A program made the translations under genes and the position numbers. A DNA stretch of 64,000 bases from Candidatus Buchananbacteria bacterium (GTDB taxonomy: Bacteria; Patescibacteriota; Patescibacteriia; 2-01-FULL-39-33), in assembly GCA_903888345.1 (NCBI GenBank), contig CAISTG010000036.1, positions 1,988 through 65,987 of the forward strand. Reading direction: 5' to 3'. The notes beneath the pieces are model-generated. The model did no database searches. It saw only the letters and a list, made by a program, of their open reading frames with translations, and had not been told where the DNA came from. Shown here one piece after another: positions 1 through 64,000 of this stretch (its first letter is position 1; each line of letters opens with the position of its first letter).

Positions 1-339
1 CGTAGTGATTGATTGAGTTCTCGATTGACCTGTTGATTAGCTGTTGCGGCAACTCCACGACCAACTAGTCCGCCCAAAGTTTTTCCGATAGTTCCACCAA
101 TTTTACCCAAAGTGGAACCGCCATAATTGTCGAGGCGCTCACCCTTGGCATTAAAGATGTTTTTTCCGTTTCTAATTGAGGTGCGTCTAATTAATTCTTC
201 TCGATATTGCTTATCATTTAAGCTTTTTTTGGCGCGAGCTAAATTTATTTCTGCTTCCATCGATGGCTCATCAGGAATTGGTGGTGGCTCAATGGTCGCA
301 CTACTGGAGTCGAGTTTTTCTGACGGATTTTGAACCATA
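1..339 (-). CDS. 5' part of a Gly-rich hypothetical protein that runs off the left edge of the window. The ATG is near 337-339 and the N-terminus reads MVQNPSEKLDSS...GGSTLGKIGGTIGKTLGGLVGRG.
   Basis: Open minus-strand frame with no stop from about 339 to position 1. The + strand ORF 127..333 overlaps it antisense and is probably spurious. No homology recognised. Confidence 0.4.
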
Positions 340-461
340 AAAATAATAACCTTAACAGTTAAAGTTCAACTAATTTACTTGCCGTCGTCATTATTAAATA
401 TTGACACCAGTAGAGTTAAATTAGCACCTGGATTCCCGCCTGCGCGGGAATGACAGGAACT

Positions 462-2954
462 TTAAGATAAGGTTATTATACCATTTTTTGACTTCACGAG
501 TAAAGTCTTTTTGGATTTTAGTTTATTGCCGATAATAATGTCAGCTAACGCTGTTTCGACTTGGTCTCGAATGATTAGATTGATGCCTCGAGCACCTTGA
601 TTTCCCTGTCTTTGGCCTGAGTTGCTTAGGGTGGCGACAATGTGTCGGGATATTTCCGGAGCGTATTTAAGGGTAATTTGTTTTTGACGTTCGACGCGTT
701 TGGCCAGTAGTAGTAATTCCTGTTCGGTAATTTTTTCTAAGTCACTGGTACTGAGTTGTTGGTAGTAAATAATTTTGTCTAGACGATTAATGAACTCGGG
801 CTTAAAAGTCGCTTTGATTTCTTGATTTACCTTTTGCTCAATCGCGGCACTTGGCGCTCCACCAAACCCAATGTCACTTTTGCCATTCCAATACTGGCTA
901 CCAATATTGGAGGTCATGATGACAATAGTGTTTTTGAAATCAATTTTATTGCCGGCAGCGTCAGTTAAATAGCCTTCGTCTAAAATTTGTAATAGTAAGT
1001 CAAAGATTTCGGGATTGGCTTTTTCGATTTCATCAAATAATACCAAGGAATGCGGTTGATGCTTAATTTTTTCGGTTAATTGTCCACTTTCTTTGTAGCC
1101 GACATAGCCTGCCGGTGAGCCGATTAATTTAGAGACATTGAACTTTTCGCCGAACTCGGACATATCAATGCGGACTAGATTTTTTTCCGAACCAAAGAAT
1201 TCTTTAGCGAGAATTTTGGCGGTGTGAGTTTTGCCAACTCCTGATGGACCAACCAACAAAAAGGAGGCCAAAGGACGGTGGTCAGGAGTTAAGCCAGCCT
1301 TAGCACGCTTGAGGTAGTTATTGATGGTTGCCAGTGCTGTTCCTTGACCGATAATTTGGGTTTGCAGATTTTTACCGAGACGACTAATTGATTTAACTTC
1401 CGGCTTAATGAGGTCAGTAGCGGGGATTCCGGTGGCCTTAGTAATCACCTTGGCAATCTGTAAAGGAGTCACTTGTGGCAATTTCGCTTTGAGTTGCTCG
1501 TTGGTTTTGTTTTTTAGGTTAGTTGTTTTGTGGCGTAATTGTTCGAGTTGATTTTTTAGAGTAAGTGCCTCAGTAAATTTTTCTTCGGTGATTAATTGAC
1601 CCAAATTTTGATTTAGTTCCTCTAGATCCTTGACTAATTCTTTGATTTTGAGTTCATTTTTTGAAAGTGGGCGATTGACTTTTAGTCCGGCGGCAGCCTC
1701 ATCGATTAAGTCGATGGCTTTGTCGGGTAGAAATTTATCGTTAATATACTTTTGACTCAACTCGACGGCGGTATTAATTGTTGCTTCACTGATCCCAACC
1801 TGGTGAAAAGTTTCGAAATATTCTTTGATACCTAACAAGATTTTTTTGGCCTCAGTTGCTGTTGGTTCAGGAACGCGGACAGTTTGAAAACGGCGAGCTA
1901 AAGCGGGGTCATTTTCGATTGATTTGCGGTAATCACCAAAAGTTGTGGCACCAATAATCTTAATTTCACCCCGAGCTAAGGCCGGTTTGAGAATATTAGC
2001 GGCATCAAGCGAGCCAGAAGAAGATCCAGCGCCGACGATTTGATGAATTTCGTCAATAAAGAGAATAACATTTTTGCGTTCTTCAACTTCACTGATAATT
2101 TCACGAATGCGTGATTCAAATTCACCGCGAAAAGAAGTGCCCGCTACCATCGAAGCGAGATCAAGCGAGTAGATCTTTTTGTTTAGTAATAATTCCGGTA
2201 CGTCGCCCAGTGTTATTTTTTTGGCTAAGCCTTCAATGATGGCGGTCTTTCCGACACCTGGGTCACCCAATAAGAGTGGGTTATTTTTGGTGCGGCGACA
2301 AAGAATTTCGATAATGCGATTTATTTCTTGATCGCGACCAATCACTGGGTCGATATTTTTTTGAATGGTTGAATCGGTTAAATGTCGGCCAAAGTAGTTA
2401 AGGATACTATTGGTCTCGAGGTCGGAATAATCGTCAAGTTGATCGTCCGAATTCTCTTGATCTTTAAAGGCATCAATGATCTCGGGAAATTTCGTAGATG
2501 TTTTCAGGATAATCTCCGCTTGTTTGGCGAGTTCAGTAACTGCTAGGTTGTTGGTCGCCAAGATTTTATTAATAATGACGTCGTTACTATTAATTAAGGC
2601 GAAGACTAGATGTTCGGTACCGATATACTGGTGTTTGTGTTGGTAGGCGGTTTTTGCGGCCTGTTCAATTGTTTTTTTGCTGGCAGGGGAGAATTCAGCT
2701 GGCGGTTGCTGGTCACTTAAATTGATATTTTGTCCGGTTTCGATTAAGCTGGCCAAGTCTTCTTGGTTGAGTTTAAGTGTTGTTAAAAATTGTCCACCAA
2801 TGCTGCCACGCTGTTTGAGTAAAGCATAAAACAGATGTGCCGGAGTTGCCTGAAGATGACCAAAGTCTTTGGCGATTAGTAGACTATTGGTGAGGCAGTC
2901 TTTAAAGTGTTGAGAAAATTTTTTAAAAATTTGTTGTTGGTCAGTTTCGTTCAT
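462..2954 (-). CDS. clpC: ATP-dependent Clp protease ATP-binding subunit. ClpC-type class I AAA+ chaperone with two nucleotide-binding domains and a short middle domain.
   Basis: Clp N-domain repeats at the N-terminus. First Walker A is GDPGVGKT and second Walker A is GPSGVGKT, with Walker B and sensor motifs present. Length of about 830 aa fits ClpC rather than ClpB. The ORF-track start at 2960 is a TTG, and the first ATG is at 2954 (MNETDQQ). Confidence 0.85.
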
Positions 2955-3090
2955 AGACAAGATTACTTTGTTGTTTGGAGTAATTTCTGTTATAATAAAA
3001 GTATATATTACTGCTGTGGATAAGTCAATTTGTAAATTTATTTGTTAAAAATATAATTTTATTAACAATTTAGGGTTGAGGGACAAATTT

Positions 3091-6000
3091 ATGCTCTTAA
3101 AATTTAAATCCGGTAGCTTGATCACGTTAAGTCTGGTCGTTTTAGTTGTTTTTTTAATATTAATAAACGGCGCCAAAGCCTGGACGGGGCCAAATAACGA
3201 TCCACCATTAGGTAATGTGGCGGCGCCATTGAGCGTTAATTGCGGTGCCGGTGAAGATCTGTTTTTAGTTTGGGATGGTACTAAATTTGTTTGTAATAAT
3301 GTTTCAACGACCGTCAACTTGATTCAAAATTATTATCAATCGCAGAACATCAATCCATTGAGTGGTGATTTATTGCAGACTTTGGGTAATGGGTCTGATG
3401 CTAGCGCTTTTGATGATGGAGTGATTATTGGTACAACGGCTAAATCCTGGCTAAATGTTGGAGGGGCTTTAACTGCTGGCTGGTTACATGCTAATAGCTC
3501 GGTTGGTACTAGTAGTATCGCTGGAAACCTTAGTGTTGACGGAGCTACTAAGTTAAACACTGTGGCCGCTAGTAGCCTGATGATTGGCGATGCTGACGCT
3601 AATTGGCAGGGGTGGATCATGAATTTAGACGGGGCAAAAATTCCCGTTTGGCAGGGACAATCTAACTTTAATACTGACTTTCCCCGAGGAGCACTGAGTA
3701 ATGGTGCTTACATTTTGGCTAATCAAAATAGTAATTGGGCTAATTTGACTTTCGTTTCTCTTAATAATCTGGGGCAGCAATATGAGGTAGCTTATGACGG
3801 TTCCGTCAATACGCTGTATTTCAGTGGCGAAAGCTTAGTGGTGTCTGAAGGAAGTTTTGTTGCTGGCCAAGCTGAATTTCGTGATAATGTCACTTTAAGT
3901 GGTGGTACTAATGGTAAAATTCAACAATTAAATCTTGGTGGTGGCGGGGAGTATCTTTATTCTGATCGTGATGTAAACAGCTCAAATAAATGGTCAATTA
4001 ATTTAGCTACTGCTGGTGTTGATCGTTTAACGATTAATGAGGGGGGTAATGTTGGTATCGGCACTAATCTACCAACGGCTAGATTAGAGGTGGCTGGTCA
4101 AATAAAAATCACTGGTGGTAATCCTGGCGCCAATAAAGTTCTTACTTCAGATGCTGATGGTTTAGCGTCGTGGAAAGAATGGTTGGTGGGTCAAGGTGGT
4201 AATTTAACACTGGGCACCTCAACCTTGCTTGATGTCTTAAAGAGTGGTGCTGACGCTTCGGCGTTTAGTCAGGCAGTCAACATCGGAGATGTTAGCCATC
4301 CAGCCAATTTTTATGTTAATGGTGGAGAAATTAAGGCGAAATACTTACATGCGACCGATGCGATTGGTGTTAGCAGTTTTGCTGGTAAGGTTGGCGTCGG
4401 CACCATTAATCCTAATAACACTATTGAAGTGGTGGATTTAATTAATTTTGATAATACCAACAGAAATACCAAATTAGGTTATCAAGCAGGGAAGAATATG
4501 ATTGCGGTAGGCGAAAACAATACAATGGTCGGCTATCAAGCGGGCTATTCGAGCGTTTCTGGCTTGAGCAGTTTAGCCAAAAATAATACCGTTATTGGTT
4601 ATCAGGCGTTGTATTCCAATACCACTGGCTATGATAATGCGGCCACTGGCTATCAAGCACTTTATTTAAATACGGATGGTTTCTTCGATACGGCCACCGG
4701 TTATCAGGCTTTGTATTCTAATGTTCATGGAACCTACAATACTGGCGTCGGTAATCAGGCTCTATACTCCAATCGTTACAGTCATTATAATACCGCCTTG
4801 GGAAATCAAGCACTTTATACGACAACTGGTGAGAGAAATGTGGCAATAGGTTATAGTGCCGGTAAATACGAAACTGGCGGTAATAGTTTTTATGTTGATG
4901 ATCGTGATCGCAGTAATACGTCCGGTGATAAGGCCGGTGCTTTGCTCTATGGTACCTTTGCTGATGATGCAGCGAGCCAGGCTTTGGTTGTTAATGCGAA
5001 ATTAACCGTTAACGGAACTATTAAAATTATTGATGGCAATCAAGGTAGTAATAAAGTCTTGACTTCTGATGCTAATGGTCTAGCTTCCTGGCAGAATCCG
5101 GCGACGATTACTTATGCCACCCCGACTTTAGCGCAAATTTTAGCTAAAGGGGCTGACGCGAGCAGTGTTACCTCAACTGTTTCCTTGGGTGGAAATTTAA
5201 GCACCAAAGGTGTGGCAGCTACTGGTGTTGTAGTGACTGGTGGACTGACCACAACCGGCAATATCGGTGTGGGTACCGCCAATCCAGCTTATAATTTAGA
5301 CGTTAATGGTAATCTAAATGTTGCTGCTGGTAAGGCCTATAAGTATAATGGTGCCAATGTTATTTTGGCGGATACCGCTAAGGTTAATTATTTTTTTGCT
5401 GGAGCGGGTAATGCGACCATGACTGGTACTGGCAATCTTGGTAGTGGCGGCAATGCGCTTTTTAGTAATACTGATGGAACCAATAATACAGCCTATGGTT
5501 TAAGCACTTTAGTGGCAAATTCCTCTGGCGCTGATAATACCGCCATTGGCAAGTTAGCCTTATATAACAATCTTGATGGAAATGATAATACCGCCATTGG
5601 TTCGTCAGCGTTGTCTGCTAATACGAGCGGCAAGGAAAATACGGCTTTGGGTAGTGACACTTTAGTTGCGAACACTTCCGGCAGTTACAATATTGCTCTT
5701 GGTTCGCTGGCACTGCAATTTTATACAGGAAATTATAATATCGCTATCGGCTATAAAGCGGCAATTCAGGCCGATGGTTTAACTAATGCCATCGCTATTG
5801 GTAAGAATGCTCGCGTTGATACTTCAAACTCGATGGTTTTAGGTGGTATTGGCAATGACAAAGTTAATGTCGGCATTGGTGTTACTAATCCTACCCAACG
5901 GTTAGTTGTGGACGGAGCGATTAAGTTAGTTGCTACTAGTACCGCTACTGACTCGCAAGGCAATAAGTATTGTAGCGCTGCTAAAGCCGGTTCGATTGTT

Positions 6001-6108
6001 TATGAAGATGTTGATCCGGGATCAGTAGGAACGGCCGCCCATTTTTGGGGTTGTACGCGAACCGGGACGAATACCTATCAATGGGTTAGGTTAGATTTTG
6101 TCAATTAA
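3091..6108 (+). CDS. Giant secreted or surface repeat protein, about 1005 aa, and a candidate pilus-associated adhesin. The N-terminus MLLKFKSG-SLITLSLVVLVVFLIL resembles a class III (prepilin-like) signal but lacks Glu5. The body carries beta-strand repeats of the form xVGIGTxxP...KVLTSDAxGLASW (tail-fibre-like) and many NTAxGxQALYSNTxG repeats resembling Hep_Hag/YadA heads.
   Basis: Short basic leader ending in Gly, followed by a roughly 20-residue hydrophobic segment that closely resembles the minor pilin at 18127 (KGQSLIELIVAVAV). Internal repeats are visible in the ORF translation. The gene sits directly upstream of pilM. The ORF-track start at 3076 is a TTG, and the first ATG is at 3091. 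Confidence 0.55.
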   Translation: MLLKFKSGSLITLSLVVLVVFLILINGAKAWTGPNNDPPLGNVAAPLSVNCGAGEDLFLVWDGTKFVCNNVSTTVNLIQNYYQSQNINPLSGDLLQTLGNGSDASAFDDGVIIGTTAKSWLNVGGALTAGWLHANSSVGTSSIAGNLSVDGATKLNTVAASSLMIGDADANWQGWIMNLDGAKIPVWQGQSNFNTDFPRGALSNGAYILANQNSNWANLTFVSLNNLGQQYEVAYDGSVNTLYFSGESLVVSEGSFVAGQAEFRDNVTLSGGTNGKIQQLNLGGGGEYLYSDRDVNSSNKWSINLATAGVDRLTINEGGNVGIGTNLPTARLEVAGQIKITGGNPGANKVLTSDADGLASWKEWLVGQGGNLTLGTSTLLDVLKSGADASAFSQAVNIGDVSHPANFYVNGGEIKAKYLHATDAIGVSSFAGKVGVGTINPNNTIEVVDLINFDNTNRNTKLGYQAGKNMIAVGENNTMVGYQAGYSSVSGLSSLAKNNTVIGYQALYSNTTGYDNAATGYQALYLNTDGFFDTATGYQALYSNVHGTYNTGVGNQALYSNRYSHYNTALGNQALYTTTGERNVAIGYSAGKYETGGNSFYVDDRDRSNTSGDKAGALLYGTFADDAASQALVVNAKLTVNGTIKIIDGNQGSNKVLTSDANGLASWQNPATITYATPTLAQILAKGADASSVTSTVSLGGNLSTKGVAATGVVVTGGLTTTGNIGVGTANPAYNLDVNGNLNVAAGKAYKYNGANVILADTAKVNYFFAGAGNATMTGTGNLGSGGNALFSNTDGTNNTAYGLSTLVANSSGADNTAIGKLALYNNLDGNDNTAIGSSALSANTSGKENTALGSDTLVANTSGSYNIALGSLALQFYTGNYNIAIGYKAAIQADGLTNAIAIGKNARVDTSNSMVLGGIGNDKVNVGIGVTNPTQRLVVDGAIKLVATSTATDSQGNKYCSAAKAGSIVYEDVDPGSVGTAAHFWGCTRTGTNTYQWVRLDFVN

Positions 6109-6113
6109 TAAAA

Positions 6114-7841
6114 ATGCGAAATAAATTTTTTAAAATTTCTTACGCCTTAACGATAATCGCTTTATTGCTGGTTGTCGGTGGTTTGGCAATTAATTTTTAT
6201 CAGGCTCAAGCTGAGGATGTAACTTATAGCTTGGGTGGTTGGATGTGGAGTGATAATTACGGTTGGGTATCTTTAAATAGTAGTAATAGTGGTTTGGTTA
6301 ATTATACTGGGAAGAGTTATCGAGTTGATGTTGCTAGCAATAATCAGTTATCTGGTTGGGGTTGGTCGTCAAATATCGGTTGGGTGTGTTTTGGCTTGAC
6401 TTGTGATCAAGAAAATATCTGTAACGGCCAAGAAACTTGTAATCCTAGTGATTTTGGGACGGCAGCGCCGCCAACTGGCGCCTGGCAAGCAACCATTACT
6501 GATGGCAAACTTGATGGCTGGGCGAAGATTTTGTCACTTAAGGATGAAGGCCTGTTGCATTTAGGCATCGCCGCGAGCAATTATTCTGGTCAAGCCGGAA
6601 TTGATTGTTATGATTGTACCTATAATACCTCAACTACTCCTTTACCAACTGGTGGCTGTCGTACTTGTTTTACCGACACGAAGTATAATAATGAAAACCT
6701 TCCTAATCAAGCAGTAGAATCAGTGGTTGGTGGTAGCGGTAAGATTTGCTCGGCTTGCACTGATTGTAATTTGAGTGGCATTGATAGTAAAATCGCTTGC
6801 CAAACTTGTCAAAGTTGCAAAGCTTATGGCGGCGTTGTTGATGGTTCTAATGGCGCTGTCCTGGGTTGGGGCTGGAATGGCAATCAGGCACCTAATAGTG
6901 AGGTTGGTGCTGGTTGGGTACAGTTTAATCCACTTAACGGAGAATCTGGCATTGTCTATCCTTGGCTACAAACGGTTTATGGAACGGTTTTTAGTCAGAA
7001 TTCGATCAGACAAAAGGCGGCCCTTAAAATGACTAACGCCACCTATTGTATTTTGGCTCAGGGTATTTATAATTTCAAATCCGGCAGTAATTGTAGCGCT
7101 AATGTTAACTTGCAATTTCCGACCTCGACTAGCAATGGCGATGTCGCCTACAAGAACGCTTTAGGGCGCTTGGATGTGGTCGGTTTAACTTTTGAAGTCA
7201 GAAAAACCAAAGATATTAGTTATAATAAGTATGGCAATAAAATTATTACCTTACCTGGTGGCACGGTGGTCGCGACTCCGGTATTGTTAGATAATTCAGT
7301 TTATGTTTATAACGGCGATCTCACTGTTAATTCTGGCTTTTCAATTTTAAATGGCACCAAAGAAAATGAGCGCGGCAACGGTGTTATTATTGTTAATGGT
7401 GATTTACATTTAGCAGCTGACTTTGATTATGAAGCAGATAATTTCGATAATAGTAATTTAAAAAAGCTAGCTTCAGTGGCCTGGATCGTTAAGGGCGACG
7501 TGATCGTTGATCCGGCAGTTAGTAAGGTAGTGGGTGCTTTTGTTGTCTTGGGTGATGGGAGTCCTTGCCTGGAGTCTAGTGGTGCTGCTTGTTCGACTAA
7601 CAATAACTATCCAATTTATCGAGAAAACGGCTATGGCTTATTTGTTTCTGGTAATTCTGCTAATCCTTTGGTTGTTTCCGGCTTAATTGTGGCGAAAGCT
7701 TTTTCTTTTCAGCGCACTTATGCCGATATCAATCAGGGTGCAGAAAAAATCATTTATGACGGACGGCTTATCGCTAATCCGCCGCCCGGTTTAACTGGTT
7801 TTACTGAAAGTTTACCAATTATTAGAGATTTTGAATTTTAA
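6114..7841 (+). CDS. Secreted, membrane-anchored Cys-rich protein of 575 aa with three GWxWSxNxGWVxF repeats. Function unknown, possibly a pilus or surface co-factor.
   Basis: N-terminal MRNKFFK leader plus a transmembrane helix, similar to the preceding gene's leader. Repeats read GGWMWSDNYGWVSLN, SGWGWSSNIGWVCFG and LGWGWNGNQ...GWVQFN. More than 20 cysteines lie in CxxC-like clusters. Confidence 0.5.
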   Translation: MRNKFFKISYALTIIALLLVVGGLAINFYQAQAEDVTYSLGGWMWSDNYGWVSLNSSNSGLVNYTGKSYRVDVASNNQLSGWGWSSNIGWVCFGLTCDQENICNGQETCNPSDFGTAAPPTGAWQATITDGKLDGWAKILSLKDEGLLHLGIAASNYSGQAGIDCYDCTYNTSTTPLPTGGCRTCFTDTKYNNENLPNQAVESVVGGSGKICSACTDCNLSGIDSKIACQTCQSCKAYGGVVDGSNGAVLGWGWNGNQAPNSEVGAGWVQFNPLNGESGIVYPWLQTVYGTVFSQNSIRQKAALKMTNATYCILAQGIYNFKSGSNCSANVNLQFPTSTSNGDVAYKNALGRLDVVGLTFEVRKTKDISYNKYGNKIITLPGGTVVATPVLLDNSVYVYNGDLTVNSGFSILNGTKENERGNGVIIVNGDLHLAADFDYEADNFDNSNLKKLASVAWIVKGDVIVDPAVSKVVGAFVVLGDGSPCLESSGAACSTNNNYPIYRENGYGLFVSGNSANPLVVSGLIVAKAFSFQRTYADINQGAEKIIYDGRLIANPPPGLTGFTESLPIIRDFEF

Positions 7842-7855
7842 TATTTATATATTTT

Positions 7856-8977
7856 ATGTTTGGCTCAAACAATTATAGTTATCTGGGAATTGACCTCGGA
7901 TCATCATCAATCAAAGTTGTCGAGTTAATGAACGTCAAAGGACGTCCACGCTTAATGACTTATGGTTTTACTGAAAAGAATATATCAAATATTGGCGATA
8001 CCGGATTAATTAGTGACGTTAATGAAGCTGCCTTGATTTTGCAAGATATTCTCAAAAAATCAAAAACAACCTCGACTAAAGTGGTGGCTGCTTTGCCAAA
8101 TTATTCAGTTTTTACTTCAATCTTAACTTTGCCCGCCTTAAATAAGAAAGAACTCGCGGCCGCTATCAGCTGGGAGGCCAAAAAAATTATTCCTTTGCCG
8201 TTAGAAGAAATAATTTTAGATTGGAAGATTATTGAAGAATTCGAAACTGGGGGAGCGCGGGGGCAGGATTCGCCATTGCTTGATAAAAGCGTAATGCAGG
8301 ACACTAACCCCTTAAAAAAGATTTTTTCTAAGCCACAAAAAAGCGTTAAAATTCTGTTGACGGGAGCGAGCAAAAGCTTGATCAAAAAGTATGTTGATAT
8401 TTTTGCTAAAGCCAATTTAAATTTATTGAGTTTGGAAACTGAAAGTTTTGCTTTGATTCGCTCATTATTGGGCTCAGATAAATCAACTATTATGTTGATT
8501 GATATGGGTGCTTCGACTTCAAGCGTGACGATTGTTAAGGGTGGGATTCCGGTCTTAACGCGATCATTGGAGTTGGGCGGGCAATCAATCACCAAGGCAG
8601 TTTCTTCGGCTTTGAATGTCACCATGGAAAGAGCCGAACAGTTCAAGCAGGATTTAGCGTTAGACGCAGAAACCTCGGAGAATTCATTGCCGAAAACCGT
8701 CGAGCAGTCATTTGCTCCTATTCTTAATGAAATCAAGTATACTTTTAATTTATATAATGAGGGCAATACGGCCAAAATTGAAAAAATTGTTTTGACTGGT
8801 GGCACGGCTTTAATGGGGCATTTGACTGGTTATTTAGCTAATTACTTTAATATTAATGTCTATATTGGTGATCCCTTTAGCCGGGTAATCTTTCCGACTG
8901 ATTTGAAGCCGGTTCTGGATCGAGTTGGCGCCCGTTTCGCTGTTTCTGTCGGTTTAGCGATGCGTGAAATCGAATAA
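7856..8977 (+). CDS. pilM: Type IV pilus assembly protein PilM, an actin-like ATPase.
   Basis: N-terminus LGIDLGSSSIKVVEL is the canonical PilM/FtsA-like phosphate-1 motif. Length 373 aa. It sits immediately upstream of the pilN-like gene. Confidence 0.85.
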   Translation: MFGSNNYSYLGIDLGSSSIKVVELMNVKGRPRLMTYGFTEKNISNIGDTGLISDVNEAALILQDILKKSKTTSTKVVAALPNYSVFTSILTLPALNKKELAAAISWEAKKIIPLPLEEIILDWKIIEEFETGGARGQDSPLLDKSVMQDTNPLKKIFSKPQKSVKILLTGASKSLIKKYVDIFAKANLNLLSLETESFALIRSLLGSDKSTIMLIDMGASTSSVTIVKGGIPVLTRSLELGGQSITKAVSSALNVTMERAEQFKQDLALDAETSENSLPKTVEQSFAPILNEIKYTFNLYNEGNTAKIEKIVLTGGTALMGHLTGYLANYFNINVYIGDPFSRVIFPTDLKPVLDRVGARFAVSVGLAMREIE

Positions 8978-8981
8978 TTTT

Positions 8982-10376
8982 ATGGATCCAAATTTACTGC
9001 CGCAAGGTTTGCGCGACAAAGAAGAGCAGGAATTAAAGAGGCAGCAAAGGCAGCCTCGTGGTTTTAAAATTGAATTAAATGAACCGACAGATAAGAAAAG
9101 TGCCGCCGCCGTAACCAAATCTGATCGGTCCGGAGCTAGTTGGTGGCAAAATATCTTGGGGATCGCCCCAGTTCCTGTTCTTGGCGATCAGAGCTTAACT
9201 AATCCAACAATTGATAAGACTAGTGTTAGCGACTTGGATTGGCTGACCAATAGTCATCAGAAGAAAGCACCGAAGCATCATCCAAAAACCAGCGCAAAGG
9301 TTACTAGACATAAACGAACTAAAGTAAAAAAACCGGCAAAGACTGGTTGGGTGGGACGACTTTTGGGTCAGCCACTGTCGCCAATCTTACCGATTGCTGC
9401 GGTTAATGATGATAGCTTCGAATCACTAGCCAAAACAGCTCCAGTGCCAGAAACTATTAAGGTCGCAGCTATGGCGGACCAGTCATCGACCATTAAGCCG
9501 GAGCCGAAATCTCAGCCACAGCGTACAGTATTAATTGAAACAAAACGGCCTCAACCTTCAGCTAGTGTCTCGGTTGGTTGGTGGTCAATTATTAAGGGTT
9601 TATTTGGCTGGTCTCACGTCGTTAAGCCTGATTTACAGTTTGCTATCACTAAAACTATTCCAGCACCTTCAGTGCCCGCCGCTAAGCCGACGGCGCACGC
9701 AACTAAGTCGCACTCGGGGCAAGAGACTAAAAAGCCTACTGAAGCAGTGAAATCGACAGTGAAGCCAATATATAATTTGGTGCCGAAACGCGAGCGTGGT
9801 GCCATTAATGTCAATTTGATGCCGCAAGAGCTCAAAGCGGATAGCAAATTATTAGTTACGCTGAAGTTTAATTGGTGGCTGTTTGCTATCATTTTACCGT
9901 TAGTTTTAGTAACTGGCGCGGCTGTAACTTTGCATTATTTGTCGCAAAACCTAGTTACCAGACTGAGTGCTAATGAACGCCAATTAACTGAACTAAATCA
10001 ACAAATTGGTGATTTTGTAATTGAAGAGCAAGCTAATAACCATACGGCACAAAAAATAACGATAGTTAAACGATTAATGGATAACAAAATTGTTTGGAAT
10101 AAGTTTTTTGCTTTGCTGGAAAAATATACTTTGGATGGCGTTTACTTCGATAGTTTAGTCGCCGATACTTCGGGAGAATTAGTGTTGCCGGGAGTTGCCG
10201 AAAATTACACTGTTTTGGCGCAGCAGATCGCTGTTTTTCGTGATGCTAGTGATTTCGTTAAAGAAGTTAAGATTTCTAGCGCGCAGCTGTACTCTGATGT
10301 CAAGGCCGGAGTGCTGGGCACTAGCTTCCAGGTGCGCTTAACGTTACAAGACAACATTTTTAAGCAAGCTAAATAA
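8982..10376 (+). CDS. pilN: PilN-like inner-membrane pilus alignment protein with an unusual N-terminal disordered extension of about 275 aa rich in K, P and T. It carries two INLLP-type PilM-binding motifs. Residues about 280-464 form a canonical PilN (motif, transmembrane helix, coiled coil, periplasmic domain).
   Basis: MDPNLLPQGLR lies at the extreme N-terminus (ATG 8982; the ORF-track start 8964 is a GTG overlapping the pilM stop). The second motif AINVNLMPQELK at about 9801-9836 is followed by the transmembrane helix WWLFAIILPLVLVTGAAVTL and a coiled coil. Confidence 0.7.
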   Translation: MDPNLLPQGLRDKEEQELKRQQRQPRGFKIELNEPTDKKSAAAVTKSDRSGASWWQNILGIAPVPVLGDQSLTNPTIDKTSVSDLDWLTNSHQKKAPKHHPKTSAKVTRHKRTKVKKPAKTGWVGRLLGQPLSPILPIAAVNDDSFESLAKTAPVPETIKVAAMADQSSTIKPEPKSQPQRTVLIETKRPQPSASVSVGWWSIIKGLFGWSHVVKPDLQFAITKTIPAPSVPAAKPTAHATKSHSGQETKKPTEAVKSTVKPIYNLVPKRERGAINVNLMPQELKADSKLLVTLKFNWWLFAIILPLVLVTGAAVTLHYLSQNLVTRLSANERQLTELNQQIGDFVIEEQANNHTAQKITIVKRLMDNKIVWNKFFALLEKYTLDGVYFDSLVADTSGELVLPGVAENYTVLAQQIAVFRDASDFVKEVKISSAQLYSDVKAGVLGTSFQVRLTLQDNIFKQAK

Positions 10377-10385
10377 TTATTAATT

Positions 10386-10985
10386 ATGACTTTGTCGGGA
10401 AAAAACAAGTTAACTGGCTTAATAGCGTTTATTGGCAAACAACAAAAACTGTTCGCTTGGTTGGTGGCACTTGTGATTTTGGTCGCGGGTTATCTGCTGA
10501 TTTTGCAGGGACCATTACGACTCTACGCCGAAAATGTGGTCGTAGAAGACAGGCTAATTGCTGAAATTAAACTGGCCACCAATAATTTAAATGATGCTCG
10601 AAATTATTCTTCACAACTTTATAAGCTATCGACCGAAGAATCGCGTTGGTTGAATTTGGTCTTGCCAGAAAAGCCCGATCCATCATCATTGATTGAGCAT
10701 TTGACTTCACTTGCGCGCCGTGCGGGTTTTAATGTTGCTAGTATTACTTTAGATGAAGCTAATAATCAGGTGGAAGCGCAGGCCGCAACTACTAATGGTC
10801 AGCAGAATATTGGCAAGATTGTAGTCCGACTGAATTTGACTGGTGGTGGCTATCAAGAACTAAAGCGCTTTTTAGATTTAGCGCAGTCTTCAATTATGAT
10901 GATTGACGTTACTTCAATAAATTTTGGCGGTAAAAATTCCGCTTATGATCTGGCCTTGATTGTTTATTATTATCGTAACCAATAA
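10386..10985 (+). CDS. pilO: PilO-like type IV pilus inner-membrane component.
   Basis: 199 aa with an N-terminal transmembrane helix, coiled coil and C-terminal periplasmic domain. Positioned between pilN and pilB. Confidence 0.55.
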   Translation: MTLSGKNKLTGLIAFIGKQQKLFAWLVALVILVAGYLLILQGPLRLYAENVVVEDRLIAEIKLATNNLNDARNYSSQLYKLSTEESRWLNLVLPEKPDPSSLIEHLTSLARRAGFNVASITLDEANNQVEAQAATTNGQQNIGKIVVRLNLTGGGYQELKRFLDLAQSSIMMIDVTSINFGGKNSAYDLALIVYYYRNQ

Positions 10986-10987
10986 CT

Positions 10988-11311
10988 ATGAGTGCGGCAA
11001 AATCAAAAATTAAAAGTTCTGATTGGTTTATCATGATTATCTGTTCGCTAATGCTGGCGGTAATGGTTTTCTGGTATTTTAAAATAAACAGTCCCAGTGG
11101 GGAAGTAGCGCTTCCCGGCTCAGTAGGTTCTTTTCAAATTATTAATCATCAAGCACTAACAGAGTTAAAAGTTTTAAGACTTTGCGGTCAGTGGCCATTT
11201 ACGGCGGTCGTGCGAAGTGCTGATCGAGGTAATCCGTTCGTGCCGAAGAAAGCAGGAGTCACAGAGGTCGTAACTTCTTCGACGCCTGATTGTTTGTCCT
11301 TAAGTCAATAA
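10988..11311 (+). CDS. Small single-pass membrane protein of 107 aa within the pilus operon. Possible functional analogue of PilP; unknown.
   Basis: N-terminal transmembrane helix FIMIICSLMLAVMVFWYF. No recognisable domain. Tightly packed between pilO and pilB. Confidence 0.45.
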   Translation: MSAAKSKIKSSDWFIMIICSLMLAVMVFWYFKINSPSGEVALPGSVGSFQIINHQALTELKVLRLCGQWPFTAVVRSADRGNPFVPKKAGVTEVVTSSTPDCLSLSQ

Positions 11312-11314
11312 CCT

Positions 11315-13057
11315 ATGAATGAATCAAATTACCTGAGTAAAATAAAAGAATATCTATTGACCAATCATTTAATTGATGAGGTGAAATTTCGCGCGGCTCA
11401 AGTTAAATCGGAGCGCTCCGCTCGTGATTTGGAAGAGGTACTTTTGGATGATAAACTTTTTTCAGAGCGGGAATTTAATGATATTAAATCTAAAATTTTC
11501 AATTTGCCTGGGGTAGATTTATCAGAGCGGGAAGCTTCCACTAAGATTTTAAATTTGCTACCACAAAAAGTAGCCGATAATTATCAGGCAGTTATTTTTG
11601 AAAAGCAAGACAATAAAGTGAAGGTTGGTTTGGTTAATCCAGCGAATTTCTTGGCACATGACGCGATTGATTTTTTGGCTAAACAAAACGGTTGGCAAGT
11701 CGATTACTATGTCATTTCAGTCTACGACTTTCGTCGCTTATTCAAACAGTATGGCAGCTATAAAAAGGAATTAAGTAGTGCCTTAGAATCTGCCGAAGAA
11801 AAATTCGCTGTTAAAGACACTACCGCTGATCTGCCGGCTGGCGAACAATTTGATGAGCGTGTCAAGACTGCTCCCGTCGCCAAAATCGTTTCCGTGATTA
11901 TTAGACATGCTGTGGATGGTAAGGCCTCTGATATTCATATTGAACCGGGACGAACCGAAAGCCGTGTTCGTTATCGTGTTGATGGAGTTTTGCATACCTC
12001 ATTGAATTTACCTACTTATTTGCACAATACGGTCGTGTCTCGTATTAAGGTTATGGCAAATTTGCGCTTAGATGAAACGCGTTTGCCACAAGATGGACGT
12101 ATTCGCTCGCAAATTGACGGCAAGAATATTGATTTACGTATTTCGGTTTTGCCCATGCTTAATTCTGAGAAGGTGGTTATTAGAGTCCTTGACACTTCGG
12201 CTGGCGTTCCTTCGCTTAAGGCTTTGGGATTTTCAGATCAGCATGTGGCTATTATAGAACGTAATATCAAAAAACCATTTGGTGTAATTCTTTTAACTGG
12301 TCCGACGGGTAGCGGGAAAACCACAACCTTATGCTCGGTTTTAACAACTTTAAAAAGTGAAGCTTCAAATATCACCACTTTGGAAGATCCAATTGAATAC
12401 TATATTGATGGAGTTAATCAATCACAGGTCAACCCGGAAGTGGGTTTTACTTTCGCTGATGGTTTGCGGGCGATTTTGCGCCAAGATCCAAATATTATTA
12501 TGGTGGGAGAAATCAGAGATAGTGAGACAGCGGAGTTGGTTATTCATGCTGGTTTAACTGGCCATATGGTATTTTCGACTTTGCATACCAATAACGCTTG
12601 GGGCGCTATTCCGCGTATGATTGATATGAAGGCGGAACCTTTCCTATTATCTTCAATTCTTAATTTAGTTATGGCACAGCGTTTAGTGCGTAAATTGTGT
12701 CCTGATTGTCGCCAAGAAGAAACTTTGCCACCAGCCTTATTGGAGAAGATCGCTAAAGAATTGGCTGGCGTACCACAAGAGTATTTGGAAACCTTCACAA
12801 AAAATCCGAAATTTTTTCATGGTAAGGGTTGTGCGTCCTGCAATAATACTGGCTACTCCGGTCGTGCCGTTATCGCCGAATTACTGGAGATAGAACAAGA
12901 TTTGCGCGATATTATTTCCAAAGAAAATTTTGATTCGCAGGCGATTGAGGCGGCCTTTAAAAAACAGAAATACGTCTCATTGTTGCAAGATGGTATCGTG
13001 AAGGCGATGTCTGGTTTGACTTCCATTGACGAAATTATGCGCGTCATGCAAACTTAA
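11315..13057 (+). CDS. pilB: Type IV pilus assembly (extension) ATPase PilB, GspE family.
   Basis: N-terminal GSPII_E N domain. Walker A is LTGPTGSGKTTT. Asp box and Walker B are present. His box is GHMVFSTLHTNNA. The tetracysteine zinc motif reads CPDC...CASCNNTGYSGR. Confidence 0.9.
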   Translation: MNESNYLSKIKEYLLTNHLIDEVKFRAAQVKSERSARDLEEVLLDDKLFSEREFNDIKSKIFNLPGVDLSEREASTKILNLLPQKVADNYQAVIFEKQDNKVKVGLVNPANFLAHDAIDFLAKQNGWQVDYYVISVYDFRRLFKQYGSYKKELSSALESAEEKFAVKDTTADLPAGEQFDERVKTAPVAKIVSVIIRHAVDGKASDIHIEPGRTESRVRYRVDGVLHTSLNLPTYLHNTVVSRIKVMANLRLDETRLPQDGRIRSQIDGKNIDLRISVLPMLNSEKVVIRVLDTSAGVPSLKALGFSDQHVAIIERNIKKPFGVILLTGPTGSGKTTTLCSVLTTLKSEASNITTLEDPIEYYIDGVNQSQVNPEVGFTFADGLRAILRQDPNIIMVGEIRDSETAELVIHAGLTGHMVFSTLHTNNAWGAIPRMIDMKAEPFLLSSILNLVMAQRLVRKLCPDCRQEETLPPALLEKIAKELAGVPQEYLETFTKNPKFFHGKGCASCNNTGYSGRAVIAELLEIEQDLRDIISKENFDSQAIEAAFKKQKYVSLLQDGIVKAMSGLTSIDEIMRVMQT

Positions 13058-13128
13058 TCTAGCGAGCGCTGATTTCTTGTCGGTCTGTTCCGACCCACTA
13101 ATAAATAATTATTTAATAACTTAGTTGT

Positions 13129-13509
13129 ATGCCAAAAAACAAACAGATTAATATCTTAATTGTGGAGGACGATGTATTTTTAGCGGATTTGTATAAAACC
13201 AAGTTTACTTTGGAAGGATTTAAAGTAATTACCGCCTATGATGGTGAAAAGGGCTTGGAAGCTGCCAAGAAAAATTTGCCGGATATTGTACTATTGGACT
13301 TGGTCTTACCAAAACTCAGTGGTTTCGATGTTCTCAAAGGCATTAAGGCTGATCCGGCTACCAAGAATATTCCGGTAATTTTGTTGACTAATTTGAGCCA
13401 AAAGTCTGATGTAGAAACCGGCATCAAATTAGGGGCGAATGACTATTTGATCAAGGCGCATTTTATGCCATCAGAAGTGGTTGAAAAAATAAAAAAACTT
13501 ATCAATTAA
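13129..13509 (+). CDS. Stand-alone response-regulator receiver domain, CheY/PilH-like, 126 aa.
   Basis: ILIVEDD acidic pocket. Phospho-acceptor Asp sits in LLDLVLP. A conserved Lys sits in YLIKAHF. There is no output domain. The gene lies between pilB and the pilT-like gene. Confidence 0.8.
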   Translation: MPKNKQINILIVEDDVFLADLYKTKFTLEGFKVITAYDGEKGLEAAKKNLPDIVLLDLVLPKLSGFDVLKGIKADPATKNIPVILLTNLSQKSDVETGIKLGANDYLIKAHFMPSEVVEKIKKLIN

Positions 13510-13519
13510 TTGACGGTTT

Positions 13520-14587
13520 ATGGAAGTGAGTCAGAACGCTGTGCTGCGTGATATTTTATCAGAATTGATTAAATTGCGGGCTTCCGATGTCCATTTTTCG
13601 GTTGGTAATTATCCTACTTTGCGTATTGGTCGCGAATTACGGTCGCTGGAGCAACGAGAGTTGATTAACCAGGAATTTATGGAAAAGTTGGTTAATTTTT
13701 TGTTAACCAAAGAACAGCAGGCCAAATTATATCGAGACAAAGAAATAATTATTGCCTATGATTTTGATAAACAGCTGCGTTTTAAGGTGATTATTTTTTA
13801 TCAGCGGTCCTTCTTGTCGGCGACTTTGCGGTATATTCCTCGCCAGCTTGCCACCTTAAGTGAATTGGGTGTAGCAGAAGTGATTTCCCAGTTTACTACC
13901 TTGAGTAGTGGTTTAGTAATAATTTCTGGCACTTTTGGTTCGGGGCGCTCATCCACGACGGCGGCTCTAATTGAGGAGATTAATCGCACCAAGAAAAAGT
14001 ATATTTTAACAATCGAGGATCCAATTGAATATATATTTGTTAATAATTTGAGCATTATTGAACAGCGTGAAGTTGGACGTGACACCAATTCTTTCGCTGA
14101 TGCCCTGAAGTATTTTCAGGAAGAAGATGGTGATGTGCTTTATCTAGAACAGATGTCGCCGTCAGAAATTATACCCTCAGTATTAGAGATTGCCAGTAAT
14201 TCTTTGGTGGTGACTTCGATGGCCGCAGATACGGCTACGAAAACAATTGCTGCGATTATCGATAGTTTCACCAGTTTTGATCAAGAACGAGTTAAGGATT
14301 TGTTGGCGAGTTCGTTGCGGGCGGTTGTTTGTCAAAAAATGATACCGCGGGCGGGCGGAGGAGTAAAAGTCATATGTGAAGTCTTATTGGCAAATAATTC
14401 TGTTAAATCCATAATTTCGAGTGGCAATATCAATCAATTGGAGGGCATTATCCAGACCTCGCGTCAGGAGGGAATGATTAGTTTTAACCAAGCCTTGAGT
14501 GAAGCCGTTAAAAGGGGAGAGATTAAACCGGCTGAAGCGCTGGCTCACGCTCCTAACGCGGCGGTCCTGCAAGATTTAATCCGTTAA
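13520..14587 (+). CDS. pilT: PilT-like retraction-ATPase homolog with degenerate catalytic motifs; probable pseudo-ATPase.
   Basis: Overall PilT architecture, length and the IEDPIEY Walker B/Asp box are kept. Walker A reads GTFGSGRSS, with Lys replaced by Arg (codon near 13946-13948). The His box (HTN) is replaced by SMAADTA. GEMRD is replaced by EQMS. The PilB in the same window keeps all of these motifs. Confidence 0.8.
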   Translation: MEVSQNAVLRDILSELIKLRASDVHFSVGNYPTLRIGRELRSLEQRELINQEFMEKLVNFLLTKEQQAKLYRDKEIIIAYDFDKQLRFKVIIFYQRSFLSATLRYIPRQLATLSELGVAEVISQFTTLSSGLVIISGTFGSGRSSTTAALIEEINRTKKKYILTIEDPIEYIFVNNLSIIEQREVGRDTNSFADALKYFQEEDGDVLYLEQMSPSEIIPSVLEIASNSLVVTSMAADTATKTIAAIIDSFTSFDQERVKDLLASSLRAVVCQKMIPRAGGGVKVICEVLLANNSVKSIISSGNINQLEGIIQTSRQEGMISFNQALSEAVKRGEIKPAEALAHAPNAAVLQDLIR

Positions 14588-14597
14588 TCTTATTACC

Positions 14598-15806
14598 ATG
14601 AGTATTTATCATTTTAAGGCGCGAGATAGTAAGGGCCAATATGTTGAGGGTGTCGTAGAGGCAATTTCGACCGAAGCTGCTGCCGAAATCGTCTCGGGTA
14701 AAAAACTGGCCATTTTGGAAATATCGTTACAGCCGTTAAGGTCACCCATTTTTTTGGCGGATTTTTTTGCTAAAAAGGTTTCTACCAAGGATTTAGTGGT
14801 TTTTTTTAGACAATTATCGGTAATGTTAGAAGCAAATTTACCTTTGGTTCGGGCTTTAAGGATCTTATCTCGACAAACCAAAAATAAGTTTTTTCAAAAG
14901 ATTATCGATGGTGCCGCAGACGAAGTGGATGGAGGTAGCCTTTTGTCGGCCGCGTTAGAGATTTATCCTCGAGTTTTCACCAAATTTTATGTAAATATTA
15001 TCCGCTCAGGTGAGACTTCTGGCCGTCTGTCTGAAGTCATGATTTATTTGGCTAATCAAAAGGAGAAGGATTACGACGTTGAATCAAAAGTTAAGGGGGC
15101 AATGATCTATCCCGCGTTTATTTTAGGTGCCTTAGCCGTTGTTGGTTTTATTGTTTTGACTTTTGTTATTCCGAGTATGACGGCGATGCTAGTCGAATCT
15201 GGAGTAACTTTACCACTTTTAACACGACTTTTGATTGGTTTATCAAATATTTTCAAAAATTACTGGTGGTTAATAATCTCATTGGTTTTGGCTTTTATCG
15301 TTTTCTGGAATTATTGGCTTAAAACCGAGATCGGACGCAAGTTTTTTGATGAGGCTAAGTTAAGGTTGCCAATTTTTGGCAAAGTATTTCAGAATATTTA
15401 TATCGTGAGAATTTGCTTGAGTTTTGCTACCCTGATTAAGGGCGGAGTGCCAATTGCTGTTTCGCTCGGGGTAGTTAAGGACGTTGTGGATAACGTTATT
15501 TATGAACAGATCTTAGTTACGGCCACTAAAAGCGTCGGTGAGGGCAATCAGATCGCTGCGAGTCTGGCTACGAGTCACTATATTCCGACCGTGGTCACTC
15601 AAATGATTGCCGTGGGCGAGGAATCGGGAAAGTTAGAGGAAATACTAGAAAAAGTGGCTGATTTTTACTCGCGCGAAATCGATAACACAGTTAGTAACCT
15701 CTCAAGTTTGCTCGAGCCAATTATTATGATTATTTTAGGGTTGGCAGTTGGCGTCTTTGTGGCGGCCGTAATTTTGCCGATGTGGCAACTCTCTTCCTCT
15801 TTTTAG
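14598..15806 (+). CDS. pilC: Type IV pilus inner-membrane platform protein PilC, GspF family.
   Basis: N-terminus MSIYHFKARDSKGQYVEGVVEA is typical of PilC. Two T2SSF repeats with three transmembrane segments. Length 402 aa. Confidence 0.9.
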   Translation: MSIYHFKARDSKGQYVEGVVEAISTEAAAEIVSGKKLAILEISLQPLRSPIFLADFFAKKVSTKDLVVFFRQLSVMLEANLPLVRALRILSRQTKNKFFQKIIDGAADEVDGGSLLSAALEIYPRVFTKFYVNIIRSGETSGRLSEVMIYLANQKEKDYDVESKVKGAMIYPAFILGALAVVGFIVLTFVIPSMTAMLVESGVTLPLLTRLLIGLSNIFKNYWWLIISLVLAFIVFWNYWLKTEIGRKFFDEAKLRLPIFGKVFQNIYIVRICLSFATLIKGGVPIAVSLGVVKDVVDNVIYEQILVTATKSVGEGNQIAASLATSHYIPTVVTQMIAVGEESGKLEEILEKVADFYSREIDNTVSNLSSLLEPIIMIILGLAVGVFVAAVILPMWQLSSSF

Positions 15807-15951
15807 TTAAAATAAGTTGTTAAATGTGCTATAATAATAATGTCAGGCTGTGGAAAACTTTTTAAAAGGTCGAAATCAATTTTTTTACGGCTCAACATTT
15901 TATCCATTCGCGAATGGGAAAAAATTTTTATTTAAAAACTAATCAAACATT

Positions 15952-16350
15952 ATGAATAAGAAAGGTTTTACTTTGATCGAATTATTGGTGGTTATCGCCA
16001 TCATCGCCATTCTTTCTGCTGTCGCCGTCGTTTATTTAACTGACGCTCGTACTAAAGCTCAGGATGCCGCTGTTGCTTCTAATATCTCAACTGCTTCAAC
16101 TCAATTAGAATTGGATAGAATTGCTTCTACCACTTTCGCCGTTAATGGCGACATTGCTTCTATCATCACCAAATTGGGCGCTTATCCTTGCGCTGCTGGT
16201 AAGACTGGTTGGACAGCTATTGGTAATAGCGATTCTAGCAGTGTGGCTTTTTATGCTCAGAATTGTTCTAATTCTAGCTACTTCTGTGCTGATACCAATG
16301 GTTTTAGAGGTTCTAGCACTTTGGCCGCTCTTAACGGCGCTTGCCGCTGA
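15952..16350 (+). CDS. pilA: Major type IV pilin, PilA-like prepilin.
   Basis: MNKKG|FTLIELLVVIAIIAIL is a canonical prepilin leader with a G-F cleavage site and Glu5. The C-terminal domain has two Cys pairs. The gene is followed by a strong terminator. Confidence 0.85.
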   Translation: MNKKGFTLIELLVVIAIIAILSAVAVVYLTDARTKAQDAAVASNISTASTQLELDRIASTTFAVNGDIASIITKLGAYPCAAGKTGWTAIGNSDSSSVAFYAQNCSNSSYFCADTNGFRGSSTLAALNGACR

Positions 16351-16380
16351 AGATAGGTTGACTGTAAATTTCAAACATGA

Positions 16381-16412
16381 ATCCGCCTCGGGTTACCGGG
16401 GCGGATTTTTTT
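16381..16412 (+). terminator. Rho-independent terminator after the major pilin gene.
   Basis: Stem atccgcc-tcgg ... ccg-ggcggat followed by a run of 7 T, placed about 30 nt after the pilA stop. Confidence 0.65.
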
Positions 16413-16446
16413 AATGGTCGAGTTATGGTATAATATTAGTAAATAT

Positions 16447-16854
16447 ATGTTACAACGACTAAGATTTAAAATTATTTTATATTTGGCAATTTTCGCGATT
16501 TTGCTACTAGCTTTGGCATTTTGGATTTATCTGGCACGCGCGCAGAGTCGGGATTATCAGCGCTTGGCTGACTTAAAGATAACGCAAGATATACTGGCTA
16601 GTTATTATGGCAAATTTGCGACCTATCAATTGCCAAATTGTCTTGTCGGAGAAACAGTCAGTCAATGTTTGTCGACTAAAGTTGGTTCTCCGGTAATTAA
16701 CAATATTATTGACCCACTTAATAATACGTCTTATAGTTACGTTATCGGTAGTTTAGCGGACTCTGATTATGAGATTAATTTTTCCTTAGAGGTGGGTATT
16801 GGTGGTTTAAGCCGAGGCAATTATGTTTTAACAAAAAATGGCATTAGACGATGA
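16447..16854 (+). CDS. Pilin-like protein without a canonical prepilin cleavage/methylation motif.
   Basis: MLQRLRFK, a hydrophobic helix, then ARAQSRDYQRLADLKITQDILASYY. This matches the conserved ARDARR.ADLKQIQTAL..YY alpha1-C motif of T4 pilins, but no G|FTLIE site is present. The alternative start at 16414 lies directly after the pilA terminator. The 3' end overlaps the pilD start. Confidence 0.45.
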   Translation: MLQRLRFKIILYLAIFAILLLALAFWIYLARAQSRDYQRLADLKITQDILASYYGKFATYQLPNCLVGETVSQCLSTKVGSPVINNIIDPLNNTSYSYVIGSLADSDYEINFSLEVGIGGLSRGNYVLTKNGIRR

Positions 16855-17624
16855 TTTATCTTAACTTATTAGTAGTCTCTCTGGGCTTGGTAGTCGGCAG
16901 CTTTCTTAATGCCTTGATTTATCGAATTCATAGTGGCGAATCAATTGCGGCCGGTCGGTCAAAATGCCCACATTGTCAGCACTCTTTAACGATTAAAGAT
17001 TTGGTGCCTGTTTTAAGTTTTGTTTGGTTACGCGGACATTGCCGATATTGTCGTCAAGCCATCGCCTGGCAATATCCGGTAGTTGAAGCAGTAACTGCTT
17101 TGCTATTTTGGTTGGCCTTCAGTGTCAATCTTCAACTCTATCCGACTAATTGGGAGTTAGTAGCACATTGTTTCCGAGATTTTTTGGTTCTTAGTGCTCT
17201 GGTTGTGGTGTTTGTCTATGATTTAAAGTGGATGTTGATTCCTGACAGCGTTGTTTTACCGGTGGTGGTGGTCACAGTGATTATTAATCTATTATTGGGC
17301 CAATCGCTGCTGCAATTATTGCTGAGTCTAGCTATTGGTTTTGGTTTTTTTGCTATTCAATATTATTTTTCTGGCGGTACCTGGATCGGCGGTGGTGATT
17401 TACGCCTGGGTTTGTTAATGGGAGCAGTTTTGGCTTGGCCCAATTTGTTGGTCGCGATTTTCTTGGCATATATCGTGGGAGCGACGGTCAGTGTCGGACT
17501 ATTATTGACCAAGAAAGTCAATCGTAAAACTGAGGTACCTTTTGGTGTTTTTTTGGCGCCGGCCACCGTAGTCGCTTTACTGTGGGGTAGTCAATTGCTT
17601 AATTGGTATCTTTCTCTTTTATGA
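16851..17624 (+). CDS. pilD: Prepilin peptidase / N-methyltransferase PilD (A24 family).
   Basis: N-terminal zinc motif CPHCQHS...CRYCRQ. Eight predicted transmembrane segments. Conserved Asp-containing segments are present. Confidence 0.9.
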   Translation: MIYLNLLVVSLGLVVGSFLNALIYRIHSGESIAAGRSKCPHCQHSLTIKDLVPVLSFVWLRGHCRYCRQAIAWQYPVVEAVTALLFWLAFSVNLQLYPTNWELVAHCFRDFLVLSALVVVFVYDLKWMLIPDSVVLPVVVVTVIINLLLGQSLLQLLLSLAIGFGFFAIQYYFSGGTWIGGGDLRLGLLMGAVLAWPNLLVAIFLAYIVGATVSVGLLLTKKVNRKTEVPFGVFLAPATVVALLWGSQLLNWYLSLL

Positions 17625-18130
17625 AACGAGGTTTTACCTTAGTTGAATTATTGGTGGCGATGGCAATTGTTAGTTTGTTGTCGACTTTTGTCGTTTTTAA
17701 ATATGTCGAAAATGATCAAGTAAAACATCTAAAAAATCAAGCGGAACTTATTATTGATGGCCTGGAAAAAACGCAAAATATGGCTTTGACCGGCCAAACA
17801 ACTAGTGACCGAACACCGCTAGCTTATCGTTTTCAGCTGGCGGAATGTACCACTGATTGTTCTTATCAAATAGTTGCTGTGTTTGCTGCTGATGGGCAGG
17901 ACGAAGAAGTCGTTGAGAATAAAAATTTCGGTCAAGCGCTTATAACAACTAATACTGGTCAGCCCTTGTTGGCAACTTTTAATTTACCGCGGGGCCGCTT
18001 AAGTCTTAATGACAATCAGGCGGATTCGGCTTGGGCACAGATTGCTAATGAGGATAGTTTCTTTTGTGTTAAAGTAATTGCTGTTTCTGGACGCCTCGAT
18101 TTGCTCAGTGGTGAATGTACTAATTTATGA
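17621..18130 (+). CDS. Minor pilin / pseudopilin with a prepilin-type N-terminus.
   Basis: MKRG|FTLVELLVAMAIVSLL. The ORF-track start at 17603 adds 6 residues. Confidence 0.75.
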   Translation: MKRGFTLVELLVAMAIVSLLSTFVVFKYVENDQVKHLKNQAELIIDGLEKTQNMALTGQTTSDRTPLAYRFQLAECTTDCSYQIVAVFAADGQDEEVVENKNFGQALITTNTGQPLLATFNLPRGRLSLNDNQADSAWAQIANEDSFFCVKVIAVSGRLDLLSGECTNL

Positions 18131-18705
18131 TGAGGGCTAAAGGTCAAAGTTTAATTGAATTGATTGTGGCAGTCGCCGTAATTCAGGTCGGCTTGTTTAG
18201 TATTTGGTCATTATTTTTGGTGAATTTTAATGCCGAAAAGGAGGCGGAATATCGTATTGTTGGTGTTAATCTAGCACGCGAAGGCATTGAAGTTATTAAG
18301 AATATTCGCGATGCTAATTGGCAAAAACGTCAGTATAATGTTATGGCGAATGAAACTCAGATCTACTCTTGGGATCAGAATTTAACGGCTGGCACGTGGA
18401 GTGTTAATTTTTCTAGTCGTGTACCTAATGCCGAAACAATGTCCGCCTTATATTTTGATAGTGCAGGATTTTTTACGACCGCCAAGACGGCTAGTACAAC
18501 TCCGTATAGTCGTCAAATCAAAATTAAGAATATTTGTTGTGCGGATGCTAATAGTGACTATAAATGCGATAACACCAATTATTACCTCAGTTCAGATTAC
18601 TGTGCTTCAAAGATTGGTATTAATGTGGTTAGTCAAGTGAACTGGCAAATCACTGGGCATCAACGGCAATCAATTATTGAAGATAATTTATATGATTGGC
18701 AATAA
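18127..18705 (+). CDS. Minor pilin / pseudopilin.
   Basis: MMRAKGQ|SLIELIVAVAVIQ prepilin-like N-terminus. C-terminal domain is Cys-rich. Confidence 0.7.
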   Translation: MMRAKGQSLIELIVAVAVIQVGLFSIWSLFLVNFNAEKEAEYRIVGVNLAREGIEVIKNIRDANWQKRQYNVMANETQIYSWDQNLTAGTWSVNFSSRVPNAETMSALYFDSAGFFTTAKTASTTPYSRQIKIKNICCADANSDYKCDNTNYYLSSDYCASKIGINVVSQVNWQITGHQRQSIIEDNLYDWQ

Positions 18706-19258
18706 CCAGTGGCGACAACAACGAGGCTTTACTTTGGCGGAAATGATTGTTACTGTCGGTGTGTTTGCTATTGCGCTTTCGATTGCTTCAGTTGTTATTT
18801 TGAGTGTGAATAAATTGCAGCAGAATACCGCTAATTTAGAAAAATTACAAAATGAAGGTCGCTACTTAATGGAAAAGATGGCCAAAGAAGTGCGTGGTCG
18901 AGCCTTGGATTATTCTCAGTTGTCTAGTGATCTTGATGGAGTCGCTAGCACTTTAGTTTTTAAACAAGATGAGTTGGGTGAGACTTTAGCTATCAGTTAT
19001 TTGCCTGACGACCAAGCCATCAGGTTAACTAGCGCTCAAGACGGCAGGACCAACTCCGCTAATCTAAATTCCGAGGAGGTGCTGGTAACATCGGCTAAGT
19101 TTATTGTTAATCCGCTTCTTGATCCGGCGACAGAAAGTACACCCCTAGAGCAGCCGCGAGTAACGATTTTACTAACTCTTAAGAATCGTGATGGGCGGGC
19201 AGAATTTCAAAAACAATTAACCTTACAAACCACCATTTCCAGTAATATTTATCGCTAA
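18692..19258 (+). CDS. Minor pilin / pseudopilin.
   Basis: ...QQRG|FTLAEMIVTVGVFAIAL prepilin motif with Glu5. Confidence 0.7.
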   Translation: MIGNNQWRQQRGFTLAEMIVTVGVFAIALSIASVVILSVNKLQQNTANLEKLQNEGRYLMEKMAKEVRGRALDYSQLSSDLDGVASTLVFKQDELGETLAISYLPDDQAIRLTSAQDGRTNSANLNSEEVLVTSAKFIVNPLLDPATESTPLEQPRVTILLTLKNRDGRAEFQKQLTLQTTISSNIYR

Positions 19259-19260
19259 AT

Positions 19261-20145
19261 ATGTTTAACGGTCAAACTGACAATCGAGGCGTAATCCTGG
19301 TCTTTACTTTATTGATTATGGCGATTTTATTATCTACCGCAATTGGTTTTTCTTATTTTATTATGAGCGACATCAATAAAGCGAAGGCGATCGATGATTC
19401 TATCATCGCTTATTACGCAGCTGATGCTGGCATGGAAGAATCTTTGTATCTTTATAAAAAAGAGCAGGTGGCACCGTCGTTAAATACCTTGAAGGCATTA
19501 CGGCCAACTGGTAAAACACTTGAATTGTCGGGTGGCGCTTGGAGTATTAATGATTCGACTGATTATGAAAAAGGTTTTTTGCGGCAACGTTTGTATAATG
19601 GCCAAAGTATTAAGTTTTTTGTTTTGAATCGTAATGCGGCGCAGCAGCCGAATGAGACTCAAAGTTTATCGGTTTATTGGTTGCGCGGGGAAGCAACGAC
19701 CGCTAAATTACAAGTGACCTTAACGCAACTAGTTCCGCAGCAGCAGGATGGCTCATTAGTTTATTATACGGACACCTCAGTTTTGGAGGCGGCGGATTCT
19801 GTTACCAATGCTAGTGGCCAGACCTGCTATTTATTGAAAAATTCTTCTTTACCGGGGAATCCGGTTTTAACTCAGCCGTCGGATTATGTGGCTGAATTGA
19901 AGGTGTTGGGGAGTCAACAGGACTTTGTTGACCGGATTGAAGTTAAAGCTTATAATAATTCCGAATGTAAGGATGTGGGAGTCAATGGTCTTAACGAACA
20001 AGGTATCACTAACGTGACTCTAAAGTCTCGTGGACATTATGGACGCGCTGATCAGAGTATTGTTGCTCAAATCGTGCCACAAGACCCAGTTTCGGGGTTG
20101 TTAGGATTTGTTTTGTTTTCCGAAAATGACATCACTAAGGAGTAA
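19261..20145 (+). CDS. PilX-like minor pilin / pilus-associated protein (PilX_N-type domain).
   Basis: N-terminal transmembrane helix followed by AYYAADAGMEESLY, which matches the A.YAAEAGLE motif of PilX N-terminal domains. Confidence 0.55.
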   Translation: MFNGQTDNRGVILVFTLLIMAILLSTAIGFSYFIMSDINKAKAIDDSIIAYYAADAGMEESLYLYKKEQVAPSLNTLKALRPTGKTLELSGGAWSINDSTDYEKGFLRQRLYNGQSIKFFVLNRNAAQQPNETQSLSVYWLRGEATTAKLQVTLTQLVPQQQDGSLVYYTDTSVLEAADSVTNASGQTCYLLKNSSLPGNPVLTQPSDYVAELKVLGSQQDFVDRIEVKAYNNSECKDVGVNGLNEQGITNVTLKSRGHYGRADQSIVAQIVPQDPVSGLLGFVLFSENDITKE

Positions 20146-20158
20146 TCATTGTCGTTAA

Positions 20159-22165
<2,007 letters not shown>

Positions 22166-22167
22166 AC

Positions 22168-22200
22168 TATTGACAAAACTCGTAGTTTATTATATATATA
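22168..22200 (+). promoter_or_regulatory. Sigma70-like promoter for the extra small pilin gene (approximate coordinates).
   Basis: TTGACA, a 17-nt spacer, then TATATA, about 60 nt upstream. The Shine-Dalgarno site AAGGAG lies 7 nt before the ATG at 22261. Confidence 0.4.
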
Positions 22201-22260
22201 AATTATTGTTTGTAATTTAAATTATCAACCAAAGAAGCAACTTGAACAAGGAGCCGAAAA

Positions 22261-22623
22261 ATGAAGCGATCTAATGGATTTACTTTGATAGAGGTGGCAA
22301 TAGTTGTGACGATAATTTGCATTATGGCAGCGCTACTTATTCCTAGTCTTTCTGGTCAGAGGGACGAGTATTTGAAACGTCAATCCATGGTCATTGACTT
22401 ATTTAATGATCAGGAGGTGAAAGTGGAAAGTTGGATGTTTTATTGGGTAGTTGATGATATTGCCAGTGCGTGGTGCGTAAATCACAGTATTCCGGTTGAT
22501 CAGCGCCAAGCCAAGACTAAAGAGCTGATTGATAGATTCAAGTATTCGGTCAATAACGCCAAGATTAAGCTCTTGCCGCTACCGACAGAAAATAACACCA
22601 TCGCTGCAGGCAATTCGCAATAA
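22261..22623 (+). CDS. Small type IV pilin-like protein of 120 aa, with its own promoter, Shine-Dalgarno site and terminator.
   Basis: MKRSNG|FTLIEVAIVVTIICIMAALLIP prepilin motif. A strong Shine-Dalgarno site precedes it, unusual in this genome. A perfect terminator follows. Confidence 0.7.
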   Translation: MKRSNGFTLIEVAIVVTIICIMAALLIPSLSGQRDEYLKRQSMVIDLFNDQEVKVESWMFYWVVDDIASAWCVNHSIPVDQRQAKTKELIDRFKYSVNNAKIKLLPLPTENNTIAAGNSQ

Positions 22624-22644
22624 TCTTGCTCATTTTGAACTATC

Positions 22645-22671
22645 GTCCAGACTCAGGTCTGGACTTTTTTG
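22645..22671 (+). terminator. Rho-independent terminator.
   Basis: Perfect 8-bp stem gtccagac, loop tcag, gtctggac, followed by TTTTTT. Confidence 0.7.
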
Positions 22672-22749
22672 ATTTTTGAAAGGCAATTATTGTTACTTGA
22701 TTTTTTGGGTGTTTTTGTGTTATACTCAAATCAAAATAGACACTAAATT

Positions 22750-24249
22750 ATGGCAAAAATATCTCAAATTAGGCTTGCCGAAATCTTTCCGGCAGCAATT
22801 ATTATCGCCACATTTCTAGTGGCGATTGGACTTTCGATGGTTAAGCCGATTTGGTCGGTTTATTTTATTATTGTGTTTTCGGTTTATTGGATCGTGCGTT
22901 TGTTTTATATGTTGATTTGGCTGTTGATTTCTTGGTATAAATATCGTCGCGATATTCGCGTTAATTGGTTTGCTGAGCTCAAGCAGTTGCCAAAAAATTA
23001 TTTAGATTATTATCATGTCATTACGCTGCCCACTTACAAAGAGCCTTATGAAGTTATTGAAAGAACTTTTGAGGGTTTATTAAAATGTGAATACCCGGCC
23101 AATAAAATAATTATTGTGTTGGGCGGTGAAGAGGGTGATAAGGAAAATTTCTTGTCAATCGCTGACAGGATTCGGGAGAAATACGCGCTTCATTTTTATC
23201 ACTTTATTACCACTGTTCATCCGCGCAGTCCCGATGAATTACCCGGTAAGGGCAGCAATGTCAATTACATGGAAGGCTTTTTGAAAGAATTTGTCGATGC
23301 CCAGCAATTGCCTTATGAGAATATTATTGTTTCTTGCTTTGATATCGAAACTTTGCCACATCCGCAGTATTTTGCTTGTTTGACTTATAAATATTTGACG
23401 CATCCGAATCCGACCCATGCCAGCTATCAACCATTAGTTTTGTATAACAACAACGTTTGGGAGTCTAACCCAATCATCCGAGTAGTGGCTTGTGCCACCA
23501 CCTTTTGGTTATTGACGGACATGTCACGGTCTGAACGCTTACTGACTTTTTCGAGTCACGCCATGCCATTTAAAATGATTATGGACGTTGGTGGTCATGA
23601 CAAAACGATTGTTTCCGAAGATAGTCGCATTTGTTTGCAGGCGATTGTTAAATATGACGGCGATTATGAGGTGGTGCCGATGTTTGTCACGGTCTCCATG
23701 GATACGGTGTATATTGGTAAATTCTGGCAGTCGCTGGGAAATCAGTATAAGCAGATGCGTCGCTGGGCTTGGGGTGTGGAACATTTCCCTTGGATGTGGG
23801 ATAACTTTTTTGGTAAGCATGCCAATAAGCGCATGCCACTCTCTAAACGTTTAAAATTCCTTTGGGTTCAGGCGGAAGGTATGTATTCTTGGGCTACCGC
23901 GCCATTATTGATTTTGGTTATTGGACGTTTGCCATTGCTCTTAGCTTCCTCTGGCGATAAAGCCACAGCCTTTGTACAAAATGCGCCGATCACTTTGGAG
24001 CGCTTGATGACTGTCGGTATGTTCGGTTTAATTTTGAATGCTGTGATGTATACCTTCGTGTTGCCCGAACGGCCGAAAGATAAATCATTATTTAATTATC
24101 TGATCATGGTGGCACAGTGGGTAATTTTTCCTTTCACGATGATAATTTTTGGTTCGATCCCAGCGATTGATGCGCAACTCCGATTACTTTTGGGTGGCAA
24201 GTATCGTTTGGGTTTTTGGGTCACTGAGAAAAAAATAACTTCTAAATAA
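22750..24249 (+). CDS. Processive family-2 glycosyltransferase of the cellulose/chitin/hyaluronan-synthase-like type, integral membrane.
   Basis: N-terminal and C-terminal transmembrane helices. Cytoplasmic GT-A domain with a CFDIE D-motif and a SED (TED-like) motif. QMRRW matches the QxxRW signature. A putative promoter TTGATT-N18-TATACT with an extended -10 lies about 45 nt upstream. Confidence 0.65.
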   Translation: MAKISQIRLAEIFPAAIIIATFLVAIGLSMVKPIWSVYFIIVFSVYWIVRLFYMLIWLLISWYKYRRDIRVNWFAELKQLPKNYLDYYHVITLPTYKEPYEVIERTFEGLLKCEYPANKIIIVLGGEEGDKENFLSIADRIREKYALHFYHFITTVHPRSPDELPGKGSNVNYMEGFLKEFVDAQQLPYENIIVSCFDIETLPHPQYFACLTYKYLTHPNPTHASYQPLVLYNNNVWESNPIIRVVACATTFWLLTDMSRSERLLTFSSHAMPFKMIMDVGGHDKTIVSEDSRICLQAIVKYDGDYEVVPMFVTVSMDTVYIGKFWQSLGNQYKQMRRWAWGVEHFPWMWDNFFGKHANKRMPLSKRLKFLWVQAEGMYSWATAPLLILVIGRLPLLLASSGDKATAFVQNAPITLERLMTVGMFGLILNAVMYTFVLPERPKDKSLFNYLIMVAQWVIFPFTMIIFGSIPAIDAQLRLLLGGKYRLGFWVTEKKITSK

Positions 24250-24250
24250 A

Positions 24251-25294
24251 ATGAATCAGGCTAGTAATAAAGTAATTTTTATAATCGTCACGCGAAACAG
24301 CAAACGGTTTATGCCGTCGTGCTTAGAATCGATTTTAAATCAGACTAATCGTGACTTTCAAGTGGCGGTCATTGATAATAATTCTGCTGATGGCACCGCT
24401 AGTTTTGTGCGTTCTAATTATCCAATGGTTTCGGTTATTGAGAACAATAAGAATACTGGTTTTGCCAAAGCTAATAATCAAGGCATTAGGTTATTTAAAG
24501 CGCCTTATGTGATTTTATGTAATCCAGATATTGTGTTGACGCCGGACTGGTTAGAAAAAATGCTGGCGGCAGCTGAAGCAGAGGAAAACCGCGGCTATGG
24601 GGTTTTTGGTGGACGCTTGCTCAAATTAAAAATGTTGAATTTAGAAACTGGTGATATGGAAAAAACGGAGGTGGTGGACTCTTGTGGTTTGAAATTGTTA
24701 AAAAATCATCGATTCGTGGAATTAGGGGCAGGCGAAGATCAATCCAATTGGACAACTGATCAACAAGTGTTTGGTCACTCTGGTGCGCTGGTAATGTTTC
24801 GTCGCACCGCTTTAGAAGAAGTAGCGATTCGAGATAAATTTCATCAGTTGGGCGATTATTTGGACGGTAGCTTTTTCTTTTATAAAGAGGATGTTGATTT
24901 GGCTTGGCGGCTAAATGTTTTGGGCTTCAAGTCTCTGCTGGTAGCTGGTGCCACCGCTTATCATTTGCGCACCTTTTCTTTAAGCGAAACAATTAAGACG
25001 AGTGAGGTGATTAGCAATCGTCGGCAGCAGAATTATCTCGCTAAATATTATTCTTATCGTAATCATTTATTGTTGTTGTTGGAAAATTCATTTTTCAGTA
25101 ATTTATTTTTGTATAGCCCACAGATTTTCTGGTTGGAGTTAAAAAAGTTAATTTACGTAATCTTTTTTGAGCCGCGAAATTTACTAGCTTGGGTGGAAGT
25201 AATTAAAATGGTGCCGGAGATTAGAATCAAGCGTCAACAGCTCATGGCGCAAGCTAAGATACTGCCAAGAGATTTTCGTGAATGGCTGGGATAA
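24251..25294 (+). CDS. Family-2 glycosyltransferase.
   Basis: IFIIVTRNS...AVIDNNSADGT N-terminal GT-A fold. DxD-like region present. Confidence 0.75.
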   Translation: MNQASNKVIFIIVTRNSKRFMPSCLESILNQTNRDFQVAVIDNNSADGTASFVRSNYPMVSVIENNKNTGFAKANNQGIRLFKAPYVILCNPDIVLTPDWLEKMLAAAEAEENRGYGVFGGRLLKLKMLNLETGDMEKTEVVDSCGLKLLKNHRFVELGAGEDQSNWTTDQQVFGHSGALVMFRRTALEEVAIRDKFHQLGDYLDGSFFFYKEDVDLAWRLNVLGFKSLLVAGATAYHLRTFSLSETIKTSEVISNRRQQNYLAKYYSYRNHLLLLLENSFFSNLFLYSPQIFWLELKKLIYVIFFEPRNLLAWVEVIKMVPEIRIKRQQLMAQAKILPRDFREWLG

Positions 25295-25326
25295 ATAATT
25301 ACGAATTGAAAATTAAGAATAACAAA

Positions 25327-26100
25327 ATGGAAATTTCAATCATTATTAATAATTATAAAACTCGAGGTCTACTCAAACAATGCCTGAAGGGGATTTATGC
25401 TAATCCGCCAGCAGTGCCTTTTGAAGTTGTTGTTGTTGATAATAATTCTGGTGATGGTTCGGTGGAGTTAGTGCAGGAAATGTTTCCGCGGGTTATGGTT
25501 ATCGCCTCTAAAGAAAATCTTGGCCACCATAAGGGTAATAATCTCGGTATCAAGAATTCGACTGGCAAATATATTTTAATTTTAAATACGGATATTGCGG
25601 TCATGGATGATGCCTTCGATAAGATGTATCGATTTCTCGAAGATCAGCCTCAAGTGGCTTTAATTGGGCCGAAGTTAAAAAATCCTGACGGGAGCATTCA
25701 AATGTCTTGCATGCGTTTTCCGCATTTACTCACGCCGTTTTATCGCCGCACTTTTTTGGGTAAATTTAAATTCGCTCAAGATGAAGTTCGGCAGTACTTG
25801 ATGGAAGACTTTAATCATCTAGAAACGAAACCAGTTGATTGGATCTTGGGTGCCTGCGAAATGGTGCGCCGCAGCGCAATTGATCAAGTCGGCGGCATGG
25901 ACGAAGATTTATTTTTATATTTTGGCGATGTGGCTTGGTGTAAAAAATTCTGGTTGGCGGGATTGCCCGTATATTATTTTGCTGATTGTGAAATTATTCA
26001 TTATCACAAGCGTGAGTCGGCTGAAAGTGGTATTCTATCGAGAATTTTCTGGATTCATATTTTAGATTGGATTCGGTATTTGACCAAGTGTTACAAATAA
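25327..26100 (+). CDS. Family-2 glycosyltransferase.
   Basis: ISIIINNYKT...VVVDNNSGDGS. The ORF-track start at 25282 overlaps the preceding gene; an internal Met at 25327 is the more likely start. Confidence 0.75.
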   Translation: MEISIIINNYKTRGLLKQCLKGIYANPPAVPFEVVVVDNNSGDGSVELVQEMFPRVMVIASKENLGHHKGNNLGIKNSTGKYILILNTDIAVMDDAFDKMYRFLEDQPQVALIGPKLKNPDGSIQMSCMRFPHLLTPFYRRTFLGKFKFAQDEVRQYLMEDFNHLETKPVDWILGACEMVRRSAIDQVGGMDEDLFLYFGDVAWCKKFWLAGLPVYYFADCEIIHYHKRESAESGILSRIFWIHILDWIRYLTKCYK

Positions 26101-26109
26101 TTATTTTGA

Positions 26110-26270
26110 CTTTCCACTTTTAACTTTTAACTAACTATTCTAACCTTTTAACTTTTAACTTTTAACTTTCCACTTTTAACTAACTATTCTAACCTTTTAA
26201 CTTTTAACTTTCCACTTTTAACTTTTAACTAACTATTCTAACCTTTCCACTTTCCACTTTTAACTTTTAA
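26110..26270. repeat. Array of 23 in-register heptanucleotide repeats: CTTTTAA (12 copies), CTTTCCA (5 copies) and CTAACTA+TTCTAAC (3 pairs). The higher-order unit is about 49 bp.
   Basis: Read directly from the sequence. Every unit begins in the same 7-nt phase from about 26110 to 26270, between the stop of the third GT2 gene and the ATG at 26285. Confidence 0.85.
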
Positions 26271-26284
26271 CTATTTATATATCT

Positions 26285-28255
26285 ATGTTCTTTCGCCGTA
26301 AACCTTGGTTGGCCAATTATCTGACCGATCACAATTTAATTAAGCGCCCCACTTCGTGGTGGAAAAAACTCCTACCGGTAGCTATTGTTGTTGGTGTTAT
26401 TTTGTTGATCGTAGTTGTTCCACTTGGCGTGAGTGGTTATCAAATTTATAGTAAATTAGTTAACTTAAATAAATTGGCGGAAGTAATGATTGCTGATGTT
26501 AAGGCAGGGAAGTTAACGGAGGTTAAAAATAATTTGTCAGCGGTTGAGGGCGACTTAATTTATATTAAAGCGAAAGCGAAATTAGCGGGACCAATTTTAC
26601 TTTGGCCGTCTATCGGCAAAACCGCCAAAACGGCGGATCAGATGCTTTCTGCCTCGATTGATTTATTGCAAGGCTATCAGCAGATTTTGGGAGTATTTTC
26701 TGATTTAACGAGCTCCACTGATGAAACACAGGTTATCACTAGTTTTAATTCACCAGAAGGCAAAAAGAAAATGCTCGCTGCCATTGTTAAAAATAGAAGT
26801 ACTTTAGAGGAGGCAAAATTCAAAATTAAAGCGGCCAAGATGGAGTTGGCAGCGATTAATACCAATGACTTGACTGGAATATTGAAAGATAAAGTTATTT
26901 ATGTCAATAATTTACTTTATGAAATTACTGATCAAAGTTATGTCGCCTTGCCTTTGTTTAAATATTTGCCGGAGTTGGCTGGCTATGGAATTGAAAAGAA
27001 TTACTTGATACTATTTCAGAATAATATGGAATTGCGGCCGACGGGCGGCTTTATTGGGAGCTATGGGTTAATCAAAGTTAAGGATGGTGAGATTATTAGT
27101 ATCACGACTGATGATATTTATAATTTAGATAAGTATTCTAAAGATATTTTGAAAGTACCAGCGCCTTGGGCAATGACCGCCTATAATGGCCAGAAATATT
27201 TGTTTTTGCGTGATGCTAATTGGTCGCCCGATTGGCCGACTGATGCCGAGCAAATCTTGTGGCTCTGGGATATCGAACGTGCCAACGCCAAATTACCACC
27301 GCAGAAGTTAGACGGCATTATCGCCATTACACCGGATTTTATAGCCAATTTTTTGGATTTGACGGGGCCAATAACGGTGGACGGAGTTACTTTCCATAAA
27401 AACAATTTTGCCATTGAATTGGAGCAGGCGGTGGAATTTAATTATGTCGATAAGGGCATTCCCATTGAGCAACGCAAAGCGATTATTGGTGATTTGACCA
27501 AAGAAATTATGAAGCGAGTCATGGCCTCTTCGCCAACTCAGCTGCTAGCACTCTGGGGTATTATGAAAGATAATATCGAGAGCAAACAAATTATTGCCTG
27601 GTTGAATGACGCGACCTTACAGGATTATTTCTCGAATGAAAATTGGTCCGGCGAGGTGCGAGCGGCGGACTCTGATTATTTGTATGTCGTTGATGCTAAC
27701 TTGGCGGCATTAAAAACTGATTCAGTTATGAAACGTTCGACTAGCTATGCTTTGTCGGTTGATGCGAATGGGGATTTAACTGCTCGTGCGGAAATAACTT
27801 ATCAACACGCCGGCAAGGCGGTGCAAGCCTTGATTAGTAAGTATCGTACTTATACTAGAGTCTATACGCCAGAAGGCACTTGGTTTACAAAGATTTATAC
27901 TAAAGACAAGACCGGCGTTCAGAATTATGACTTACAAAAGAATGTGGAGCTGAAAAGTGAATTGGGTAAACGTTCGGCAGGAGTATTTTTAGAGGTCCAG
28001 CCGGGAGAAACCAAAACCTTAGTTTTGGAATACAAATTACCGGCTAGTGTCAAGACTTTATACCAAAATGGCCTCTATAAATTGCTCGTCCAGAAGCAAC
28101 CGGGGACGACTGGACATAACCTGGGAATTGATTTAAAATTTGGGCAACTGATAACCGCTTATCATGCTGATAAATTGCCGGTGAGTTTTAAGGGAAAGAA
28201 TCTATTGTTTAACTTGGATTTGAATTCAGATCAAGAAGTAACGGTTAAATTTTAG
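26285..28255 (+). CDS. Large N-terminally membrane-anchored extracytoplasmic protein of 656 aa. DUF4012-like; family assignment is tentative.
   Basis: Single N-terminal transmembrane helix LLPVAIVVGVILLIVVVPLGV. Contains RPTGGFIGSYG, which I recall as characteristic of DUF4012 proteins found in envelope polysaccharide loci. No catalytic motif recognised. Confidence 0.45.
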   Translation: MFFRRKPWLANYLTDHNLIKRPTSWWKKLLPVAIVVGVILLIVVVPLGVSGYQIYSKLVNLNKLAEVMIADVKAGKLTEVKNNLSAVEGDLIYIKAKAKLAGPILLWPSIGKTAKTADQMLSASIDLLQGYQQILGVFSDLTSSTDETQVITSFNSPEGKKKMLAAIVKNRSTLEEAKFKIKAAKMELAAINTNDLTGILKDKVIYVNNLLYEITDQSYVALPLFKYLPELAGYGIEKNYLILFQNNMELRPTGGFIGSYGLIKVKDGEIISITTDDIYNLDKYSKDILKVPAPWAMTAYNGQKYLFLRDANWSPDWPTDAEQILWLWDIERANAKLPPQKLDGIIAITPDFIANFLDLTGPITVDGVTFHKNNFAIELEQAVEFNYVDKGIPIEQRKAIIGDLTKEIMKRVMASSPTQLLALWGIMKDNIESKQIIAWLNDATLQDYFSNENWSGEVRAADSDYLYVVDANLAALKTDSVMKRSTSYALSVDANGDLTARAEITYQHAGKAVQALISKYRTYTRVYTPEGTWFTKIYTKDKTGVQNYDLQKNVELKSELGKRSAGVFLEVQPGETKTLVLEYKLPASVKTLYQNGLYKLLVQKQPGTTGHNLGIDLKFGQLITAYHADKLPVSFKGKNLLFNLDLNSDQEVTVKF

Positions 28256-28283
28256 GGAGGAGTTTAATAATTAAGCCAGTAAC

Positions 28284-29285
28284 ATGAAAAAAATCGGAAT
28301 TGATTTGGGAACTACAAATATCTTAGTCTACATGCCGGGTAAGGGCGTCGTTATTAATGAACCGTCAGTGGTAGCGATTTCAGCGATTGATAAGAAAGTG
28401 ATTGCGGTTGGTTTAGAAGCCAAAGAAATGTTGGGCCGTACGCCGGACACAATTATTGCGCAGAAGCCACTCAAAGATGGTGTGATTGCTGATTACAAAA
28501 CTACCGAAGCGATGTTGCGTTATTTTATCAACAAAGCAATCGGCGGCATTAGATTATTTCGTCCGGAAGTTATGGTCGCTGTTCCAGCGGGCATTACTTC
28601 AACTGAACGCAAGGCAGTTATTGATGCGACGATTGCCGCTGGCGCTAAAGCGGCTTACATTATTAAAGAACCGGTGGTTGCCGCGATCGGGGCGAATATT
28701 CCCATTGGTTCCGCTTCGGGTCATATGATTATTGATATTGGAGGTGGTACTTCCGAAATCGCGGTGATTTCTTTGGGTGGCATCGTCACTTCGACTTCCG
28801 TGCGTATTGGTGGCAATAAATTAGATCATGCTATTACCGAATTTATTCGACGCAAACATAATTTAGCGATTGGTGAACGTACGGCTGAAGAGGTGAAGAT
28901 CAATGTTGGCTCGGCCTTATATTTGAAAGAAAAAATGTATATGGAGGTGCGGGGTCGTGATATGATTTCTGGTTTACCAAAAACGATCAAGGTTTCTTCT
29001 GATGATATTACCGAAGCGATTCAGCCAGAGTTAGAGGGGATTGTGATGGCCGTGAAATCTGTCTTGCATGAAACACCACCAGAACTTTCCGCAGATGTGA
29101 TTACTAATGGTATTACGATGTCTGGCGGAACTAGTTTGTTACGTAATATTGATAAATTAGTAACGCAAGCCACTGGTATCTCGACTTATGTCGCTGATGA
29201 TGCGCTGTATTGTGTGGCCAAAGGAACTGGCATCGCTTTAGAGAATTTAGAGAGTTATAAACGAAGTATCTTGGCAACAAAATAG
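28284..29285 (+). CDS. mreB: Rod-shape-determining actin homolog MreB, paralog 1 (Mbl-like, stand-alone).
   Basis: MKKIGIDLGTTN phosphate-1 motif. Full actin-fold motifs. Length 333 aa. Confidence 0.85.
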   Translation: MKKIGIDLGTTNILVYMPGKGVVINEPSVVAISAIDKKVIAVGLEAKEMLGRTPDTIIAQKPLKDGVIADYKTTEAMLRYFINKAIGGIRLFRPEVMVAVPAGITSTERKAVIDATIAAGAKAAYIIKEPVVAAIGANIPIGSASGHMIIDIGGGTSEIAVISLGGIVTSTSVRIGGNKLDHAITEFIRRKHNLAIGERTAEEVKINVGSALYLKEKMYMEVRGRDMISGLPKTIKVSSDDITEAIQPELEGIVMAVKSVLHETPPELSADVITNGITMSGGTSLLRNIDKLVTQATGISTYVADDALYCVAKGTGIALENLESYKRSILATK

Positions 29286-29378
29286 TTAATAGTAATTTAA
29301 AATATTAAAAAAGCTCCGCGCTGGGTTTGGACCAGGGTGGAGCTTTAAAGAACGGTTTGGGTTGTTGGCGGGGCCGAG

Positions 29379-29588
29379 TTATTCGGCTGCCGGGCGGTAG
29401 ACGACAACGCGCTTTATGTACGGATTGGAGGTTTCATGGACCATGTCTGTGGTGCGGATAATCTCTTCCGCTCCCAGTCTGTTGGTGTCTTGGTCCAGAA
29501 ACTGATATACAGTTTCGATGCTTCTCTGGAAGAGTGAGACCACAAATGTTTTGACGAGTGGCGGCTGTTTCTGTGTTGTGTCTGACAT
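29379..29588 (-). CDS. Small hypothetical protein of 69 aa with a strong Shine-Dalgarno site (cassette a).
   Basis: AAAGGAG lies 8 nt upstream of the ATG. No homology recognised. Locally higher GC content. Confidence 0.5.
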   Translation of the reverse strand: MSDTTQKQPPLVKTFVVSLFQRSIETVYQFLDQDTNRLGAEEIIRTTDMVHETSNPYIKRVVVYRPAAE

Positions 29589-29637
29589 GGATCATACTCC
29601 TTTGTTGGTTGTGATGGTTTTTTGATCGATATTACGC

Positions 29638-29925
29638 TTACGATTTCTTGCCAGGAGTCAGTACCAGAATGAACCCCGGGTCTGCTCCACTGTACCAGTG
29701 GATGCGTAAAGCGAGACCTCCGTAATAGGCATCGTAGAGTTCCTGCATGTCTTCGAGTGACTCGCAGACAAACAGTCGTTCTCCCAGTCCTTGGTCGTAG
29801 CCGCAGATGACCCGATGATCTTTTGATGGTAGCGAAGGCATTTTTGTCGGCCGCCCGCTAATGTCGCAGATTCGCCTCATGTCATCGGCTCCCGCAACGT
29901 TAGTCTTTTTTCCAAGCTCGATCAT
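29638..29925 (-). CDS. Small hypothetical protein of 95 aa with a strong Shine-Dalgarno site (cassette a).
   Basis: AAAGGAG lies 9 nt upstream of the ATG. A perfect consensus promoter lies about 70 nt upstream on the minus strand. Confidence 0.55.
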   Translation of the reverse strand: MIELGKKTNVAGADDMRRICDISGRPTKMPSLPSKDHRVICGYDQGLGERLFVCESLEDMQELYDAYYGGLALRIHWYSGADPGFILVLTPGKKS

Positions 29926-29996
29926 GTTAAGGTGCTCCTTTTCGATGTTGATTTGACCACGAATCCCGTGGCGGAATTTACTAAACAGGTAATATT

Positions 29997-30029
29997 AGAT
30001 TATATTATATATACTATAATATGTCAATA
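29997..30029 (-). promoter_or_regulatory. Consensus sigma70 promoter TTGACA-N17-TATAAT on the minus strand, driving cassette a (approximate coordinates).
   Basis: Minus-strand read is ttgacatattatagtatatataatataat, located about 30 bp upstream of and divergent from the GT4 gene start. Confidence 0.5.
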
Positions 30030-30073
30030 GCAGTTATTATTAAAAATAATTATTTTTGCTAAATTTAGATAAT

Positions 30074-31249
30074 ATGAAAATTGGAATCGACGCTTCACGC
30101 GCCAACAAACCAAATAAAACAGGAACCGAGTGGTATAGCTACCATATTATTGAGGAACTTAAGAAAATCGTTAATCCTGACGATCGGGTTTTGTTGTATA
30201 CCAATTCTGTCCTAACTGGCGGGTTGGAAAATTTACCGACTAATTTTATAGAGAAGGATTTAGCGTGGCCGCCTAAGTATCTTTGGACGCAAATTAGATT
30301 GTGGTGGGAACTAATAGTTTCTCCACCTGATGTGTTATTAGTACCCGCTCATACGATTCCTTTTTTGCCGTTGCCAAAGAAAATTAAAGTTTGTGTTAAT
30401 GTTCATGATGTCGGCTTTAAGCGAAGTCCAGAATTATATAAACCGATTCAGGTTTGGTATCATGATTTGACGATGCGGCGCATTAAGCAACGGGCTGATG
30501 TGATTATTACGATTTCCGAATTTTCGAAAAAGGAAATTATTGAGTTGTATCAAGTGCCAGAAAATAAAATTAAGGTAGTCTATTTGGGATTTGATGCGGA
30601 GAAGTATCATCGCCCTAGTGTCATCCTGAATGAAGCGGAGCGCAATGAAGGATCTCAAGTATTGCCACGGGATCCTTCGCAAGCTCAGGATGACGTATTA
30701 AAAAAATACAATATTAAACAACCTTATCTATTGTATGTTGGCCGATTGGAAAAAAAGAAAAATATCGCCAACATGATTGCGGCCTTTGCTTTAGCCAAAG
30801 AAGAACAACATGATTTGCAGTTGGTTTTAGCTGGTTCTTCCGGTCATCTTTTCGATGAAATTAAAAAAATCATTACTGACAATAAATTAGAAAACGAAGT
30901 TATTATTACTGGTTATGTTGATCAGGAGGATTTGCCGCAACTTTATAGTTCAGCTGAGATATTTCTTTTTCCAACTTTATATGAAGGCTTTGGGTTGCCT
31001 ATTTTAGAGGGCATGGCTTCCGGTGTTCCGGTTATTACTTCTAATTTTGCACCACATACGGAAGTTGGCGGTGATGCGGCTTATTATGCCGATGCCTACT
31101 CGCCGGAAAGTTTAGCTGATGGTATAATTAAGATATTAACAGATGTCGAATTAAAGCAGTCTTTAATTGCCAAAGGATTGGCGCGAGTCAAAGAATTTTC
31201 TTGGCGACAGACAGCCGAGGCAATTTATAAGATTATCTCCATTATTTAG
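30074..31249 (+). CDS. Family-1 (GT4-type) glycosyltransferase.
   Basis: C-terminal EGFGLPILEGMASGVPVI motif of GT-B retaining glycosyltransferases. Length about 390 aa. Confidence 0.8.
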   Translation: MKIGIDASRANKPNKTGTEWYSYHIIEELKKIVNPDDRVLLYTNSVLTGGLENLPTNFIEKDLAWPPKYLWTQIRLWWELIVSPPDVLLVPAHTIPFLPLPKKIKVCVNVHDVGFKRSPELYKPIQVWYHDLTMRRIKQRADVIITISEFSKKEIIELYQVPENKIKVVYLGFDAEKYHRPSVILNEAERNEGSQVLPRDPSQAQDDVLKKYNIKQPYLLYVGRLEKKKNIANMIAAFALAKEEQHDLQLVLAGSSGHLFDEIKKIITDNKLENEVIITGYVDQEDLPQLYSSAEIFLFPTLYEGFGLPILEGMASGVPVITSNFAPHTEVGGDAAYYADAYSPESLADGIIKILTDVELKQSLIAKGLARVKEFSWRQTAEAIYKIISII

Positions 31250-31270
31250 TAGCACCATTTCGAGTATATT

Positions 31271-31346
31271 TTGTCATTCCGGGCTTGACCCGGAATCTCA
31301 ATTCTAGTTATCGAGGTGGAGTCCGGGTCAAGCCCGGAATGACATA
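31271..31346. repeat. Palindromic double-hairpin repeat element, copy 1.
   Basis: tgtcattccgggcttgacccgga, a spacer of about 26 nt, then tccgggtcaagcccggaatgaca. It is a perfect 23-bp inverted repeat, and each arm is itself a hairpin (attccggg / cccggaat). A near-identical copy lies at about 41955-42075. Confidence 0.65.
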
Positions 31347-31368
31347 GTAGTAATTTATTTATTTATAT

Positions 31369-32337
31369 ATGAAACCAATTTTATTATCTGGCATTAAGCC
31401 AACCGCTCGCGTTCATATCGGAAATTACTTTGGAGCGATGAAACGCTTTGTGGAAATGCAATCAGAGTTTCAGAATTTTAATTTCATTGCTGATTATCAC
31501 GCCCTCAATCAAATGTTGGCAACACCGCAAGAAATTAAGCAATTAACTTTGGAATTAACTGCGGCTTATTTAGCGGTCGGATTAGACCCAAAAAAAACTA
31601 TTTTATTTCGCCAATCAGATGTACCGGAAGTGACCGAGCTTAATTGGATTTTCAATTCTTTAATTACCCCATCATATCTACAAAGCGCCCATGCTTATAA
31701 AGACGCAGTCGCCAAGAAAAAAGATGTGAATATGGGATTATTCTGCTATCCGGTACTGATGGCTGCAGATATTTTAATGTATGATTCTAATGTGGTTCCA
31801 GTTGGTAAGGATCAACAGCAACACGTAGAAATCGCTTGCGACTTGGCCAAGAAGTTTAATCACGTTTATAAAAAAGAAGTGTTTAAGTTGCCGAAAGCAG
31901 TTATTTGGGAGGGCGAGAGTTTACCCGGATTTGATGGCGAAAAGATGAGCAAGAGTAAGGGCAACGTGATTGAATTATTTGAAGCCGAAGAATCGATCAA
32001 GAAAAAGGTGATGAGCATCAAGACAGATTCTAAAGGTGTGCAAGATAAGAAAGATCCGGAAGCTGATTTGATTTTTGCTTATCATAAATTATTTTCCGCT
32101 CAGATGATTGACGAGTTGAGATCTAGATATGAAAATGGCGGTATTGGTTATAAAGAGTCCAAAGATATTTTATTTGCTAATATGATGGCTTACTTAAAAC
32201 CAATGCGTGATAAATATTTCAAATTGATTAAAGATGAAAAGTATTTGAATAAGGTTTTGGCTGATGGCGGTAAGCGGGCTCGCAAAGTGGCGGAGGCTAA
32301 AATGACGGCCGTGCGTAAGGTAATTGGAGTTAGATAA
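31369..32337 (+). CDS. trpS: Tryptophan--tRNA ligase.
   Basis: HIGN (HIGH-type) motif near the N-terminus. KMSKS motif. Length 322 aa. Followed by a hairpin and T-run terminator at about 32350-32382. Confidence 0.9.
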   Translation: MKPILLSGIKPTARVHIGNYFGAMKRFVEMQSEFQNFNFIADYHALNQMLATPQEIKQLTLELTAAYLAVGLDPKKTILFRQSDVPEVTELNWIFNSLITPSYLQSAHAYKDAVAKKKDVNMGLFCYPVLMAADILMYDSNVVPVGKDQQQHVEIACDLAKKFNHVYKKEVFKLPKAVIWEGESLPGFDGEKMSKSKGNVIELFEAEESIKKKVMSIKTDSKGVQDKKDPEADLIFAYHKLFSAQMIDELRSRYENGGIGYKESKDILFANMMAYLKPMRDKYFKLIKDEKYLNKVLADGGKRARKVAEAKMTAVRKVIGVR

Positions 32338-32391
32338 ATATATTTAAATAAAAAAAGCCATTTCAATTGAAGTGGCTTTTTTATGTTTGTG

Positions 32392-32428
32392 AAAAAAAAT
32401 CATCCCGCGAGCCAGGGTGGCGCGCGGG
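32392..32428 (-). terminator. Minus-strand rho-independent terminator ending the two-gene small-membrane-protein unit (approximate coordinates).
   Basis: Hairpin cccgcg...cgcggg followed on the minus strand by a run of 8-9 T. Confidence 0.45.
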
Positions 32429-32510
32429 ACGGGAAGGAACAAATATTAAGAATTTTAAGTGACTACAGTTGGATTGAAAACAAGCTTGATCTCGGCATCA
32501 TCGAAAGCCT

Positions 32511-32783
32511 TTATAGCGGCGGCGATTTTTCTTTCCGTTCACTTTTGGGAATGCCGCGGCGTACGCACCAACACTCTGCTTCATAATGAAAACCTTTATC
32601 AATGAAGACGTGATGCACCAGGGCAAAGCTAACCGGTTCTCCGGCAAACATTTTATCCAAAACAGAAGCAATTTTAGCGCGCCTGTTTTTGTCTGCTCTA
32701 TACGCCAAGTAGGCTGAAATAATCATGACTGGCATTATGAAGGCCATAATTAGCAATGCGTTAAGGGTCCATTCAGGTAACAT
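32511..32783 (-). CDS. Small membrane protein of 90 aa (cassette b1, second gene).
   Basis: AAAGGAGAG lies 7-8 nt upstream of the internal ATG at 32783. Transmembrane helix LNALLIMAFIMPVMIISAYLAY. The longer ORF-track extension to 32867 lacks a Shine-Dalgarno site and overlaps the upstream small gene. Confidence 0.5.
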   Translation of the reverse strand: MLPEWTLNALLIMAFIMPVMIISAYLAYRADKNRRAKIASVLDKMFAGEPVSFALVHHVFIDKGFHYEAECWCVRRGIPKSERKEKSPPL

Positions 32784-32806
32784 AGAGACTCTCCTTTGTT
32801 TGTCGT

Positions 32807-32983
32807 TTAGTGTACGGGAACAGTGCTGGCCGCTGCTAGCACAATGAATGTCATCCATAGAGCCCAATATCCGAAATAGCCGATTATCACACGAACACTA
32901 ACTGGAGACTTTCCTAGTCTCCTGGCCATAAATATAAATCCGATAGAAAGGGCAATTGTCATGAGTACGAAGAACAAATACAT
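32807..32983 (-). CDS. Tiny two-transmembrane-helix protein of 58 aa (cassette b1, first gene). It falls below the ORF-track size cut-off.
   Basis: AAAGGAGAT 7 nt upstream of the ATG. Translation is MYLFFVLMTIALSIGFIFMARRLGKSPVSVRVIIGYFGYWALWMTFIVLAAASTVPVH. A TTGACT-N17/18-TAnnnT promoter lies about 40-90 nt upstream. Confidence 0.45.
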   Translation of the reverse strand: MYLFFVLMTIALSIGFIFMARRLGKSPVSVRVIIGYFGYWALWMTFIVLAAASTVPVH

Positions 32984-33082
32984 GTTGCAATCTCCTTTAT
33001 TTGTTTTCGTTAGCTTATATTATTGAGTGGTGGATTTACCAGTCAACTACTAAGAATATCATGATTATTAGTAAAAGTCAAG

Positions 33083-33130
33083 TAAATAAAAATCGTCCAG
33101 CTCCAGTTTTGGTAAACTGAGGCTGGACGG
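33083..33130 (-). terminator. Minus-strand terminator for the secreted/membrane/zinc-ribbon operon (approximate coordinates).
   Basis: Perfect 8-bp stem cgtccagc / gctggacg with a T-run on the minus strand. Confidence 0.5.
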
Positions 33131-33153
33131 GAAAGAACTGATTGCTGAGGGTG

Positions 33154-33408
33154 TCAGCTTCGTAAGTAGGCGATAAACGCGCGCCACATGATTCTGAATG
33201 GGTTGCGCTGGCGACGAGCCTCACGTGCTTTCGTCTGTGTTTCTTGGTCAGTGGCCAGTCCGCAGTTGATGCAGAACATCATGCTGGGCCAAAGTTCATT
33301 GCCGCATGCGCATTTGGGCAGTGGCACTACCTTGTTGCCGCACATTTGGCAGTATTTACCGATTATTGCCGTGTTGCGGCAGTTGGAATTTGAACAAATG
33401 CTGGGCAT
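33154..33408 (-). CDS. Double zinc-ribbon small protein of 84 aa (cassette b2, third gene).
   Basis: CSNSNC..CQMCG and CACG..CINCG (four CxxC pairs), then a basic amphipathic C-terminus. AAAGGAGA Shine-Dalgarno site 8 nt upstream. Confidence 0.6.
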   Translation of the reverse strand: MPSICSNSNCRNTAIIGKYCQMCGNKVVPLPKCACGNELWPSMMFCINCGLATDQETQTKAREARRQRNPFRIMWRAFIAYLRS

Positions 33409-33410
33409 CT

Positions 33411-33872
33411 TTATTCTCCTTTAATCGCGTTCAGCGCTTGGTTAGAACTCGGACAGGTGGGACACTTGTCTCCGGCGAGTTCAAGCGGCTGCCAACCCTT
33501 GGTCAGCAGGGTGGGAATCTTGAAGTACACCGGTTCGTTGGTTTGTTTTGTTGCTTCGGGCAACAGATTGGACCTGACCGTGGCCGTTGAGCCGTCGAAG
33601 GTGACGCTGATTTTTCCCTTGTCGGGAAACTTCAGATCTTCTTTGTTCACAAACACCTTGAAGAGGCTGCTCTGGATCTCTGGGATGGCGGTTGGTGTGG
33701 TGGCAGTGACCGGCGGGTCTACTGCCATCAGGGCATTAATCATGAAAAAGATAAAACAGACAAAAGTAGCGATTGACCAAATGATCCGTTGTGGCTGTCT
33801 GTTCTTCTCGTCAATACATAGGATTAGCCACAACAGATTGACTACGGTCAAGATGATAAAATATATATGCAT
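33411..33872 (-). CDS. Membrane-anchored hypothetical protein of 153 aa (cassette b2, second gene).
   Basis: Two N-terminal transmembrane helices. C-terminal CPTCP motif. GGAGGAGA Shine-Dalgarno site 7 nt upstream. Confidence 0.55.
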   Translation of the reverse strand: MHIYFIILTVVNLLWLILCIDEKNRQPQRIIWSIATFVCFIFFMINALMAVDPPVTATTPTAIPEIQSSLFKVFVNKEDLKFPDKGKISVTFDGSTATVRSNLLPEATKQTNEPVYFKIPTLLTKGWQPLELAGDKCPTCPSSNQALNAIKGE

Positions 33873-33905
33873 GGCGGGATCTCCTCCATCGCGTTCAGCG
33901 ATTGG

Positions 33906-34382
33906 TTAGGACTTTTTGGTCTTGCTGAAGTATGACATATTCAGCACCTTTTTGTCGGCAGTGACTAGAATGACAAAGCATTGGAAGCCGTCTTCGGTGT
34001 CGCGAGACAGGATGAAGCCGGCATCAAGTTTGCCCATGGTTCCTTTAAGCGTCCAGGTCTTGGTGTTGAGTTGTGCGCCCTCGATGTTTTGAATGGTGAC
34101 CGTGATTGTTGTTTCGTCGAGATGTGGCTCCGACAAACCCATTGATGTTTTGATACTGTTGGTGGCGTGGACAATGTCGAGTTGGCCATCACCGTCGTAG
34201 TCAAACATGTTGATGGTATTGTTGGGGACAATCTCGCAGGTGGAGCGATTGAGGCCCACGGTCTGGTGCGGGAAGATCGCCAGCGACTTTTCTTGCGTCG
34301 TTGTGCTCACTTCCTGGGCATGAGCGGCGACTGCCGTCAGCAGAATTGCGAACAGTACGACAACGAAGATAAGGTTTTTCAT
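33906..34382 (-). CDS. Secreted hypothetical protein of 158 aa with a DYDGDGQLD calcium-binding-like loop (cassette b2, first gene).
   Basis: Signal peptide MKNLIFVVVLFAILLTAVAAHA|QE. A DxDxDG loop. Shine-Dalgarno site GGAGAAAAGGA upstream. Confidence 0.6.
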   Translation of the reverse strand: MKNLIFVVVLFAILLTAVAAHAQEVSTTTQEKSLAIFPHQTVGLNRSTCEIVPNNTINMFDYDGDGQLDIVHATNSIKTSMGLSEPHLDETTITVTIQNIEGAQLNTKTWTLKGTMGKLDAGFILSRDTEDGFQCFVILVTADKKVLNMSYFSKTKKS

Positions 34383-34457
34383 GTTTCGATCCTTTTCTCC
34401 GCATAAATGCGGTAGTTGTGAAGGTCCGGTTGATAGCTAACTTTAGCCAATCAATTA

Positions 34458-34490
34458 ATAATTATAGCATACATAGCAAAATTTGTCAAG
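34458..34490 (-). promoter_or_regulatory. Consensus sigma70 promoter TTGACA-N17-TATAAT on the minus strand (copy A of the duplicated ~80-bp module), driving the b2 operon (approximate coordinates).
   Basis: Minus-strand read is ttgacaaattttgctatgtatgctataat. The surrounding ~80 bp is about 90% identical to the 35880-35960 region. Confidence 0.55.
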
Positions 34491-34705
34491 TAGTTATCAA
34501 CAGGTAAAATAAATTTTGTTTAAATTTAGATATAATAATATTAATATTTCGGCGTAATTGAAGTGATTTTCATATTTCACGATTGTACTCCTTATTGTCA
34601 TTGCGAGGGATGCGAACTCAGCCGACCACGGTAATCTCAGTTATCTTGTGACAACTAGCCGGTAAGAGCTTGTTTCGGACGTTCTGCTGAACTACCTCGT
34701 AATGA

Positions 34706-34768
34706 CGAAAATTATAAAAATTAAACAAAAAAGAAGCGCCCCGCGTAGACCGAAGTCCCGCGGGGCGA
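34706..34768 (-). terminator. Minus-strand terminator after the 34787..35083 gene (approximate coordinates).
   Basis: Perfect 9-bp GC stem cgccccgcg / cgcggggcg followed on the minus strand by a long T-rich run. Confidence 0.55.
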
Positions 34769-34786
34769 TATTTGTGCTTTGTTGTG

Positions 34787-35083
34787 TCAGCTGGCCTGCT
34801 CGTAGCGGTCCAGCGTGGCGGCAACGTCGTTTACGGATATGCAGAGTGGCACCTGACGTAGACGGCCTCGGTGCATTCCGAATAGGCCGTTGATTTGTTT
34901 CGTGAATCGTGCCAGATCGACGTTCTCATCTTCGAGGATATCCTGGAGGATGGCGAGCCAATTCACGTGGTTGTATGCCTGACCGTAGTGGCAGGACAGA
35001 CACAGCGAATCACGCGCTCCGCCCTCATTCAACCCCATTGTCTTTCTCAAAGACGTCAGAACGCGTTCTTTTAGTGTGAGCAT
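34787..35083 (-). CDS. Hypothetical protein of 98 aa (cassette c, second gene).
   Basis: GAAGGAAAGGA Shine-Dalgarno site upstream. No homology recognised. It overlaps the spurious ORF-track entries on the opposite strand. Confidence 0.5.
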   Translation of the reverse strand: MLTLKERVLTSLRKTMGLNEGGARDSLCLSCHYGQAYNHVNWLAILQDILEDENVDLARFTKQINGLFGMHRGRLRQVPLCISVNDVAATLDRYEQAS

Positions 35084-35112
35084 GATCAGTAGTCCTTTCC
35101 TTCTCTGGGAGT

Positions 35113-35742
35113 TCAGCCGGCCTTTTTGCTGGGAGTGACGATCAGGTCAAAGCGACCGTCGCCCTTCAGATATTCCTTGATGTCGCGGTCGAAGACTTGG
35201 CAGTAAGCGATGGCATCAGCCATGCGGTTGTCACGGATCAATCCGCAGATCACATCCCTGAGCGTCTTCTGTTGCTGGCGACGCTCCTGTTCCAACTCGG
35301 AGTTGGTGGCCTGTTCTTTCTGCTTCAACTTTTTGGTTGCCTGCTTCAGTTTAACCAGGCCTTTGCTGAGTTTTGCTTCCAGCTCTGCCGAGGTGACTGG
35401 CTCCAGTTCTTCGATCTGACTCTCGAAATCTCCCTGGCTGATGTCGGAGAAGAATCTGAAATCAAGCCCGGAGTAATAGTGGGGCGGCTCAACTCCCACC
35501 CAGTTTACTGGAGAGTTAATCAAACCGCTGGCAAGTAGGGCGTTAACTGATCTGGTGATTTGTTGGCGCTCTACGGTCGACAGGTCACTCGGACGCTCCC
35601 TGGTGCCGCTAATCCTGGGATTCTCGCCAAAACCGTTTTTGAATTGAACGCTGGCGACAAATCCTTTCTGATCAGCGACGATGATGACCGGGATACGGAT
35701 GCCATGGAACTCAGTTACTCGGAAAATCTCGAATTTCTTCAT
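35113..35742 (-). CDS. Hypothetical protein of 209 aa with a central coiled coil (cassette c, first gene).
   Basis: AAGGAA Shine-Dalgarno site. Charged coiled-coil segment EELEPVTSAELEAKLSKGLVKLKQATKKLKQKEQ. A consensus promoter lies about 150 nt upstream. Confidence 0.55.
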   Translation of the reverse strand: MKKFEIFRVTEFHGIRIPVIIVADQKGFVASVQFKNGFGENPRISGTRERPSDLSTVERQQITRSVNALLASGLINSPVNWVGVEPPHYYSGLDFRFFSDISQGDFESQIEELEPVTSAELEAKLSKGLVKLKQATKKLKQKEQATNSELEQERRQQQKTLRDVICGLIRDNRMADAIAYCQVFDRDIKEYLKGDGRFDLIVTPSKKAG

Positions 35743-35886
35743 GATTGAAATTCCTTTCCCACTTCGTGGGTTTTCTTGGTTGTGATTGTTTGCTTTACTA
35801 AAATTCCCTTATTTTAAGGCAATGAAATAGATAACTACTGCATCGCCCTAGAATCAGGGAACTTAGTTTGTTAAAGTTCTAATATA

Positions 35887-35919
35887 TAATTATAGCATAC
35901 ATAGTAAAATTTGTCAAGT
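35887..35919 (-). promoter_or_regulatory. Consensus sigma70 promoter TTGACA-N17-TATAAT on the minus strand (copy B of the duplicated module), driving cassette c (approximate coordinates).
   Basis: Minus-strand read is ttgacaaattttactatgtatgctataat. Confidence 0.55.
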
Positions 35920-35957
35920 AGTTATCAACAGGCTAAAATTATTTTTGTTTAAATTTA

Positions 35958-35991
35958 AATAAAAAAACCACTCAGGTTTAATGTGAGTGGC
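35958..35991 (-). terminator. Minus-strand terminator ending cassette d (approximate coordinates).
   Basis: Stem ccactca / tgagtgg, then a run of 7 T on the minus strand. Confidence 0.5.
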
Positions 35992-36014
35992 TAAATTGGT
36001 GTTCAAGATTGATT

Positions 36015-36446
36015 CTAACGCCAAGGATCAAAGTCTAAACGAATATCGCGGATTTTATTAATATTTTCCATGGTAATTATCGTGTTTTGAGCGGTTTGAT
36101 CATAAAATTCCTTGGTCAGATAGATCGTCCAGGGCCTAGGGTTGCCGGGCTTGGAGCCATCAAGGAAATTAAAGTCTGACCCCATGGCTTTGAGCATCGC
36201 GCAGACGTAATTCGGGAAAAATCCGGTTTGGAAGGTTTCTACCGTTGTTGAATCAGATATTCCCCAAATTTGGTGTCGTTCAAAGCCCTCGAAAGTCACG
36301 CTGACTGGAATAGTCAATTTTTTTGACTGATAGATTAGCCAGATTAAGGTTTTTCTAAATATTTCTGGGTACTCCGAAGTATTGGCAATCAAATATTGGA
36401 GTGCTGAGATTTGTGTATCTGTGATCACGGGAGTTGGCTTTTCCAT
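36015..36446 (-). CDS. Hypothetical protein of 143 aa, paralog of the upstream gene (cassette d).
   Basis: Shares Q(I)xAL.Y(I)..., WLI.QS..LT.PV.V and INxIR..LDFD blocks with the 36453..37001 product. Confidence 0.55.
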   Translation of the reverse strand: MEKPTPVITDTQISALQYLIANTSEYPEIFRKTLIWLIYQSKKLTIPVSVTFEGFERHQIWGISDSTTVETFQTGFFPNYVCAMLKAMGSDFNFLDGSKPGNPRPWTIYLTKEFYDQTAQNTIITMENINKIRDIRLDFDPWR

Positions 36447-36452
36447 GTGTTG

Positions 36453-37001
36453 TTACACCTTTGGTTGTTTGCGTTTCTTAACCCAAGAAACACTTTCTTT
36501 GGGTTCAGGGAGATCGTGAGAACCGCCAAAATAGCTGGCATCCGCTAACCGGATAGCATTTATTTTCTCGAGATCAAGTCTCAGGCGCGTCGCTTTATCA
36601 TCATAGAGATGGGGCGAGAGCCAGGCCGTGTAGCCGTGGAAGTTATTAAGTTCTCCCTGCTCATCGTATATTCCGCCATGAACCGAAAATCGGAAAGTCG
36701 TGCTAGCTACAGTCAGCAAGGAGTTAAGGTGGGTGGTGTTACCACCGCTGATCATGTCATGAATACTGTTAAGCAGTTGTTCGCACAACTCTATCTGGCC
36801 CTTGGGTGTGCCGGGGCAATTTTTCGGAATACTGACACAGACTGGCCGCGTTAGGTTATTCGACTGATCAATTAGCCAGAAACAAAGTCGCTTGCCGAAA
36901 TTGCTGGCATCTTTTGATCCAGCGATGTAAATTTTCAGCGCCTCAATTTGTCGGTCAGATAGGGGTCTTGATTTAGCGAGTCGGGTCGTGGATGGGGCCA
37001 T
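36453..37001 (-). CDS. Hypothetical protein of 182 aa, tandem paralog (cassette d, first gene).
   Basis: Internal ATG at 37001 has a CAGGAGAA Shine-Dalgarno site 7 nt upstream. The ORF-track start at 37076 lies inside the promoter -35 element and is unlikely. Confidence 0.55.
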   Translation of the reverse strand: MAPSTTRLAKSRPLSDRQIEALKIYIAGSKDASNFGKRLCFWLIDQSNNLTRPVCVSIPKNCPGTPKGQIELCEQLLNSIHDMISGGNTTHLNSLLTVASTTFRFSVHGGIYDEQGELNNFHGYTAWLSPHLYDDKATRLRLDLEKINAIRLADASYFGGSHDLPEPKESVSWVKKRKQPKV

Positions 37002-37045
37002 GATACGGTTCTCCTGTTGGTTGATTTTAAAGGTGCGTCGATAGG

Positions 37046-37078
37046 TGAGTCTAACATAACGAATAGGGGTTGTCAATG
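37046..37078 (-). promoter_or_regulatory. Sigma70-like promoter TTGACA-N17-TAGACT on the minus strand, driving cassette d (approximate coordinates).
   Basis: Minus-strand read is ttgacaacccctattcgttatgttagact. It overlaps the divergent holB upstream region. Confidence 0.45.
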
Positions 37079-37117
37079 GTTGCTAAGGAGGTCGGTTTTG
37101 TGTTAATATTTACTCAT

Positions 37118-38149
37118 ATGACAGGTGAAAATTGGGAGGAAAAGCATAAGTTTTTATGGGAGGTTTGCGGGCACGAAAAAATCGTTTCCTATTTAAAGTC
37201 GGCTATTGCTACAGACCGGGTTAATCATGCTTATATCTTCGCCGGTCCGAGTGGTTTAGGCAAGGCTACCGTGGCCGATCGCTTTATTAAGACTCTTTAT
37301 TGCCAAGGTCAAGGCGAGTATAAGCCCTGTGGCCAGTGTCCGGCTTGTCGCCAAGTCGAAGCGCATACGCATCCTGATGTTTATCGTGTCGGTCGGGTCA
37401 TTAATGAAAAAACCGGAAAATTTTATCGCGAAATCGTGATCGATCAAATGCGTGACCTAAAAATGAAGTTATCACAGGGCACGTTGCTCTCGTCATGGAA
37501 GATCGCGATTATTGAGGATGCTGATTATTTGAATGTTAATGCCGCCAATTCTTTGTTAAAAGTATTAGAAGAACCGACGCGTAAAACTGTCATTATTTTG
37601 TTGGTTAGTGATTTATCACAAATGCTCAAGACGATTACTTCTCGAGTTCAGGTTTTGAATTTTTTGCCAGTCAGCCACGATGAGATTAAGGATTATTTAT
37701 TGAGCCAAGAAATTAGTAATGATAAGGCGCAACGCATCGCTAATTTATCGTTAGGCAAACCGCGGCTCGCCATTAAGATGATTGAGGATAACGATTATTA
37801 TAATACGGTGACGACGGACATCAAGAGTTTTGGTGAAATTTTTGAACTTGATATGTTCTCACGCTTAAAGAAAATGGATAGCCTGCTGGACTGGGATAAG
37901 GATGAGAGTATAAATATCTCGCGTCTTAATCTACTCTTCGATCATTGGCTGATGGGTTTGCGTGATTTAATAATGCTCAGCACTAATAATTCGCGTTTAA
38001 TGGCGATTGTCGCGGGTGAGCGATCGTTAGCGGCGGGTACGGCCAACCGGTTATTGCGGGTGTATGATTTGATTTCTACAGCTCGTGGTTTATTGGACCG
38101 GAATATTAGCAGTAAAAACGTTTTAGAAAATTTAATTATAAATATATGA
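37118..38149 (+). CDS. holB: DNA polymerase III delta-prime subunit.
   Basis: HAYIFAGPSGLGKAT P-loop. Zinc module C..GQC.AC. SRVQ sensor. Start ambiguous: ATG at 37118, or GTG at 37103 which is preceded by AAGGAGG. Confidence 0.8.
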   Translation: MTGENWEEKHKFLWEVCGHEKIVSYLKSAIATDRVNHAYIFAGPSGLGKATVADRFIKTLYCQGQGEYKPCGQCPACRQVEAHTHPDVYRVGRVINEKTGKFYREIVIDQMRDLKMKLSQGTLLSSWKIAIIEDADYLNVNAANSLLKVLEEPTRKTVIILLVSDLSQMLKTITSRVQVLNFLPVSHDEIKDYLLSQEISNDKAQRIANLSLGKPRLAIKMIEDNDYYNTVTTDIKSFGEIFELDMFSRLKKMDSLLDWDKDESINISRLNLLFDHWLMGLRDLIMLSTNNSRLMAIVAGERSLAAGTANRLLRVYDLISTARGLLDRNISSKNVLENLIINI

Positions 38150-39222
38150 AAGCTACCAAGCTGAAAATTTTAATCTTAGCTGTCCTGGCGCTGGCGGTTT
38201 CTGGTTGTACGCTTTTACCTACCGCGAACACTAGTAAGGTCGCTCCGGCGGATGGCGGGGTGTGGCGCTCTGTTGATGCGGGCGGCACGTTTACTCAGGC
38301 GGGTGACGTTTTGGCAACCAAGGGCAAGGTTTCGACGCTGAATAATTTGAGTATTTTGAAATTAGTGTTTGATCCGAGTGACGCTAATACGATTTATGCT
38401 TTGACAACGGCTTACGGTTTAGTTTATACGCTTGATGGCGGAAATTCTTGGTCTCAATTTAAAGCCCTCAATCAAGGGGCGGTGAGTGGTGTGGCCGTCA
38501 GTTCGGCTAATAAATGCTTGATTGATGTGTTAGCCGGCAATAAATTATATCAAACCGTTAATTGTGGTCGTGATTTCACTAATATTTATTATCATCAAAA
38601 AGCGATAGTTAATTTAACGGCGATTGCCCTTGATCCGAAAACACCGAACATTGTTTATTTGGGAACCAGTGAAGGTGAAATTCTCAAAAGCACTGACGGC
38701 GGTCAGGCGTGGGTGACGGTGATGCGCGAAGCCAATAATTCGATCATGGATATTATTATCGATAACGTTGATCAGCAGGTGGTTTATGTTGGAACATCAA
38801 AGAGCGGCATTTTTAAATCAATTGATGCGGGTAAGACTTGGAATAATTTAGGGGCTGGCTTGGCATCTTATGTCGGCAGTCATGAGTATAAACGGCTCAT
38901 TGCCGATCCAGCGACGCCTAACGGCTTGATTTTTATTTCGAAATTCGGTTTGTTACATACGAGCGATGGTGGCAGCACTTGGCAAGTGGTGGAATTATTA
39001 CCAGACGCGAAAAAATTAGCGATCACTGCGGTTGGTGTCAATCCCAAAAACAGTTTAGAATTTTATTACACAACCGCGACCACTTTAGTGAAGACTACTG
39101 ACGGCGGCCAAAAATGGTCATCGAAAAAATTGCCTTTCAGCACGCGAACAGCCAATGGCATTTTTGTTTCTCCAGCTAATCCGAATATCGTTTTCTTATC
39201 AACTGAATTAATTAAAAAATAA
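38146..39222 (+). CDS. Lipoprotein with BNR/sortilin-type repeats (Ycf48-like beta-propeller).
   Basis: Lipobox LALAVSG|C. Repeated S.DGG..W motifs: LDGGNSW, STDGGQAW, SIDAGKTW, TSDGGSTW and TTDGGQKW. Confidence 0.65.
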   Translation: MKATKLKILILAVLALAVSGCTLLPTANTSKVAPADGGVWRSVDAGGTFTQAGDVLATKGKVSTLNNLSILKLVFDPSDANTIYALTTAYGLVYTLDGGNSWSQFKALNQGAVSGVAVSSANKCLIDVLAGNKLYQTVNCGRDFTNIYYHQKAIVNLTAIALDPKTPNIVYLGTSEGEILKSTDGGQAWVTVMREANNSIMDIIIDNVDQQVVYVGTSKSGIFKSIDAGKTWNNLGAGLASYVGSHEYKRLIADPATPNGLIFISKFGLLHTSDGGSTWQVVELLPDAKKLAITAVGVNPKNSLEFYYTTATTLVKTTDGGQKWSSKKLPFSTRTANGIFVSPANPNIVFLSTELIKK

Positions 39223-39227
39223 AATAT

Positions 39228-39779
39228 ATGAGTATTATCGACAATCACAAGGAGGAATTTAATAAAGTAATTGAACATTTTAAATTAGAAATTGGCACCT
39301 TGAAGACAGGTCGTGCTAATCCTGCCATGCTGGACATGGTCCGAGTGGAAGCTTATGGCGCGATGAGTCCAATCAATCAAGTAGCTTCCGTCACAGTTCA
39401 AGATGCGCGCAGTTTGGTGATTCAACCGTGGGACAAGAGCGTGCTGAAAGATCTAGAAAAGGCGATCGTCGAGGCGAACTTGAACGTTTCTCCAGTCAAT
39501 GATGGTGAACGTATTCGCTTGAATCTGCCAGCCTTAACCGAAGAAACCAGAAAAGAAGTGGTTAAATTATTGAATCAAAAAGCCGAAGAAACAAAAATCG
39601 CTATTCGTTTAGAGCGCGATAAGATTAAGGAAGAAATTATTGAGGCGGAAAAAAATAAAGAGTTTGGCGAAGACGAGAAATTCGGTCAGTTGGAAGCTTT
39701 AGATAAGAAAGTTGGTGAGTTTAACGACAAGATTAAAGAATTGGTGGATAAGAAAGAGGAAGAAATAATGACCGTCTAG
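39228..39779 (+). CDS. frr: Ribosome recycling factor.
   Basis: 183 aa. Matches typical Frr over its full length. Confidence 0.9.
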   Translation: MSIIDNHKEEFNKVIEHFKLEIGTLKTGRANPAMLDMVRVEAYGAMSPINQVASVTVQDARSLVIQPWDKSVLKDLEKAIVEANLNVSPVNDGERIRLNLPALTEETRKEVVKLLNQKAEETKIAIRLERDKIKEEIIEAEKNKEFGEDEKFGQLEALDKKVGEFNDKIKELVDKKEEEIMTV

Positions 39780-40100
39780 GAAATGTTTTTTCCACTTCTT
39801 GTAGCCAAATCGCCTGCTGGCGATATCAGGGTTGGCTATATTCTTTTGGAATCAGCTCCGCTGAAGCTTATTTAACTATCCTTCGCTTCGCTACGGACTG
39901 AATTAGAAGAAGTGGAGTAAGAATCGCGACCTGATGAAAATCATGGCTGAATTTTCAGCTACGCTCACTAAACCAAAAACGCTGTCGCTGTTTTGGTTTG
40001 CCTAATGGCCGTTCGCTCCCACTGAAAATCAGCACAATCCGCCGCGGCGGATTCAAACGGTCGCACCCGGGGCAGGGAAATAAAAAATTTATTTTTAAAT

Positions 40101-41258
40101 ATGTTAATTACTATTGTTTTGTTTTTACTGGTTCTCTCTTTGCTAGTTTTCGTCCATGAGCTGGGCCACTTTTTAACGGCTCGGTTTTTTGGGGTGAAGT
40201 GCGAAGAGTTTGGGATGGGAATTCCGCCACGCGGCGTCGGTTTGCAAAAGCATCAGGGCAAATGGCGGTTGATTTGGGGTAATCGCGAGAATGTTCCCGG
40301 CGAGTCGATCATTTATTCACTTAATTGGATTCCGATTGGTGGGTTTGTTAAGATTAAGGGCGAAAATGGCGAAATGGAAAATGAAACTGATAGTTTTGGT
40401 TACAAACCAGTTTGGCAGCGCAATTTGATTTTAGCAGCTGGCGTAACCATGAATGTTTTATTGACGATCGTTTTATTGATGATTGGTTTTGCAATTGGGA
40501 TGCCTAGTTCGACTTCGAATTTAGAAGGAGGCATTATTGTTTCGAAACAGCAAGTGCAGATCGCTCAAGTAATTGAGAAGTCTCCGGCTCAGGCCGCTGA
40601 TTTACGAGTTGGTGATATCGTTTTGCAGGTTGATGGCCAAGAAATTAATAATAGCGAGCAATTACGAACAATTGTAATTGCCAAAGAAAATCAAGCAGTA
40701 AATTTTGTTATTGAGCGCAGCAACGATCAAATAGAAAAAACAATTACTCCAATTAAGATAGGAGAAAATATTGGAGTTGGCGTGGCGATTGCTGATTTAG
40801 GTACCGTGCGCTATCCGATTCATTTGGCTTTGTGGCAAGCGCTTAAAGCGACTTGGGGCTGGTTTATGATGATGATCTTAGCGATTGTCGCCTTAGTTAA
40901 ACAATTGTTTGGTGGACCAGGTGTAGGCGTGGAATTCGCTGGGCCGGTTGGCATCGCCGTTCTAACGGGTCAAGCGGCTAAATTAGGCTGGGTATATTTA
41001 TTGCAGTTTGCCGCCTTGTTATCACTTAACTTGGCGATCATTAATATCTTGCCGTTTCCCGCACTTGATGGCGGTCGCATTTTATTTTTAACAATCGGCA
41101 AAGTCCGGGGCAAAATGATTAGCTCTAAGTGGGAAAATGCCTCACATAATATCGGCTTTATTCTACTAATGGTATTGATTCTCTTTATCACTTATCGTGA
41201 TTTAGTAAAATACGGCGCGAAGATTTTGTCGGTCTTAATGCGGGCCGTTGGATTATAA
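40101..41258 (+). CDS. rseP: RseP-like site-2 (M50) zinc metalloprotease with a PDZ domain.
   Basis: HELGHF HExxH motif in the first transmembrane helix. PDZ domain. LDGG motif in the C-terminal transmembrane region. Confidence 0.85.
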   Translation: MLITIVLFLLVLSLLVFVHELGHFLTARFFGVKCEEFGMGIPPRGVGLQKHQGKWRLIWGNRENVPGESIIYSLNWIPIGGFVKIKGENGEMENETDSFGYKPVWQRNLILAAGVTMNVLLTIVLLMIGFAIGMPSSTSNLEGGIIVSKQQVQIAQVIEKSPAQAADLRVGDIVLQVDGQEINNSEQLRTIVIAKENQAVNFVIERSNDQIEKTITPIKIGENIGVGVAIADLGTVRYPIHLALWQALKATWGWFMMMILAIVALVKQLFGGPGVGVEFAGPVGIAVLTGQAAKLGWVYLLQFAALLSLNLAIINILPFPALDGGRILFLTIGKVRGKMISSKWENASHNIGFILLMVLILFITYRDLVKYGAKILSVLMRAVGL

Positions 41259-41288
41259 AAAAACCTGACGAGATAACTCGGCAGGTTG
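41256..41288. terminator. Bidirectional hairpin terminator between rseP (+) and the minus-strand cassette e (approximate coordinates).
   Basis: Stem cctgacgag / ctcggcagg flanked by an A-run on one side and a T-run on the other. Confidence 0.45.
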
Positions 41289-41299
41289 AAGGATCAAAA

Positions 41300-41578
41300 T
41301 TAAGCTTTAGAGTCTGGCGTCCGTTCAAAGACGACTAGAACAGATATTGAGGCGGTGGCAGTATCGGGCAAAACAGTAGTGTCATGAATTAGCCAGCCGT
41401 TTTCTTCAGCTTCCGTATTAATATTGTCGTGAATGTTGGTTTTGGTGCCAGTAATTACTTTGGAAAAACGTAACGGAACCAGCTTATTAACCGCCGCTTT
41501 GTTACCCCCGCCCCAATTGCGGTCTCTACTATTAGTGGCAACAGGATGTTTCAACTCAATAAAAGCCGTCTCGGCCAT
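41300..41578 (-). CDS. Hypothetical protein of 92 aa (cassette e, second gene).
   Basis: AAAGGAGAT Shine-Dalgarno site 6 nt upstream of the ATG. Confidence 0.5.
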   Translation of the reverse strand: MAETAFIELKHPVATNSRDRNWGGGNKAAVNKLVPLRFSKVITGTKTNIHDNINTEAEENGWLIHDTTVLPDTATASISVLVVFERTPDSKA

Positions 41579-41602
41579 TGGTATCTCCTTTTGGTAGGGC
41601 TA

Positions 41603-41857
41603 TCAGCCGGTGGGTTCAAGAATGTTGAGAAATTTTTTCAGTTCGTTGAGAAAATCCATCCCCATTTGCCGTATGGCGGAGATAGCGATATTGGGAAACA
41701 TTTCGCGTAGCAGAGAATACATTTCTATTTCCGCTCGGTCTTCGGCATGGTACTGACGTTGCTCAGCATCAGCGGCGATAATCTTTGGTTCGAAATAATC
41801 GCAAATCCTTCTGGCAATCGCAATCTGTTCCCAGCCAATCAGTTGTCTCTCAGCCAT
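41603..41857 (-). CDS. Hypothetical protein of 84 aa (cassette e, first gene).
   Basis: AAGGAGA Shine-Dalgarno site 7 nt upstream. A putative promoter TTGACA-N17-TAAGCT lies about 60 nt upstream on the minus strand, at about 41916-41944. Confidence 0.5.
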   Translation of the reverse strand: MAERQLIGWEQIAIARRICDYFEPKIIAADAEQRQYHAEDRAEIEMYSLLREMFPNIAISAIRQMGMDFLNELKKFLNILEPTG

Positions 41858-41954
41858 GATTCGTCTCCTTGTTGGTTGTTAAAACTTAGTGTAAAGGGCT
41901 TAAACTTAATTACTTAGCTTAGCAGTAAATCAATAAAATGTCAATACGTGACAA

Positions 41955-42075
41955 GTCATTCCGCAACGCAGCAGTGTCATTCCGGACTTGATCCGGAATC
42001 TCGTTTCGACTCAATTCCTCTAGGCTCAGATTCCGGGTCAAGCCCGGAATGACAGCTGAAACGGCTGGAATGACG
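41955..42075. repeat. Palindromic double-hairpin repeat element, copy 2, with extra GTCATTCC / GGAATGAC half-sites.
   Basis: tgtcattccggacttgatccggaatc, a spacer, then gattccgggtcaagcccggaatgaca. Additional copies of gtcattccg and ggaatgacg flank the core. Confidence 0.6.
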
Positions 42076-42112
42076 AGAAGAGTGTATTTAATATTAATTC
42101 TAATTAAATTGT

Positions 42113-42472
42113 ATGAAAATATCAGTCATTAATAATTTAGATCCGGTAATGGTGTTGCGTCGCGCTGGCTATGGCCAAGTAATGGATCGACGAGCAACGG
42201 AAATTAGTTATAATCGCCGGTTAGGTTCTGGCTTTTATCCGCGTTTTCATGCGTATATCAACGGAACGGTCATCAATCTTCATCTAGACCAGAAGCAGGC
42301 AAGCTATGAGGGTTCTAGCGCTCATAGCGGCGAGTATGACGGCGATACGGTGGAGACTGAGGGACAGCGGATTATTGAGTCAATGACGCGGTTAGCTAGT
42401 GAAAATCAGACTGCAGAAAACACTCCGGAACCGACAGAAAAGAGCGGCTTTTGGGGTAGAATGTTCAGCTAG
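42113..42472 (+). CDS. Hypothetical protein of 119 aa.
   Basis: ORF with an acidic, disordered C-terminus. No Shine-Dalgarno site. No homology recognised. Confidence 0.45.
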   Translation: MKISVINNLDPVMVLRRAGYGQVMDRRATEISYNRRLGSGFYPRFHAYINGTVINLHLDQKQASYEGSSAHSGEYDGDTVETEGQRIIESMTRLASENQTAENTPEPTEKSGFWGRMFS

Positions 42473-42529
42473 ACCGGCGCTTTGACATTAATCATTAAAA
42501 AGACTAAAATACCCTCATAAATTCAATCT

Positions 42530-43756
42530 ATGCGCCAATCAAAATTATTCCCTAAAACCATTAAAATCGCCCCTAAAGACGCGACTAGTGCTAGCCATAA
42601 ATATTTGGTTCAAGCCGGTTTTGTCGACATGCTTCAGGCCGGAGCTTATACTTATTTGCCTTTAGCCTGGCGCGTGATTACTAATATTAATAAAATCGTT
42701 CGTGAAGAAATGAACGCCGAAGGCGGACAAGAGTTATTAATGCCAGCTTTGCAATCGAGAAGTATCTGGGACGAGACAGGACGCTGGGACGGATCGCTGA
42801 GCGATGTGATGTATCAGTTTAAGGATGCTAGTGGTAAGGACCTAGGACTCGCCGCTACACACGAAGAAGTGGTTTATGATTTGATGCGCAAGTTTATTAA
42901 TTCGTATAAAGATTTGCCATTAGCAGTATATCAAATTCAGAATAAATTTCGGGCGGAATTACGACCGAAGGGCGGCTTAATGCGCGGTCGGGAGTTTATG
43001 ATGAAAGACTTGTATAGTTTTCATTTGACGCTGGAAGATTTAAATGGCTATTATCAAAAAATGATCGCCGCTTACTTGAGAGTTTATGGCCGTTGTGGCT
43101 TAGACGCTAAAGTAGTAGAAGCTTCTGGTGGTGTCTTCACCGATAATTTTTCGCATGAATTTCAAATAGTCTCGGATGCCGGAGAAGATCGAATTCTGTA
43201 TTGCGACGGTTGCGACTTTGCGCAAAATACTGAAATTTCCAAATTAAAGGCAGGTGATAAATGTCCGAAGTGTGGTTTGCCGATTAAAGAGGGTAAGAGT
43301 ATTGAAGTTGGAAACATTTTTAATTTCGGTGAAAAGTATGCCAAGGACATGAACGGTTATGTTAATGATGCTCAGGGTAACAAACAACCAATCTGGATGG
43401 CATCTTACGGTATTGGCATTTCTCGTTTGGTGGCGACGATCGTCGAGAAGTATCATGATGAGAAGGGAATGATTTGGCCAGAAGCGGTAGCCCCATTTAA
43501 AATTCATTTGATTTCAATTAAGAAGGATGAGGCCGCGGAAAAAATTTATGATCAGTTAGTAGCGGCCGGCGTGGAAGTTTTATTTGATGATCGTGATCTT
43601 TCGGCTGGTGCAAAATTTGCTGATGCTGATTTGATCGGTTTGCCGTGGCGCGTCGTTGTCAGTGAAAAAACTGGTGATCAGGTTGAAGTCAAAAAACGCC
43701 ATCAAACCGAGAGTAGCTTAATAGCGTTAACTGAATTGTTAGATCAATTAAAATAA
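42530..43756 (+). CDS. proS: Proline--tRNA ligase, short bacterial-type form lacking the INS editing domain.
   Basis: Class II motifs and a bacterial-type N-terminus. Only 408 aa. A CDGC...CPKC zinc-ribbon insert sits where the editing domain normally lies. Confidence 0.85.
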   Translation: MRQSKLFPKTIKIAPKDATSASHKYLVQAGFVDMLQAGAYTYLPLAWRVITNINKIVREEMNAEGGQELLMPALQSRSIWDETGRWDGSLSDVMYQFKDASGKDLGLAATHEEVVYDLMRKFINSYKDLPLAVYQIQNKFRAELRPKGGLMRGREFMMKDLYSFHLTLEDLNGYYQKMIAAYLRVYGRCGLDAKVVEASGGVFTDNFSHEFQIVSDAGEDRILYCDGCDFAQNTEISKLKAGDKCPKCGLPIKEGKSIEVGNIFNFGEKYAKDMNGYVNDAQGNKQPIWMASYGIGISRLVATIVEKYHDEKGMIWPEAVAPFKIHLISIKKDEAAEKIYDQLVAAGVEVLFDDRDLSAGAKFADADLIGLPWRVVVSEKTGDQVEVKKRHQTESSLIALTELLDQLK

Positions 43757-43778
43757 AAAACCAGTCGAGTGACTGGTG
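43748..43778 (-). terminator. Hairpin terminator for the minus-strand 43804..44130 gene; also follows proS (approximate coordinates).
   Basis: Stem accagtc / gactggt with a run of 10 A on the + side, which is a T-run on the minus strand. Confidence 0.5.
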
Positions 43779-43803
43779 GTGATTAAGGTGCGTTAGAGTA
43801 ATT

Positions 43804-44130
43804 TTATGCTTCGTCTTCCGGTAGATAGACTTGTCCTTGCTTGCAGAGCGACTGGCCTTGAAAGATCGATTTTTCTTTGTGCCGGAAATAGCCGTCATTG
43901 CAGCCGTTTTGGGCCTTCATCATTCGGCGAAATTTCTTGCTGCGTCGGCTGCGGCTCCAAGGCTTGGTTGATTGCCCATTAAACTTGTGATTTTCGCGAA
44001 CGAGCCTGAAGCTGCCGTCTGGTTGGCTGACTTTTCGGAAGACGCGTTCACCAATAATTACAATTGGAGAGTCGCCATAACCGCGACCGGAGAGGTGGTG
44101 TAGCTTTTTCTTTGTCAACGTTTGAGGCAT
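43804..44130 (-). CDS. Basic hypothetical protein of 108 aa (cassette f).
   Basis: AAGGAGT Shine-Dalgarno site 6 nt upstream. The promoter TTGACA-N17-TAGATT on the minus strand at about 44174-44202 lies within 10 bp of the mreB start codon. Confidence 0.5.
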   Translation of the reverse strand: MPQTLTKKKLHHLSGRGYGDSPIVIIGERVFRKVSQPDGSFRLVRENHKFNGQSTKPWSRSRRSKKFRRMMKAQNGCNDGYFRHKEKSIFQGQSLCKQGQVYLPEDEA

Positions 44131-44210
44131 GCAGTACTCCTTGGTGGTTGAAACAACTAAAATTCGTTATTACAATCTAGCAGATAACTTATATATTGTC
44201 AATAGCTATT

Positions 44211-45251
44211 ATGATTTTCAAAAAATTTTTCGGTAAATTAAATAAGGGCCTGGGTATTGATTTGGGCAGTTGTAATACGCTCGTTTTTCAACGTGATCGC
44301 GGTATTGTGATTAATGAATCGTCGGTGGTGGCGATTAATAATCGTACCGATCAGATTTTGGCAATCGGTGATGAAGCGAGAAGAATGCTGGGCAAGACCC
44401 CGCCGCATATTACAGCGACGAAGCCACTTGAATTCGGAATTATTTCTGATTTTGAGGTCGCCGAAAAAATGATTAAATATTTTACTAATAAAGTTAATAC
44501 CTCTCGCTTTTCTTTTTCAGCGATGCCGCGAATTGTCGTGGGTGTGCCACTGGATGTAACGGCCGTAGAAAAAAAAGCGGTTGAAGATGTTCTCTTAGCT
44601 GCCGGTGCCAGCCAAGTGTATATGGTAGAAAATATTATGGCCACGGCAATTGGCGCACGTATTCCGATTCAGGATCCGACCGGCAATATGGTGGTTAATA
44701 TTGGTGGTGGCTTAACAGAAGTAGCGGTTATTTCCTTAGATGGTATCGTTAACTTTAAATCATCTCGCGTTGCTGGCTTGGCGATGGACCGCGATATTAT
44801 TAATTTTGCGCGTGATGAATTTAGTTTAGTCTTAGGTGAAATGGTAGCGGAAGATATCAAGAAAAAAATCGGCTCCGCAGCGATTCTTAAAGAACAATTA
44901 GAAATGCCGATGCGTGGTCGTGATATTTTATCCGGTTTACCACGAGAAGCGCGGGCCCATGATGGCCAAATTCGCGAAGCAATCTCTAAGTCAGTTTTAA
45001 AAATTCTTGATACCATTAAAGCCACTTTAGAAACGACGCCTCCAGAACTAGTCGCCGATATTTATCAAAAGGGCATATATTTAACTGGCGGATCAGCGCA
45101 GTTGAAAGAGTTGGATGTGTTAATTTCGCGTTCCATTGAGATTCCTGTTCATATTGCCGACGACCCACAGACCTGCGCAGTGCGTGGTATGGGCGTCTTG
45201 CTCGATGACGAGGCCTTATTAAAAGATATTGTTTTGCCGACTTCGCAGTAA
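44211..45251 (+). CDS. mreB: Rod-shape-determining protein MreB, paralog 2, heading a mreBCD-PBP2 operon.
   Basis: GIDLGSCNT phosphate-1 motif and actin-fold motifs. Followed by mreC, mreD and mrdA. The ORF-track start at 44196 is a TTG; the ATG is at 44211. Confidence 0.85.
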   Translation: MIFKKFFGKLNKGLGIDLGSCNTLVFQRDRGIVINESSVVAINNRTDQILAIGDEARRMLGKTPPHITATKPLEFGIISDFEVAEKMIKYFTNKVNTSRFSFSAMPRIVVGVPLDVTAVEKKAVEDVLLAAGASQVYMVENIMATAIGARIPIQDPTGNMVVNIGGGLTEVAVISLDGIVNFKSSRVAGLAMDRDIINFARDEFSLVLGEMVAEDIKKKIGSAAILKEQLEMPMRGRDILSGLPREARAHDGQIREAISKSVLKILDTIKATLETTPPELVADIYQKGIYLTGGSAQLKELDVLISRSIEIPVHIADDPQTCAVRGMGVLLDDEALLKDIVLPTSQ

Positions 45252-45283
45252 GTAAAATATTTTTTAAATTTTAGTATTTATTT

Positions 45284-46081
45284 ATGCTGGAGAAAATTAT
45301 TAAATCAGCAATCTATGGATTAACGGCAATTTTACTTGCCGTCTTTTTTCACTATATCGGTTGGTTAAGGCCGGTAGAAAATATCTTTGTCACGGTGCTG
45401 TCACCGTTGCAGGGTTTGGTCTCGGTTGGCTCCCGGAGCACTGGCGGCTTTTATGACAGTTGGCTGCGCAAGCGCGATCTGTTAGCTGAAAATCAAAAAC
45501 TACAGAACGATTTAATCAAGATGTCGATTGACGCTTCGAAGTTGAAAGCTTTGGAAGAGGAAAATGTTATTCTGCGTAAAGAGTTAAATTTTATTGATGA
45601 GAAAAAATATAAATTCGTGGCCTCCAAGATTATTACTGGTGTTTCTGATCCTTTGTCGCAATCAGTCATTATTAATCGCGGTGCGCGCGATGGTATTGAA
45701 AAGGGTTTAGCGGTAATTGCTGAAGGTGGAGTTTTGGTTGGAAAGGTGATTGAGGTTAATCAGGATTATTCCAAAGTTCTATTGTTGTCGGACAATAAAA
45801 GTCGCGTGGCCGCTACCATTCAGAATCTGGATCATACCGTTGGTTTAGTGGAAGGCCAGTATGGCTTATCCTTTGCCATGACCAACATTCCGCAGAATCA
45901 GGACGTTAAAGAGGGTGATTTAGTGGTCACTTCCGGCCTAGAAGGTAAAATCCCGAAAGATTTATTGATTGCGAAAGTCGAAACCATTAAGGCAGTTGAA
46001 AGTGAAATTTTTAAAACGGCATTACTAACACCGATCGTGGTCTTGGATAATTTAAGTAATGTCATTGTCATAATTCCTTAG
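45284..46081 (+). CDS. mreC: Rod-shape-determining protein MreC.
   Basis: N-terminal transmembrane helix, coiled coil and C-terminal beta domain. Positioned after mreB. Confidence 0.7.
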   Translation: MLEKIIKSAIYGLTAILLAVFFHYIGWLRPVENIFVTVLSPLQGLVSVGSRSTGGFYDSWLRKRDLLAENQKLQNDLIKMSIDASKLKALEEENVILRKELNFIDEKKYKFVASKIITGVSDPLSQSVIINRGARDGIEKGLAVIAEGGVLVGKVIEVNQDYSKVLLLSDNKSRVAATIQNLDHTVGLVEGQYGLSFAMTNIPQNQDVKEGDLVVTSGLEGKIPKDLLIAKVETIKAVESEIFKTALLTPIVVLDNLSNVIVIIP

Positions 46082-46083
46082 TT

Positions 46084-46602
46084 ATGAAGAGTGAAAAAAT
46101 TTGGCTGGTTGTTTTATTAATCTCAGCTATTCTGGCGCAATTCGCTCTGGAGAATAGTTTTAGTTTTTTGGGTGGGAAAATAAATTTGATTCTGGTGGCA
46201 CTGGTAGTTTTAATTAACTTAATGGATTTTTCCTTTGTTATAATTTTTGCGGTTATTGCTGGTTTGATTTTGGATATTTATTCTGGTTTGCCGTTTGGCT
46301 TAATTAGTTTATCACTATTTTTGACGGCCCTCTTAGGTGAGTTGCTGTTTGTTAATTTTTTTACTAATTTCTCTTTTTATTCGCTACTCATTATGGGTTT
46401 CTTGGCGGCCGTGTTTTATCATTTGTTGTTTTCATTGTTAGTGGTCGGCAGTTACTTTGTCGGTTTAAGTGATTTTCTGCCTAAGCTAACTGATTTTTAT
46501 GGTCTTCTGTGGCAAGTGTTGAGCGCTGAGGTTTTGATGGTCTTAGCCTATTATTTGGTCAATATGTTATCAAAGCGCTTTAAACCGATATTTTTAAGAT
46601 AG
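46084..46602 (+). CDS. mreD: Rod-shape-determining protein MreD (polytopic membrane protein).
   Basis: About 5 transmembrane helices and 172 aa. Positioned between mreC and PBP2. Confidence 0.6.
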   Translation: MKSEKIWLVVLLISAILAQFALENSFSFLGGKINLILVALVVLINLMDFSFVIIFAVIAGLILDIYSGLPFGLISLSLFLTALLGELLFVNFFTNFSFYSLLIMGFLAAVFYHLLFSLLVVGSYFVGLSDFLPKLTDFYGLLWQVLSAEVLMVLAYYLVNMLSKRFKPIFLR

Positions 46603-46606
46603 TGGC

Positions 46607-48514
46607 ATGAATAATCCTTTTAAACAATTAGAGCCGATCGATCTAAATCGGAAGAGCTCTCGGGGCTGGGTAGAAACCAGTTGTGACTTGACCGGCGATT
46701 GCAGTAGCGGCGTCGAGGCGGGATTTTTGAGTTTATCGCTGAGCCGTTCCAAGATTATTGGTTTTTTTGCCGTCATCTTTTTGATTATTGGAGTCTTATT
46801 AGTAAAAAGTTTTTATTTACAAATTATTAGTGGTAATAAGTATTATGCTTTAGCCGAAAATAATCGTATTAAGGTTGATTATAATAAGGCGCATCGTGGA
46901 ATTTTTGTTGATCGTAATGGCAAAGTCTTAGTTAATAATCTTTTTGGCTTTACGATTTCATTATTGCCGGCTGATTTGCCTAAGGCGGCCGATAAAAAGG
47001 AACAGCAGTTGCGTGATTTGGCGGCCATTATCGGTTTGCCGTATGAGGAAATTACTGCTCGTTTAGTGGGCTCAGAAAAACGTTTTTTTCAGCCGATCTT
47101 ATTGCGGGCCGGCATTCCTTATGATCAGGCCATGATTATTAAGATTAAGGCTGAAGAATTGCCGGGCGTAGAATTGAGTGTTGATGCTTGGCGCTTGTAT
47201 CCTTATAGTGAGTCCATGTCGCATCTCTTGGGCTATATTGGTAAAATCGATAGTGACGAGTATCAGAAGTTATCAGCCGATTATCTGCTCGATGATAATA
47301 TTGGTAAGGCCGGATTGGAACAACAATATGAAACGAGACTAAAAGGAGTTAATGGTGAAACGCGGGTGGAAGTTGATGCCTTGGGTCGCAGAAAAAAAAT
47401 TATATCTCAAAGTCAACCAGTCGCTGGCAGCAATATCGTGCTCTCCATTGATGTTGATCTTCAGGAAAAACTTTATGCGATTTTTAAAGAAAAAATTCCG
47501 ACGGGTCGGGGAGCGGCCATTGTTACCAATTGTTCTAATGGAGAAATTTTAGCTTTAGTTGATTATCCGAGCTACGATAATAATTTGTTTACAGGCGGTA
47601 TCAGCCAAACTGAATATAAAAAGTTATTAGATGATGAGCGGAAGCCGTTATTTGGCCGGGCGATTTTCGGTGAGTATCCCTCGGGTTCGACCGTTAAGAT
47701 CGTAATGTCATCGGGCGCGTTGCAAGAAGGCATCGTGACCAAAAATACCACCGTCAACTCGACTGGCGGTTTGCATGTTGGTCAGTGGACTTTCCCTGAT
47801 TGGAAAGCGGGCGGTCATGGCGTCACTAATGTCACTAAGGCCATTGCGATGTCAGTCAATACTTTCTTCTATTATATTGGTGGCGGCTATGGTGACTTTA
47901 AGGGTTTAGGAATTGATAAGATTGTTAAATATTTTAAGATGTTCGGCTTAGGTGAAAAAACTGGCATCGATTTACCGGGTGAGCGTAAGGGTTTTGTGCC
48001 GACACCGGAATGGAAGAAGAATGTTAGAAATGAAGTTTGGTATATTGGCGACACTTATCATGTTTCCATTGGTCAAGGTGATTTACTGGTGACGCCACTA
48101 CAAGTTAATAATTATACAGTCGCCGTCGCTAATGGTGGGCATCTGTTGACGCCGCATTTAGCAATCGGTAGTGTTGACGCCAGCGGCAATAAACAACTTT
48201 TTAATTATCCAGAAATTAGAGATGTAGCGGTTAGTGCAGAAAACTTAAAAATTGTGCGTGAAGGTATGCGCGAAACAGTGACCGCTGGTTCGGCGCAAAG
48301 CTTGAAAAATATCCCCGTGGCTGTGGCTGGTAAAACTGGAACCGCTCAATGGAGTGAGACTAAAAACAACCATGCCTGGTTCACCGCTTTTGCCCCCTAC
48401 GACAATCCAAATTTCTGTATTACTGTTCTAGTAGAAGAGGGCGGGGAAGGGTCTTCAATCGCCGTACCGATCGCTAGAGAGGCTCTGCAATGGTGGTTTT
48501 CTGGGAAAAAATAG
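46607..48514 (+). CDS. mrdA: Penicillin-binding protein 2 (elongasome transpeptidase).
   Basis: SxxK (SGSTVK), SxN (SVN) and KTG (KTGTAQ) motifs. N-terminal transmembrane helix and dimerisation domain. Confidence 0.85.
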   Translation: MNNPFKQLEPIDLNRKSSRGWVETSCDLTGDCSSGVEAGFLSLSLSRSKIIGFFAVIFLIIGVLLVKSFYLQIISGNKYYALAENNRIKVDYNKAHRGIFVDRNGKVLVNNLFGFTISLLPADLPKAADKKEQQLRDLAAIIGLPYEEITARLVGSEKRFFQPILLRAGIPYDQAMIIKIKAEELPGVELSVDAWRLYPYSESMSHLLGYIGKIDSDEYQKLSADYLLDDNIGKAGLEQQYETRLKGVNGETRVEVDALGRRKKIISQSQPVAGSNIVLSIDVDLQEKLYAIFKEKIPTGRGAAIVTNCSNGEILALVDYPSYDNNLFTGGISQTEYKKLLDDERKPLFGRAIFGEYPSGSTVKIVMSSGALQEGIVTKNTTVNSTGGLHVGQWTFPDWKAGGHGVTNVTKAIAMSVNTFFYYIGGGYGDFKGLGIDKIVKYFKMFGLGEKTGIDLPGERKGFVPTPEWKKNVRNEVWYIGDTYHVSIGQGDLLVTPLQVNNYTVAVANGGHLLTPHLAIGSVDASGNKQLFNYPEIRDVAVSAENLKIVREGMRETVTAGSAQSLKNIPVAVAGKTGTAQWSETKNNHAWFTAFAPYDNPNFCITVLVEEGGEGSSIAVPIAREALQWWFSGKK

Positions 48515-48635
48515 GAGTTTTCCACAGTCCTTGACATTATATTTAGGCTATGATATTATATTAACTATAAATTTCTCAAATGCCTAACGGAAGGTGTTTT
48601 TAAATTGTATTAAAAATTAACTACTTTATTATAGT

Positions 48636-49094
48636 ATGAGCGACAATTATATCTCCACTGCGGGATTGAAAAAAGTTAAAGAAGAGCTAGAAAAACTCAA
48701 GGCGATTGATCGTCCTGAGGTTATTGATCGTATCGCCAAAGCACGTGAGTTGGGCGATCTTTCCGAGAATGCTGAGTATCATGATGCCCGCGAGAAACAA
48801 AGTTTCATCGAGGGTCGCATTATGGAATTGGAGAATGCGGTTAAGGATGCTGTGATCATCAAAGTCAAACAATCAGACGTTATCCAAATCGGATCAACCG
48901 TCCACGCCACTTGCGATAATGGCATGGAGGTCAAATATACTATTGTCGGACACAGTGAAGCGAGTCCGGCTGAGGGAAGAATTTCTCATCAGTCACCTTT
49001 AGGCATGGCCTTTTTGGGTAAAGGAATCGGTCACGAATTCGAATTAAAGATTCCGGCTGGCACTTTGAAATGTAAAATTAATCACATCGAATAA
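48636..49094 (+). CDS. greA: Transcription elongation factor GreA.
   Basis: N-terminal coiled coil with the acidic tip DLSENAEY. C-terminal FKBP-like domain. Length 152 aa. Confidence 0.9.
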   Translation: MSDNYISTAGLKKVKEELEKLKAIDRPEVIDRIAKARELGDLSENAEYHDAREKQSFIEGRIMELENAVKDAVIIKVKQSDVIQIGSTVHATCDNGMEVKYTIVGHSEASPAEGRISHQSPLGMAFLGKGIGHEFELKIPAGTLKCKINHIE

Positions 49095-49116
49095 ACAACC
49101 AATAGGAGGTTTGCTC

Positions 49117-49521
49117 ATGGCAACGGACAATCAGGATGATTATCAGGATTATGAGTTGAGGTCAGGCGAGACATTTGAAGAATTTGTTCGGCGTTTGATA
49201 ATTTTAGAGATTGCCAAAAAGAGCTTATTGGTCTTTCTCTGGCAGTTGCAACAAAAAATCGCTATACAGCAAAAAGCTGAGGCGGTTGTGGCGGCAGCGG
49301 AATTACTGAAGGGTTTTCGTAGTTATGCTCAACTGATTCCCACTGATGTCTTTGATGAACTGACGACCATGATGTTGGCTCTCGTTAAGGCGCTCTCGGC
49401 CACAGACGAAGTCGAACGGCGTCAGGCCATGCTCGTAGTAGAAATCTGGCATGACAGCAAGCCCAAAGTTGTTTTGGATTTGCCTCGGTTGCGGCAACTG
49501 GTATTTAATGTGACTTTGTAA
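49117..49521 (+). CDS. Hypothetical protein of 134 aa with a strong Shine-Dalgarno site.
   Basis: TAGGAGG lies 7 nt upstream of the ATG at 49117. Followed by a long terminator hairpin at about 49534-49582 (ccgtccg...cggacgg plus a T-run). The ORF-track start at 49111 is a TTG. Confidence 0.5.
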   Translation: MATDNQDDYQDYELRSGETFEEFVRRLIILEIAKKSLLVFLWQLQQKIAIQQKAEAVVAAAELLKGFRSYAQLIPTDVFDELTTMMLALVKALSATDEVERRQAMLVVEIWHDSKPKVVLDLPRLRQLVFNVTL

Positions 49522-49584
49522 TTAAATCAAAAAACCGTCCGACTCTAGTTAAGACTAACTAGTAGCGGACGGTCTTTTTTATTT

Positions 49585-51663
<2,079 letters not shown>

Positions 51664-51912
51664 TTACTAATTACGAATTAAAAATTTAATTATTTTGCTA
51701 AATTTAAACATATTATTATAATAATATCTGTCGGTCCGCCACGGCGGATTCCGACAGTAAGTGTTTAAATTAAGACTTTTCCACAACCTAATTTTAGCAT
51801 ATTTTTGCATTTTCAACAAGCTACTTGTTGCTTGCTTTTACTTCTTAAATATCGTAAGATTTAAGTGTTTTAATCGTACATTTATTCATACCGAATAGGA
51901 GGATAATATCTT

Positions 51913-52287
51913 ATGAATACTAGTACTTTGGTGGTAGTCGAGAGTCCATTTGCCGGTGATGTTTCCACCAACATTAAATATGCACGTGCCTGTGTTATGG
52001 ATTGTCTTAAGCGGGGTGAATTTCCCTTTGCTTCGCATCTGTTATATACACAAACTGGTGTTTTGCGTGATAATGTTCCCAGTGAACGTGAATTGGGGAT
52101 TATTGCCGGTTTAGCCTGGGGAGAAAGAGCTGATAAAACCGTGGTCTATATTGATTTGGGAGTAACTCGGGGCATGGAGTTTGGCATTAATGCCGCGCGT
52201 CAAGTTAAGAGACCGATTGAATATCGTACCTTGAATGGTGACGTCTTGTATCGGATTATTGGTAAAGCAACACCGATTAGTTTTTGA
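51913..52287 (+). CDS. Hypothetical protein of 124 aa with a strong Shine-Dalgarno site and a long leader.
   Basis: TAGGAGGA lies 9 nt upstream. A putative promoter TTGCTA-N16-TATAAT lies about 200 nt upstream and is followed by a nested hairpin. No secure homology; any NDT/Rossmann-like fold guess would be speculative. Confidence 0.45.
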   Translation: MNTSTLVVVESPFAGDVSTNIKYARACVMDCLKRGEFPFASHLLYTQTGVLRDNVPSERELGIIAGLAWGERADKTVVYIDLGVTRGMEFGINAARQVKRPIEYRTLNGDVLYRIIGKATPISF

Positions 52288-52404
52288 TTTTGTACCTCAA
52301 CGCTTACTTTCGAGTAAGCGTTTTTATATTTGCATTTAAAATCTGAATTTGTTATAATATATTTAAATTTAGATAGGAGGAAAGATTAAATTTAACAGAA
52401 TATT

Positions 52405-53859
52405 ATGTCAAGAACCACTATTAAGGAGGTGGCTGAAGCAGCAGGACAAGTCGTAACCGTTAAGGGTTGGGTGCATACCCGCCGGGATCATGGAAAATTA
52501 ATTTTCATTGATATTCGCGATCGTAGCGGCATTCTTCAAGTTGTATTTATTCCATCGAATAAAGAAGCACATGAATTAGCTCAAACTTTGCGTAGTGAAT
52601 TCGTGGTAGCGATTACCGGCCAGATCAATGAACGCCCGGCCAATATGATTAATGACAAGATTCCGACCGGCAAAGTTGAGATGTTAGCGACTGGATTAGA
52701 GATTATTAATGAAGCCAAGACCACGCCATTTCAGATTGATCAGGATACGATGGAAGTGAGTGAAGAATTACGCATGAAATACCGCTATTTGGATTTGCGA
52801 TCACTGCGCATGATGAACAATTTAGTGATGCGCTCCAAAGTTAATAAATTCTTTCGCGATTTTTTGGAGAAGCAGGACTTCTTAGAAATTGAAACACCGA
52901 TTTTAACTAAAGGCACGCCGGAGGGCGCGCGCGAATTTTTGGTGCCATCCCGCATTTGGCCAGGAAAGTTTTATGTTTTGCCGCAATCACCTCAGCAATT
53001 CAAACAATTACTGATGGTAGCTGGTACGGAAAAATATTTCCAGATCGCTAGATGTTTCCGCGATGAAGATACTCGTGGCGATCGCCAAGCTGAATTCACT
53101 CAACTTGATATCGAGATGAGTTTTATCGAACAAGAAGATCTGTGGCAGATTATTGAAGGTATGACGATTGAATTAGTCGAAACTTTATATCCGCATAAAA
53201 AGTTAACTGCTAAGCCATTTCCGCGCTTGACGCATGCCGAGTGTATGGAGAAATACGGCACTGATAAGCCGGATTTAAGAGTTAACAAAGAAGATCCGGA
53301 TGAGTTGGCATTTATGTGGCTGGTTGATGCTCCGATGTTTAAATATAGCGAGACAGAAAAGAAATTAGTTGCCGCGCATCATCCATTTACGATGCCGAAT
53401 CTTGATGATATGAAGGAGTTTCCTGAAGAACCGCGCAAGTGGCGTTCCTATGGTTATGATTTAGTTTTGAATGGCTTTGAAATTGGTGGTGGTTCAATCA
53501 GAATTCATTTACGCGATATCCAACAAAAAGTATTCGAACTATTGGGTGTGGGCGAAGCAGAAATCAAGAATCGTTTTGGCCATATGCTCGAGGCTTTTGA
53601 ATTTGGCGCGCCACCTCATGGCGGATTAGCTTTCGGCATTGACCGTGTGTTGGCGATTTTACAAAACGAACCGAATATTCGCGAGGTTATTGTTTTCCCC
53701 AAGACCGGTGATAGTCGTGATTTGATGATGGATGCACCTAACTATACTAGTTTAGCCGCTTTGCGTGAGGCTAATATCCGGTTGCCAGAAAAGCTAGAGG
53801 CCGAAGCTAAAGAAAAAGGTATTAACTTATACGGCGAGCAATCGCAGATTGCGGATTAA
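52405..53859 (+). CDS. aspS: Aspartate--tRNA ligase, compact form without the GAD insertion domain.
   Basis: N-terminal OB anticodon-binding domain. Class II motifs including FRDED.RGDRQAEFTQLD and a GIDR motif 3. Only 484 aa. Confidence 0.9.
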   Translation: MSRTTIKEVAEAAGQVVTVKGWVHTRRDHGKLIFIDIRDRSGILQVVFIPSNKEAHELAQTLRSEFVVAITGQINERPANMINDKIPTGKVEMLATGLEIINEAKTTPFQIDQDTMEVSEELRMKYRYLDLRSLRMMNNLVMRSKVNKFFRDFLEKQDFLEIETPILTKGTPEGAREFLVPSRIWPGKFYVLPQSPQQFKQLLMVAGTEKYFQIARCFRDEDTRGDRQAEFTQLDIEMSFIEQEDLWQIIEGMTIELVETLYPHKKLTAKPFPRLTHAECMEKYGTDKPDLRVNKEDPDELAFMWLVDAPMFKYSETEKKLVAAHHPFTMPNLDDMKEFPEEPRKWRSYGYDLVLNGFEIGGGSIRIHLRDIQQKVFELLGVGEAEIKNRFGHMLEAFEFGAPPHGGLAFGIDRVLAILQNEPNIREVIVFPKTGDSRDLMMDAPNYTSLAALREANIRLPEKLEAEAKEKGINLYGEQSQIAD

Positions 53860-53865
53860 GATTGT

Positions 53866-53891
53866 TACGTAGCGGGTTACGTAACAAAATA
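53866..53891. promoter_or_regulatory. Perfect 10-bp inverted repeat TTGTTACGTA-N6-TACGTAACAA: operator-like palindrome or terminator hairpin.
   Basis: Read directly. Located between the aspS stop and the next ORF start at 53905. Confidence 0.35.
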
Positions 53892-53904
53892 ATATTAATA
53901 TTTT

Positions 53905-54543
53905 ATGGTTTTTTCTCCAGAAACATCACAACCAAGTCAGACGCCGGAGTATGAATATGCTTTTAAGGATGCACAGACCGAATCTCCCGAGCAAATTATT
54001 CAGAACATCCAGGCCTTAAGGTTAAGGATTGCCGAGGCAGAGCAAAATATTATTAGCAATGAACAGGCCCTAACAGAGGCTACCGATGAACGTCGAAGGG
54101 GATTTTTGTTGGCGGAAATTGAGATCAACCGGAAATCGATAATTAAAGAGCAGGATTTTATTAAGGGTTATACTGACGGCGCAGCGCAACGAGCACAAAG
54201 TAATGATCCCGAAAAAGGTACTGATCAGATTGAAAGGGAATTCAAGAAAATTGAATTAAAAGTTGTTGATCCGGTAATGGATAAGGGGTTTTGTATTACT
54301 TACGACTGTCCCGATAGAAGCTTTTGCGCGCTATACAATATGGCCATTAAAAACGTTTTAGATAAAGAAAAAATGCGGCCATTTTTGCAAAGTGGCGATT
54401 GGTCTGAAGCGGGTTGGCATATGTGGGAAGTTTGGCAATTCACTGATCACGCTCAGATGGAAAGTTTTTTAGAGTTAATCCAAAAAGAAGCCGAAGATTT
54501 ATTTGAGCAATATAAAAATCAGAGTTACTTTTGGGAACAATAA
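53905..54543 (+). CDS. Hypothetical protein of 212 aa.
   Basis: ORF with an N-terminal coiled-coil-like segment and a C-terminal Cys/Trp-containing domain. No homology recognised. Confidence 0.45.
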   Translation: MVFSPETSQPSQTPEYEYAFKDAQTESPEQIIQNIQALRLRIAEAEQNIISNEQALTEATDERRRGFLLAEIEINRKSIIKEQDFIKGYTDGAAQRAQSNDPEKGTDQIEREFKKIELKVVDPVMDKGFCITYDCPDRSFCALYNMAIKNVLDKEKMRPFLQSGDWSEAGWHMWEVWQFTDHAQMESFLELIQKEAEDLFEQYKNQSYFWEQ

Positions 54544-54549
54544 TAATTT

Positions 54550-55368
54550 ATGAAAAAAATATTTTTGTTAGTTTTGGTTGCTTTAGCTGTTACTTTAACT
54601 GGCTGCGCTTTACCGTGGCAAAAAACAACGCCGGTGGCTTGTACGATGGAAGCCAAGCTTTGTTCTGATGGTTCGTCGGTGGGTAGAACTGGCCCGAATT
54701 GTGAGTTTGCTGCTTGTCCGACGCCAAAGTTATGTACTGATGGTTCGGTTTGCCCGGTGACATCAACTTCGCAGCTTGCCAATCCTGCCGCAGTTAATTG
54801 TGAGGGCAAGGGTGGAACGTCACTAGTAAAATATCGCGGCGATGGCGGGCAGTATGCCATATGTTATTTTGAAGATAATCGCGCTTGCGAGGAATGGGCG
54901 ATGTTTCGTGGCGATTGTCCTGTTGGTGGTATCAAAACAACCGGATTTAATACTGAAGCTCAAAGATATTGCGCTTGGTCTGGAGGTTCGACTTTTGCTG
55001 TAGCCAATGCCGTATGCAAATTTAAGGATGGATCGCAGTGTTTGGCTGAGGCATTTTATGTTGGTATCTGTCAAAAAGGCGCAATAACTGGCTCAGGTAA
55101 AAATAATTTTAGTGTAGGTGGTAATCTGACTATTAATAAGTCCGTTCATTATTTAACAGTTAGGAATTATAATTCACTGAGTGATTCCTGGGTTGAAAGT
55201 GGGCCCTTTGCCTTAAAATTAACAAGTGAAAGTAAATGCGAATCTGCCAGTGTTAAATTGACTAGTTGTTCTAATTTTAAAATACCCGATACTTATAGTG
55301 GTGTTACAATCGAGGGCTATATGAGCGGTCAAGAAATTATAGTATCGACATTAATTTTAGTTCAGTAA
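54550..55368 (+). CDS. Lipoprotein with a DUF333-like (so-called putative hemolysin) Cys-rich domain.
   Basis: Lipobox LTG|C. NPAAVNCEGKGG...ICYFEDNRACEEWAMFRGDCP matches my recollection of the DUF333 signature. Confidence 0.55.
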   Translation: MKKIFLLVLVALAVTLTGCALPWQKTTPVACTMEAKLCSDGSSVGRTGPNCEFAACPTPKLCTDGSVCPVTSTSQLANPAAVNCEGKGGTSLVKYRGDGGQYAICYFEDNRACEEWAMFRGDCPVGGIKTTGFNTEAQRYCAWSGGSTFAVANAVCKFKDGSQCLAEAFYVGICQKGAITGSGKNNFSVGGNLTINKSVHYLTVRNYNSLSDSWVESGPFALKLTSESKCESASVKLTSCSNFKIPDTYSGVTIEGYMSGQEIIVSTLILVQ

Positions 55369-55394
55369 TATTAATTTAATTTTTGCAATAGTAT

Positions 55395-56060
55395 ATGAAA
55401 TTAACTTTGGAGGGTGTTAAAAAAAATGCGTACGTTGATAATTTTATCCAGCAAACAGAAAAATATTTAGTTGCGCTGGGTTATACTGATCATGGTCCGC
55501 GACATGTCGGTATTGTAGCTACTCGTTGTCAAATGTTGGCCCAACGCCTTAAGTTGAGCGCGCACGACGTGGAGTTGGCTGGTGTCGCTGGGTATTGTCA
55601 TGACATGGGAAATTATTTGGGTCGCACGCAGCATCATTACTGGTCCGCCATGCTATTTTCTCAAATTTTTATTCCAGAAGCTGATCCGGCTGATGTTTCT
55701 CGTGTCTGTCAGGCAATTGTTAGTCATGATAAAGATGAAATCAAGATTGTTGATAAGTTGGCCGCTATACTGATTTTGGCTGATAAGTCTGATGTACATC
55801 GTGATCGCGTGGTACGTAAGGATTTGAAGGGCATCATGGGCGACATTCATGATCGAGTTAATTATGCCGCCACTAATAATAGTTTGAAAATAAATCCTCT
55901 ACGCAAGCAAATCGTGCTGAAGGTTACAATTGATACTAAGGAAGCGAGTCCGATGGATTATTTTCAGATTTTTTCCGAACGTATGTCATTTTGCCAGGTA
56001 GCGGCGCAGTTTTTGGGCTATCGCTTTGTTTTGATTATTAATAATTTTAAGTTATCATAA
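55395..56060 (+). CDS. HD-domain phosphohydrolase.
   Basis: H...HD...H...D pattern: HGPRHV, CHDMGNY, SHDKDE and ILADKSD. Confidence 0.6.
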   Translation: MKLTLEGVKKNAYVDNFIQQTEKYLVALGYTDHGPRHVGIVATRCQMLAQRLKLSAHDVELAGVAGYCHDMGNYLGRTQHHYWSAMLFSQIFIPEADPADVSRVCQAIVSHDKDEIKIVDKLAAILILADKSDVHRDRVVRKDLKGIMGDIHDRVNYAATNNSLKINPLRKQIVLKVTIDTKEASPMDYFQIFSERMSFCQVAAQFLGYRFVLIINNFKLS

Positions 56061-56125
56061 TTTTTTAGATTGAATTACTGTCTTATAGTAAAAGAAATAG
56101 CTCAATCTAAAAGGAGGGAAACAAT

Positions 56126-57181
56126 ATGGCAAAAAAAGTAACTAAAAAGGTTGTGACTCAAGCACCACCGGATAAAAACAAGTATAAAGGCAAGGGAGCG
56201 CTTGATGCTTTTTTAAATCTTTTATCGTTAATATCACTTGGTTGGACGTCCTGGGCGATTGGAGCGATTGCTTTTGAATTGATTTATCGCTATGTGGAAA
56301 TGCAATCAAAAGTAGCCAATATTAATATCTATTCCGATCAAGGTATTAAGTATGCGATTGCTTCGCTTTTGGTTATTGGACCGGTGTATTTCTTGGCGGT
56401 TAATTTGTTACATCGCCGTTATAAGACTGATGAACTTAACCATAATAGCGGAATTTATCGCTGGCTGACTTATTTGATGCTCTTAGCCTCGGCTCTTAGT
56501 ATCGTCGGATCGTTAATTGCTTTGATTGCTAGTTTCTTGAATGGTGATTATAGTTTGTCGATTGTGCTAGATATTTTAGTAATCATGGTGATCGCCTTAT
56601 TTATTTTTGGTTATTATTTTTATGATTTGAAACGTAGTGATTATAAGAAGATTGACCGAGTGTCAGCCATTGTTGGTGGCGTTGTGGTGGTGGCGATGAT
56701 TGTAGCGGTTATCTTCGGCTTTTTAAACGTTGAAACACCGGCAAAGACTCGCGCCAGGTTATTGGATTCACGGACTGAGAATGCCTTATCTAGTTTAGTG
56801 ATGTCGGTTGCTAATGATTATTCTATAAATAAAAAAGTGCCCAATCAGATTAGTAATTTAGCGGAATGGGTCAGTCCGAGTAAGGATATTTCTGTTGTCG
56901 GTATAACGTATCGCCAAATTGATAATCAGAATTTTGAGTTGTGTGCTGATTTTAATTTAGCTGCCGCGACTAAATATAATGTAGCCACCGATATGCCTTG
57001 GGGTGGCCATCCGGCGGGTCATGCTTGCTACAACTTTGATGCGAATCAGGCTTTGAATAGATATTATGGCACCAAGATTGATAATGGGATGGCGTCACCA
57101 GTCGTGACTCCCGCTGCGCCCGTTAATGTAATAGCTACTACTACCGCCACCACGACTGCTACTACCACTAAAAATAAATAA
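56126..57181 (+). CDS. Polytopic membrane protein of 351 aa with a threonine/alanine-rich C-terminal tail.
   Basis: About 5 transmembrane helices. AAGGAGGG Shine-Dalgarno site 8 nt upstream. C-terminal TTATTTATTTKNK. Confidence 0.5.
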   Translation: MAKKVTKKVVTQAPPDKNKYKGKGALDAFLNLLSLISLGWTSWAIGAIAFELIYRYVEMQSKVANINIYSDQGIKYAIASLLVIGPVYFLAVNLLHRRYKTDELNHNSGIYRWLTYLMLLASALSIVGSLIALIASFLNGDYSLSIVLDILVIMVIALFIFGYYFYDLKRSDYKKIDRVSAIVGGVVVVAMIVAVIFGFLNVETPAKTRARLLDSRTENALSSLVMSVANDYSINKKVPNQISNLAEWVSPSKDISVVGITYRQIDNQNFELCADFNLAAATKYNVATDMPWGGHPAGHACYNFDANQALNRYYGTKIDNGMASPVVTPAAPVNVIATTTATTTATTTKNK

Positions 57182-57300
57182 TAATATTAACTAACTTCCT
57201 GGATTCTCGGATATTCCCGCAATGGCTTGCTAGCCTTAATGCAAAAATTCCGAGAATGACGGATAATGATCTAGTCTAATAAACAATAATCCACAAATGT

Positions 57301-58020
57301 ATGGCCTTACCAGCAAAAGTAAAAAAATATCTTGACGCGACTGGCGTAGATTATGAAGCTTTGGTGCACAAAACGGTTTATACCGCCTATGATGCTGCTC
57401 AAACATTAAAAAAGGAATTAAAAGAAATCGCCAAGACCATTTTGATCGAGGCTGACAAAACTCATGTCTTATTGGTGCTACCGGCAGATAAGAAGATCGA
57501 TATGGAAAAACTCAAGAAAGCTTTGGGTGCTAAAAAGATTTCTATTCCTAGTGAAAAGGTGATGATCAAGGTCTTAAAAATTCAGCCAGGCACTTTATCG
57601 TCATTTGGTAAATTACACAATTTAGAAGTTGTCGTTGATAAAGCAATGTTGAATGCTCAGAAAATGGTAGTTTCAACCGGTAGTTTTACTGATTCAGTTT
57701 TTATGAAGGTTAAAGATTTTATTCAATCACAAGAGGCCCACTTGGCAAATGTCGCCATGGCTGGTGGTTATAAGATCCCGAAGCAAATGAAGAAAACCAT
57801 GAAGAAAGTTAAGAAACAAGTATCAGCAAAAAAGGATAAAATCACGAAAGTCAAAGTGCCTAAAGCGATCAAGAAACTAGTTAAGCCAGTTAAGAAGGCA
57901 ATTAAGAAAGCCGTTACTAAGCCAGTAGCTAAGAAAAAAGTTGTTAAGAAAGTAGCAAAGAAGGCTACTAAGAAAGTGGTTAAGAAGGTAGCTAAAAAAG
58001 TTGCTAAGAAGAAAAAATAA
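57301..58020 (+). CDS. YbaK/ProX-type aminoacyl-tRNA trans-editing deacylase domain fused to a Lys/Ala-rich histone-H1-like tail.
   Basis: Residues 1-165 align block by block with E. coli YbaK: KTILIEADKTHVLLVLPADKKIDMEKLKKALGAKKI against [39 protein letters not shown]. Residues 166-239 are KK(V/A)xKK repeats. Confidence 0.65.
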   Translation: MALPAKVKKYLDATGVDYEALVHKTVYTAYDAAQTLKKELKEIAKTILIEADKTHVLLVLPADKKIDMEKLKKALGAKKISIPSEKVMIKVLKIQPGTLSSFGKLHNLEVVVDKAMLNAQKMVVSTGSFTDSVFMKVKDFIQSQEAHLANVAMAGGYKIPKQMKKTMKKVKKQVSAKKDKITKVKVPKAIKKLVKPVKKAIKKAVTKPVAKKKVVKKVAKKATKKVVKKVAKKVAKKKK

Positions 58021-58026
58021 ATATTT

Positions 58027-58263
58027 ATGGGCACTCTAAAAAAATATTGGTGGTTAGTAGCCATAATTTTGGTGTTCATTGTAATTGGATTAATTTGGAA
58101 TATTAAGCTACCTAAGAATATTGAATATTGTGCCAGATATCAGACGCCGACTACTTGTGAGGTCATGGGTTGTGATTGGCCAGGCCCAACTTGTGCTTTA
58201 CCTGGTCAAAATTGTGGCTTTGCTTATAATCCTGACTTAGATAAATGTTTGCCTAAAAAATAG
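58027..58263 (+). CDS. Small secreted or membrane Cys-rich protein of 78 aa.
   Basis: N-terminal transmembrane helix WWLVAIILVFIVIGLIW, then 6 cysteines in 45 residues. Confidence 0.4.
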   Translation: MGTLKKYWWLVAIILVFIVIGLIWNIKLPKNIEYCARYQTPTTCEVMGCDWPGPTCALPGQNCGFAYNPDLDKCLPKK

Positions 58264-58270
58264 AAAATTT

Positions 58271-58972
58271 TTGATGCTTAATTACGAATTAGAACAATTT
58301 AGTGGTCCGCTCGATTTATTACTTAATTTAATCGAAGCGGAAAAGTTGGATATTTCTCAGGTTTCATTAGCCAAGGTTACTGATCAGTATTTGGCATATC
58401 TTGATGCCTCAATTGATTTGCCGGCCACTGAATTGGCAGATTTTTTAGTAGTTGCTACTAAATTGCTGGTTATCAAATCTAAAACTTTGTTGCCGAAGAT
58501 GGCGGACGAGGAAGAGGATAGTGCCGAGCAATTAGAAGCACAACTGAAGATGTATAAGGAATATTTGGAGGCGAGCAAGAAAATTGAGGCGATGATCGCC
58601 TTAAAACATTATGCTTTTACTCGCGAACGATTGCCGATTGACTTTCGACCGAAGTTTTCTCCACCGCCGAATTTACAACTATCCGATTTACAAAGCATGT
58701 TTGAAGAAGTTATTAAACGAATAGAATATGTGACGAGCTTGCCACAAAAGATCATGGAGCGGGCAGTCAGTTTAAAAGAAATGGTTAGCGGTATTAGGGA
58801 GGCCTTGCAACGCGCACAGAAAATGAATTTTCGCGAGGTGATTGCTCAAGCAAAATCTAAGGCTGAAGTCGTTGTCTGTTTTATGGCTTTACTGGAATTG
58901 ATTAAGTCGGGCGAAGCGGCCGTCAATCAAAAAGGAATTTTTGATGAAATCGAAGTTGAAAAAGCAATTTAA
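58271..58972 (+). CDS. scpA: Segregation and condensation protein A.
   Basis: N-terminus FSGPLDLLLNLIEAEKLDISQVSL is canonical for ScpA. Followed by scpB. Confidence 0.8.
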   Translation: MMLNYELEQFSGPLDLLLNLIEAEKLDISQVSLAKVTDQYLAYLDASIDLPATELADFLVVATKLLVIKSKTLLPKMADEEEDSAEQLEAQLKMYKEYLEASKKIEAMIALKHYAFTRERLPIDFRPKFSPPPNLQLSDLQSMFEEVIKRIEYVTSLPQKIMERAVSLKEMVSGIREALQRAQKMNFREVIAQAKSKAEVVVCFMALLELIKSGEAAVNQKGIFDEIEVEKAI

Positions 58973-58983
58973 TAGCGTCATTA

Positions 58984-59604
58984 ATGACAAAAAGAAGTAT
59001 GGATGTAAAAAATAAATTAGAATCATTATTATTCATTTCACATAAACCGTTATCTCTTAATGAGCTTGTGAAATTGTTAACAGAAGAAAAGAGCGTGATT
59101 GAGGCGGCTTTAGCTGAACTGCAAAACGAATATCAGACTCGCGCTGGTGGAATTGAGATTTTACAAGTTGAAGATAAATTTCAAATGGCGGCGAGCGGTG
59201 ATAATGCAGAATTGATCGCTAAGTTTTTAAATACGGAGATGGCTGGTGATTTGACTAAGCCGTCACTTGAAACTTTGACGATTATTGCTTATCGTGGGCC
59301 AATTTCTAAAGTTGAATTAGAGTTAATTCGCGGAATTAATTGCTCGATGATCTTGCGTAATTTATTGATGCGTGGTCTGATCGAATCTAAAGAAGATAAA
59401 GTTAGAGCGACCATTGTTTATCAGATCACTTTTGAATTTTTGAAATATTTAGGCCTAGCGACAGTTAATGAGTTGCCGGATTTTGAAAAGCTAAATCGCA
59501 GCAATAATTTAGAGAAGTTATTACAAGGCCTAGTTGGGGGTGACGCCGAGCAAGAAATCAAAAATGAGGTTACCGAAAGTTTTTCGGCACCGCTTACCAT
59601 TTAA
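58984..59604 (+). CDS. scpB: Segregation and condensation protein B.
   Basis: Two winged-helix domains: LESLLFISHKPLSL and LETLTIIAYRGPISKVELELIRG. Confidence 0.8.
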   Translation: MTKRSMDVKNKLESLLFISHKPLSLNELVKLLTEEKSVIEAALAELQNEYQTRAGGIEILQVEDKFQMAASGDNAELIAKFLNTEMAGDLTKPSLETLTIIAYRGPISKVELELIRGINCSMILRNLLMRGLIESKEDKVRATIVYQITFEFLKYLGLATVNELPDFEKLNRSNNLEKLLQGLVGGDAEQEIKNEVTESFSAPLTI

Positions 59605-59622
59605 TCATAATCTTAATTTATT

Positions 59623-60546
59623 GTGTTTGAAATCATTTTAAACCTGCTTTTAACCAGCATTTTCTTGCGGGCATCGGCTACGAGTTATCTCAATCCGATT
59701 TTACCGGCTAATACTTTGCCGTTGGCGCAACAAAAAATTGAAGCGCCGATACCAGAGCGTGATCCGGCGGCAACTAGCCTGGGCGTTAAAGTAACCGCCA
59801 AAAGCTTTATCGTTGTCGAGCCGGAAAGTGGAGCGGTCTTGTATGAAAAGAATTCACAAGAACCGCGTTCGATTGCTTCGATCACTAAATTAATGACTAC
59901 TTTAGTTTTCTTGGAATATAATCCAGGCTGGGATCAACAAATTACCATGCAGGCCGATGATTTTTCCGCTGGGGCGACGCCGGTCCTGCAAATCGGGGAC
60001 AAGATTACGGTCAGAGACTTATTTTATTCGATGTTGGTGGCATCTTCTAATGAAGCCGCCAAAGCTCTGGCGCGTTCAACTAGATTAAGTTCGGAAGATT
60101 TTGCTTTTCAAATGAATGTACGAGCGAAAGTCTTGGATATGAATAATTCGCAGTTTGTCGAGCCGACGGGACTTTCCATGGATAATCAAGCTTCCGCTGA
60201 GGATATTGTTAAATTAATTCAAGTCGCCTTTTCACATTCCGAAGTTCGCAAGGCTGGTTCTACCAAAAGCTATTCAGTTAAAGTTCTCAATAAAGATGCT
60301 AAGCGAGCCATGGAAAGTACCGACAAAATATTAAAGGAAGATTTTGGCACCAATAACGCTAGCTATAAGATTGAATTTGGCAAAACCGGCTTTATTAACG
60401 CTGCCGGCTATTGTTTTACTAGCCAGGTTAAGGATGATAAGAATCGCAAACTACTAATCGCTGTTTTGGGTAGCTCTTCTACTTATGATCGTTTTACTGA
60501 CACCAAAAGCTTGGCTTATTGGGTTTTTAACAGCTATAAATGGTAG
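59623..60546 (+). CDS. dacA: D-alanyl-D-alanine carboxypeptidase (S11, PBP5/6-like).
   Basis: SxxK (SIASITK), SxN (SSN) and KTG (GKTGF) motifs. N-terminal signal or transmembrane segment. Confidence 0.8.
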   Translation: MFEIILNLLLTSIFLRASATSYLNPILPANTLPLAQQKIEAPIPERDPAATSLGVKVTAKSFIVVEPESGAVLYEKNSQEPRSIASITKLMTTLVFLEYNPGWDQQITMQADDFSAGATPVLQIGDKITVRDLFYSMLVASSNEAAKALARSTRLSSEDFAFQMNVRAKVLDMNNSQFVEPTGLSMDNQASAEDIVKLIQVAFSHSEVRKAGSTKSYSVKVLNKDAKRAMESTDKILKEDFGTNNASYKIEFGKTGFINAAGYCFTSQVKDDKNRKLLIAVLGSSSTYDRFTDTKSLAYWVFNSYKW

Positions 60547-60587
60547 TATAATTGATTAAAATTTTCGCAGTACGAATTTTGAAATTT

Positions 60588-61349
60588 ATGAAAAAAGTAA
60601 TTATCGCTAATTGGAAAATGAATTTAGGTTTCCGTGATAGCATGAAGTTGGCAACGGAATTGGCGAAACAAGTACCGGAGATCGAATTGGGATCGAAGGA
60701 GGTTATTATTTGTCCTTCCGCCAGTTCATTGTTGCTCGTGGCGGAAATCCTAAAAGAGCATTTATTCGGCTTGGGCGTGCAGGATATTTTTTGGGAGGAT
60801 CAAGGTGCCTTTACTGGCGGTGAATCACCGAAATTTATTTATGAGGCGGGTTGCCGTTATGCTATTATTGGACACTCAGAACGACGGCAGTATCTGGCCG
60901 AGACGGATGAAATGGTCCATCAAAAAACCAAGGCGGCTTTAGCGGCAGGCGTGACGCCGATTCTTTGTGTGGGTGAAACTTTCGAAGAACGTAGCCGGAA
61001 TTTAACGGACAATGTTCTGATGAGTCAGGCGATTAAGGCTTTGTCGGGCATTGATTTATTGCCGAACGAGCAATTAGTGGTGGCTTATGAGCCGGTTTGG
61101 GTTATTGGCAGTGGTCGCTCTCTGGATCCGAGCGAAGCGCAACACGCGTTTAGGATTATTTATCAGGCACTGTTGGATCTTTTTCCCTTGCATGTCGTCA
61201 ATAACAATATTCGCATTATTTATGGCGGTTCAGTTGATGGCGTTAATGCGAGCGAATTTGTTGGACTCGAGCATTTCGGCGGTTTCTTAATCGGCGGCGC
61301 CAGCCTAAGAGTTGAAGAATTTATCTCTATTATCAAACAAACCAAATAA
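60588..61349 (+). CDS. tpiA: Triosephosphate isomerase.
   Basis: IIANWKMN, catalytic IIGHSERR and AYEPVWVIGSG motifs. The ORF-track start at 60552 adds 12 residues. Confidence 0.85.
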   Translation: MKKVIIANWKMNLGFRDSMKLATELAKQVPEIELGSKEVIICPSASSLLLVAEILKEHLFGLGVQDIFWEDQGAFTGGESPKFIYEAGCRYAIIGHSERRQYLAETDEMVHQKTKAALAAGVTPILCVGETFEERSRNLTDNVLMSQAIKALSGIDLLPNEQLVVAYEPVWVIGSGRSLDPSEAQHAFRIIYQALLDLFPLHVVNNNIRIIYGGSVDGVNASEFVGLEHFGGFLIGGASLRVEEFISIIKQTK

Positions 61350-61358
61350 ACTTAAAAT

Positions 61359-62216
61359 ATGGGTCGACCAGAAACAGGAGGAAATTATTGGCATCAGCCA
61401 GCATTCGACGCTGAAAATCAGGAGACAGATAATATTTATCAGCGTTTGGAAGATAGTGAGGCGGAAAAGTTGATTAATGAAAGGCTGGGTCAAGAGAAAC
61501 TACAGGAAACTGCTGATGTTTATCATTTATTAGAAAGAGAAGCGGGGTTATTACCGGAATCGTTTGAAAAAACCGAAACCATGGTGGCGGACTTAGCGCG
61601 ATTATTGCTAGAATTAGAAAAAGATTTAGTTAGCTATGATACGATTATTAGTGATGATTCCAGTGGTCGTTTGCCGTCATTGCTCTTAAGGAAGTTGATT
61701 GATGGCAAAAGAAAGGCGGCTGGTTTACCGTTAGTTAAGACGTTTTTTATCGCTAGTGGGCGCCATGATTTTGAGTTACTCAAGGACAAGTTAGCGGAAT
61801 TTATTAAGCAGCATCAGCAGGATAGCAGTAAGTTTTTGCTTGTAACTGAACATATCGGCAGTGGCAAGAGTATTGAAGCGGTAGTGAAATTATTTGAGGA
61901 ATTAAATTTAGATTTTGATTTAGCCGCGATTTCGTTAGCTGACCGTCGCCAGATGTTAAAGGGTGCGGCTAAAAGTTATCCGAATCATTTACGATATGGG
62001 GGACTTAACGATAGTGGTTACTATTTTTATGGCCATCTCGGATCGGGTGTGGTAAAGGATACTTTTGCTCATAATTCTACTGTTAGTATTCATCCGCTCA
62101 AGATTATTAATCATCAAAAACCAGATGCTTTAGAGAGTCAAGAGTTAATTAATAAGGCTCGAAAAAATATCAATTTTTTAGCGGAGCAACTGCAGCCATT
62201 AGTGGAATCGAAATAA
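61359..62216 (+). CDS. Hypothetical protein of 285 aa.
   Basis: ORF with a weak PRTase-like stretch LLVTEHIGSGKSIEAV, not secure. Confidence 0.45.
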   Translation: MGRPETGGNYWHQPAFDAENQETDNIYQRLEDSEAEKLINERLGQEKLQETADVYHLLEREAGLLPESFEKTETMVADLARLLLELEKDLVSYDTIISDDSSGRLPSLLLRKLIDGKRKAAGLPLVKTFFIASGRHDFELLKDKLAEFIKQHQQDSSKFLLVTEHIGSGKSIEAVVKLFEELNLDFDLAAISLADRRQMLKGAAKSYPNHLRYGGLNDSGYYFYGHLGSGVVKDTFAHNSTVSIHPLKIINHQKPDALESQELINKARKNINFLAEQLQPLVESK

Positions 62217-62227
62217 TAATTAAAACT

Positions 62228-63094
62228 ATGATTGTTCACATTAAAAAAATTATTGCTCTAGCGAATAAAGGTGGTTTTGCTGTCGGCGCCTTTAATACTT
62301 CGAATCTCGAAGTTACCTTAGGTATTATCCGTGGTGCAGTAAAAAGAAAATCGCCAATAATTATTCAGATTTCTGAATCAACTATTAAATACGCCGGACT
62401 TAAAAATATTATTGAATTAATTAATCAGTTAGCTTCGACCGATGGCAAAAGCATTCCGATCGCTGTTCATTTAGATCATGGCAAGGATTTCGAGTTGGTT
62501 AAGGATTGCGTGCGAGCGGGTATTTCTTCGGTTCACATGGATGCTTCTGATTTTCCTTATGAAATAAACATCGCCAAAACGAAAAAGGCGGTCGCGTTTG
62601 CTCATAAATTCGGAGCTTACTGCCAGGCAGAGCTGGGGGCAATGATAGGCAAGGAGGGGATGACGAAGATTGTGGTTCCCAAAAATGCTGATGACTACAT
62701 GACTAATCCCGCCCAAGTTAAGGATTTTGTCCGACGAACTGGCGTTGATACTTTAGCGGTTTCGGTTGGAACATTGCACGGGCATTTCGAGGGCAAAGAA
62801 AAAATTGATTTACCGCGAGTAAGAAAAATTCAGCAACAAATACCTAACACTCCCTTGGTGTTGCATGGAGCCTCTGGATCGGTTGCCAGTGAAGTTAGGG
62901 CTTCGATTAAATCTGGTATTAGAATTATCAATATTGACACTGATCTGCGCATCGCCTTTACCAAAACTTTGCGCTCAACTATTAAGACTTTGCCGGCTAA
63001 TTTTTATGACCCGCGTAAAGTCTTGGGGCCGTCGATTGATGCCGTCAGCTCAATGGTTGAAGAAAAAATTAATATTTTTGGCAGCGGTAAGTAG
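62228..63094 (+). CDS. fba: Class II fructose/tagatose-bisphosphate aldolase.
   Basis: FAVGAFN N-terminus. Metal-binding VHLDHG. GTLHG and LHGASG motifs. Confidence 0.8.
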   Translation: MIVHIKKIIALANKGGFAVGAFNTSNLEVTLGIIRGAVKRKSPIIIQISESTIKYAGLKNIIELINQLASTDGKSIPIAVHLDHGKDFELVKDCVRAGISSVHMDASDFPYEINIAKTKKAVAFAHKFGAYCQAELGAMIGKEGMTKIVVPKNADDYMTNPAQVKDFVRRTGVDTLAVSVGTLHGHFEGKEKIDLPRVRKIQQQIPNTPLVLHGASGSVASEVRASIKSGIRIINIDTDLRIAFTKTLRSTIKTLPANFYDPRKVLGPSIDAVSSMVEEKINIFGSGK

Positions 63095-63214
63095 ACTGTC
63101 GAAGGCATTGATTATTACGTTTAATCGTGCTATTATGGGAGTCTAATCGAAGCGTCAGCGTTGAGATCAAAAAGATCGTTTAATCCGGCGAGGCGGTTCA
63201 TAATATTTAAATTT

Positions 63215-64000
63215 ATGTTTTGGATTATATTAATTTCATTAATTTTGGTGGTCAGTTTGGCGGCTTTTTTGTATATTATTTTAAAACGTTTACCCGAACT
63301 TAAGGCACTGGATATTGACAGTATTCCGAAAGAAAAACAGGGCGAGGCAAAAATTAAAATTCTGGAAGCTAAATTTTTACGACAGCGACAAATGAATTCC
63401 GAAAGACTAAATAAAGTTTTAAATCCCGTTAGAAACAAAACAGTTTCTTGGCTCAATCAAGTTCAAGATCAAGTGAAGTTGATGGAAAAAAAGTATCAGC
63501 GAGAAATTCAGGTGGAAGAAGCCAGAACGAAGAGTATCAACGAACTATTTGCCGAAGCGCAAGCCTTTTTAGATAATCAAGATTATACTGCCGCCGAAAA
63601 AAATTTGATTGAAATTATCGCTCGAGACAAAAAGAATCTTAAGGCCTATGAAATGCTGGCCAGCTTGTATCGTCAGGCAAAAAATTACGAACAGGCCGAA
63701 GAAGTGATTAAATATTTAATTAAGCTGCGCTCGCTTAAATTCCGCAAAGATAAAAACATCGAAATTAAAAAGGAAAAAATCGAAGATGCGGAAGCGGAAA
63801 TGCTGGAAACCGTTGACGTTGATAATGAGCTTGCTCGCTATTATGATGATTTAGCCAAGGTGTACGAATTAGCTAATAAAAAAGAACGGGCGCTCGACTC
63901 CTATTTACGGGCTAACGCCATCGAGCCGAATAATCCGAAATATCTAGATAAGGTGATTGAATTGGCTATTGTGGCTGGGGATAAGGGCTTAGCCAAGAAA
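63215..64000 (+). CDS. 5' part of a membrane-anchored TPR-repeat protein that runs off the right edge of the window.
   Basis: ATG near 63215. N-terminal transmembrane helix FWIILISLILVVSLAAFLYIIL. TPR-like helical repeats (AYEMLASLYRQAKNYEQAEE, LARYYDDLAKVYELANKKERALDSYLRA). It is absent from the ORF track because it has no stop within the window. The antisense ORF 63133..63456 is probably spurious. Confidence 0.5.
   Translation, partial: MFWIILISLILVVSLAAFLYIILKRLPELKALDIDSIPKEKQGEAKIKILEAKFLRQRQMNSERLNKVLNPVRNKTVSWLNQVQDQVKLMEKKYQREIQVEEARTKSINELFAEAQAFLDNQDYTAAEKNLIEIIARDKKNLKAYEMLASLYRQAKNYEQAEEVIKYLIKLRSLKFRKDKNIEIKKEKIEDAEAEMLETVDVDNELARYYDDLAKVYELANKKERALDSYLRANAIEPNNPKYLDKVIELAIVAGDKGLAKK

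Follow-up and report, generated by a model that had tools for sequence, protein, structure and literature searches.

The locus analysed here, which lies within a stretch of 64,000 nt (hereafter the window), raises the question of what two large secreted proteins are doing at the head of a type IV pilus operon, and in particular whether they are parts of the pilus filament or proteins of another kind that work with it. The two ORFs, named P1 (1005 aa) and P2 (575 aa), are co-directional and separated by 5 nt, and pilM starts 14 nt past the end of P2 (Table 1). The pilus genes comprise pilM, a pilN-like gene, pilO, a 107-aa ORF, pilB, a response regulator, pilT and pilC, and then the major pilin, a 146-aa ORF, pilD and four minor pilins (GspH/FimU-, PilV-, PilW- and PilX-like). 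The initial annotation of the locus had described two large secreted proteins heading it, and this was confirmed, as both ORFs and the motifs quoted for them are real; it had also remarked that PilY1/PilC is missing, and indeed no such domain was found among the proteins of the locus scanned against Pfam and NCBIfam. The NCBIfam tapirin model matched, below threshold, the PilX-like minor pilin and did not match P2.

Table 1. Features of the P1-P2 locus, with positions numbered from the first letter of the window
Feature	Position	Strand	Basis
Promoter-like site TTGTAA-16-TATAAT between the divergent genes clpB and P1	3030..3057	+	10/12 match, consensus only
Shine-Dalgarno sequence GAGGG, 8 nt before the P1 ATG at 3091	3078..3082	+	sequence
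P1, predicted secreted mosaic fibre protein, tail-fibre- and MAT-like, without S74 domain	3091..6108	+	similarity searches
P1 Sec signal peptide: n-region MLLKFKSG, h-region residues 9-25, c-region NGAKA; predicted cut after Ala30	3091..3180	+	
P1 conserved mature N-terminal module WTGPNNDPPLGNVAAPLSVN, then the Cys51/Cys68 pair	3181..3240	+	family comparison
P1 fibre collar 1 GNVGIGTNLPTARLEVAGQIKITGGNPGANKVLTSDADGLASW	4045..4173	+	aligns with beta-helix segments of Bd2133 (8OND) and Bd3182 (8OJN)
P1 repeat block 1, eight 17-residue NTAxGYQALYSNTxG repeats	4477..4884	+	AF2, pLDDT 70-94 in the block
P1 fibre collar 2, terminating in NKVLTSDANGLASW	4978..5091	+	motif
P1 repeat block 2, about 6.5 17-residue repeats	5428..5760	+	repeat and phage matches, AF2
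P1 last collar VNVGIGVTNPTQRLVVDG and small C-terminal tip domain with Cys961/Cys988 pair, without S74 chaperone	5863..6108	+	
P2, predicted secreted protein from a Patescibacteria family without annotation; the conserved genes of the pilM-pilN-pilO-pilB... operon begin with it	6114..7841	+	
P2 Sec signal peptide, predicted cut AQA↓ED after Ala33	6114..6212	+	
P2 N-terminal domain: GWxWSxNxGW(I/V) beta-hairpin repeats with inserted CxxC-rich long hairpins (residues 160-236)	6219..6983	+	
P2 C-terminal beta-solenoid, best conserved region within the family; ends in YDGRLIANPPPGL (7755-7793)	7146..7793	+	AF2, alignments
Type IV pilus genes after P2, pilM to minor pilins	7856..20145	+	profile matches

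Both proteins carry a signal peptide of the Sec type. In a rule-based test, (-3,-1) sites for signal peptidase I (SPase I) were found at AKA↓W31 in P1 and AQA↓E34 in P2; such a site lies 0-3 residues ahead of a conserved Trp in 69 of the 71 non-identical proteins that have a P1-type N-terminus, and by the same kind of test one ends the h-region in 58 of 61 relatives of P2. The start of P1 had been read initially as a prepilin-like leader with Thr in place of Glu5, a reading that the residue positions contradict. In the true minor pilin of the locus, MMRAKG↓QSLIE, Gly is found at -1 and Glu at +5. If P1 (MLLKFKSG-SLITL) were cut after Gly8, +5 would be Leu and Thr would sit at +4, while in the register chosen originally (SLIT over SLIE) Ser falls at -1 and Gly at +1. 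Because neither register gives Gly-1 together with the Glu5 position, P1 cannot satisfy both hallmark positions of a prepilin, whereas N-G-A-K-A↓W after the h-region is a textbook SPase I site. An MRNKF-like start for P1 had to be abandoned as well: it requires TTG 3076, overlapping the Shine-Dalgarno sequence, and the P1 orthologues begin at the Met equivalent to ATG 3091 (MLVKQP or MLLKQP).

The relatives and the profile searches point the same way. Gly opens the hydrophobic region in 3 of the 71 P1-type relatives, and G....E is present in the leader of 2; no class III motif was found in P2 or in its 206 relatives (72 + 134). PF07963 and TIGR02532 match four of the five pilins of the window above the curated threshold (1e-6 to 1e-10), the fifth giving a weak PF07963 match, and neither model matched P1 or P2 at E<=0.1. 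Homologues are not bound to pilus genes either, since the P1-type N-terminal module occurs in many loci without a pilus gene within 10 kb. It should be noted that the initial annotation had itself named two observations as speaking against giant pilins, a clearly better SPase I site and homologues away from pilus genes, and that both were made. Judged by their sequences, P1 and P2 are therefore Sec-exported and SPase I-cut, and are neither pilins nor substrates of PilD. That P1 (and P2) would be cut by PilD and polymerized into the pilus as giant pilins is barely credible: Gly8 of P1 does follow a short basic leader and precede a hydrophobic stretch, but the register problem, the rarity of this Gly beside the conserved AXA↓W site and the lack of any N_methyl HMM match or class III motif all stand against it.

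Along the body of P1, the 'collar' motif G[IV]G[TV] occurs four times (residues 322, 435, 726 and 928) and NKVLTSDAxGLASW twice (residues 348 and 654), and 17-residue repeats of the form NTAxGxxALxxNTxG make up two blocks (residues 463-598 and 780-890). The repeat blocks match, with E 1e-32, families of tail spike and virion structural proteins in PHROG (4636, 23837 and 6002). In tblastn 84 phage records, annotated as tail fibre or tail spike, were matched, and the repeats showed 34-40% identity to such annotated genes; the phage fibres matched include those of cyanophage, pelagiphage and roseophage. In the PDB, the sequence matches Bdellovibrio Bd2133 (8OND, E 3e-6) and also 8OJN (1e-3). The mosaic homologues of P1 number 591, many of them called 'tail fiber domain-containing protein', and the fibre body is common to Bacteroidota T9SS proteins and phages. 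In the AF2 monomer (pLDDT 54) only the repeat blocks are modelled with confidence. The matches to PHROG, PDB and phage fibres bear out both the tail-fibre-like repeats and the adhesin-like architecture proposed at the outset for P1. The likeness to YadA/Hep_Hag repeats held only in part, in that the NTA repeats exist but no Pfam family matched P1 at E<=0.1; the Pfam scan found no YadA-type anchor domain in P1. A few P1 homologues carry precomputed PF05658 matches. The tip type of P1 also occurs in P0075, P0179 and Bacteroidota fibres, and Peptidase_S74 (PF13884), which is present in relatives such as P0154, was not found in P1 with Pfam.

The mosaic adhesive trimer (MAT) fibres of Bdellovibrio bacteriovorus have an invariable N-terminal domain, proposed as their anchor, and include an NS74 subgroup with Bd2133 and Bd1334 (Caulton et al., 2024; PMC10769870). 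Having no S74 domain, P1 resembles the NS74 type, with which it also shares a signal peptide, a mosaic body, a conserved N-terminal end and a small tip that is rich in beta-structure and has a single Cys pair. Its GNVGIGT...L.V.G collar/beta-helix segments are similar to those of 8OND and 8OJN at the sequence level, a comparison that covers these segments. Unlike MAT fibres, P1 is found in Patescibacteria, within a type IV pilus operon and beside a conserved partner gene. Like phage tail fibres and spikes, it is designed with an attachment end that is conserved and a receptor end that varies, while it differs from them in having a Sec signal peptide and no other phage genes nearby. On these similarities, P1 is a mosaic fibre of the phage-tail-fibre and Bdellovibrio-MAT kind, devoid of S74. 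Its conserved part is the N-terminal module, with the family consensus W-x-[EG]-P-x3-PP-x-G-N-V-A-A-P-L-N; neither this module nor P2 was found in 2.9 million viral contigs (IMG/VR).

P2 belongs to a large, unannotated family of Patescibacteria (535 cluster representatives at E<=1e-30). Its initial description as Cys-rich with three GW.W repeats proved correct: there are 18 Cys (3.1%), and GWxW...GW hairpin repeats are found at residues 42, 81 and 251, the third being interrupted. The CxxC-rich hairpin insert is missing in distant homologues. Profile searches with 43 members of the family retrieved no known family, DUF7305 appearing below threshold in 4 of the 43, and the Pfam GW and choline-binding repeat families matched neither P2 nor these members. 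The AF2 model of P2 is confident (pLDDT 86) and shows a C-terminal beta-solenoid and no pilin fold; no Pfam or NCBIfam match indicated a PilY1/PilC beta-propeller. When the model was compared with the PDB, ComZ, a pilin of the pilus tip, ranked first, as a weak match (E 1.2e-3, probability 0.57, TM 0.17-0.19), and ice-binding-type solenoids came next, these too being weak (TM 0.35-0.40 normalised by target length).

In all of the 75 GTDB loci that have downstream sequence, pilM is the next gene after P2, with a median gap of 86 nt and with P2 identity falling to 25% across those loci, and the upstream neighbour differs between clades (clpB, a recJ-like gene and others); there are no Saccharibacteria among the P2 loci. 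Because pilM follows P2 in 75/75 genomes, the idea of a PilY1/PilC-like pilus accessory gains support for P2, so that this half of the original proposal, a non-pilin role, survives, while the PilD-cut giant pilin does not.

As to the partnership of the two proteins, 16 of the 18 loci that belong to the closest clade, and 29 of all 55 loci, have a module-bearing gene just before P2, and in distant clades P2 is found without an adjoining fibre gene. Among the 31 loci of at least 4 kb chosen by the P1-type module only, 13 have a GW-repeat ORF on the same strand as the module gene and no more than about 3 kb from it, and 8 contain pilus genes; 16 GW-repeat ORFs were counted beside module genes in 483 kb, versus none in 645 kb of Patescibacteria DNA taken as a control, a frequency well above chance that was seen both within pilus operons and away from them. 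The pair of module and GW genes recurs at three positions inside pilus operons, namely before pilM, between pilC and pilD (L085) and after pilD (L090). The pilC-pilD slot of L085 holds two module proteins and a GW protein, and there is no canonical pilin in 20 kb. Pairs in four further loci (L091, L098, L109 and L121) are located in housekeeping contexts without a pilus gene within 10 kb, which means that the pair can function where no pilus operon adjoins it.

Taken together, P1 and P2 are probably the host-grabbing device of the pilus system. Our preferred reading, which we hold with belief and doubt in equal parts, is that P2 would be a pilus-linked, PilY1-like non-pilin adaptor, whose GW domain docks exchangeable fibres such as P1; we infer the binding of P1 to P2 and their location at the pilus tip. 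Both proteins would be exported by Sec and cut by SPase I. P1, which we infer to be a trimeric, MAT-like (S74-less) adhesin, would bind the host or a surface through its variable body and tip, and its attachment end would be the conserved mature N-terminus (W-x-[EG]-P-x3-PP-x-G-N-V-A-A-P-L), docked by the GW beta-hairpin domain of P2. The C-terminal beta-solenoid of P2 would couple it to the pilus machine in a role like that of PilY1/PilC, possibly as a tip 'plug'. The fibre would be presented by pilus extension, and PilT-driven retraction would pull the cell onto the host. Counting against the adaptor reading, P2 has no pilin fold and lies at the operon head, not beside the minor pilins as PilY1 does.

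Like PilY1/PilC of Proteobacteria, P2 is a large non-pilin that has an SPase I-type signal peptide and a genetic link to a type IV pilus, and its locus has PilV/W/X-like minor pilins (but no PilY1); unlike them, it shows neither a beta-propeller nor a Pfam match, and its gene is located before pilM, not after pilX. The tapirins of Caldicellulosiruptor are non-pilin beta-helix adhesins whose genes belong to a type IV pilus locus, in a bacterium that has no outer membrane, but P2 has no detectable homology to them. With ComZ of Thermus thermophilus (6QVI) and cyanobacterial PilX, P2 may share a bulky beta-solenoid of the ice-binding-protein type in PilY1-less organisms, the structural match being weak; in ComZ and PilX, however, the solenoid is inserted in a true pilin with a class III signal, whereas P2 has a Sec signal and no pilin fold. 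The cyanobacterial PilX beta-solenoid minor pilins have been proposed as a 'tip plug' replacing PilY1 (bioRxiv 10.64898/2026.02.12.705559). A precedent for P2 as a non-PilD pilus-locus protein in CPR is PilX2 of the Saccharibacteria TM7x, which is required for host binding; TM7x PilX1 and PilX2, both encoded in a pilus locus, have enlarged C-terminal domains, and a PilD signal is predicted in neither (Grossman et al., 2025; PMC12206443). Unlike P2, they still have the N-terminus of a pilin-like lollipop, together with domains of the jelly-roll or beta-propeller type, and no sequence relation of P2 to either was seen.

P1 and P2 might instead be surface adhesins independent of the pilus, P2 being anchored by its GW domain to the cell's own wall or S-layer, the fibres being held via P2 or in parallel, and the pilus operon being shared only through co-regulation of attachment functions. 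Trp-rich hairpin repeats do look like wall-binding repeat designs, and the four pairs remote from pilus genes fit this account. Moreover, the MAT fibres of Bdellovibrio are found on the cell surface, and the pilus is not known to be their anchor (PMC10769870). Yet P2 and pilM stay adjacent even between deeply divergent loci whose upstream flanks differ, the module and GW genes sit together at three different places within pilus operons, and the Pfam GW and choline-binding repeats are not matched. In addition, the 8 of 31 module loci with pilus genes far exceed the few percent expected, which is our own estimate for a ~15-kb operon in a ~1-Mb genome. We consider this account rather unlikely.

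An improbable account is that the pilus machinery acts as a type II secretion system does and pushes P1 and P2 through the envelope as Sec-exported cargo, which would not be part of the filament. Type II secretion substrates carry SPase I-type signal peptides, as do both P1 and P2, and the pilin-less stretch around L085 would also suit such a system; but the operon of the window has the full set for a retractile pilus, with PilT, a major pilin and four minor pilins, there is no secretin, and no outer membrane to cross is known from Patescibacteria. Highly improbable is the view of P2 as an assembly chaperone of the fibre, a counterpart of phage tail-fibre assembly proteins substituting for the S74 chaperone that P1 lacks and some of its relatives have. 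The gene order, with the fibre followed by P2 after 5 nt, is as this view would have it, whereas the persistence of P2 directly before pilM in clades without an adjoining fibre gene, its size, secretion and multi-domain nature, and the absence of P2 and the module from viral contigs argue against it.

Starting from P2 as a pilus-linked adaptor, a broader reading can be put forward, possible though doubtful, namely a modular 'fibre-on-pilus' mode of host recognition. A tag exposed by SPase I (W-x-E-P-x3-PP-x-G-N-V-A-A-P-L-N) would dock interchangeable payloads, such as tail-fibre-like adhesins, Kelch propellers and small Cys-rich domains, on GW-repeat receptor proteins, and it would be the P2 subfamily that links this platform to the pilus, via a detached, ComZ/PilX-like beta-solenoid plug. 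If true, this would suggest the kind of partner that anchors MAT-type fibres in predatory bacteria.

The window has a G+C content of about 40%, with almost every gene on the plus strand, and is a segment of Patescibacteria (candidate phyla radiation); Candidatus Buchananbacteria is the label of its closest relatives. The ORFs described in the initial annotation, with their sizes and motifs, match what the sequence contains. P1 and P2, the two large secreted proteins at the head of the pilus locus, are encoded immediately before pilM, and a search for terminator-like sites between the genes of the P1/P2/pilM stretch found none. After pilM come a pilN-like gene, pilO, a small ORF, pilB, a response regulator gene, pilT, pilC, the major pilin gene, an ORF, pilD, four minor pilin genes (GspH/FimU-, PilV-, PilW- and PilX-like) and ligA.

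Features of the pilus locus and of its surroundings in the window
Feature	Position	Strand	Remark
clpB-like gene	462-2960	-	divergent from P1
Promoter-like site	3030-3057		inside the 130-nt intergenic region between the clpB-like gene and P1
Shine-Dalgarno sequence GAGGG			8 nt before the ATG at 3091 (start of P1)
P1	3091-6108	+	1005 aa
P2	6114-7841	+	575 aa; 5 nt after P1
pilM			14 nt after P2
pilN-position gene	8964-10376		470 aa, unusually long
Response regulator gene	13129-13509		receiver-only; between pilB and pilT
Orphan pilin-like gene (MKRSNGFTLIEVAIV...)	22261-22623		directly 3' of ligA, outside the main pilus operon
ORF block	32511-37076	-	G+C 0.44-0.47, against about 0.40

Some further features of the window should be recorded. 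The response regulator is among the best-conserved genes of the operon, occurring at the same position with 67-82% identity across the closer related genomes. The product of the pilN-position gene has an N-terminal extension of about 300 aa, rich in Lys, Pro and Ser; no Pfam or NCBIfam family matched this gene. The minus-strand ORF block interrupts an otherwise plus-strand window; at sight, none of its ORFs resembles the neighbouring housekeeping genes, and it may be an inserted island.

The initial annotation had read the N-termini of P1 and P2 as prepilin-like leaders, a reading that did not survive closer inspection. P1 begins MLLKFKSG-SLITLSLVVLVVFLILI-NGAKA/WTGP and P2 begins MRNKFFK-ISYALTIIALLLVVGGLAI-NFYQAQA/EDV (the slash marks the predicted cleavage site), both with an n-h-c layout and small residues at -3 and -1. 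The likeness between the P1 leader and that of the minor pilin MMRAKG/QSLIE fails because the Gly-1 and Glu5 registers do not coincide: if Gly8 is taken as -1, residue +5 is Leu, and if Thr is placed over Glu5, residue -1 is Ser. Of the window's five true pilins, four scored above threshold with the prepilin models PF07963 and TIGR02532 (E 1e-6 to 1e-10) and the fifth gave a weak PF07963 match; at E<=0.1, P1 and P2 matched neither model. In a set of 71 non-identical proteins with a P1-type N-terminus, a (-3,-1) site lies 0-3 residues ahead of the conserved Trp in 69 and exactly before it in 49; Gly at the start of the hydrophobic region was found in only three, and G....E in two. Likewise, a -3/-1 site is present at the end of the h-region in 58 of 61 P2 homologues, and no class III-like motif occurred in 72 P2 homologues from genomes or in 134 further cluster representatives. 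The signal-peptide type was assigned by residue rules and by comparison among relatives; on this basis, both leaders are Sec signal peptides and not prepilin leaders, a question settled by their conservation across relatives.

No Pfam or NCBIfam family matched P1. It matches PHROG tail spike and virion structural protein families (about 1e-32), and its repeat blocks match 84 phage records (34-40% identity) in features named tail fibre, tail spike or tail structural protein. Two Bdellovibrio fibres, 8OJN and Bd2133 (8OND, E 3e-6), came up in a sequence search of the PDB, aligned over the 'GNVGIGT..P.A.LEV.G' collars. These matches bear out the adhesin-like, tail-fibre-like architecture proposed initially, and by its sequence P1 joins the tail-fibre/MAT proteins as a new member; Caulton et al. 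(PMC10769870) portray exactly this kind. According to these authors, MAT fibres comprise S74 and non-S74 types with variable tips, while their N-terminal domain is invariable and 'would presumably tightly bind' a surface element, as yet unidentified; the authors also remark that the interplay of type IV pili with MAT fibres may be of interest. The 591 database homologues of P1, mosaics from Bacteroidota, Ignavibacteria, Elusimicrobia, Gracilibacteria and Patescibacteria, frequently include a T9SS sorting domain or the S74 chaperone. P1 lacks S74 and has a small C-terminal domain containing a single pair of Cys residues; this domain is also found in the homologous proteins P0075 and P0179 and in Bacteroidota fibres. 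The AF2 monomer of P1 (pLDDT 54) is confident only in two 17-residue repeat blocks; the low confidence elsewhere is as expected for an obligate trimer, and P1 is predicted to trimerise. A Foldseek search with this monomer gave nothing significant, tailspikes heading the list at E>0.2.

Two other identities were considered for P1. A trimeric autotransporter was rejected, as P1 has neither the anchor nor a Hep_Hag match. A prophage remnant is unlikely because neither the P2 family nor the N-terminal module described below has relatives among the 2.9 million viral contigs of IMG/VR; moreover, phage genes are absent from the neighbourhood, and the place within the pilus operon is conserved.

Related genomes have one or more large genes (about 750-1350 aa) between clpB and P2. 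Most of their length cannot be aligned with P1; what does align is the initial ~100 residues and the collar motifs. At these loci, identity is 38-48% for P2, 56-79% for PilM and 57-70% for PilB. Common to the P1-type genes are a signal peptide, the motif A/W-x-[EG]-P-x3-PP-x-[GN]-N-[VI]-A-[AP]-P-[LI]-N and then a Cys pair. A scan of metagenome contigs with this mature N-terminal module only produced 50 loci. The proteins headed by the module have 50 to 1026 mature residues, and their bodies are diverse: fibres, small Cys-rich domains and a Kelch-like propeller are among them. At many of the loci, pilus genes are missing within a distance of 10 kb, which speaks against P1-type proteins being pilins. 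Phage and adenovirus fibres, together with the MAT proposal, offer an analogy: a conserved N-terminus on a variable fibre suggests that the module would be the attachment end of P1. It should be noted that a word-index search with P1 residues 1-320 (3091-4050 of the window) came back empty although the identical full-length protein P0071 is in the database, and therefore negatives obtained with sub-sequences in this search are not evidence of absence.

Other N-terminal types also occur on large secreted genes upstream of P2 (L014, L018, L020, L022 and L024, all loci from other genomes or contigs), namely a Cys-rich 'CP..G...C......CGG.C' start, present also in P0075, which has a P1-like tip domain, and an 'AVGYSV...YYG' start. 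Some genomes have two to three large secreted genes between clpB and P2.

P2-like genes were taken from 79 GTDB genomes by P2 peptides alone. In all 75 genomes with downstream sequence the next gene is pilM (median gap 86 nt), followed by the remaining pilus operon; the place upstream of pilM is invariably held by P2, even where P2 identity is down to 25%. Its own upstream neighbour differs among clades (clpB, a recJ-like gene, others). Many GTDB records with the Patescibacteria-type operon, among them L001, L003, L009 and L012, are titled 'uncultured Gammaproteobacteria bacterium' (TPA assemblies); these titles look like placeholders, unfit for taxonomy.

P2 had no Pfam, NCBIfam, PHROG or PDB sequence match, and its profile gave only chance-level matches to PDB sequences. 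Its word-index homologues, about 70 in number, all come from Patescibacteria and are annotated as hypothetical proteins. An exhaustive profile search of cluster representatives retrieved 535 (E<=1e-30), 3003 (E<=1e-10) or 6974 (E<=1e-3), so that, according to the E-value cut-off, this unannotated family counts from 535 to about 7000 representatives. The C-terminal region is always the conserved one, and the parts ahead of it vary. The AF2 model of P2 is confident (pLDDT 86, pTM 0.82) and consists of a signal helix, a beta-hairpin domain of GWxWSxNxGW(I/V) repeats with inserted CxxC-rich long hairpins (an insert missing in distant homologues), and a C-terminal beta-solenoid, the last part of which is the near-invariant YDGRLIANPPPGL. 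Foldseek found no close fold for this model; in the PDB, ComZ, a competence pilin of the pilus tip, ranked first (E 1.2e-3, probability 0.57, low TM), ahead of ice-binding-type solenoids, and there was no meaningful match among BFVD viral structures. DUF7305 matched the solenoid below threshold in four of 43 family members. A relation of P2 to the PilX-like minor pilin of the locus, or to P1, was rejected after hhalign found none. Among the families compared, P2 is a member of no described one. A 2026 preprint (bioRxiv 10.64898/2026.02.12.705559) proposed the solenoid of cyanobacterial PilX and ComZ as a tip plug replacing PilY1; the P2 solenoid is perhaps a plug of this type, the model match being a lead rather than a sign of membership.

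Distant relatives of P2 reach 1300-1470 aa (L063, L064, L066, L069, L078 and L079), and in L043 (5897-11560) an ORF of 1887 aa, P2-like at its end, stands immediately before pilM. Separate GW-repeat proteins precede the relatives in L069, L078 and L079. These observations indicate that the N-terminal half of the P2 family is highly plastic.

Module genes and GW-repeat genes are neighbours. Of the 55 loci compared, 29 have a module gene upstream of P2 at a distance of up to 9 kb; in the closest clade the figure is 16 of 18. In an independent comparison, limited to loci selected by the module only, 13 of the 31 loci of >=4 kb carry a same-strand GW-repeat ORF ~3 kb or less from the module gene. 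In total, 483 kb of module-selected DNA contained 16 GW-repeat ORFs; 645 kb of Patescibacteria control DNA, made up of the GTDB loci from pilM onward and the remainder of the window, contained none. By our arithmetic, the chance of this under an even spread is about 1e-6, or about 4e-5 with near-duplicate loci collapsed to 12. Only five of the 16 are cases of P2 before pilM, the remaining ones being shorter or longer GW proteins without the P2 solenoid. The pair sits between pilC and pilD in L085, directly after pilD in L090 and among housekeeping genes in L121, placements which indicate that it acts as a unit, often but not always inside pilus operons. The L085 operon is compact (3595-15696, pilM-N-O-B-T-C ... 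pilD), its pilC-pilD slot encoding a GW-repeat protein of 526 aa and two W-x-E-P module proteins, one of 466 aa and one of 508 aa that has Kelch-like repeats; across the 20-kb locus, canonical pilin motifs were looked for and not found.

We propose that P1 and P2 would form a two-part attachment device. P2 would be the constant, pilus-linked, non-pilin adaptor, with a role like that of PilY1/PilC, and its solenoid may plug the tip. The GW domain of P2 would bind the N-terminal tag (peptide WTGPNNDPPLGNVAAPLSVN) of exchangeable fibres; P1 would be the adhesive fibre of this particular genome, and PilT-driven retraction would draw the cell towards its host. In its working P2 would be most similar to PilY1/PilC, and also to the non-PilD adhesin PilX2 of Saccharibacteria, but it lacks the defining structural features of either.

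The pairs lying outside pilus operons bring to mind a pilus-independent surface anchor, merely co-regulated with the pilus; set beside the unbroken P2-pilM order, this reading appears unlikely, though it deserves serious attention. Sec-secreted proteins encoded with a pilus might also be cargo of a type-II-secretion-like system, which we consider improbable, and it is more doubtful still that P2 serves as a chaperone of the fibre. As for giant pilins or PilD substrates, which P1 and P2 had first been suggested to be, the leader register, the pilin models and the class III motif counts rule them out, and we give this idea hardly any credence.

Type IV pili are necessary for host attachment of cultivated Patescibacteria (PMC12206443, PMC10633639). 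Known host recognition factors come largely from Saccharibacteria. In the limited library searched, there was no joint account of a MAT-like fibre gene in a pilus operon, an invariant secreted protein before pilM and a recurrent tag/GW gene pair, and nothing on these families in the literature on DUF7305 or on Patescibacteria with tail fibre. Even if the partnership of P1 and P2 fails, the correction stands that they are Sec-secreted proteins rather than giant pilins. Two components stand out: an unannotated family whose members invariably open the pilus operon in many Patescibacteria lineages, and a phage-like fibre that is rapidly shuffled with its putative docking end conserved. If the partnership is true, it would provide a candidate anchor class for MAT-type fibres such as those of Bdellovibrio, and a way in which tiny genomes would vary the hosts they can use, the tag staying constant while the fibre bodies behind it are exchanged.

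Follow-up and report, generated by a model that had tools for sequence, protein, structure and literature searches.

What function is left to a type IV pilus retraction ATPase when the residues of its active site have been replaced? PilT is the textbook case of a very powerful molecular motor, and a central part in attaching to hosts and taking up DNA is ascribed to the pili of uncultivated episymbiotic Patescibacteria. The 64-kb stretch of Candidatus Buchananbacteria DNA analyzed here (the window) includes a pilus operon with a PilT-like gene that raises this question. A sequence-only reading had proposed that the product is a pseudo-ATPase, an accessory copy comparable to PilU, PilT2 or BfpF. 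The gene, its operon and its relatives were compared with characterized PilT systems.

Results

The features of the operon and the motifs of the PilT-like protein are listed in Table 1. By alignment and gene position, the product of the gene is a degenerate ortholog of the retraction ATPase PilT. It belongs to the superfamily defined by Pfam PF00437 T2SSE (55.6 bits against a cutoff of 24.9, residues 8-278), and phmmer searches of the PDB matched it to Aquifex PilT (2ewv, E=3.7e-63) and Geobacter PilT (6ojx, E=2.9e-54) more strongly than to PilU (2.7e-44). The Aquifex and Geobacter alignments span residues 7-355 and contain only single-residue gaps, and this end-to-end match bore out the statement that overall length and the IEDPIEY motif are retained. 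NCBIfam TIGR01420 is by far its best-scoring family, but its 283.7 bits stay under the curated threshold of 319.1, which canonical Patescibacterial PilTs exceed with 422-448. The AF2 model (pLDDT 92, pTM 0.87) was superimposed by Foldseek on Geobacter PilT4-ATP (6ojx_A) with a TM of 0.92 and an rmsd of 1.7 Å over 348 columns, and by this model the protein keeps the full-length PilT fold, an N-terminal PAS-like domain followed by a RecA-like C-terminal domain. When compared to canonical PilT (Aquifex aeolicus 2ewv, Geobacter metallireducens PilT4 6ojx and P. aeruginosa 3jvv), it is alike in length and two-domain fold, shares about 30-35% identity over the full length and has the Asp box, the P-loop glycines and the R81 equivalent in common, whereas the Walker A Lys, the catalytic Glu, both His-box histidines, R195, R207 and the AIRNLIRE motif are replaced.

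Table 1. Features of the pilus operon and motifs of the PilT-like protein (positions in the window)
Feature	Position	Strand	Basis
pilM	7856-8977	+	PilM_2 2.3e-43
pilN-like	8964-10376	+	named by position and synteny (four loci)
pilO-like	10386-10985	+	named by position and synteny (four loci)
small ORF (x)	10988-11311	+	position and synteny (four loci)
PilB extension ATPase	11315-13057	+	Pfam T2SSE 5.5e-125, MshEN
CheY-like single-domain receiver, ends 10 nt upstream of the PilT-like gene	13129-13509	+	Response_reg 2e-23, 83.1 bits
PilT-like gene, 355 aa, ATG start	13520-14587	+	ORF, Pfam T2SSE, PDB PilT matches 1e-63 to 1e-50
variant Walker A/P-loop GTFGSGRSS (canonical GPTGSGKST)	13928-13954	+	PDB PilT alignments
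Asp box IEDPIEY, kept, residues 165-171	14012-14032	+	PDB PilT alignments
altered Walker B DVLYLEQMSP (canonical DV..VGEMRD)	14132-14161	+	PDB PilT alignments
former His box SNSLVVTSMAADTA, S228 and A235 for both His	14195-14236	+	PDB PilT alignments
NSVKSIIS at the PilT AIRNLIRE position, residues 293-300	14396-14419	+	alignment to Aquifex/Geobacter PilT
PilC platform protein, begins 10 nt downstream of the PilT-like gene	14598-15806	+	Pfam T2SSF 2.2e-58
major pilin	15952-16350	+	N_methyl (region 15952-20145)
prepilin peptidase PilD	16851-17624	+	A24_N_bact, Peptidase_A24
minor-pilin-like genes up to ligA	within 15952-20145	+	ORFs

The alignments to PDB PilTs placed R143 (CGC, 13946-13948) at the position of the Lys that is invariant in GxxGxGK[ST], as the earlier reading had noticed, and its codon is at least two base changes away from every Lys codon. 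Within the same loop F139 stands where canonical PilTs have Thr, Ser or Ala. In the Walker B region, which reads LEQMSP in place of VGEMRD, Q211 (14150-14152) takes the place of the catalytic Glu, E210 that of Gly, and S213 and P214 those of the R-D of GEMRD. Gln at the catalytic Glu position is a classic hydrolysis-blocking change. The canonical His box ETGHLVFGTLHTN corresponds to SN-SLVVTSMAAD, and the two histidines (H223 and H230 in Geobacter) are both gone. Relative to Geobacter PilT, then, the changes comprise K137 to R, catalytic E to Q, H223 to S, H230 to A, R207 to S, R195 to E and T133 to F, and five closed-interface residues are changed as well (D32 to G, R124 to S, R195 to E, G277 to V and G339 to A). 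The idea that charges had been exchanged in compensation between R195 and D161, an interface pair, was considered and dropped, because the cross-table held no clear signal that common descent would not explain. A misplaced indel hiding a conserved Lys or His had been set beforehand as the observation that would overturn these assignments. This possibility fails because the whole protein has just two histidines, H25 and H343, and no Lys lies within 14 residues of the P-loop. The claim that the PilT-C region is retained held for the fold and not for the PilT-specific motif, which is kept as AIRNLIR or AVRNLIR in canonical Patescibacterial PilTs. This C-terminal AIRNLIRE motif is diagnostic of PilT as opposed to PilU.

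The PilT-like gene is X in a conserved operon, pilM-N-O-x-pilB-cheY-X-pilC-pilins-pilD-ligA. All motifs of the PilB encoded upstream are canonical (GPTGSGKTT, EDPIEY, GEIRD, TLHTNNA and the CPDC/CASC cysteines), in agreement with the earlier description of its Walker A, TLHTNNA and zinc-binding cysteines. The operon is tightly packed, its only strong terminator follows the pilin gene (16379-16408), and the search for an internal promoter or terminator that would split cheY-pilT from pilB or pilC returned nothing above shuffled expectation. The gene order pilB-cheY-X-pilC identifies X as PilT by positional orthology. The same slot is filled by a canonical PilT in eight loci of related Patescibacteria and by a degenerate PilT in more than 35 loci. 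Because canonical PilT occupies this slot in some relatives, the PilT-like gene is a degenerate ortholog and not the extra accessory copy that had been proposed. Among Patescibacteria, locus one of the type IV pilus genes of Saccharibacteria TM7x has pilB, pilT, pilC and pilM-N-O in one operon as found here, and the Walker A and B boxes of its PilT are reported to be well conserved (PMC11623550). The three Saccharibacteria-labelled loci in our set are likewise canonical, unlike the PilT-like gene.

The degenerate motifs are not a peculiarity of one gene, as they might have appeared, but the trait of a large lineage. About 80 close homologues were found, all from Patescibacteria (Buchananbacteria/Falkowbacteria-like), which share GxFGSGRS and lack the His box. 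Since Arg occupies the Walker A Lys position in 78 of the 79 full-length close homologues and the His box is missing in all 79, the pattern is neither chance nor sequencing error. Larger sets of His-less (n=199) and His-containing (n=307) PilTs were then compared, both seeded from the PilT-like protein and hence not an unbiased sample. The Walker A residue of the His-less sequences is Arg in 145, Lys in 50 and another residue in 4, and their catalytic position is occupied by E (102), Q (27), K (18), D (15), S (9), N (6), R (6) or A (4). The H230 equivalent is S, N, E, T, D or A in all 199, and the R195 and R207 equivalents are mostly missing. In contrast, the His-containing PilTs have Lys in 306/307, the catalytic Glu in 306/307, R195 in 307/307 and R207 in 306/307. 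What the His-less set keeps are the Asp-box equivalents E160 (196/199) and E164 (199/199) and the R81 equivalent (199/199).

Conservation within the degenerate clade is strong. In an alignment of 56 of its sequences G137, F139, G142 and R143 are invariant, G140, S141 and S144 are conserved in at least 90%, and 34 columns are invariant and about 60 nearly so at 50-70% identity. Frameshifts or truncations were not seen among the roughly 200 diverged homologues, which are full-length. Where the PilBs of two loci share 40-50% identity, their PilTs share 55% if canonical and 34-38% if degenerate; by this sequence comparison the degenerate PilT evolves faster than canonical PilT and is still under selection. 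With its catalytic residues gone and its fold and sequence under purifying selection, the protein would be classified as a pseudoenzyme. A neighbor-joining tree, which is indicative only, grouped all His-less forms in one clade, sister to the canonical Patescibacterial operon PilTs.

A second PilT encoded elsewhere was looked for in several ways. A tblastn search of the window detected PilB and the PilT-like gene and no second PilT. Other PilT genes outside the operon do occur in Patescibacteria: a canonical 347-aa family adjoins queH in seven loci, some of them in bins labelled Falkowbacteria, and a Lys-retaining, His-less paralog adjoins a pilM-like gene in six. The neighbors that form the queH block around the orphan canonical PilT are absent from the window, no locus examined has another PilT within 10 kb of the degenerate operon PilT, and no contig carries both (the one candidate pair of degenerate and canonical clusters, P0093 and P0510, lies on different contigs, as determined by blastn). 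A scan of GTDB recorded one locus per genome and cannot show the absence of a second PilT, since most canonical PilTs escape its patterns: of 120 orphan canonical PilTs they recognize 16, and of 120 of the Paceibacteria type, 0.

The gene immediately upstream, correctly recognized before as a CheY-like receiver, has all the residues expected of one (E13-D14-D15, D57, T87 and K109), and 45 syntenic homologues share the phospho-acceptor residues. In the first five gene contexts the insertion of cheY seemed tied to catalytic loss, an idea that was refuted by six canonical operon PilTs also preceded by CheY. Because CheY accompanies canonical PilTs too, its presence is no evidence for special regulation of the degenerate form. 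No histidine kinase was found among about 45 ORFs scanned in the window, nor were cognate kinase or chemosensory genes near cheY. Response regulators bind type IV pilus motors in Synechocystis (10.1101/2021.06.11.447907). As in the case of PilG/PilH and the Synechocystis PATAN response regulators, a single-domain receiver with an intact phospho-acceptor pocket is found here beside motor genes. Unlike those regulators, it is part of the core operon itself, where its gene separates pilB from pilT, and its interaction with the motor is putative.

Discussion

The substitutions E204A and H229A abolished the motor function of P. aeruginosa PilT (PMC6858323), and K136A that of V. cholerae PilT (PMC9815625). 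Because mutations of equivalent residues in real PilTs have this effect, a non-motor role, regulatory or scaffolding, is by analogy the most likely reading of the PilT-like protein. Nucleotide binding is probably kept, since the P-loop, the Mg-binding Ser and the Asp box are strongly conserved; the free exchange of Lys and Arg together with the variable catalytic position would fit a role in binding and not one in catalysis. We therefore lean, with some reservation, toward a PilT derivative that binds nucleotide, hydrolyzes it little if at all and serves the pilus platform as a switch or adaptor, perhaps controlled by CheY. The pseudo-ATPase proposed earlier stands insofar as the protein is of the PilT family and its catalytic residues are replaced, "catalytically dead" being a prediction from its motifs. 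The analogy with PilU, PilT2 and BfpF and the accessory status fall away.

A mechanism of this kind could operate as follows. The PilT ortholog of a large Patescibacterial lineage would have lost the chemistry of hydrolysis while keeping the fold, the phosphate-binding loop and its place in the operon. The nucleotide phosphates would be bound by R143, S144 and the glycines of the P-loop, Mg2+ by the glutamates of the Asp box, and the nucleotide would be hydrolyzed very slowly or never, so that the protein would act by occupancy without performing mechanical work. A PilT-shaped ring, probably hexameric although several closed-interface residues differ from those of Geobacter PilT, may compete with PilB for the PilC/PilM platform. 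This putative competition would halt extension and permit slow motor-independent retraction, or else set the machine in an active or inactive state. A phosphorylatable CheY encoded 10 nt upstream would be a likely input to such a switch. Pili are able to retract slowly in the absence of PilT (bioRxiv 10.1101/497933; 10.1101/2021.03.09.434644).

The precedents invoked earlier do not apply. PilU, PilT2 and BfpF belong to the same family as the PilT-like protein, but they are active ATPases in which the Walker A Lys, the Walker B Glu and the His box are all present. They are also additional paralogs, and the gene described here is the operon ortholog. Characterized PilT paralogs keep all four motifs, as do Geobacter PilT1-4 (PMC5065972), and PilU aligns worse than PilT with the PilT-like protein. 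A parallel is provided by the engineered ATPase-dead PilTs (V. cholerae K136A; P. aeruginosa E204A and H229A), PilT scaffolds without hydrolysis, a state that is predicted here. These are laboratory point mutants, whereas the changes in the PilT-like protein are natural, spread across several motifs, and fixed and conserved in a lineage.

We consider it rather unlikely that the protein continues to work as a retraction ATPase by means of a rewired site, in which Arg143 would substitute for Lys and a classical acidic Walker B pair formed by E210 (with E211 in many relatives) would replace the Glu/His relay. Such a site would be compatible with the strong conservation of the P-loop, Ser144 and the Asp box, with the 102 of 199 His-less sequences that keep the catalytic Glu and the E or D found at 210 in most group A members, where this acidic residue yields a Walker B of the classical hhhhE-E/Q type, and with the persistence of the gene in the core operon; Kti12, furthermore, has naturally lost its Walker A Lys and keeps ATPase activity (PMC7363723). 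However, the protein itself has Gln at the catalytic position, many relatives have K, R, N, S or A there, and H229A or E204A alone suffices to kill PilT function (PMC6858323). R195 and R207, invariant or nearly so in the 307 canonical sequences, are gone, and the evolutionary rate is clearly above that of canonical PilT at equal PilB divergence. Some His-less members may nonetheless hydrolyze ATP, as about half of them keep the catalytic Glu and a quarter the Lys.

Another idea, in which the protein lacks ATPase activity and serves as docking adaptor for an active second motor of the PilT/PilU type from elsewhere in the genome, takes its model from V. cholerae, where PilU cannot support retraction without PilT and can do so with the ATPase-dead PilT K136A (PMC9815625). 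The queH-linked canonical and pilM-linked His-less PilTs show that Patescibacteria do encode PilT genes outside the operon. On the other hand, K136A PilT has a role as docking partner of PilU, whereas the searches of the window, of the 10 kb around the loci and of shared contigs did not find the degenerate operon PilT together with another PilT that could be its partner motor, and we regard this arrangement as improbable. That the gene is simply decaying and has no remaining function, as the lost catalytic motifs and faster evolution might suggest, is effectively refuted by conservation: the frame is intact and full-length across the diverged homologues, the alignment retains its many invariant columns with the newly fixed F139 and R143 among them, the gene keeps its place in the operon and the AF2 model has high confidence.

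Conservation of the His-box histidine has been ascribed to all PilT/VirB11-like proteins (PMC6858323). A PilT ortholog that is conserved across a lineage without this histidine, and mostly without the Walker A Lys, contradicts that generalization and offers a natural counterpart to the ATPase-dead mutants used for the study of PilT/PilU coordination and PilT-dependent surface signaling. Our literature searches, which did not cover most subscription-journal papers and do not prove novelty, found no report of a degenerate or pseudo-ATPase PilT or of such a Patescibacterial clade. The degenerate ortholog is relevant, too, to the use of pili by uncultivated episymbiotic Patescibacteria. Should a functional retraction motor be missing in these lineages, their pili may not retract, or only weakly, unlike those of cultured twitching Saccharibacteria. 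As a speculation that we hold to be doubtful, a large Patescibacterial branch could be without any hydrolyzing PilT, the motor having turned once, early, into a ring gated by nucleotide and controlled by CheY, whose sole action would be to let the platform engage or release PilB. In that case pili would retract passively or through a PilB working in both directions, and the free Lys/Arg exchange in the P-loop would mark the conversion from motor to sensor. The current names "PilT/PilU family type 4a pilus ATPase" and "twitching motility protein PilT" probably overstate the function of these proteins.

Catalytic Motifs of the PilT-like Protein

Searches of PDB sequences with phmmer placed PilT proteins as the best matches of the PilT-like protein (Aquifex 2ewv, 3.7e-63; Geobacter 6ojx, 2.9e-54; Thermus 5fl3; Pseudomonas 3jvu). 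PilU was next at 2.7e-44, and DotB, PilB and GspE were far weaker. The PilT alignments span residues 7-355 with single-residue gaps only, and a confident AF2 model (pLDDT 92) matches ATP-bound Geobacter PilT4 with a TM of 0.92 and an rmsd of 1.7 A. The NCBIfam TIGR01420 score is 283.7 bits against a cutoff of 319.1 (canonical Patescibacterial PilTs score 422-448), so that some database records say only 'ATPase, T2SS/T4P/T4SS family'.

A sequence-only reading had described this protein as a probable pseudo-ATPase in which the Walker A Lys is replaced by Arg, the His box is lost, GEMRD is altered and the Asp box is kept, next to a PilB that keeps its Walker A, His box and zinc-binding cysteines. 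The sequence observations were confirmed, those on the PilT-like protein by the PDB PilT alignments, coordinates and codons; PilB has all canonical motifs as well as its zinc-site cysteines. Walker A changes from GPTGSGKST to GTFGSGRSS, Walker B from ...VGEMRD to DVLYLEQMSP and the His box from ETGHLVFGTLHTN to SN-SLVVTSMAAD, while the Asp box IEDPIEY is unchanged; R143, Q211 and A235 are encoded by CGC, CAG and GCC. A mis-aligned indel concealing the Lys or His is excluded because the only histidines are H25 and H343 and there is no lysine near the P-loop. The one sequence statement that failed concerned the PilT-C region, where the fold is retained and the AIRNLIRE motif is not (NSVKSIIS).

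Residues mapped to G. metallireducens PilT numbering (roles after PMC6858323), with their frequencies in the pooled set of single-domain sequences
PilT residue	Role	Window protein	His-containing (n = 307)	His-less (n = 199)
K137	Walker A Lys	R143	Lys 306	Arg 145, Lys 50, other 4
S138	Mg binding; Ser/Thr after Lys/Arg	S144	307	197
E205 (P. aeruginosa E204)	catalytic Glu	Q211	Glu 306	Glu 102, rest Q/K/D/S/N/R/A
H223, H230	His box	S228, A235
T221	proposed proton relay	N227 (alignment may be off by one residue; neighbourhood lacks Thr)
T133	proposed proton relay	F139
R207	GEMRD Arg	S213	306	mostly lost
R195	interface Arg	E201	307	mostly lost
D32, R124, G277, G339	closed interface	G37, S130, V282, A342
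R81		R87	306	199
E160	E160-D-P-I-E164	kept	307	196
E164	E160-D-P-I-E164	kept	307	199
E178, G180, P271		kept

Operon Context and Orthology

The pilus operon is tightly packed, with gaps of 10 nt on either side of the PilT-like gene. Between cheY, this gene and pilC, promoter and terminator signals do not rise above background; the sole strong terminator follows the pilin gene. By tblastn, pilB and the PilT-like gene are the only secretion-ATPase genes in the 64 kb.

Features of the window
Feature	Position	Strand	Remarks
Large protein	3076-6108		1010 aa, no Pfam match
Large protein	6114-7841		575 aa, no Pfam match
pilM	7856-8977
pilN-like gene	8964-10376		470 aa, no Pfam match
pilO-like gene	10386-10985
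Small ORF	10988-11311
pilB	11315-13057
CheY-like receiver	13129-13509
PilT-like gene	13520-14587	+	355 aa, start ATG
pilC	14598-15806
Promoter-like site	15807-15835		extended -10
Pilin	15952-16350
Terminator	16379-16408		13-bp stem
pilD	16851-17624
Minor-pilin-like genes	between pilD and ligA
ligA	20168-22165
Two MreB paralogs, MreC, PBP2-type transpeptidase	28284-29285, 44196-45251, 45284-46081, 46607-48514

Gene contexts were compared in five homologues and 80 GTDB loci (L numbers denote homologous loci from related genomes), and the order pilM-N-O-x-pilB-(cheY)-X-pilC-pilins-pilD-ligA was conserved. The X slot holds a fully canonical PilT in L006, L024, L031, L032, L037, L039, L040, L041 and L066, a Lys-retaining, His-less form in L026, L028, L033-35, L038, L042, L048 and L085, and an Arg-bearing, His-less form in the window and about 30 loci. 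Since relatives carry canonical PilT in the same slot of the same operon, the PilT-like gene is a positional ortholog of PilT. A rough NJ tree, indicative only, places all His-less forms in a single clade whose sister group is the canonical operon PilTs of Patescibacteria, and Lys and Arg forms interleave within that clade.

When divergence was normalised to that of PilB, canonical PilT was conserved above PilB (median +7 identity points) and degenerate forms below it (-9 to -12 points); at 40-50% PilB identity, PilT identity was 55% in canonical pairs versus 34-38% in degenerate pairs. Judged from these rates, the constraint on degenerate PilT is relaxed, though it clearly persists.

The receiver encoded upstream is probably phosphorylatable, since 45 syntenic homologues preserve its acidic pocket (E13-D14-D15), D57, T87 and K109. 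The window encodes no histidine kinase. A tie between cheY insertion and catalytic loss was rejected, as six canonical operon PilTs have cheY and three do not.

Distribution of the Degenerate Forms

A search of 5.8 billion proteins returned about 85 close homologues (50-70% identity), where named all Patescibacteria (Buchananbacteria, Falkowbacteria), sharing GxFGSGRS[ST], IEDPIEY, DVLFLE[EQK]x and xxxSADSA. G137, F139, G142 and R143 were invariant in a 56-sequence alignment. Run against 1.84 billion cluster representatives, a profile search gave 6983 relatives at E<=1e-30. Of the best 150, 137 contain a full PilT domain once only, and 54 of the 137 lack the His-box histidine (Walker A: 31 Arg, 20 Lys, 3 other). 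The pooled set comprised 506 distinct single-domain sequences, 307 His-containing and 199 His-less, and the contrast between the two groups is stark despite the bias of a sample seeded from the query. Such conservation indicates that the degenerate motifs are a trait of a clade, not an accident.

Proteins P0240-P0247 from the profile search (700-1000 aa) carry two tandem PilT domains, with canonical or nearly canonical motifs in most domains, and their scores against the clade profile are very high. A Patescibacteria-type pilus operon with degenerate PilT is also present in GTDB entries named 'uncultured Gammaproteobacteria' (TPA_asm bins; L011-L013, L016, L018, L019, L029, L036, L038, L048, L053, L063 and L085), whose organism labels look wrong.

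Proposed Role and Alternatives

The most economical reading of these patterns is a PilT-shaped protein that would bind nucleotide, hydrolyze it poorly or not at all and act by binding the PilC/PilM platform. Conservation of the P-loop glycines, of Arg/Lys and Ser/Thr, and of the Asp-box glutamates makes it probable that nucleotide binding is kept, and the free Lys/Arg exchange fits a site at which charge and phosphate binding are all that counts. Hydrolysis would be poor or absent because the Glu/His apparatus has gone, residues vary at the catalytic position and the window protein has a natural 'E-to-Q' there; E204A and H229A each abolish twitching (PMC6858323). We favor the version in which the protein is an occupancy switch: it would compete with PilB, stopping extension, after which slow motor-independent retraction or inactivation of the machine may follow, with CheY~P as a plausible input. 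There is precedent in V. cholerae, where ATPase-dead PilT K136A still functions as the partner needed by PilU (PMC9815625), and in Synechocystis, where response regulators bind the T4P motor (10.1101/2021.06.11.447907). Low-force retraction without PilT has been reported (10.1101/497933; 10.1101/2021.03.09.434644). No account of a naturally degenerate PilT turned up in full-text literature searches. Characterised PilT paralogs keep all motifs (PMC5065972), and the only PilT from Patescibacteria treated in the publications found, that of TM7x, is reported as canonical (PMC11623550).

A rewired but active ATPase is unlikely, set beside the loss of the Glu/His apparatus, though it would draw on E210/E211 in many relatives and on Kti12, which is active without a Walker A Lys (PMC7363723). 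We consider it still less probable that the protein is an adaptor for a distal motor. Two other PilT-like families occur in Patescibacteria, neither of them in the 64-kb window. One, nested within the His-less clade (NJ tree), keeps Lys in Walker A and Glu in Walker B and has no His box (L004, L017, L018, L021, L023, L087; about 10001-11074 or 7001-8071 of its loci); a pilM-like gene always follows it, and it sits between pth and mfd, close to dprA-topA. The other is a canonical 347-aa PilT beside queH (L070, 6977-8020; L089; L091-95), away from any pilus operon, in the order queH-pilT-109-aa ORF...DUF5656-PDZ protease-pgk, comprising 120 or more clusters with >=67% identity to the query, bins labelled Falkowbacteria included. 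Most canonical PilTs escape the patterns used in the GTDB scan. One apparent pairing of a degenerate with a canonical PilT was a coincidence, disproved by blastn. A functionless relic is excluded by the conservation.

Other Observations

At 40-50% PilB identity, PilC identity was 46% with degenerate PilT versus 35% with canonical PilT; relative to PilB, PilC is better conserved in degenerate-PilT operons, a trend opposite to that of PilT. The two large proteins directly 5' of pilM have same-sized, Pfam-less counterparts in L001, L003 and L005 and look like conserved uncharacterised parts of the Patescibacterial pilus operon. An unusual length also marks the pilN-like gene, whose product has a long N-terminal half with a high content of Lys, Pro, Ser and Thr. 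The promoter-like site just 5' of the major pilin gene and the strong terminator just 3' of it suggest a pilin unit within the operon that is expressed separately and at a high level. Among the minor-pilin genes of the related operon L001, a gene at 15608-15955 with 23S_rRNA_IVP/bAvd family matches is a candidate accessory gene for a diversity-generating retroelement. The MreB, MreC and PBP2-type genes give this small Patescibacterial genome a complete rod-shape set.

Follow-up and report, generated by a model that had tools for sequence, protein, structure and literature searches.

A long heptanucleotide repeat array reaching the start codon of a DUF4012 gene in the envelope operon of a Patescibacteria bacterium

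Introduction

Among the long simple repeats of many bacteria heptanucleotides predominate; they were noticed decades ago in cyanobacteria, where the STRR elements are heptamer repeats. Repeats of this length are also recognised on double-stranded DNA, as in the case of the omega repressor of pSM19035, which binds WATCACW heptads, and a translational enhancer known as ‘epsilon’ originates from T7 gene 10.

An architecture like that of the array described here has been reported for the TAACTGA heptamer repeats, for which binding by protein S1 or by cold-shock proteins (Csp) was proposed (MacGregor, 2015; PMC4679880). According to the same paper CspB binds with one protein per heptamer and a preference for TTCTTTT, and in Bacteroidetes and Cyanobacteria an array can comprise as many as 43 copies. 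As summarised there, Mrazek (2007) described long simple repeats with units of 5-11 nt, of which heptanucleotides were dominant, and polymerase slippage was proposed. In the 5'-UTR of the H. influenzae hmw adhesin genes an (ATCTTTC)n tract acts as a rheostat, expression being inversely proportional to its length (PMC12721329). Nostoc PCC 7120 has TTTTGAA heptamers close to start codons or promoters, and when such heptamers were deleted a reporter changed in its activity and in how it responded to NtcA and LexA (bioRxiv 10.1101/2022.06.06.494920). At the ctxAB promoter of V. cholerae TTTTGAT heptads recruit regulators and their number varies between strains (bioRxiv 10.1101/2021.05.14.444153). 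Finally, the T7 gene 10 ‘epsilon’ element TTAACTTTA has been cited as a translational enhancer (PMC10011478).

Here we analyse an array in a Patescibacteria (CPR) bacterium which, judging by the genes of the window (the whole stretch of DNA analysed, 64,000 nucleotides), is poor in Shine-Dalgarno (SD) sites. The array is a long example of the known start-codon-proximal heptamer repeat class of SD-poor bacteria, a class that extends over Beggiatoaceae, Cyanobacteria, Bacteroidota and now Patescibacteria.

Structure of the array

When positions 26110-26270 were parsed in 7-nt steps, 23 units were obtained (a copy number taken from a short-read metagenome assembly, which may be inexact), namely CTTTTAA (12 copies), CTTTCCA (5), CTAACTA (3) and TTCTAAC (3). 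In rotated reading the units are TAACTTT, CCACTTT, TAACTAT and TAACCTT. The parse reproduces the register and the unit counts given in an earlier note on this DNA, with its three CTAACTA/TTCTAAC pairs, and likewise the end of the array 14 bp before the ATG at 26285. These pairs begin at 26131, 26180 and 26229, exactly 49 bp apart, and Tandem Repeats Finder (TRF) reported both a period of 7 (24.7 copies, score 118) and a period of 49 (3.5 copies, 87% matches, 0% indels, score 262), in agreement with the higher-order units of about 49 bp that the same note had described. The 49-bp blocks vary solely in the placement of the CCA variant and in the degenerate final unit of the third block. The four unit types are interspersed. 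Runs of identical units comprise two or three units, the longest being three (26145-26165), and perfect direct repeats of 25-39 nt recur at spacings of 49 and 98 bp. Lag-7 identity over the 161 nt was 0.646, whereas 200 local shuffles averaged 0.407 and reached 0.478 at most, and lag-7 periodicity was found at a single further place in the 64 kb, at 51646-51695. On the forward strand of the window 12 of the 19 copies of CTTTTAA and five of the seven copies of CTTTCCA lie inside the array.

The third GT2 gene is separated from the DUF4012 gene by a spacer of 184 bp that is heptameric throughout, its first register starting 2 nt past the GT2 stop codon. The degenerate units that flank the core (Table 1) are in its register and the spacer up to the ATG therefore consists of 26 heptamer registers. 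The ATG, 14 nt past the last good unit, is itself in array register (26110 + 25 x 7), and the final 8 nt before it, ATATATCT, are common to the window and to its closest ortholog (L001/L002). The earlier note makes no mention of degenerate flanking units. Insertion of a mobile element was considered as the origin of the array and rejected; no terminal repeats or target duplication are present and the edges grade into degenerate units, and expansion in situ is preferred.

Table 1. Features of the array region and of a second heptamer array in the window
Feature	Position	Strand	Basis
Third GT2 glycosyltransferase gene of the operon; stop codon TAA at 26098-26100	25282..26100	+	ORF list; Pfam Glycos_transf_2, E = 1.1e-21; synteny with L001, L125-L131
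Only + strand sigma-70-like site upstream of the DUF4012 gene, TTGACC-16-TATTTT, 9/12 matches, weak	26080..26107	+	Consensus promoter scan
Degenerate 5' edge unit ATTTTGA, in array register	26103..26109	+	Sequence; TRF call begins at 26104
G-free run, 178 nt, sense strand	26109..26286	+	Composition scan
Core array, 23 in-register heptamers	26110..26270	+	Sequence parse; TRF; lag-7 identity
Three 49-bp higher-order blocks, each CTAACTATTCTAAC plus five CTTTTAA/CTTTCCA units	26131..26277	+	TRF period 49; parse
Two degenerate units, CTATTTA TATATCT, abutting the ATG	26271..26284	+	Sequence; ortholog comparison
DUF4012 gene, 656 aa, N-terminal membrane helix	26285..28255	+	Pfam, E = 3.9e-28; homologs
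Second short heptamer array, about 3.7 units CGTAATT/AGTAATT	51655..51680	-	TRF; lag scan; Pfam DNA_gyraseB

Composition and signals of the spacer

The spacer contains T 90, A 50, C 41 and G 1 in 182 nt, with a GC skew of -0.84 where the flanking genes have a positive skew, and the G-free run listed in Table 1 is followed in length by one of 43 nt, the second longest of the window. Whether as RNA or as single-stranded DNA, the array is predicted to be entirely unstructured (centroid 0 kcal/mol over 220 nt), the MFE of this 220-nt fold being -3.6 compared with a shuffle mean of -5.9. Folding of 701 nt of context gave one 9-bp helix only, to the GT2 coding region (z = +1.35), and a long hairpin with a G-rich arm of the hmw kind was found in neither the 220-nt nor the 701-nt fold. 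The array RNA has no start codons and many stop codons, and the spacer is untranslated because stop codons occur in all frames.

The weak sigma-70-like site at 26080-26107 would put the start of transcription near the first array unit; the orthologs differ at this position and the site is not conserved. At the threshold of the consensus scan no + strand promoter-like site was found between the array and the ATG, and no terminator-like site was found at scan threshold in the spacer or between the array and the ATG. On the minus strand a -10-like TAGAAT is present in each 49-bp block. An antisense promoter was set aside since these three motifs are non-independent copies and the promoter-like matches on the minus strand of the region (7 as compared with 4.7 +/- 2.5 expected) are within chance expectation. 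Helical phasing or curvature was also set aside by reasoning, as T-tracts at 7-bp steps rotate by about 240 degrees and a planar bend is therefore not expected. Across the whole window no match to Rfam 15 was obtained at gathering threshold and no tRNA was found. None of the SD-like 4-mers GGAG, GAGG, AGGA and AAGG is present in the 30 nt upstream of the DUF4012 ATG, and an SD-like 4-mer lies within 20 nt of the start in about 7 of 57 genes of the window.

The envelope operon and its relatives

The ten neighbouring genes encode a ligase, a pilin-like protein, three GT2 glycosyltransferases, the DUF4012 protein, MreB, a GT4 glycosyltransferase, a class I tRNA synthetase and one unassigned ORF; no DNA-binding domain was detected among them with Pfam. 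The Pfam matches to DUF4012 and to three GT2 proteins agree with the earlier description of a DUF4012-like gene downstream of three glycosyltransferases. The mreB gene lies 28 nt downstream of the DUF4012 gene in the same operon, and the order GT2-GT2-GT2-DUF4012-mreB is that of the orthologous operons, which also conserve the position of the DUF4012 start codon and the N-terminal sequence MFFRRKPW. Between the end of the second heptamer array and the start codon of gyrB (51645) there are 9 nt. A search for RNP1/RNP2 motifs found no cold-shock-domain gene within the window.

The seven orthologous GT2-DUF4012 spacers examined are 4, 8, 19, 61, 80, 91 and 169 bp long, giving a range of 4 to 184 bp when the window is included, and none of the seven carries the heptamer array of the window. 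Its absence from the closest relatives implies that the array is dispensable for expression of the DUF4012 gene. In the nearest relative, L001, this spacer contains 3.6 copies of the A-rich unit TTAAAAA. Short arrays of 7-8-nt units abut start codons repeatedly in the spacers of related operons (L001; L126, before mreB and before GT4; L127), that of L127 being a purine-rich AAAGTTA-type array, and units of the TTAAAAG/CTTTTAA type are seen in both orientations among the relatives. Spacers of the operon also carry unrelated inserts, namely hairpins (L001) or a long inverted repeat (L131).

For comparison between strains, a look-up of contigs encoding the DUF4012 and GT2 proteins of the window gave no record and no same-species sequence was found in the collections searched, the identical protein, P0001, being recorded on one contig of 66 kb. 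A metagenome scan with the 21-mer CTTTTAACTAACTATTCTAAC gave one match, L004, an unrelated contig in which the 21-mer follows a terminator hairpin and no array is present; this match was attributed to chance.

The wider class of (CTTTTAA)n arrays

A genome scan identified arrays of three or more CTTTTAA units at no fewer than 120 loci in other genomes. The matches listed comprise 62 loci in Bacteroidota, 17 in Cyanobacteria, 8 in Ignavibacteria, 7 in Patescibacteria and 1 in a Firmicute, proportions which rest on those matches and may be biased. Among the same matches listed, start-adjacent arrays (within 30 nt) had the sense orientation in 36 cases and the antisense orientation in 7 (p = 9e-6), with a median distance to the start codon of 12 nt and 32 arrays ending 15 nt or less from it. 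This orientation rule is statistical and not absolute, L127 and L001 being exceptions. Of 22 start-adjacent heptamer arrays that were found independently, 18 had less G than C on the sense strand and 3 had more G than C (p = 0.0015). The genes downstream of the class are housekeeping genes, for example atpA, rplJ, hisS, nuoE, glmS, hisF and gatC, and Pfam domains start at the called N-termini of such genes, including hisS, atpA and rplJ of Patescibacteria. Arrays precede orthologous genes in different species in the case of nuoE (3 genomes), a GldF-like ABC permease (3), serA (2) and an epimerase (2). Within the same 873 kb of loci, 87 further arrays of period 7 were found, compared with 0-7 for each other period from 4 to 12.

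Other features point to more than one kind of array. The stop codon of an opposite-strand gene is abutted by 37 of 56 class arrays, about equal to the number that abut a start. A palindromic partner arm is present in 14 of 117 class arrays, which form the T-rich arm of a terminator-like hairpin, and the class is therefore heterogeneous; in the window such a partner arm is missing because the GT2 stop codon sits 2 nt upstream of the array. Part of the start-adjacent bias may come from an origin in terminator T-tracts or from ordinary leader composition. That arrays are never found inside genes was dropped as evidence, being trivial because in tandem CTTTTAA each of the six frames contains stop codons.

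Origin and possible function

The explanation that we favour, and to which we would give about an even chance, is that slippage expanded the leader of the gene itself into the array, which would be transcribed as an RNA without structure on which initiation can proceed without an SD site, and which by its length would tune, but not switch, expression. The origin of the array would be a lineage-specific expansion of the short, G-poor, SD-less leader of the DUF4012 gene, by 7-bp replication slippage together with unequal exchange of 49-bp blocks. We infer that the array is transcribed, either with the envelope operon or from the weak candidate promoter at 26080-26107, and that it would bind protein and influence expression. 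A leader RNA free of G and of structure would hold the initiation region single-stranded and would uncouple translation of DUF4012 from that of the upstream cistron. The 30S subunit, together with protein S1, would land on it, or else each heptamer would be bound by one OB-fold protein, for instance a cold-shock protein. The level of expression would then be adjusted, not switched, as units are gained or lost (7, 49 or 98 bp).

A more general proposal is that heptamer arrays in Bacteroidota, Cyanobacteria and Patescibacteria are a modular substitute for the Shine-Dalgarno site that operates across phyla. These slippage-born, G-poor and structure-free arrays would have a 7-nt period equal to the footprint of one OB-fold domain, of a cold-shock protein or of S1; the leader would be coated or kept open, the 30S subunit would land on it and the number of units would set the rate of translation. 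We regard this generalisation as speculative and on balance unlikely. Were it true, the 23 units of the array would make initiation on the mRNA of an envelope protein unusually strong or tunable.

The array may instead have no function, being a neutral and recent expansion by slippage or unequal exchange in a dispensable spacer, tolerated as harmless in that it brings no start codons, structure or SD mimic, and having no effect on expression. Its absence from all seven orthologous spacers, some of them 4-8 bp long, is consistent with this, as is the rapid turnover of operon spacers seen in the unrelated inserts of L001 and L131. Certain genomes, moreover, generate heptamer arrays very often whatever the unit sequence (the 87 arrays of period 7 described above), in keeping with the polymerase slippage that Mrazek (2007) proposed, according to the summary in PMC4679880. 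A functionless by-product does not, however, account readily for the orientation and G/C biases of start-adjacent arrays, the former among the matches listed; these biases, with that in distance, imply at least purifying selection on the sequence that is permitted. Nor does it fit easily with the persistence of arrays before orthologous genes across species or with a G-free composition that opposes the local strand skew, and we consider it rather doubtful, if a serious contender. The earlier note had proposed a slippage-prone tract giving phase-variable expression through changes in promoter spacing or leader length. A slippage-derived tract is what the locus resembles, and both the variation of spacer length among relatives and the hmw rheostat give the idea some ground; phase-variable expression via promoter spacing is unsupported, and the consensus scan gave nothing promoter-like on the + strand from the end of the array to the ATG. 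In its hmw form this proposal would have a hypermutable tract in the 5'-UTR or promoter region whose copy number, differing from cell to cell, sets the level of DUF4012 (and of MreB). The precedent is close, the (ATCTTTC)n tract before H. influenzae hmw1A and hmw2A being G-free on its sense strand and part of a transcribed 5'-UTR (PMC12721329); substrates for slippage are present in the perfect repeats and short runs of identical units, and the DUF4012 product is an envelope protein with a membrane anchor, encoded in an operon with glycosyltransferases. Against it, the units are heterogeneous, and with at most three identical units in a row slippage by 7 bp is expected far less often than in classic contingency tracts. 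A change in unit number would, besides, leave about 35 nt adjoining the ATG as they are. The array also lacks the G-rich pairing arm that the RNase III-processed hairpin mechanism needs, arrays of the class precede essential housekeeping genes and not contingency genes, gyrB in the window being a further case, and mreB would co-vary with DUF4012. Such cell-to-cell variation therefore appears improbable here: phase variation is weakly supported and an on/off switch is not supported.

A role for the heptads at the level of DNA, as iterated sites for a regulator, which was the alternative raised in the earlier note, or for a nucleoid protein, or as an A/T-rich upstream promoter element, would have precedent in 7-bp iterated operators such as the TTTTGAT heptads of ctxAB (bioRxiv 10.1101/2021.05.14.444153). 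Five arrays in Bacteroidota end directly upstream of a TAnnTTTG -7 promoter box, and the occurrence of units in both orientations among relatives of the operon and the TAGAAT motif of each 49-bp block would also be compatible with DNA sites. Most arrays of the class, however, abut the ATG and leave a promoter no room (32 end within 15 nt, among the matches listed), and the minus-strand promoter-like matches are within chance. Successive sites at 7-bp spacing would face different sides of the helix, no regulator gene adjoins the array, and one heptamer is shared by unrelated phyla without a common regulator. The strand polarity of the arrays relative to genes is strong, and its presence across phyla argues for a constraint at the level of RNA or of composition rather than for a dedicated DNA-binding regulator, so that a DNA-level element seems quite improbable. 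Still further from what we would expect is a rut-like attenuator, in which the 178 nt of untranslated, unstructured RNA, G-free and containing C, would load a putative Rho of the host and lower transcription of DUF4012 and mreB. Rut sites have more C than G, are unstructured and extend over at least 70-80 nt; the spacer resembles them in its C and G content, in its predicted lack of structure and in being untranslated, with stop codons in all frames. YC dinucleotides are nevertheless sparse in the CTTTTAA units, the downstream mreB is presumably needed and Cyanobacteria, which are rich in such arrays, are not known to have Rho. We consider attenuation by Rho highly improbable.

The window extends the heptamer class to Patescibacteria, whose genomes are minimal, have little space for junk and carry mostly SD-less genes. 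The survey revealed several regularities: the near-exclusive use of period 7, the G-poor composition and sense-strand bias of start-adjacent arrays, and their placement before housekeeping genes in SD-poor phyla while the AT-rich, SD-rich Firmicutes have nearly none among the matches listed. If the arrays act in SD-independent initiation, cultivable Flavobacteria with (CTTTTAA)n before nuoE, serA or hisF would offer a direct experimental system. Annotation of the window array as a phase-variation switch is unwarranted.

Comparison with known systems

The TAACTGA repeats (PMC4679880) share many features with the array of the window. Both consist of intergenic 7-nt tandem repeats that are forward-oriented and end a few nt before a start codon, stand in for an SD site and are predicted to be unstructured as RNA. 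In both, sets of units are often ‘split’ by related heptamers, a TAAC core is present (TAACTTT, TAACTAT and TAACCTT in the window), close relatives lack an array in the same spacer, and the genes downstream are functionally unrelated and in some cases essential. The window units, among them TAACTTT and CCACTTT, differ from TAACTGA, however, and no more than the TAAC core is common to both, which places the array in a broader class and not in the TAACTGA set. It also differs in its 23-26 units, where the type genome has 2-6, in its clear 49-bp higher-order organisation and in its host phylum, Patescibacteria being absent from that paper. The cyanobacterial heptamers are similar in their 7-nt period, in their intergenic position near start codons and in their T-rich units of similar sequence (TTTTGAA as compared with TTTTAAC), although they belong to another phylum and occur as many arrays per genome. 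The dominance of period 7 in our survey is in line with the long simple repeats of Mrazek (2007), which as summarised in PMC4679880 form a statistical category rather than a positional or functional class.

The tracts of hmw1A and hmw2A (PMC12721329) are likewise pyrimidine-rich, G-free heptamer arrays of tens of units, upstream of large surface-protein genes linked to glycosyltransferases. Their units are identical, whereas those of the window are mixed, and their copy number varies within populations. The hmw repeats pair with a G-rich arm to give a hairpin that is cut by RNase III, an arm that the window lacks, and the hmw tract is known to be transcribed, as we infer for the window array. 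The ctxAB and omega heptads are also contiguous 7-bp repeats upstream of a gene, and the TTTTGAT of ctxAB resembles TTTTAAC. The window units match neither consensus, however, and have no regulator nearby; ctxAB and omega heptads lie upstream of the -35 element as double-stranded DNA sites for known proteins, whereas the window array reaches the start codon and has a strand polarity typical of RNA-level constraint. Lastly, the 8-mer TTAACTTT of T7 ‘epsilon’ occurs eight times in the array, and both are A/U-rich unstructured elements just upstream of an initiation region. In E. coli, however, the T7 element acts as one copy in combination with an SD site, and the likeness is to be taken as a lead only.

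Anatomy and setting of the array

Parsing of the spacer upstream of the DUF4012 gene in 7-nt steps gave 23 successive heptamers with zero register shifts, although this copy number comes from a metagenome assembly and may be inexact. The CTAACTA-TTCTAAC pairs begin at 26131, 26180 and 26229, a spacing of exactly 49 bp, and Tandem Repeats Finder recovered both a period of 7 (24.7 copies, score 118) and a period of 49 (3.5 copies, 87% matches, 0 indels, score 262). Lag-7 identity was 0.646 over 161 nt, while 200 local shuffles reached 0.478 at most. The array is real and striking inside its own window, and the in-phase heptamers with higher-order units of about 49 bp described in the earlier note are borne out in all details. 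The end of the array had been placed 14 bp before the ATG at 26285; this is correct, and the ATG is in the array register. The described gene context was likewise confirmed by Pfam, with all genes on the + strand. As the flanks are degenerate heptamer units, the full 184-bp spacer, from 2 nt past the upstream stop codon up to the ATG, amounts to 26 registers.

Features of the array and its surroundings (window numbering)
Feature	Position	Strand	Remarks
Three GT2 glycosyltransferase genes	upstream of DUF4012 gene	+	
Weak promoter-like site TTGACC-16-TATTTT	26080-26107	+	promoter scan; directly before array
Degenerate 5' flank unit ATTTTGA	26103-26109	+	in register
Array	26110-26270	+	CTTTTAA x12, CTTTCCA x5, CTAACTA-TTCTAAC pairs x3
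Degenerate 3' flank units CTATTTA TATATCT	26271-26284	+	adjoin ATG
DUF4012 gene	ATG 26285	+	656-aa protein; Pfam E = 3.9e-28
mreB	28 nt downstream of DUF4012 gene	+	
Second heptamer mini-array (CGTAATT/AGTAATT) x3.7	51655-51680	-	ends 9 nt before gyrB start codon (51645)

The sense strand is free of G for 178 nt (26109-26286), the second-longest such run in the window being 43 nt, and the spacer contains 90 T, 50 A, 41 C and 1 G. GC skew is -0.84 in the array and positive in the flanking coding sequence, so this composition is not a product of local mutational skew. No structure was predicted for the array as RNA or single-stranded DNA (centroid 0 kcal/mol), and folding within a 701-nt context added only one 9-bp helix (z = +1.35). 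Start codons are absent from the sense strand and stop codons are many. Scanning revealed no promoter-like site on the + strand between array and ATG and no terminator-like site in the 184-bp spacer, and neither Rfam families nor tRNA genes were found in the entire 64-kb window. Homologues assign the organism to Patescibacteria, close to Buchananbacteria. An SD-like (Shine-Dalgarno-like) 4-mer lies within 20 nt of the start in approximately 7 of 57 window genes (about 88% are without one), and there is none within this distance of the DUF4012 start. Periodicity of 7 nt was seen in the 64 kb only in the main array and the gyrB mini-array, each of which adjoins a start codon.

Several other features of the window were noted. 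The 770-bp mreB-GT4 gap (29286-30055) contains a GC-richer island, which may be a foreign insertion, with two short ORFs on the minus strand (69 and 95 aa; no Pfam match) whose strong Shine-Dalgarno sites are unusual for the genome; relatives carry other small ORFs in this position. The motif ATTATTTTGCTAAATTTA precedes two genes (51689-51706 and 30050-30067), one copy being exact and the other having 3 mismatches, and its match count at up to 3 mismatches is not clearly beyond chance. At the former site the motif forms a good TTGCTA-16-TATAAT promoter (51695-51722), which precedes a leader of 190 nt that contains a GC-rich hairpin. At 57937-58010 an in-frame 12/24/36-nt tandem repeat (AAAGTTGCTAAG-like) encodes the lysine- and alanine-rich C-terminal tail of a protein (57301-58020) with an aminoacyl-tRNA editing domain.

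Orthologous loci

The operon GT2-GT2-GT2-DUF4012-mreB-...-GT4-tRNA synthetase is kept across relatives. The DUF4012 N-terminus, MFFRRKPW, and its ATG are conserved in the orthologues, so the start codon is correctly assigned. In the relatives' contigs the spacer before the DUF4012 gene is 4 bp (L126), 8 bp (L128 and L129), 61 bp (L125), 80 bp (L127), 91 bp with a hairpin inside (L001) or 169 bp with a long inverted-repeat insert (L131), and at the locus of the protein P0004 it is 19 bp and follows an additional gene. The array that fills the 184 bp in the window is absent from all of these spacers. The closest relative (L001/L002, 85% protein identity) has the last 8 nt before the ATG, ATATATCT, in common with the window, and in L001 a period-7 array of TTAAAAA x3.6 (3968-3993) stops 7 nt short of the DUF4012 ATG. 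In L127, 8-mers resembling CTTTATAA make up a G-free run in the GT2-DUF4012 spacer and an AAAGTTA-type array fills the GT2-GT2 spacer (2107-2145), while L126 has palindromic heptamer arms before mreB and inverted 8-mer arrays before GT4 (regions 2788-2895 and 4386-4458 cover these spacers). Several operon spacers of these relatives consist of arrays of 7-8-nt units that adjoin start codons, and the unit sequences vary between relatives. The window's array is thus confined to its lineage and appears to be an expansion, within a clade where leaders between cistrons repeatedly turn into short-period arrays.

The L131 inverted repeat (2840-2980; TTATTAATTGAGTTTTTATTTTTGA ... TCAAAAATAAAAACTCAATTAATAG) resembles a hairpin-forming or MITE-like insert, and a TATAAT box stands 13 nt upstream of the DUF4012 ATG in this contig. 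A single exact copy of the 21-mer CTTTTAACTAACTATTCTAAC lies in an unrelated metagenome contig (L004, 1270-1320), right after a terminator-like hairpin GATCAGT...ACTGATC; with no array around it, the match is probably due to chance.

Similar arrays in other genomes

A scan for (CTTTTAA)3 in one genome per GTDB species gave at least 120 loci. Counted from record titles among the matches listed, which are not a census, these belong to Bacteroidota (at least 62), Cyanobacteria (at least 17), Ignavibacteria (at least 8), Gammaproteobacteria (at least 8), Patescibacteria (at least 7), Acidobacteriota (at least 4), Planctomycetota (at least 3) and others including one Firmicute (at least 11). Among the matches listed, 127 arrays were turned to the CTTTTAA strand and long ORFs were called mechanically. 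A same-strand ORF lay 3' of 60 of these arrays, 36 of which end within 30 nt of the ORF start (median distance over all 60, 12 nt); an opposite-strand ORF, to which the array is antisense, lay 5' of 45 arrays, only 7 of which come as close as 30 nt to its start (binomial p = 9e-6). The called starts can be trusted: the ORFs stay open as far as the array, and in all ten cases tested the Pfam domain sets in at the called N-terminus (Epimerase from residue 2, His_biosynth and L10 from residue 5 and GlmS beginning MCGIVGY are examples). The downstream genes are housekeeping genes, namely hisS, atpA and rplJ in Patescibacteria and nuoE, serA, hisF, glmS, gatC, a GldF-like permease and an epimerase in other phyla, and several recur as orthologues in separate species. 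Of 22 further, non-ascertained start-adjacent heptamer arrays, 18 have less G than C on the sense strand and 3 have more (p = 0.0015). Period 7 is nearly exclusive: the 873 kb around these arrays (L005-L124) contain 87 more with four or more units at this period, and the other periods from 4 to 12 yield 0-7 each.

The class is not uniform. Among the matches listed, 37 of the 56 arrays with a 3' opposite-strand gene adjoin its stop codon. An inverted (TTAAAAG)n partner lies within 150 nt 5' of the T-rich arm in 14 of 117 arrays (L007, L028, L031, L046 and L085 among them) and on the 3' side in none. Arrays like that of L085 consist of A-rich and T-rich arms flanking a terminator-like hairpin. 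These polar palindromes and terminator-like cases suggest terminator A- and T-tracts as the source of some members of the class.

Probable origin and possible function

The reading that we favour, and to which we give an even chance, is that the array is a transcribed, unstructured leader that has grown in place and aids initiation, its length tuning expression. If 7-bp slippage and unequal exchange of 49-bp blocks enlarged the array where it stands, this would account for edges that grade into degenerate units and for 49-bp blocks whose sole difference is where the variant units sit. The array would be transcribed either as part of the operon or from the weak site directly before it. The RNA would keep the initiation region open, and 30S/S1 or Csp-like proteins may land on it; a 7-nt footprint of these proteins would explain the period. 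Changes in length would then tune expression rather than switch it. Against this leader stand the orientation exceptions in the close relatives L127 and L001 and the part of the class that is tied to stop codons or terminators. A functionless expansion, merely tolerated, is unlikely but carries some weight.

The earlier note had read the array as a phase-variation tract. This is supported only in part. Its slippage-type character probably stands, but the mixed units (at most three identical consecutively), the missing pairing arm and the lack of a promoter between array and ATG speak against phase variation, as do mreB within the same operon and the essential genes that the class accompanies. 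The best understood heptamer tract is (ATCTTTC)n in the 5'-UTR of the H. influenzae hmw adhesin genes, where a longer tract lowers expression via RNase III, which cleaves the hairpin that the tract forms with a G-rich arm (PMC12721329). Unlike hmw, the window array has no pairing arm, and a rheostat of this kind is improbable here. At V. cholerae ctxAB, the TTTTGAT heptads lie upstream of the promoter and serve as binding sites in double-stranded DNA (10.1101/2021.05.14.444153); such sites, or an upstream promoter element, are more doubtful still for the present array. It is very improbable that the array is a rut-like Rho loading site.

Comparison with known heptamer repeats

Heptanucleotides were described as the commonest long simple repeats, with polymerase slippage proposed, by Mrazek (2007), according to the summary in PMC4679880. 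In Nostoc, TTTTGAA heptamers are reported close to start codons or promoters and may affect expression (10.1101/2022.06.06.494920). In one Beggiatoaceae genome 169 sets of TAACTGA are mainly intergenic, forward and a few nt from a start codon (MacGregor, 2015; PMC4679880). They stand in for SD sites, related heptamers often split them, and no structure is predicted for them; repeats of this type, with up to 43 copies, also occur in Cyanobacteria and Bacteroidetes and are absent from close relatives. A translational role was proposed, with S1, Csp and CsrA as candidate binders, and CspB of B. subtilis was cited as binding to heptamer repeats with one protein per heptamer and a preference for TTCTTTT (PMC4679880). 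The occurrence in Patescibacteria and the class-wide regularities are modestly new and testable. The architecture of the (CTTTTAA)-type array is the same as that of the TAACTGA repeats, and its position, its orientation, its SD-less start region and its units of the TAAC/CTTTT type match a class that is widespread in SD-poor phyla and lies before housekeeping genes. It is a long, higher-order case of a known, still unexplained kind rather than a new kind of element.
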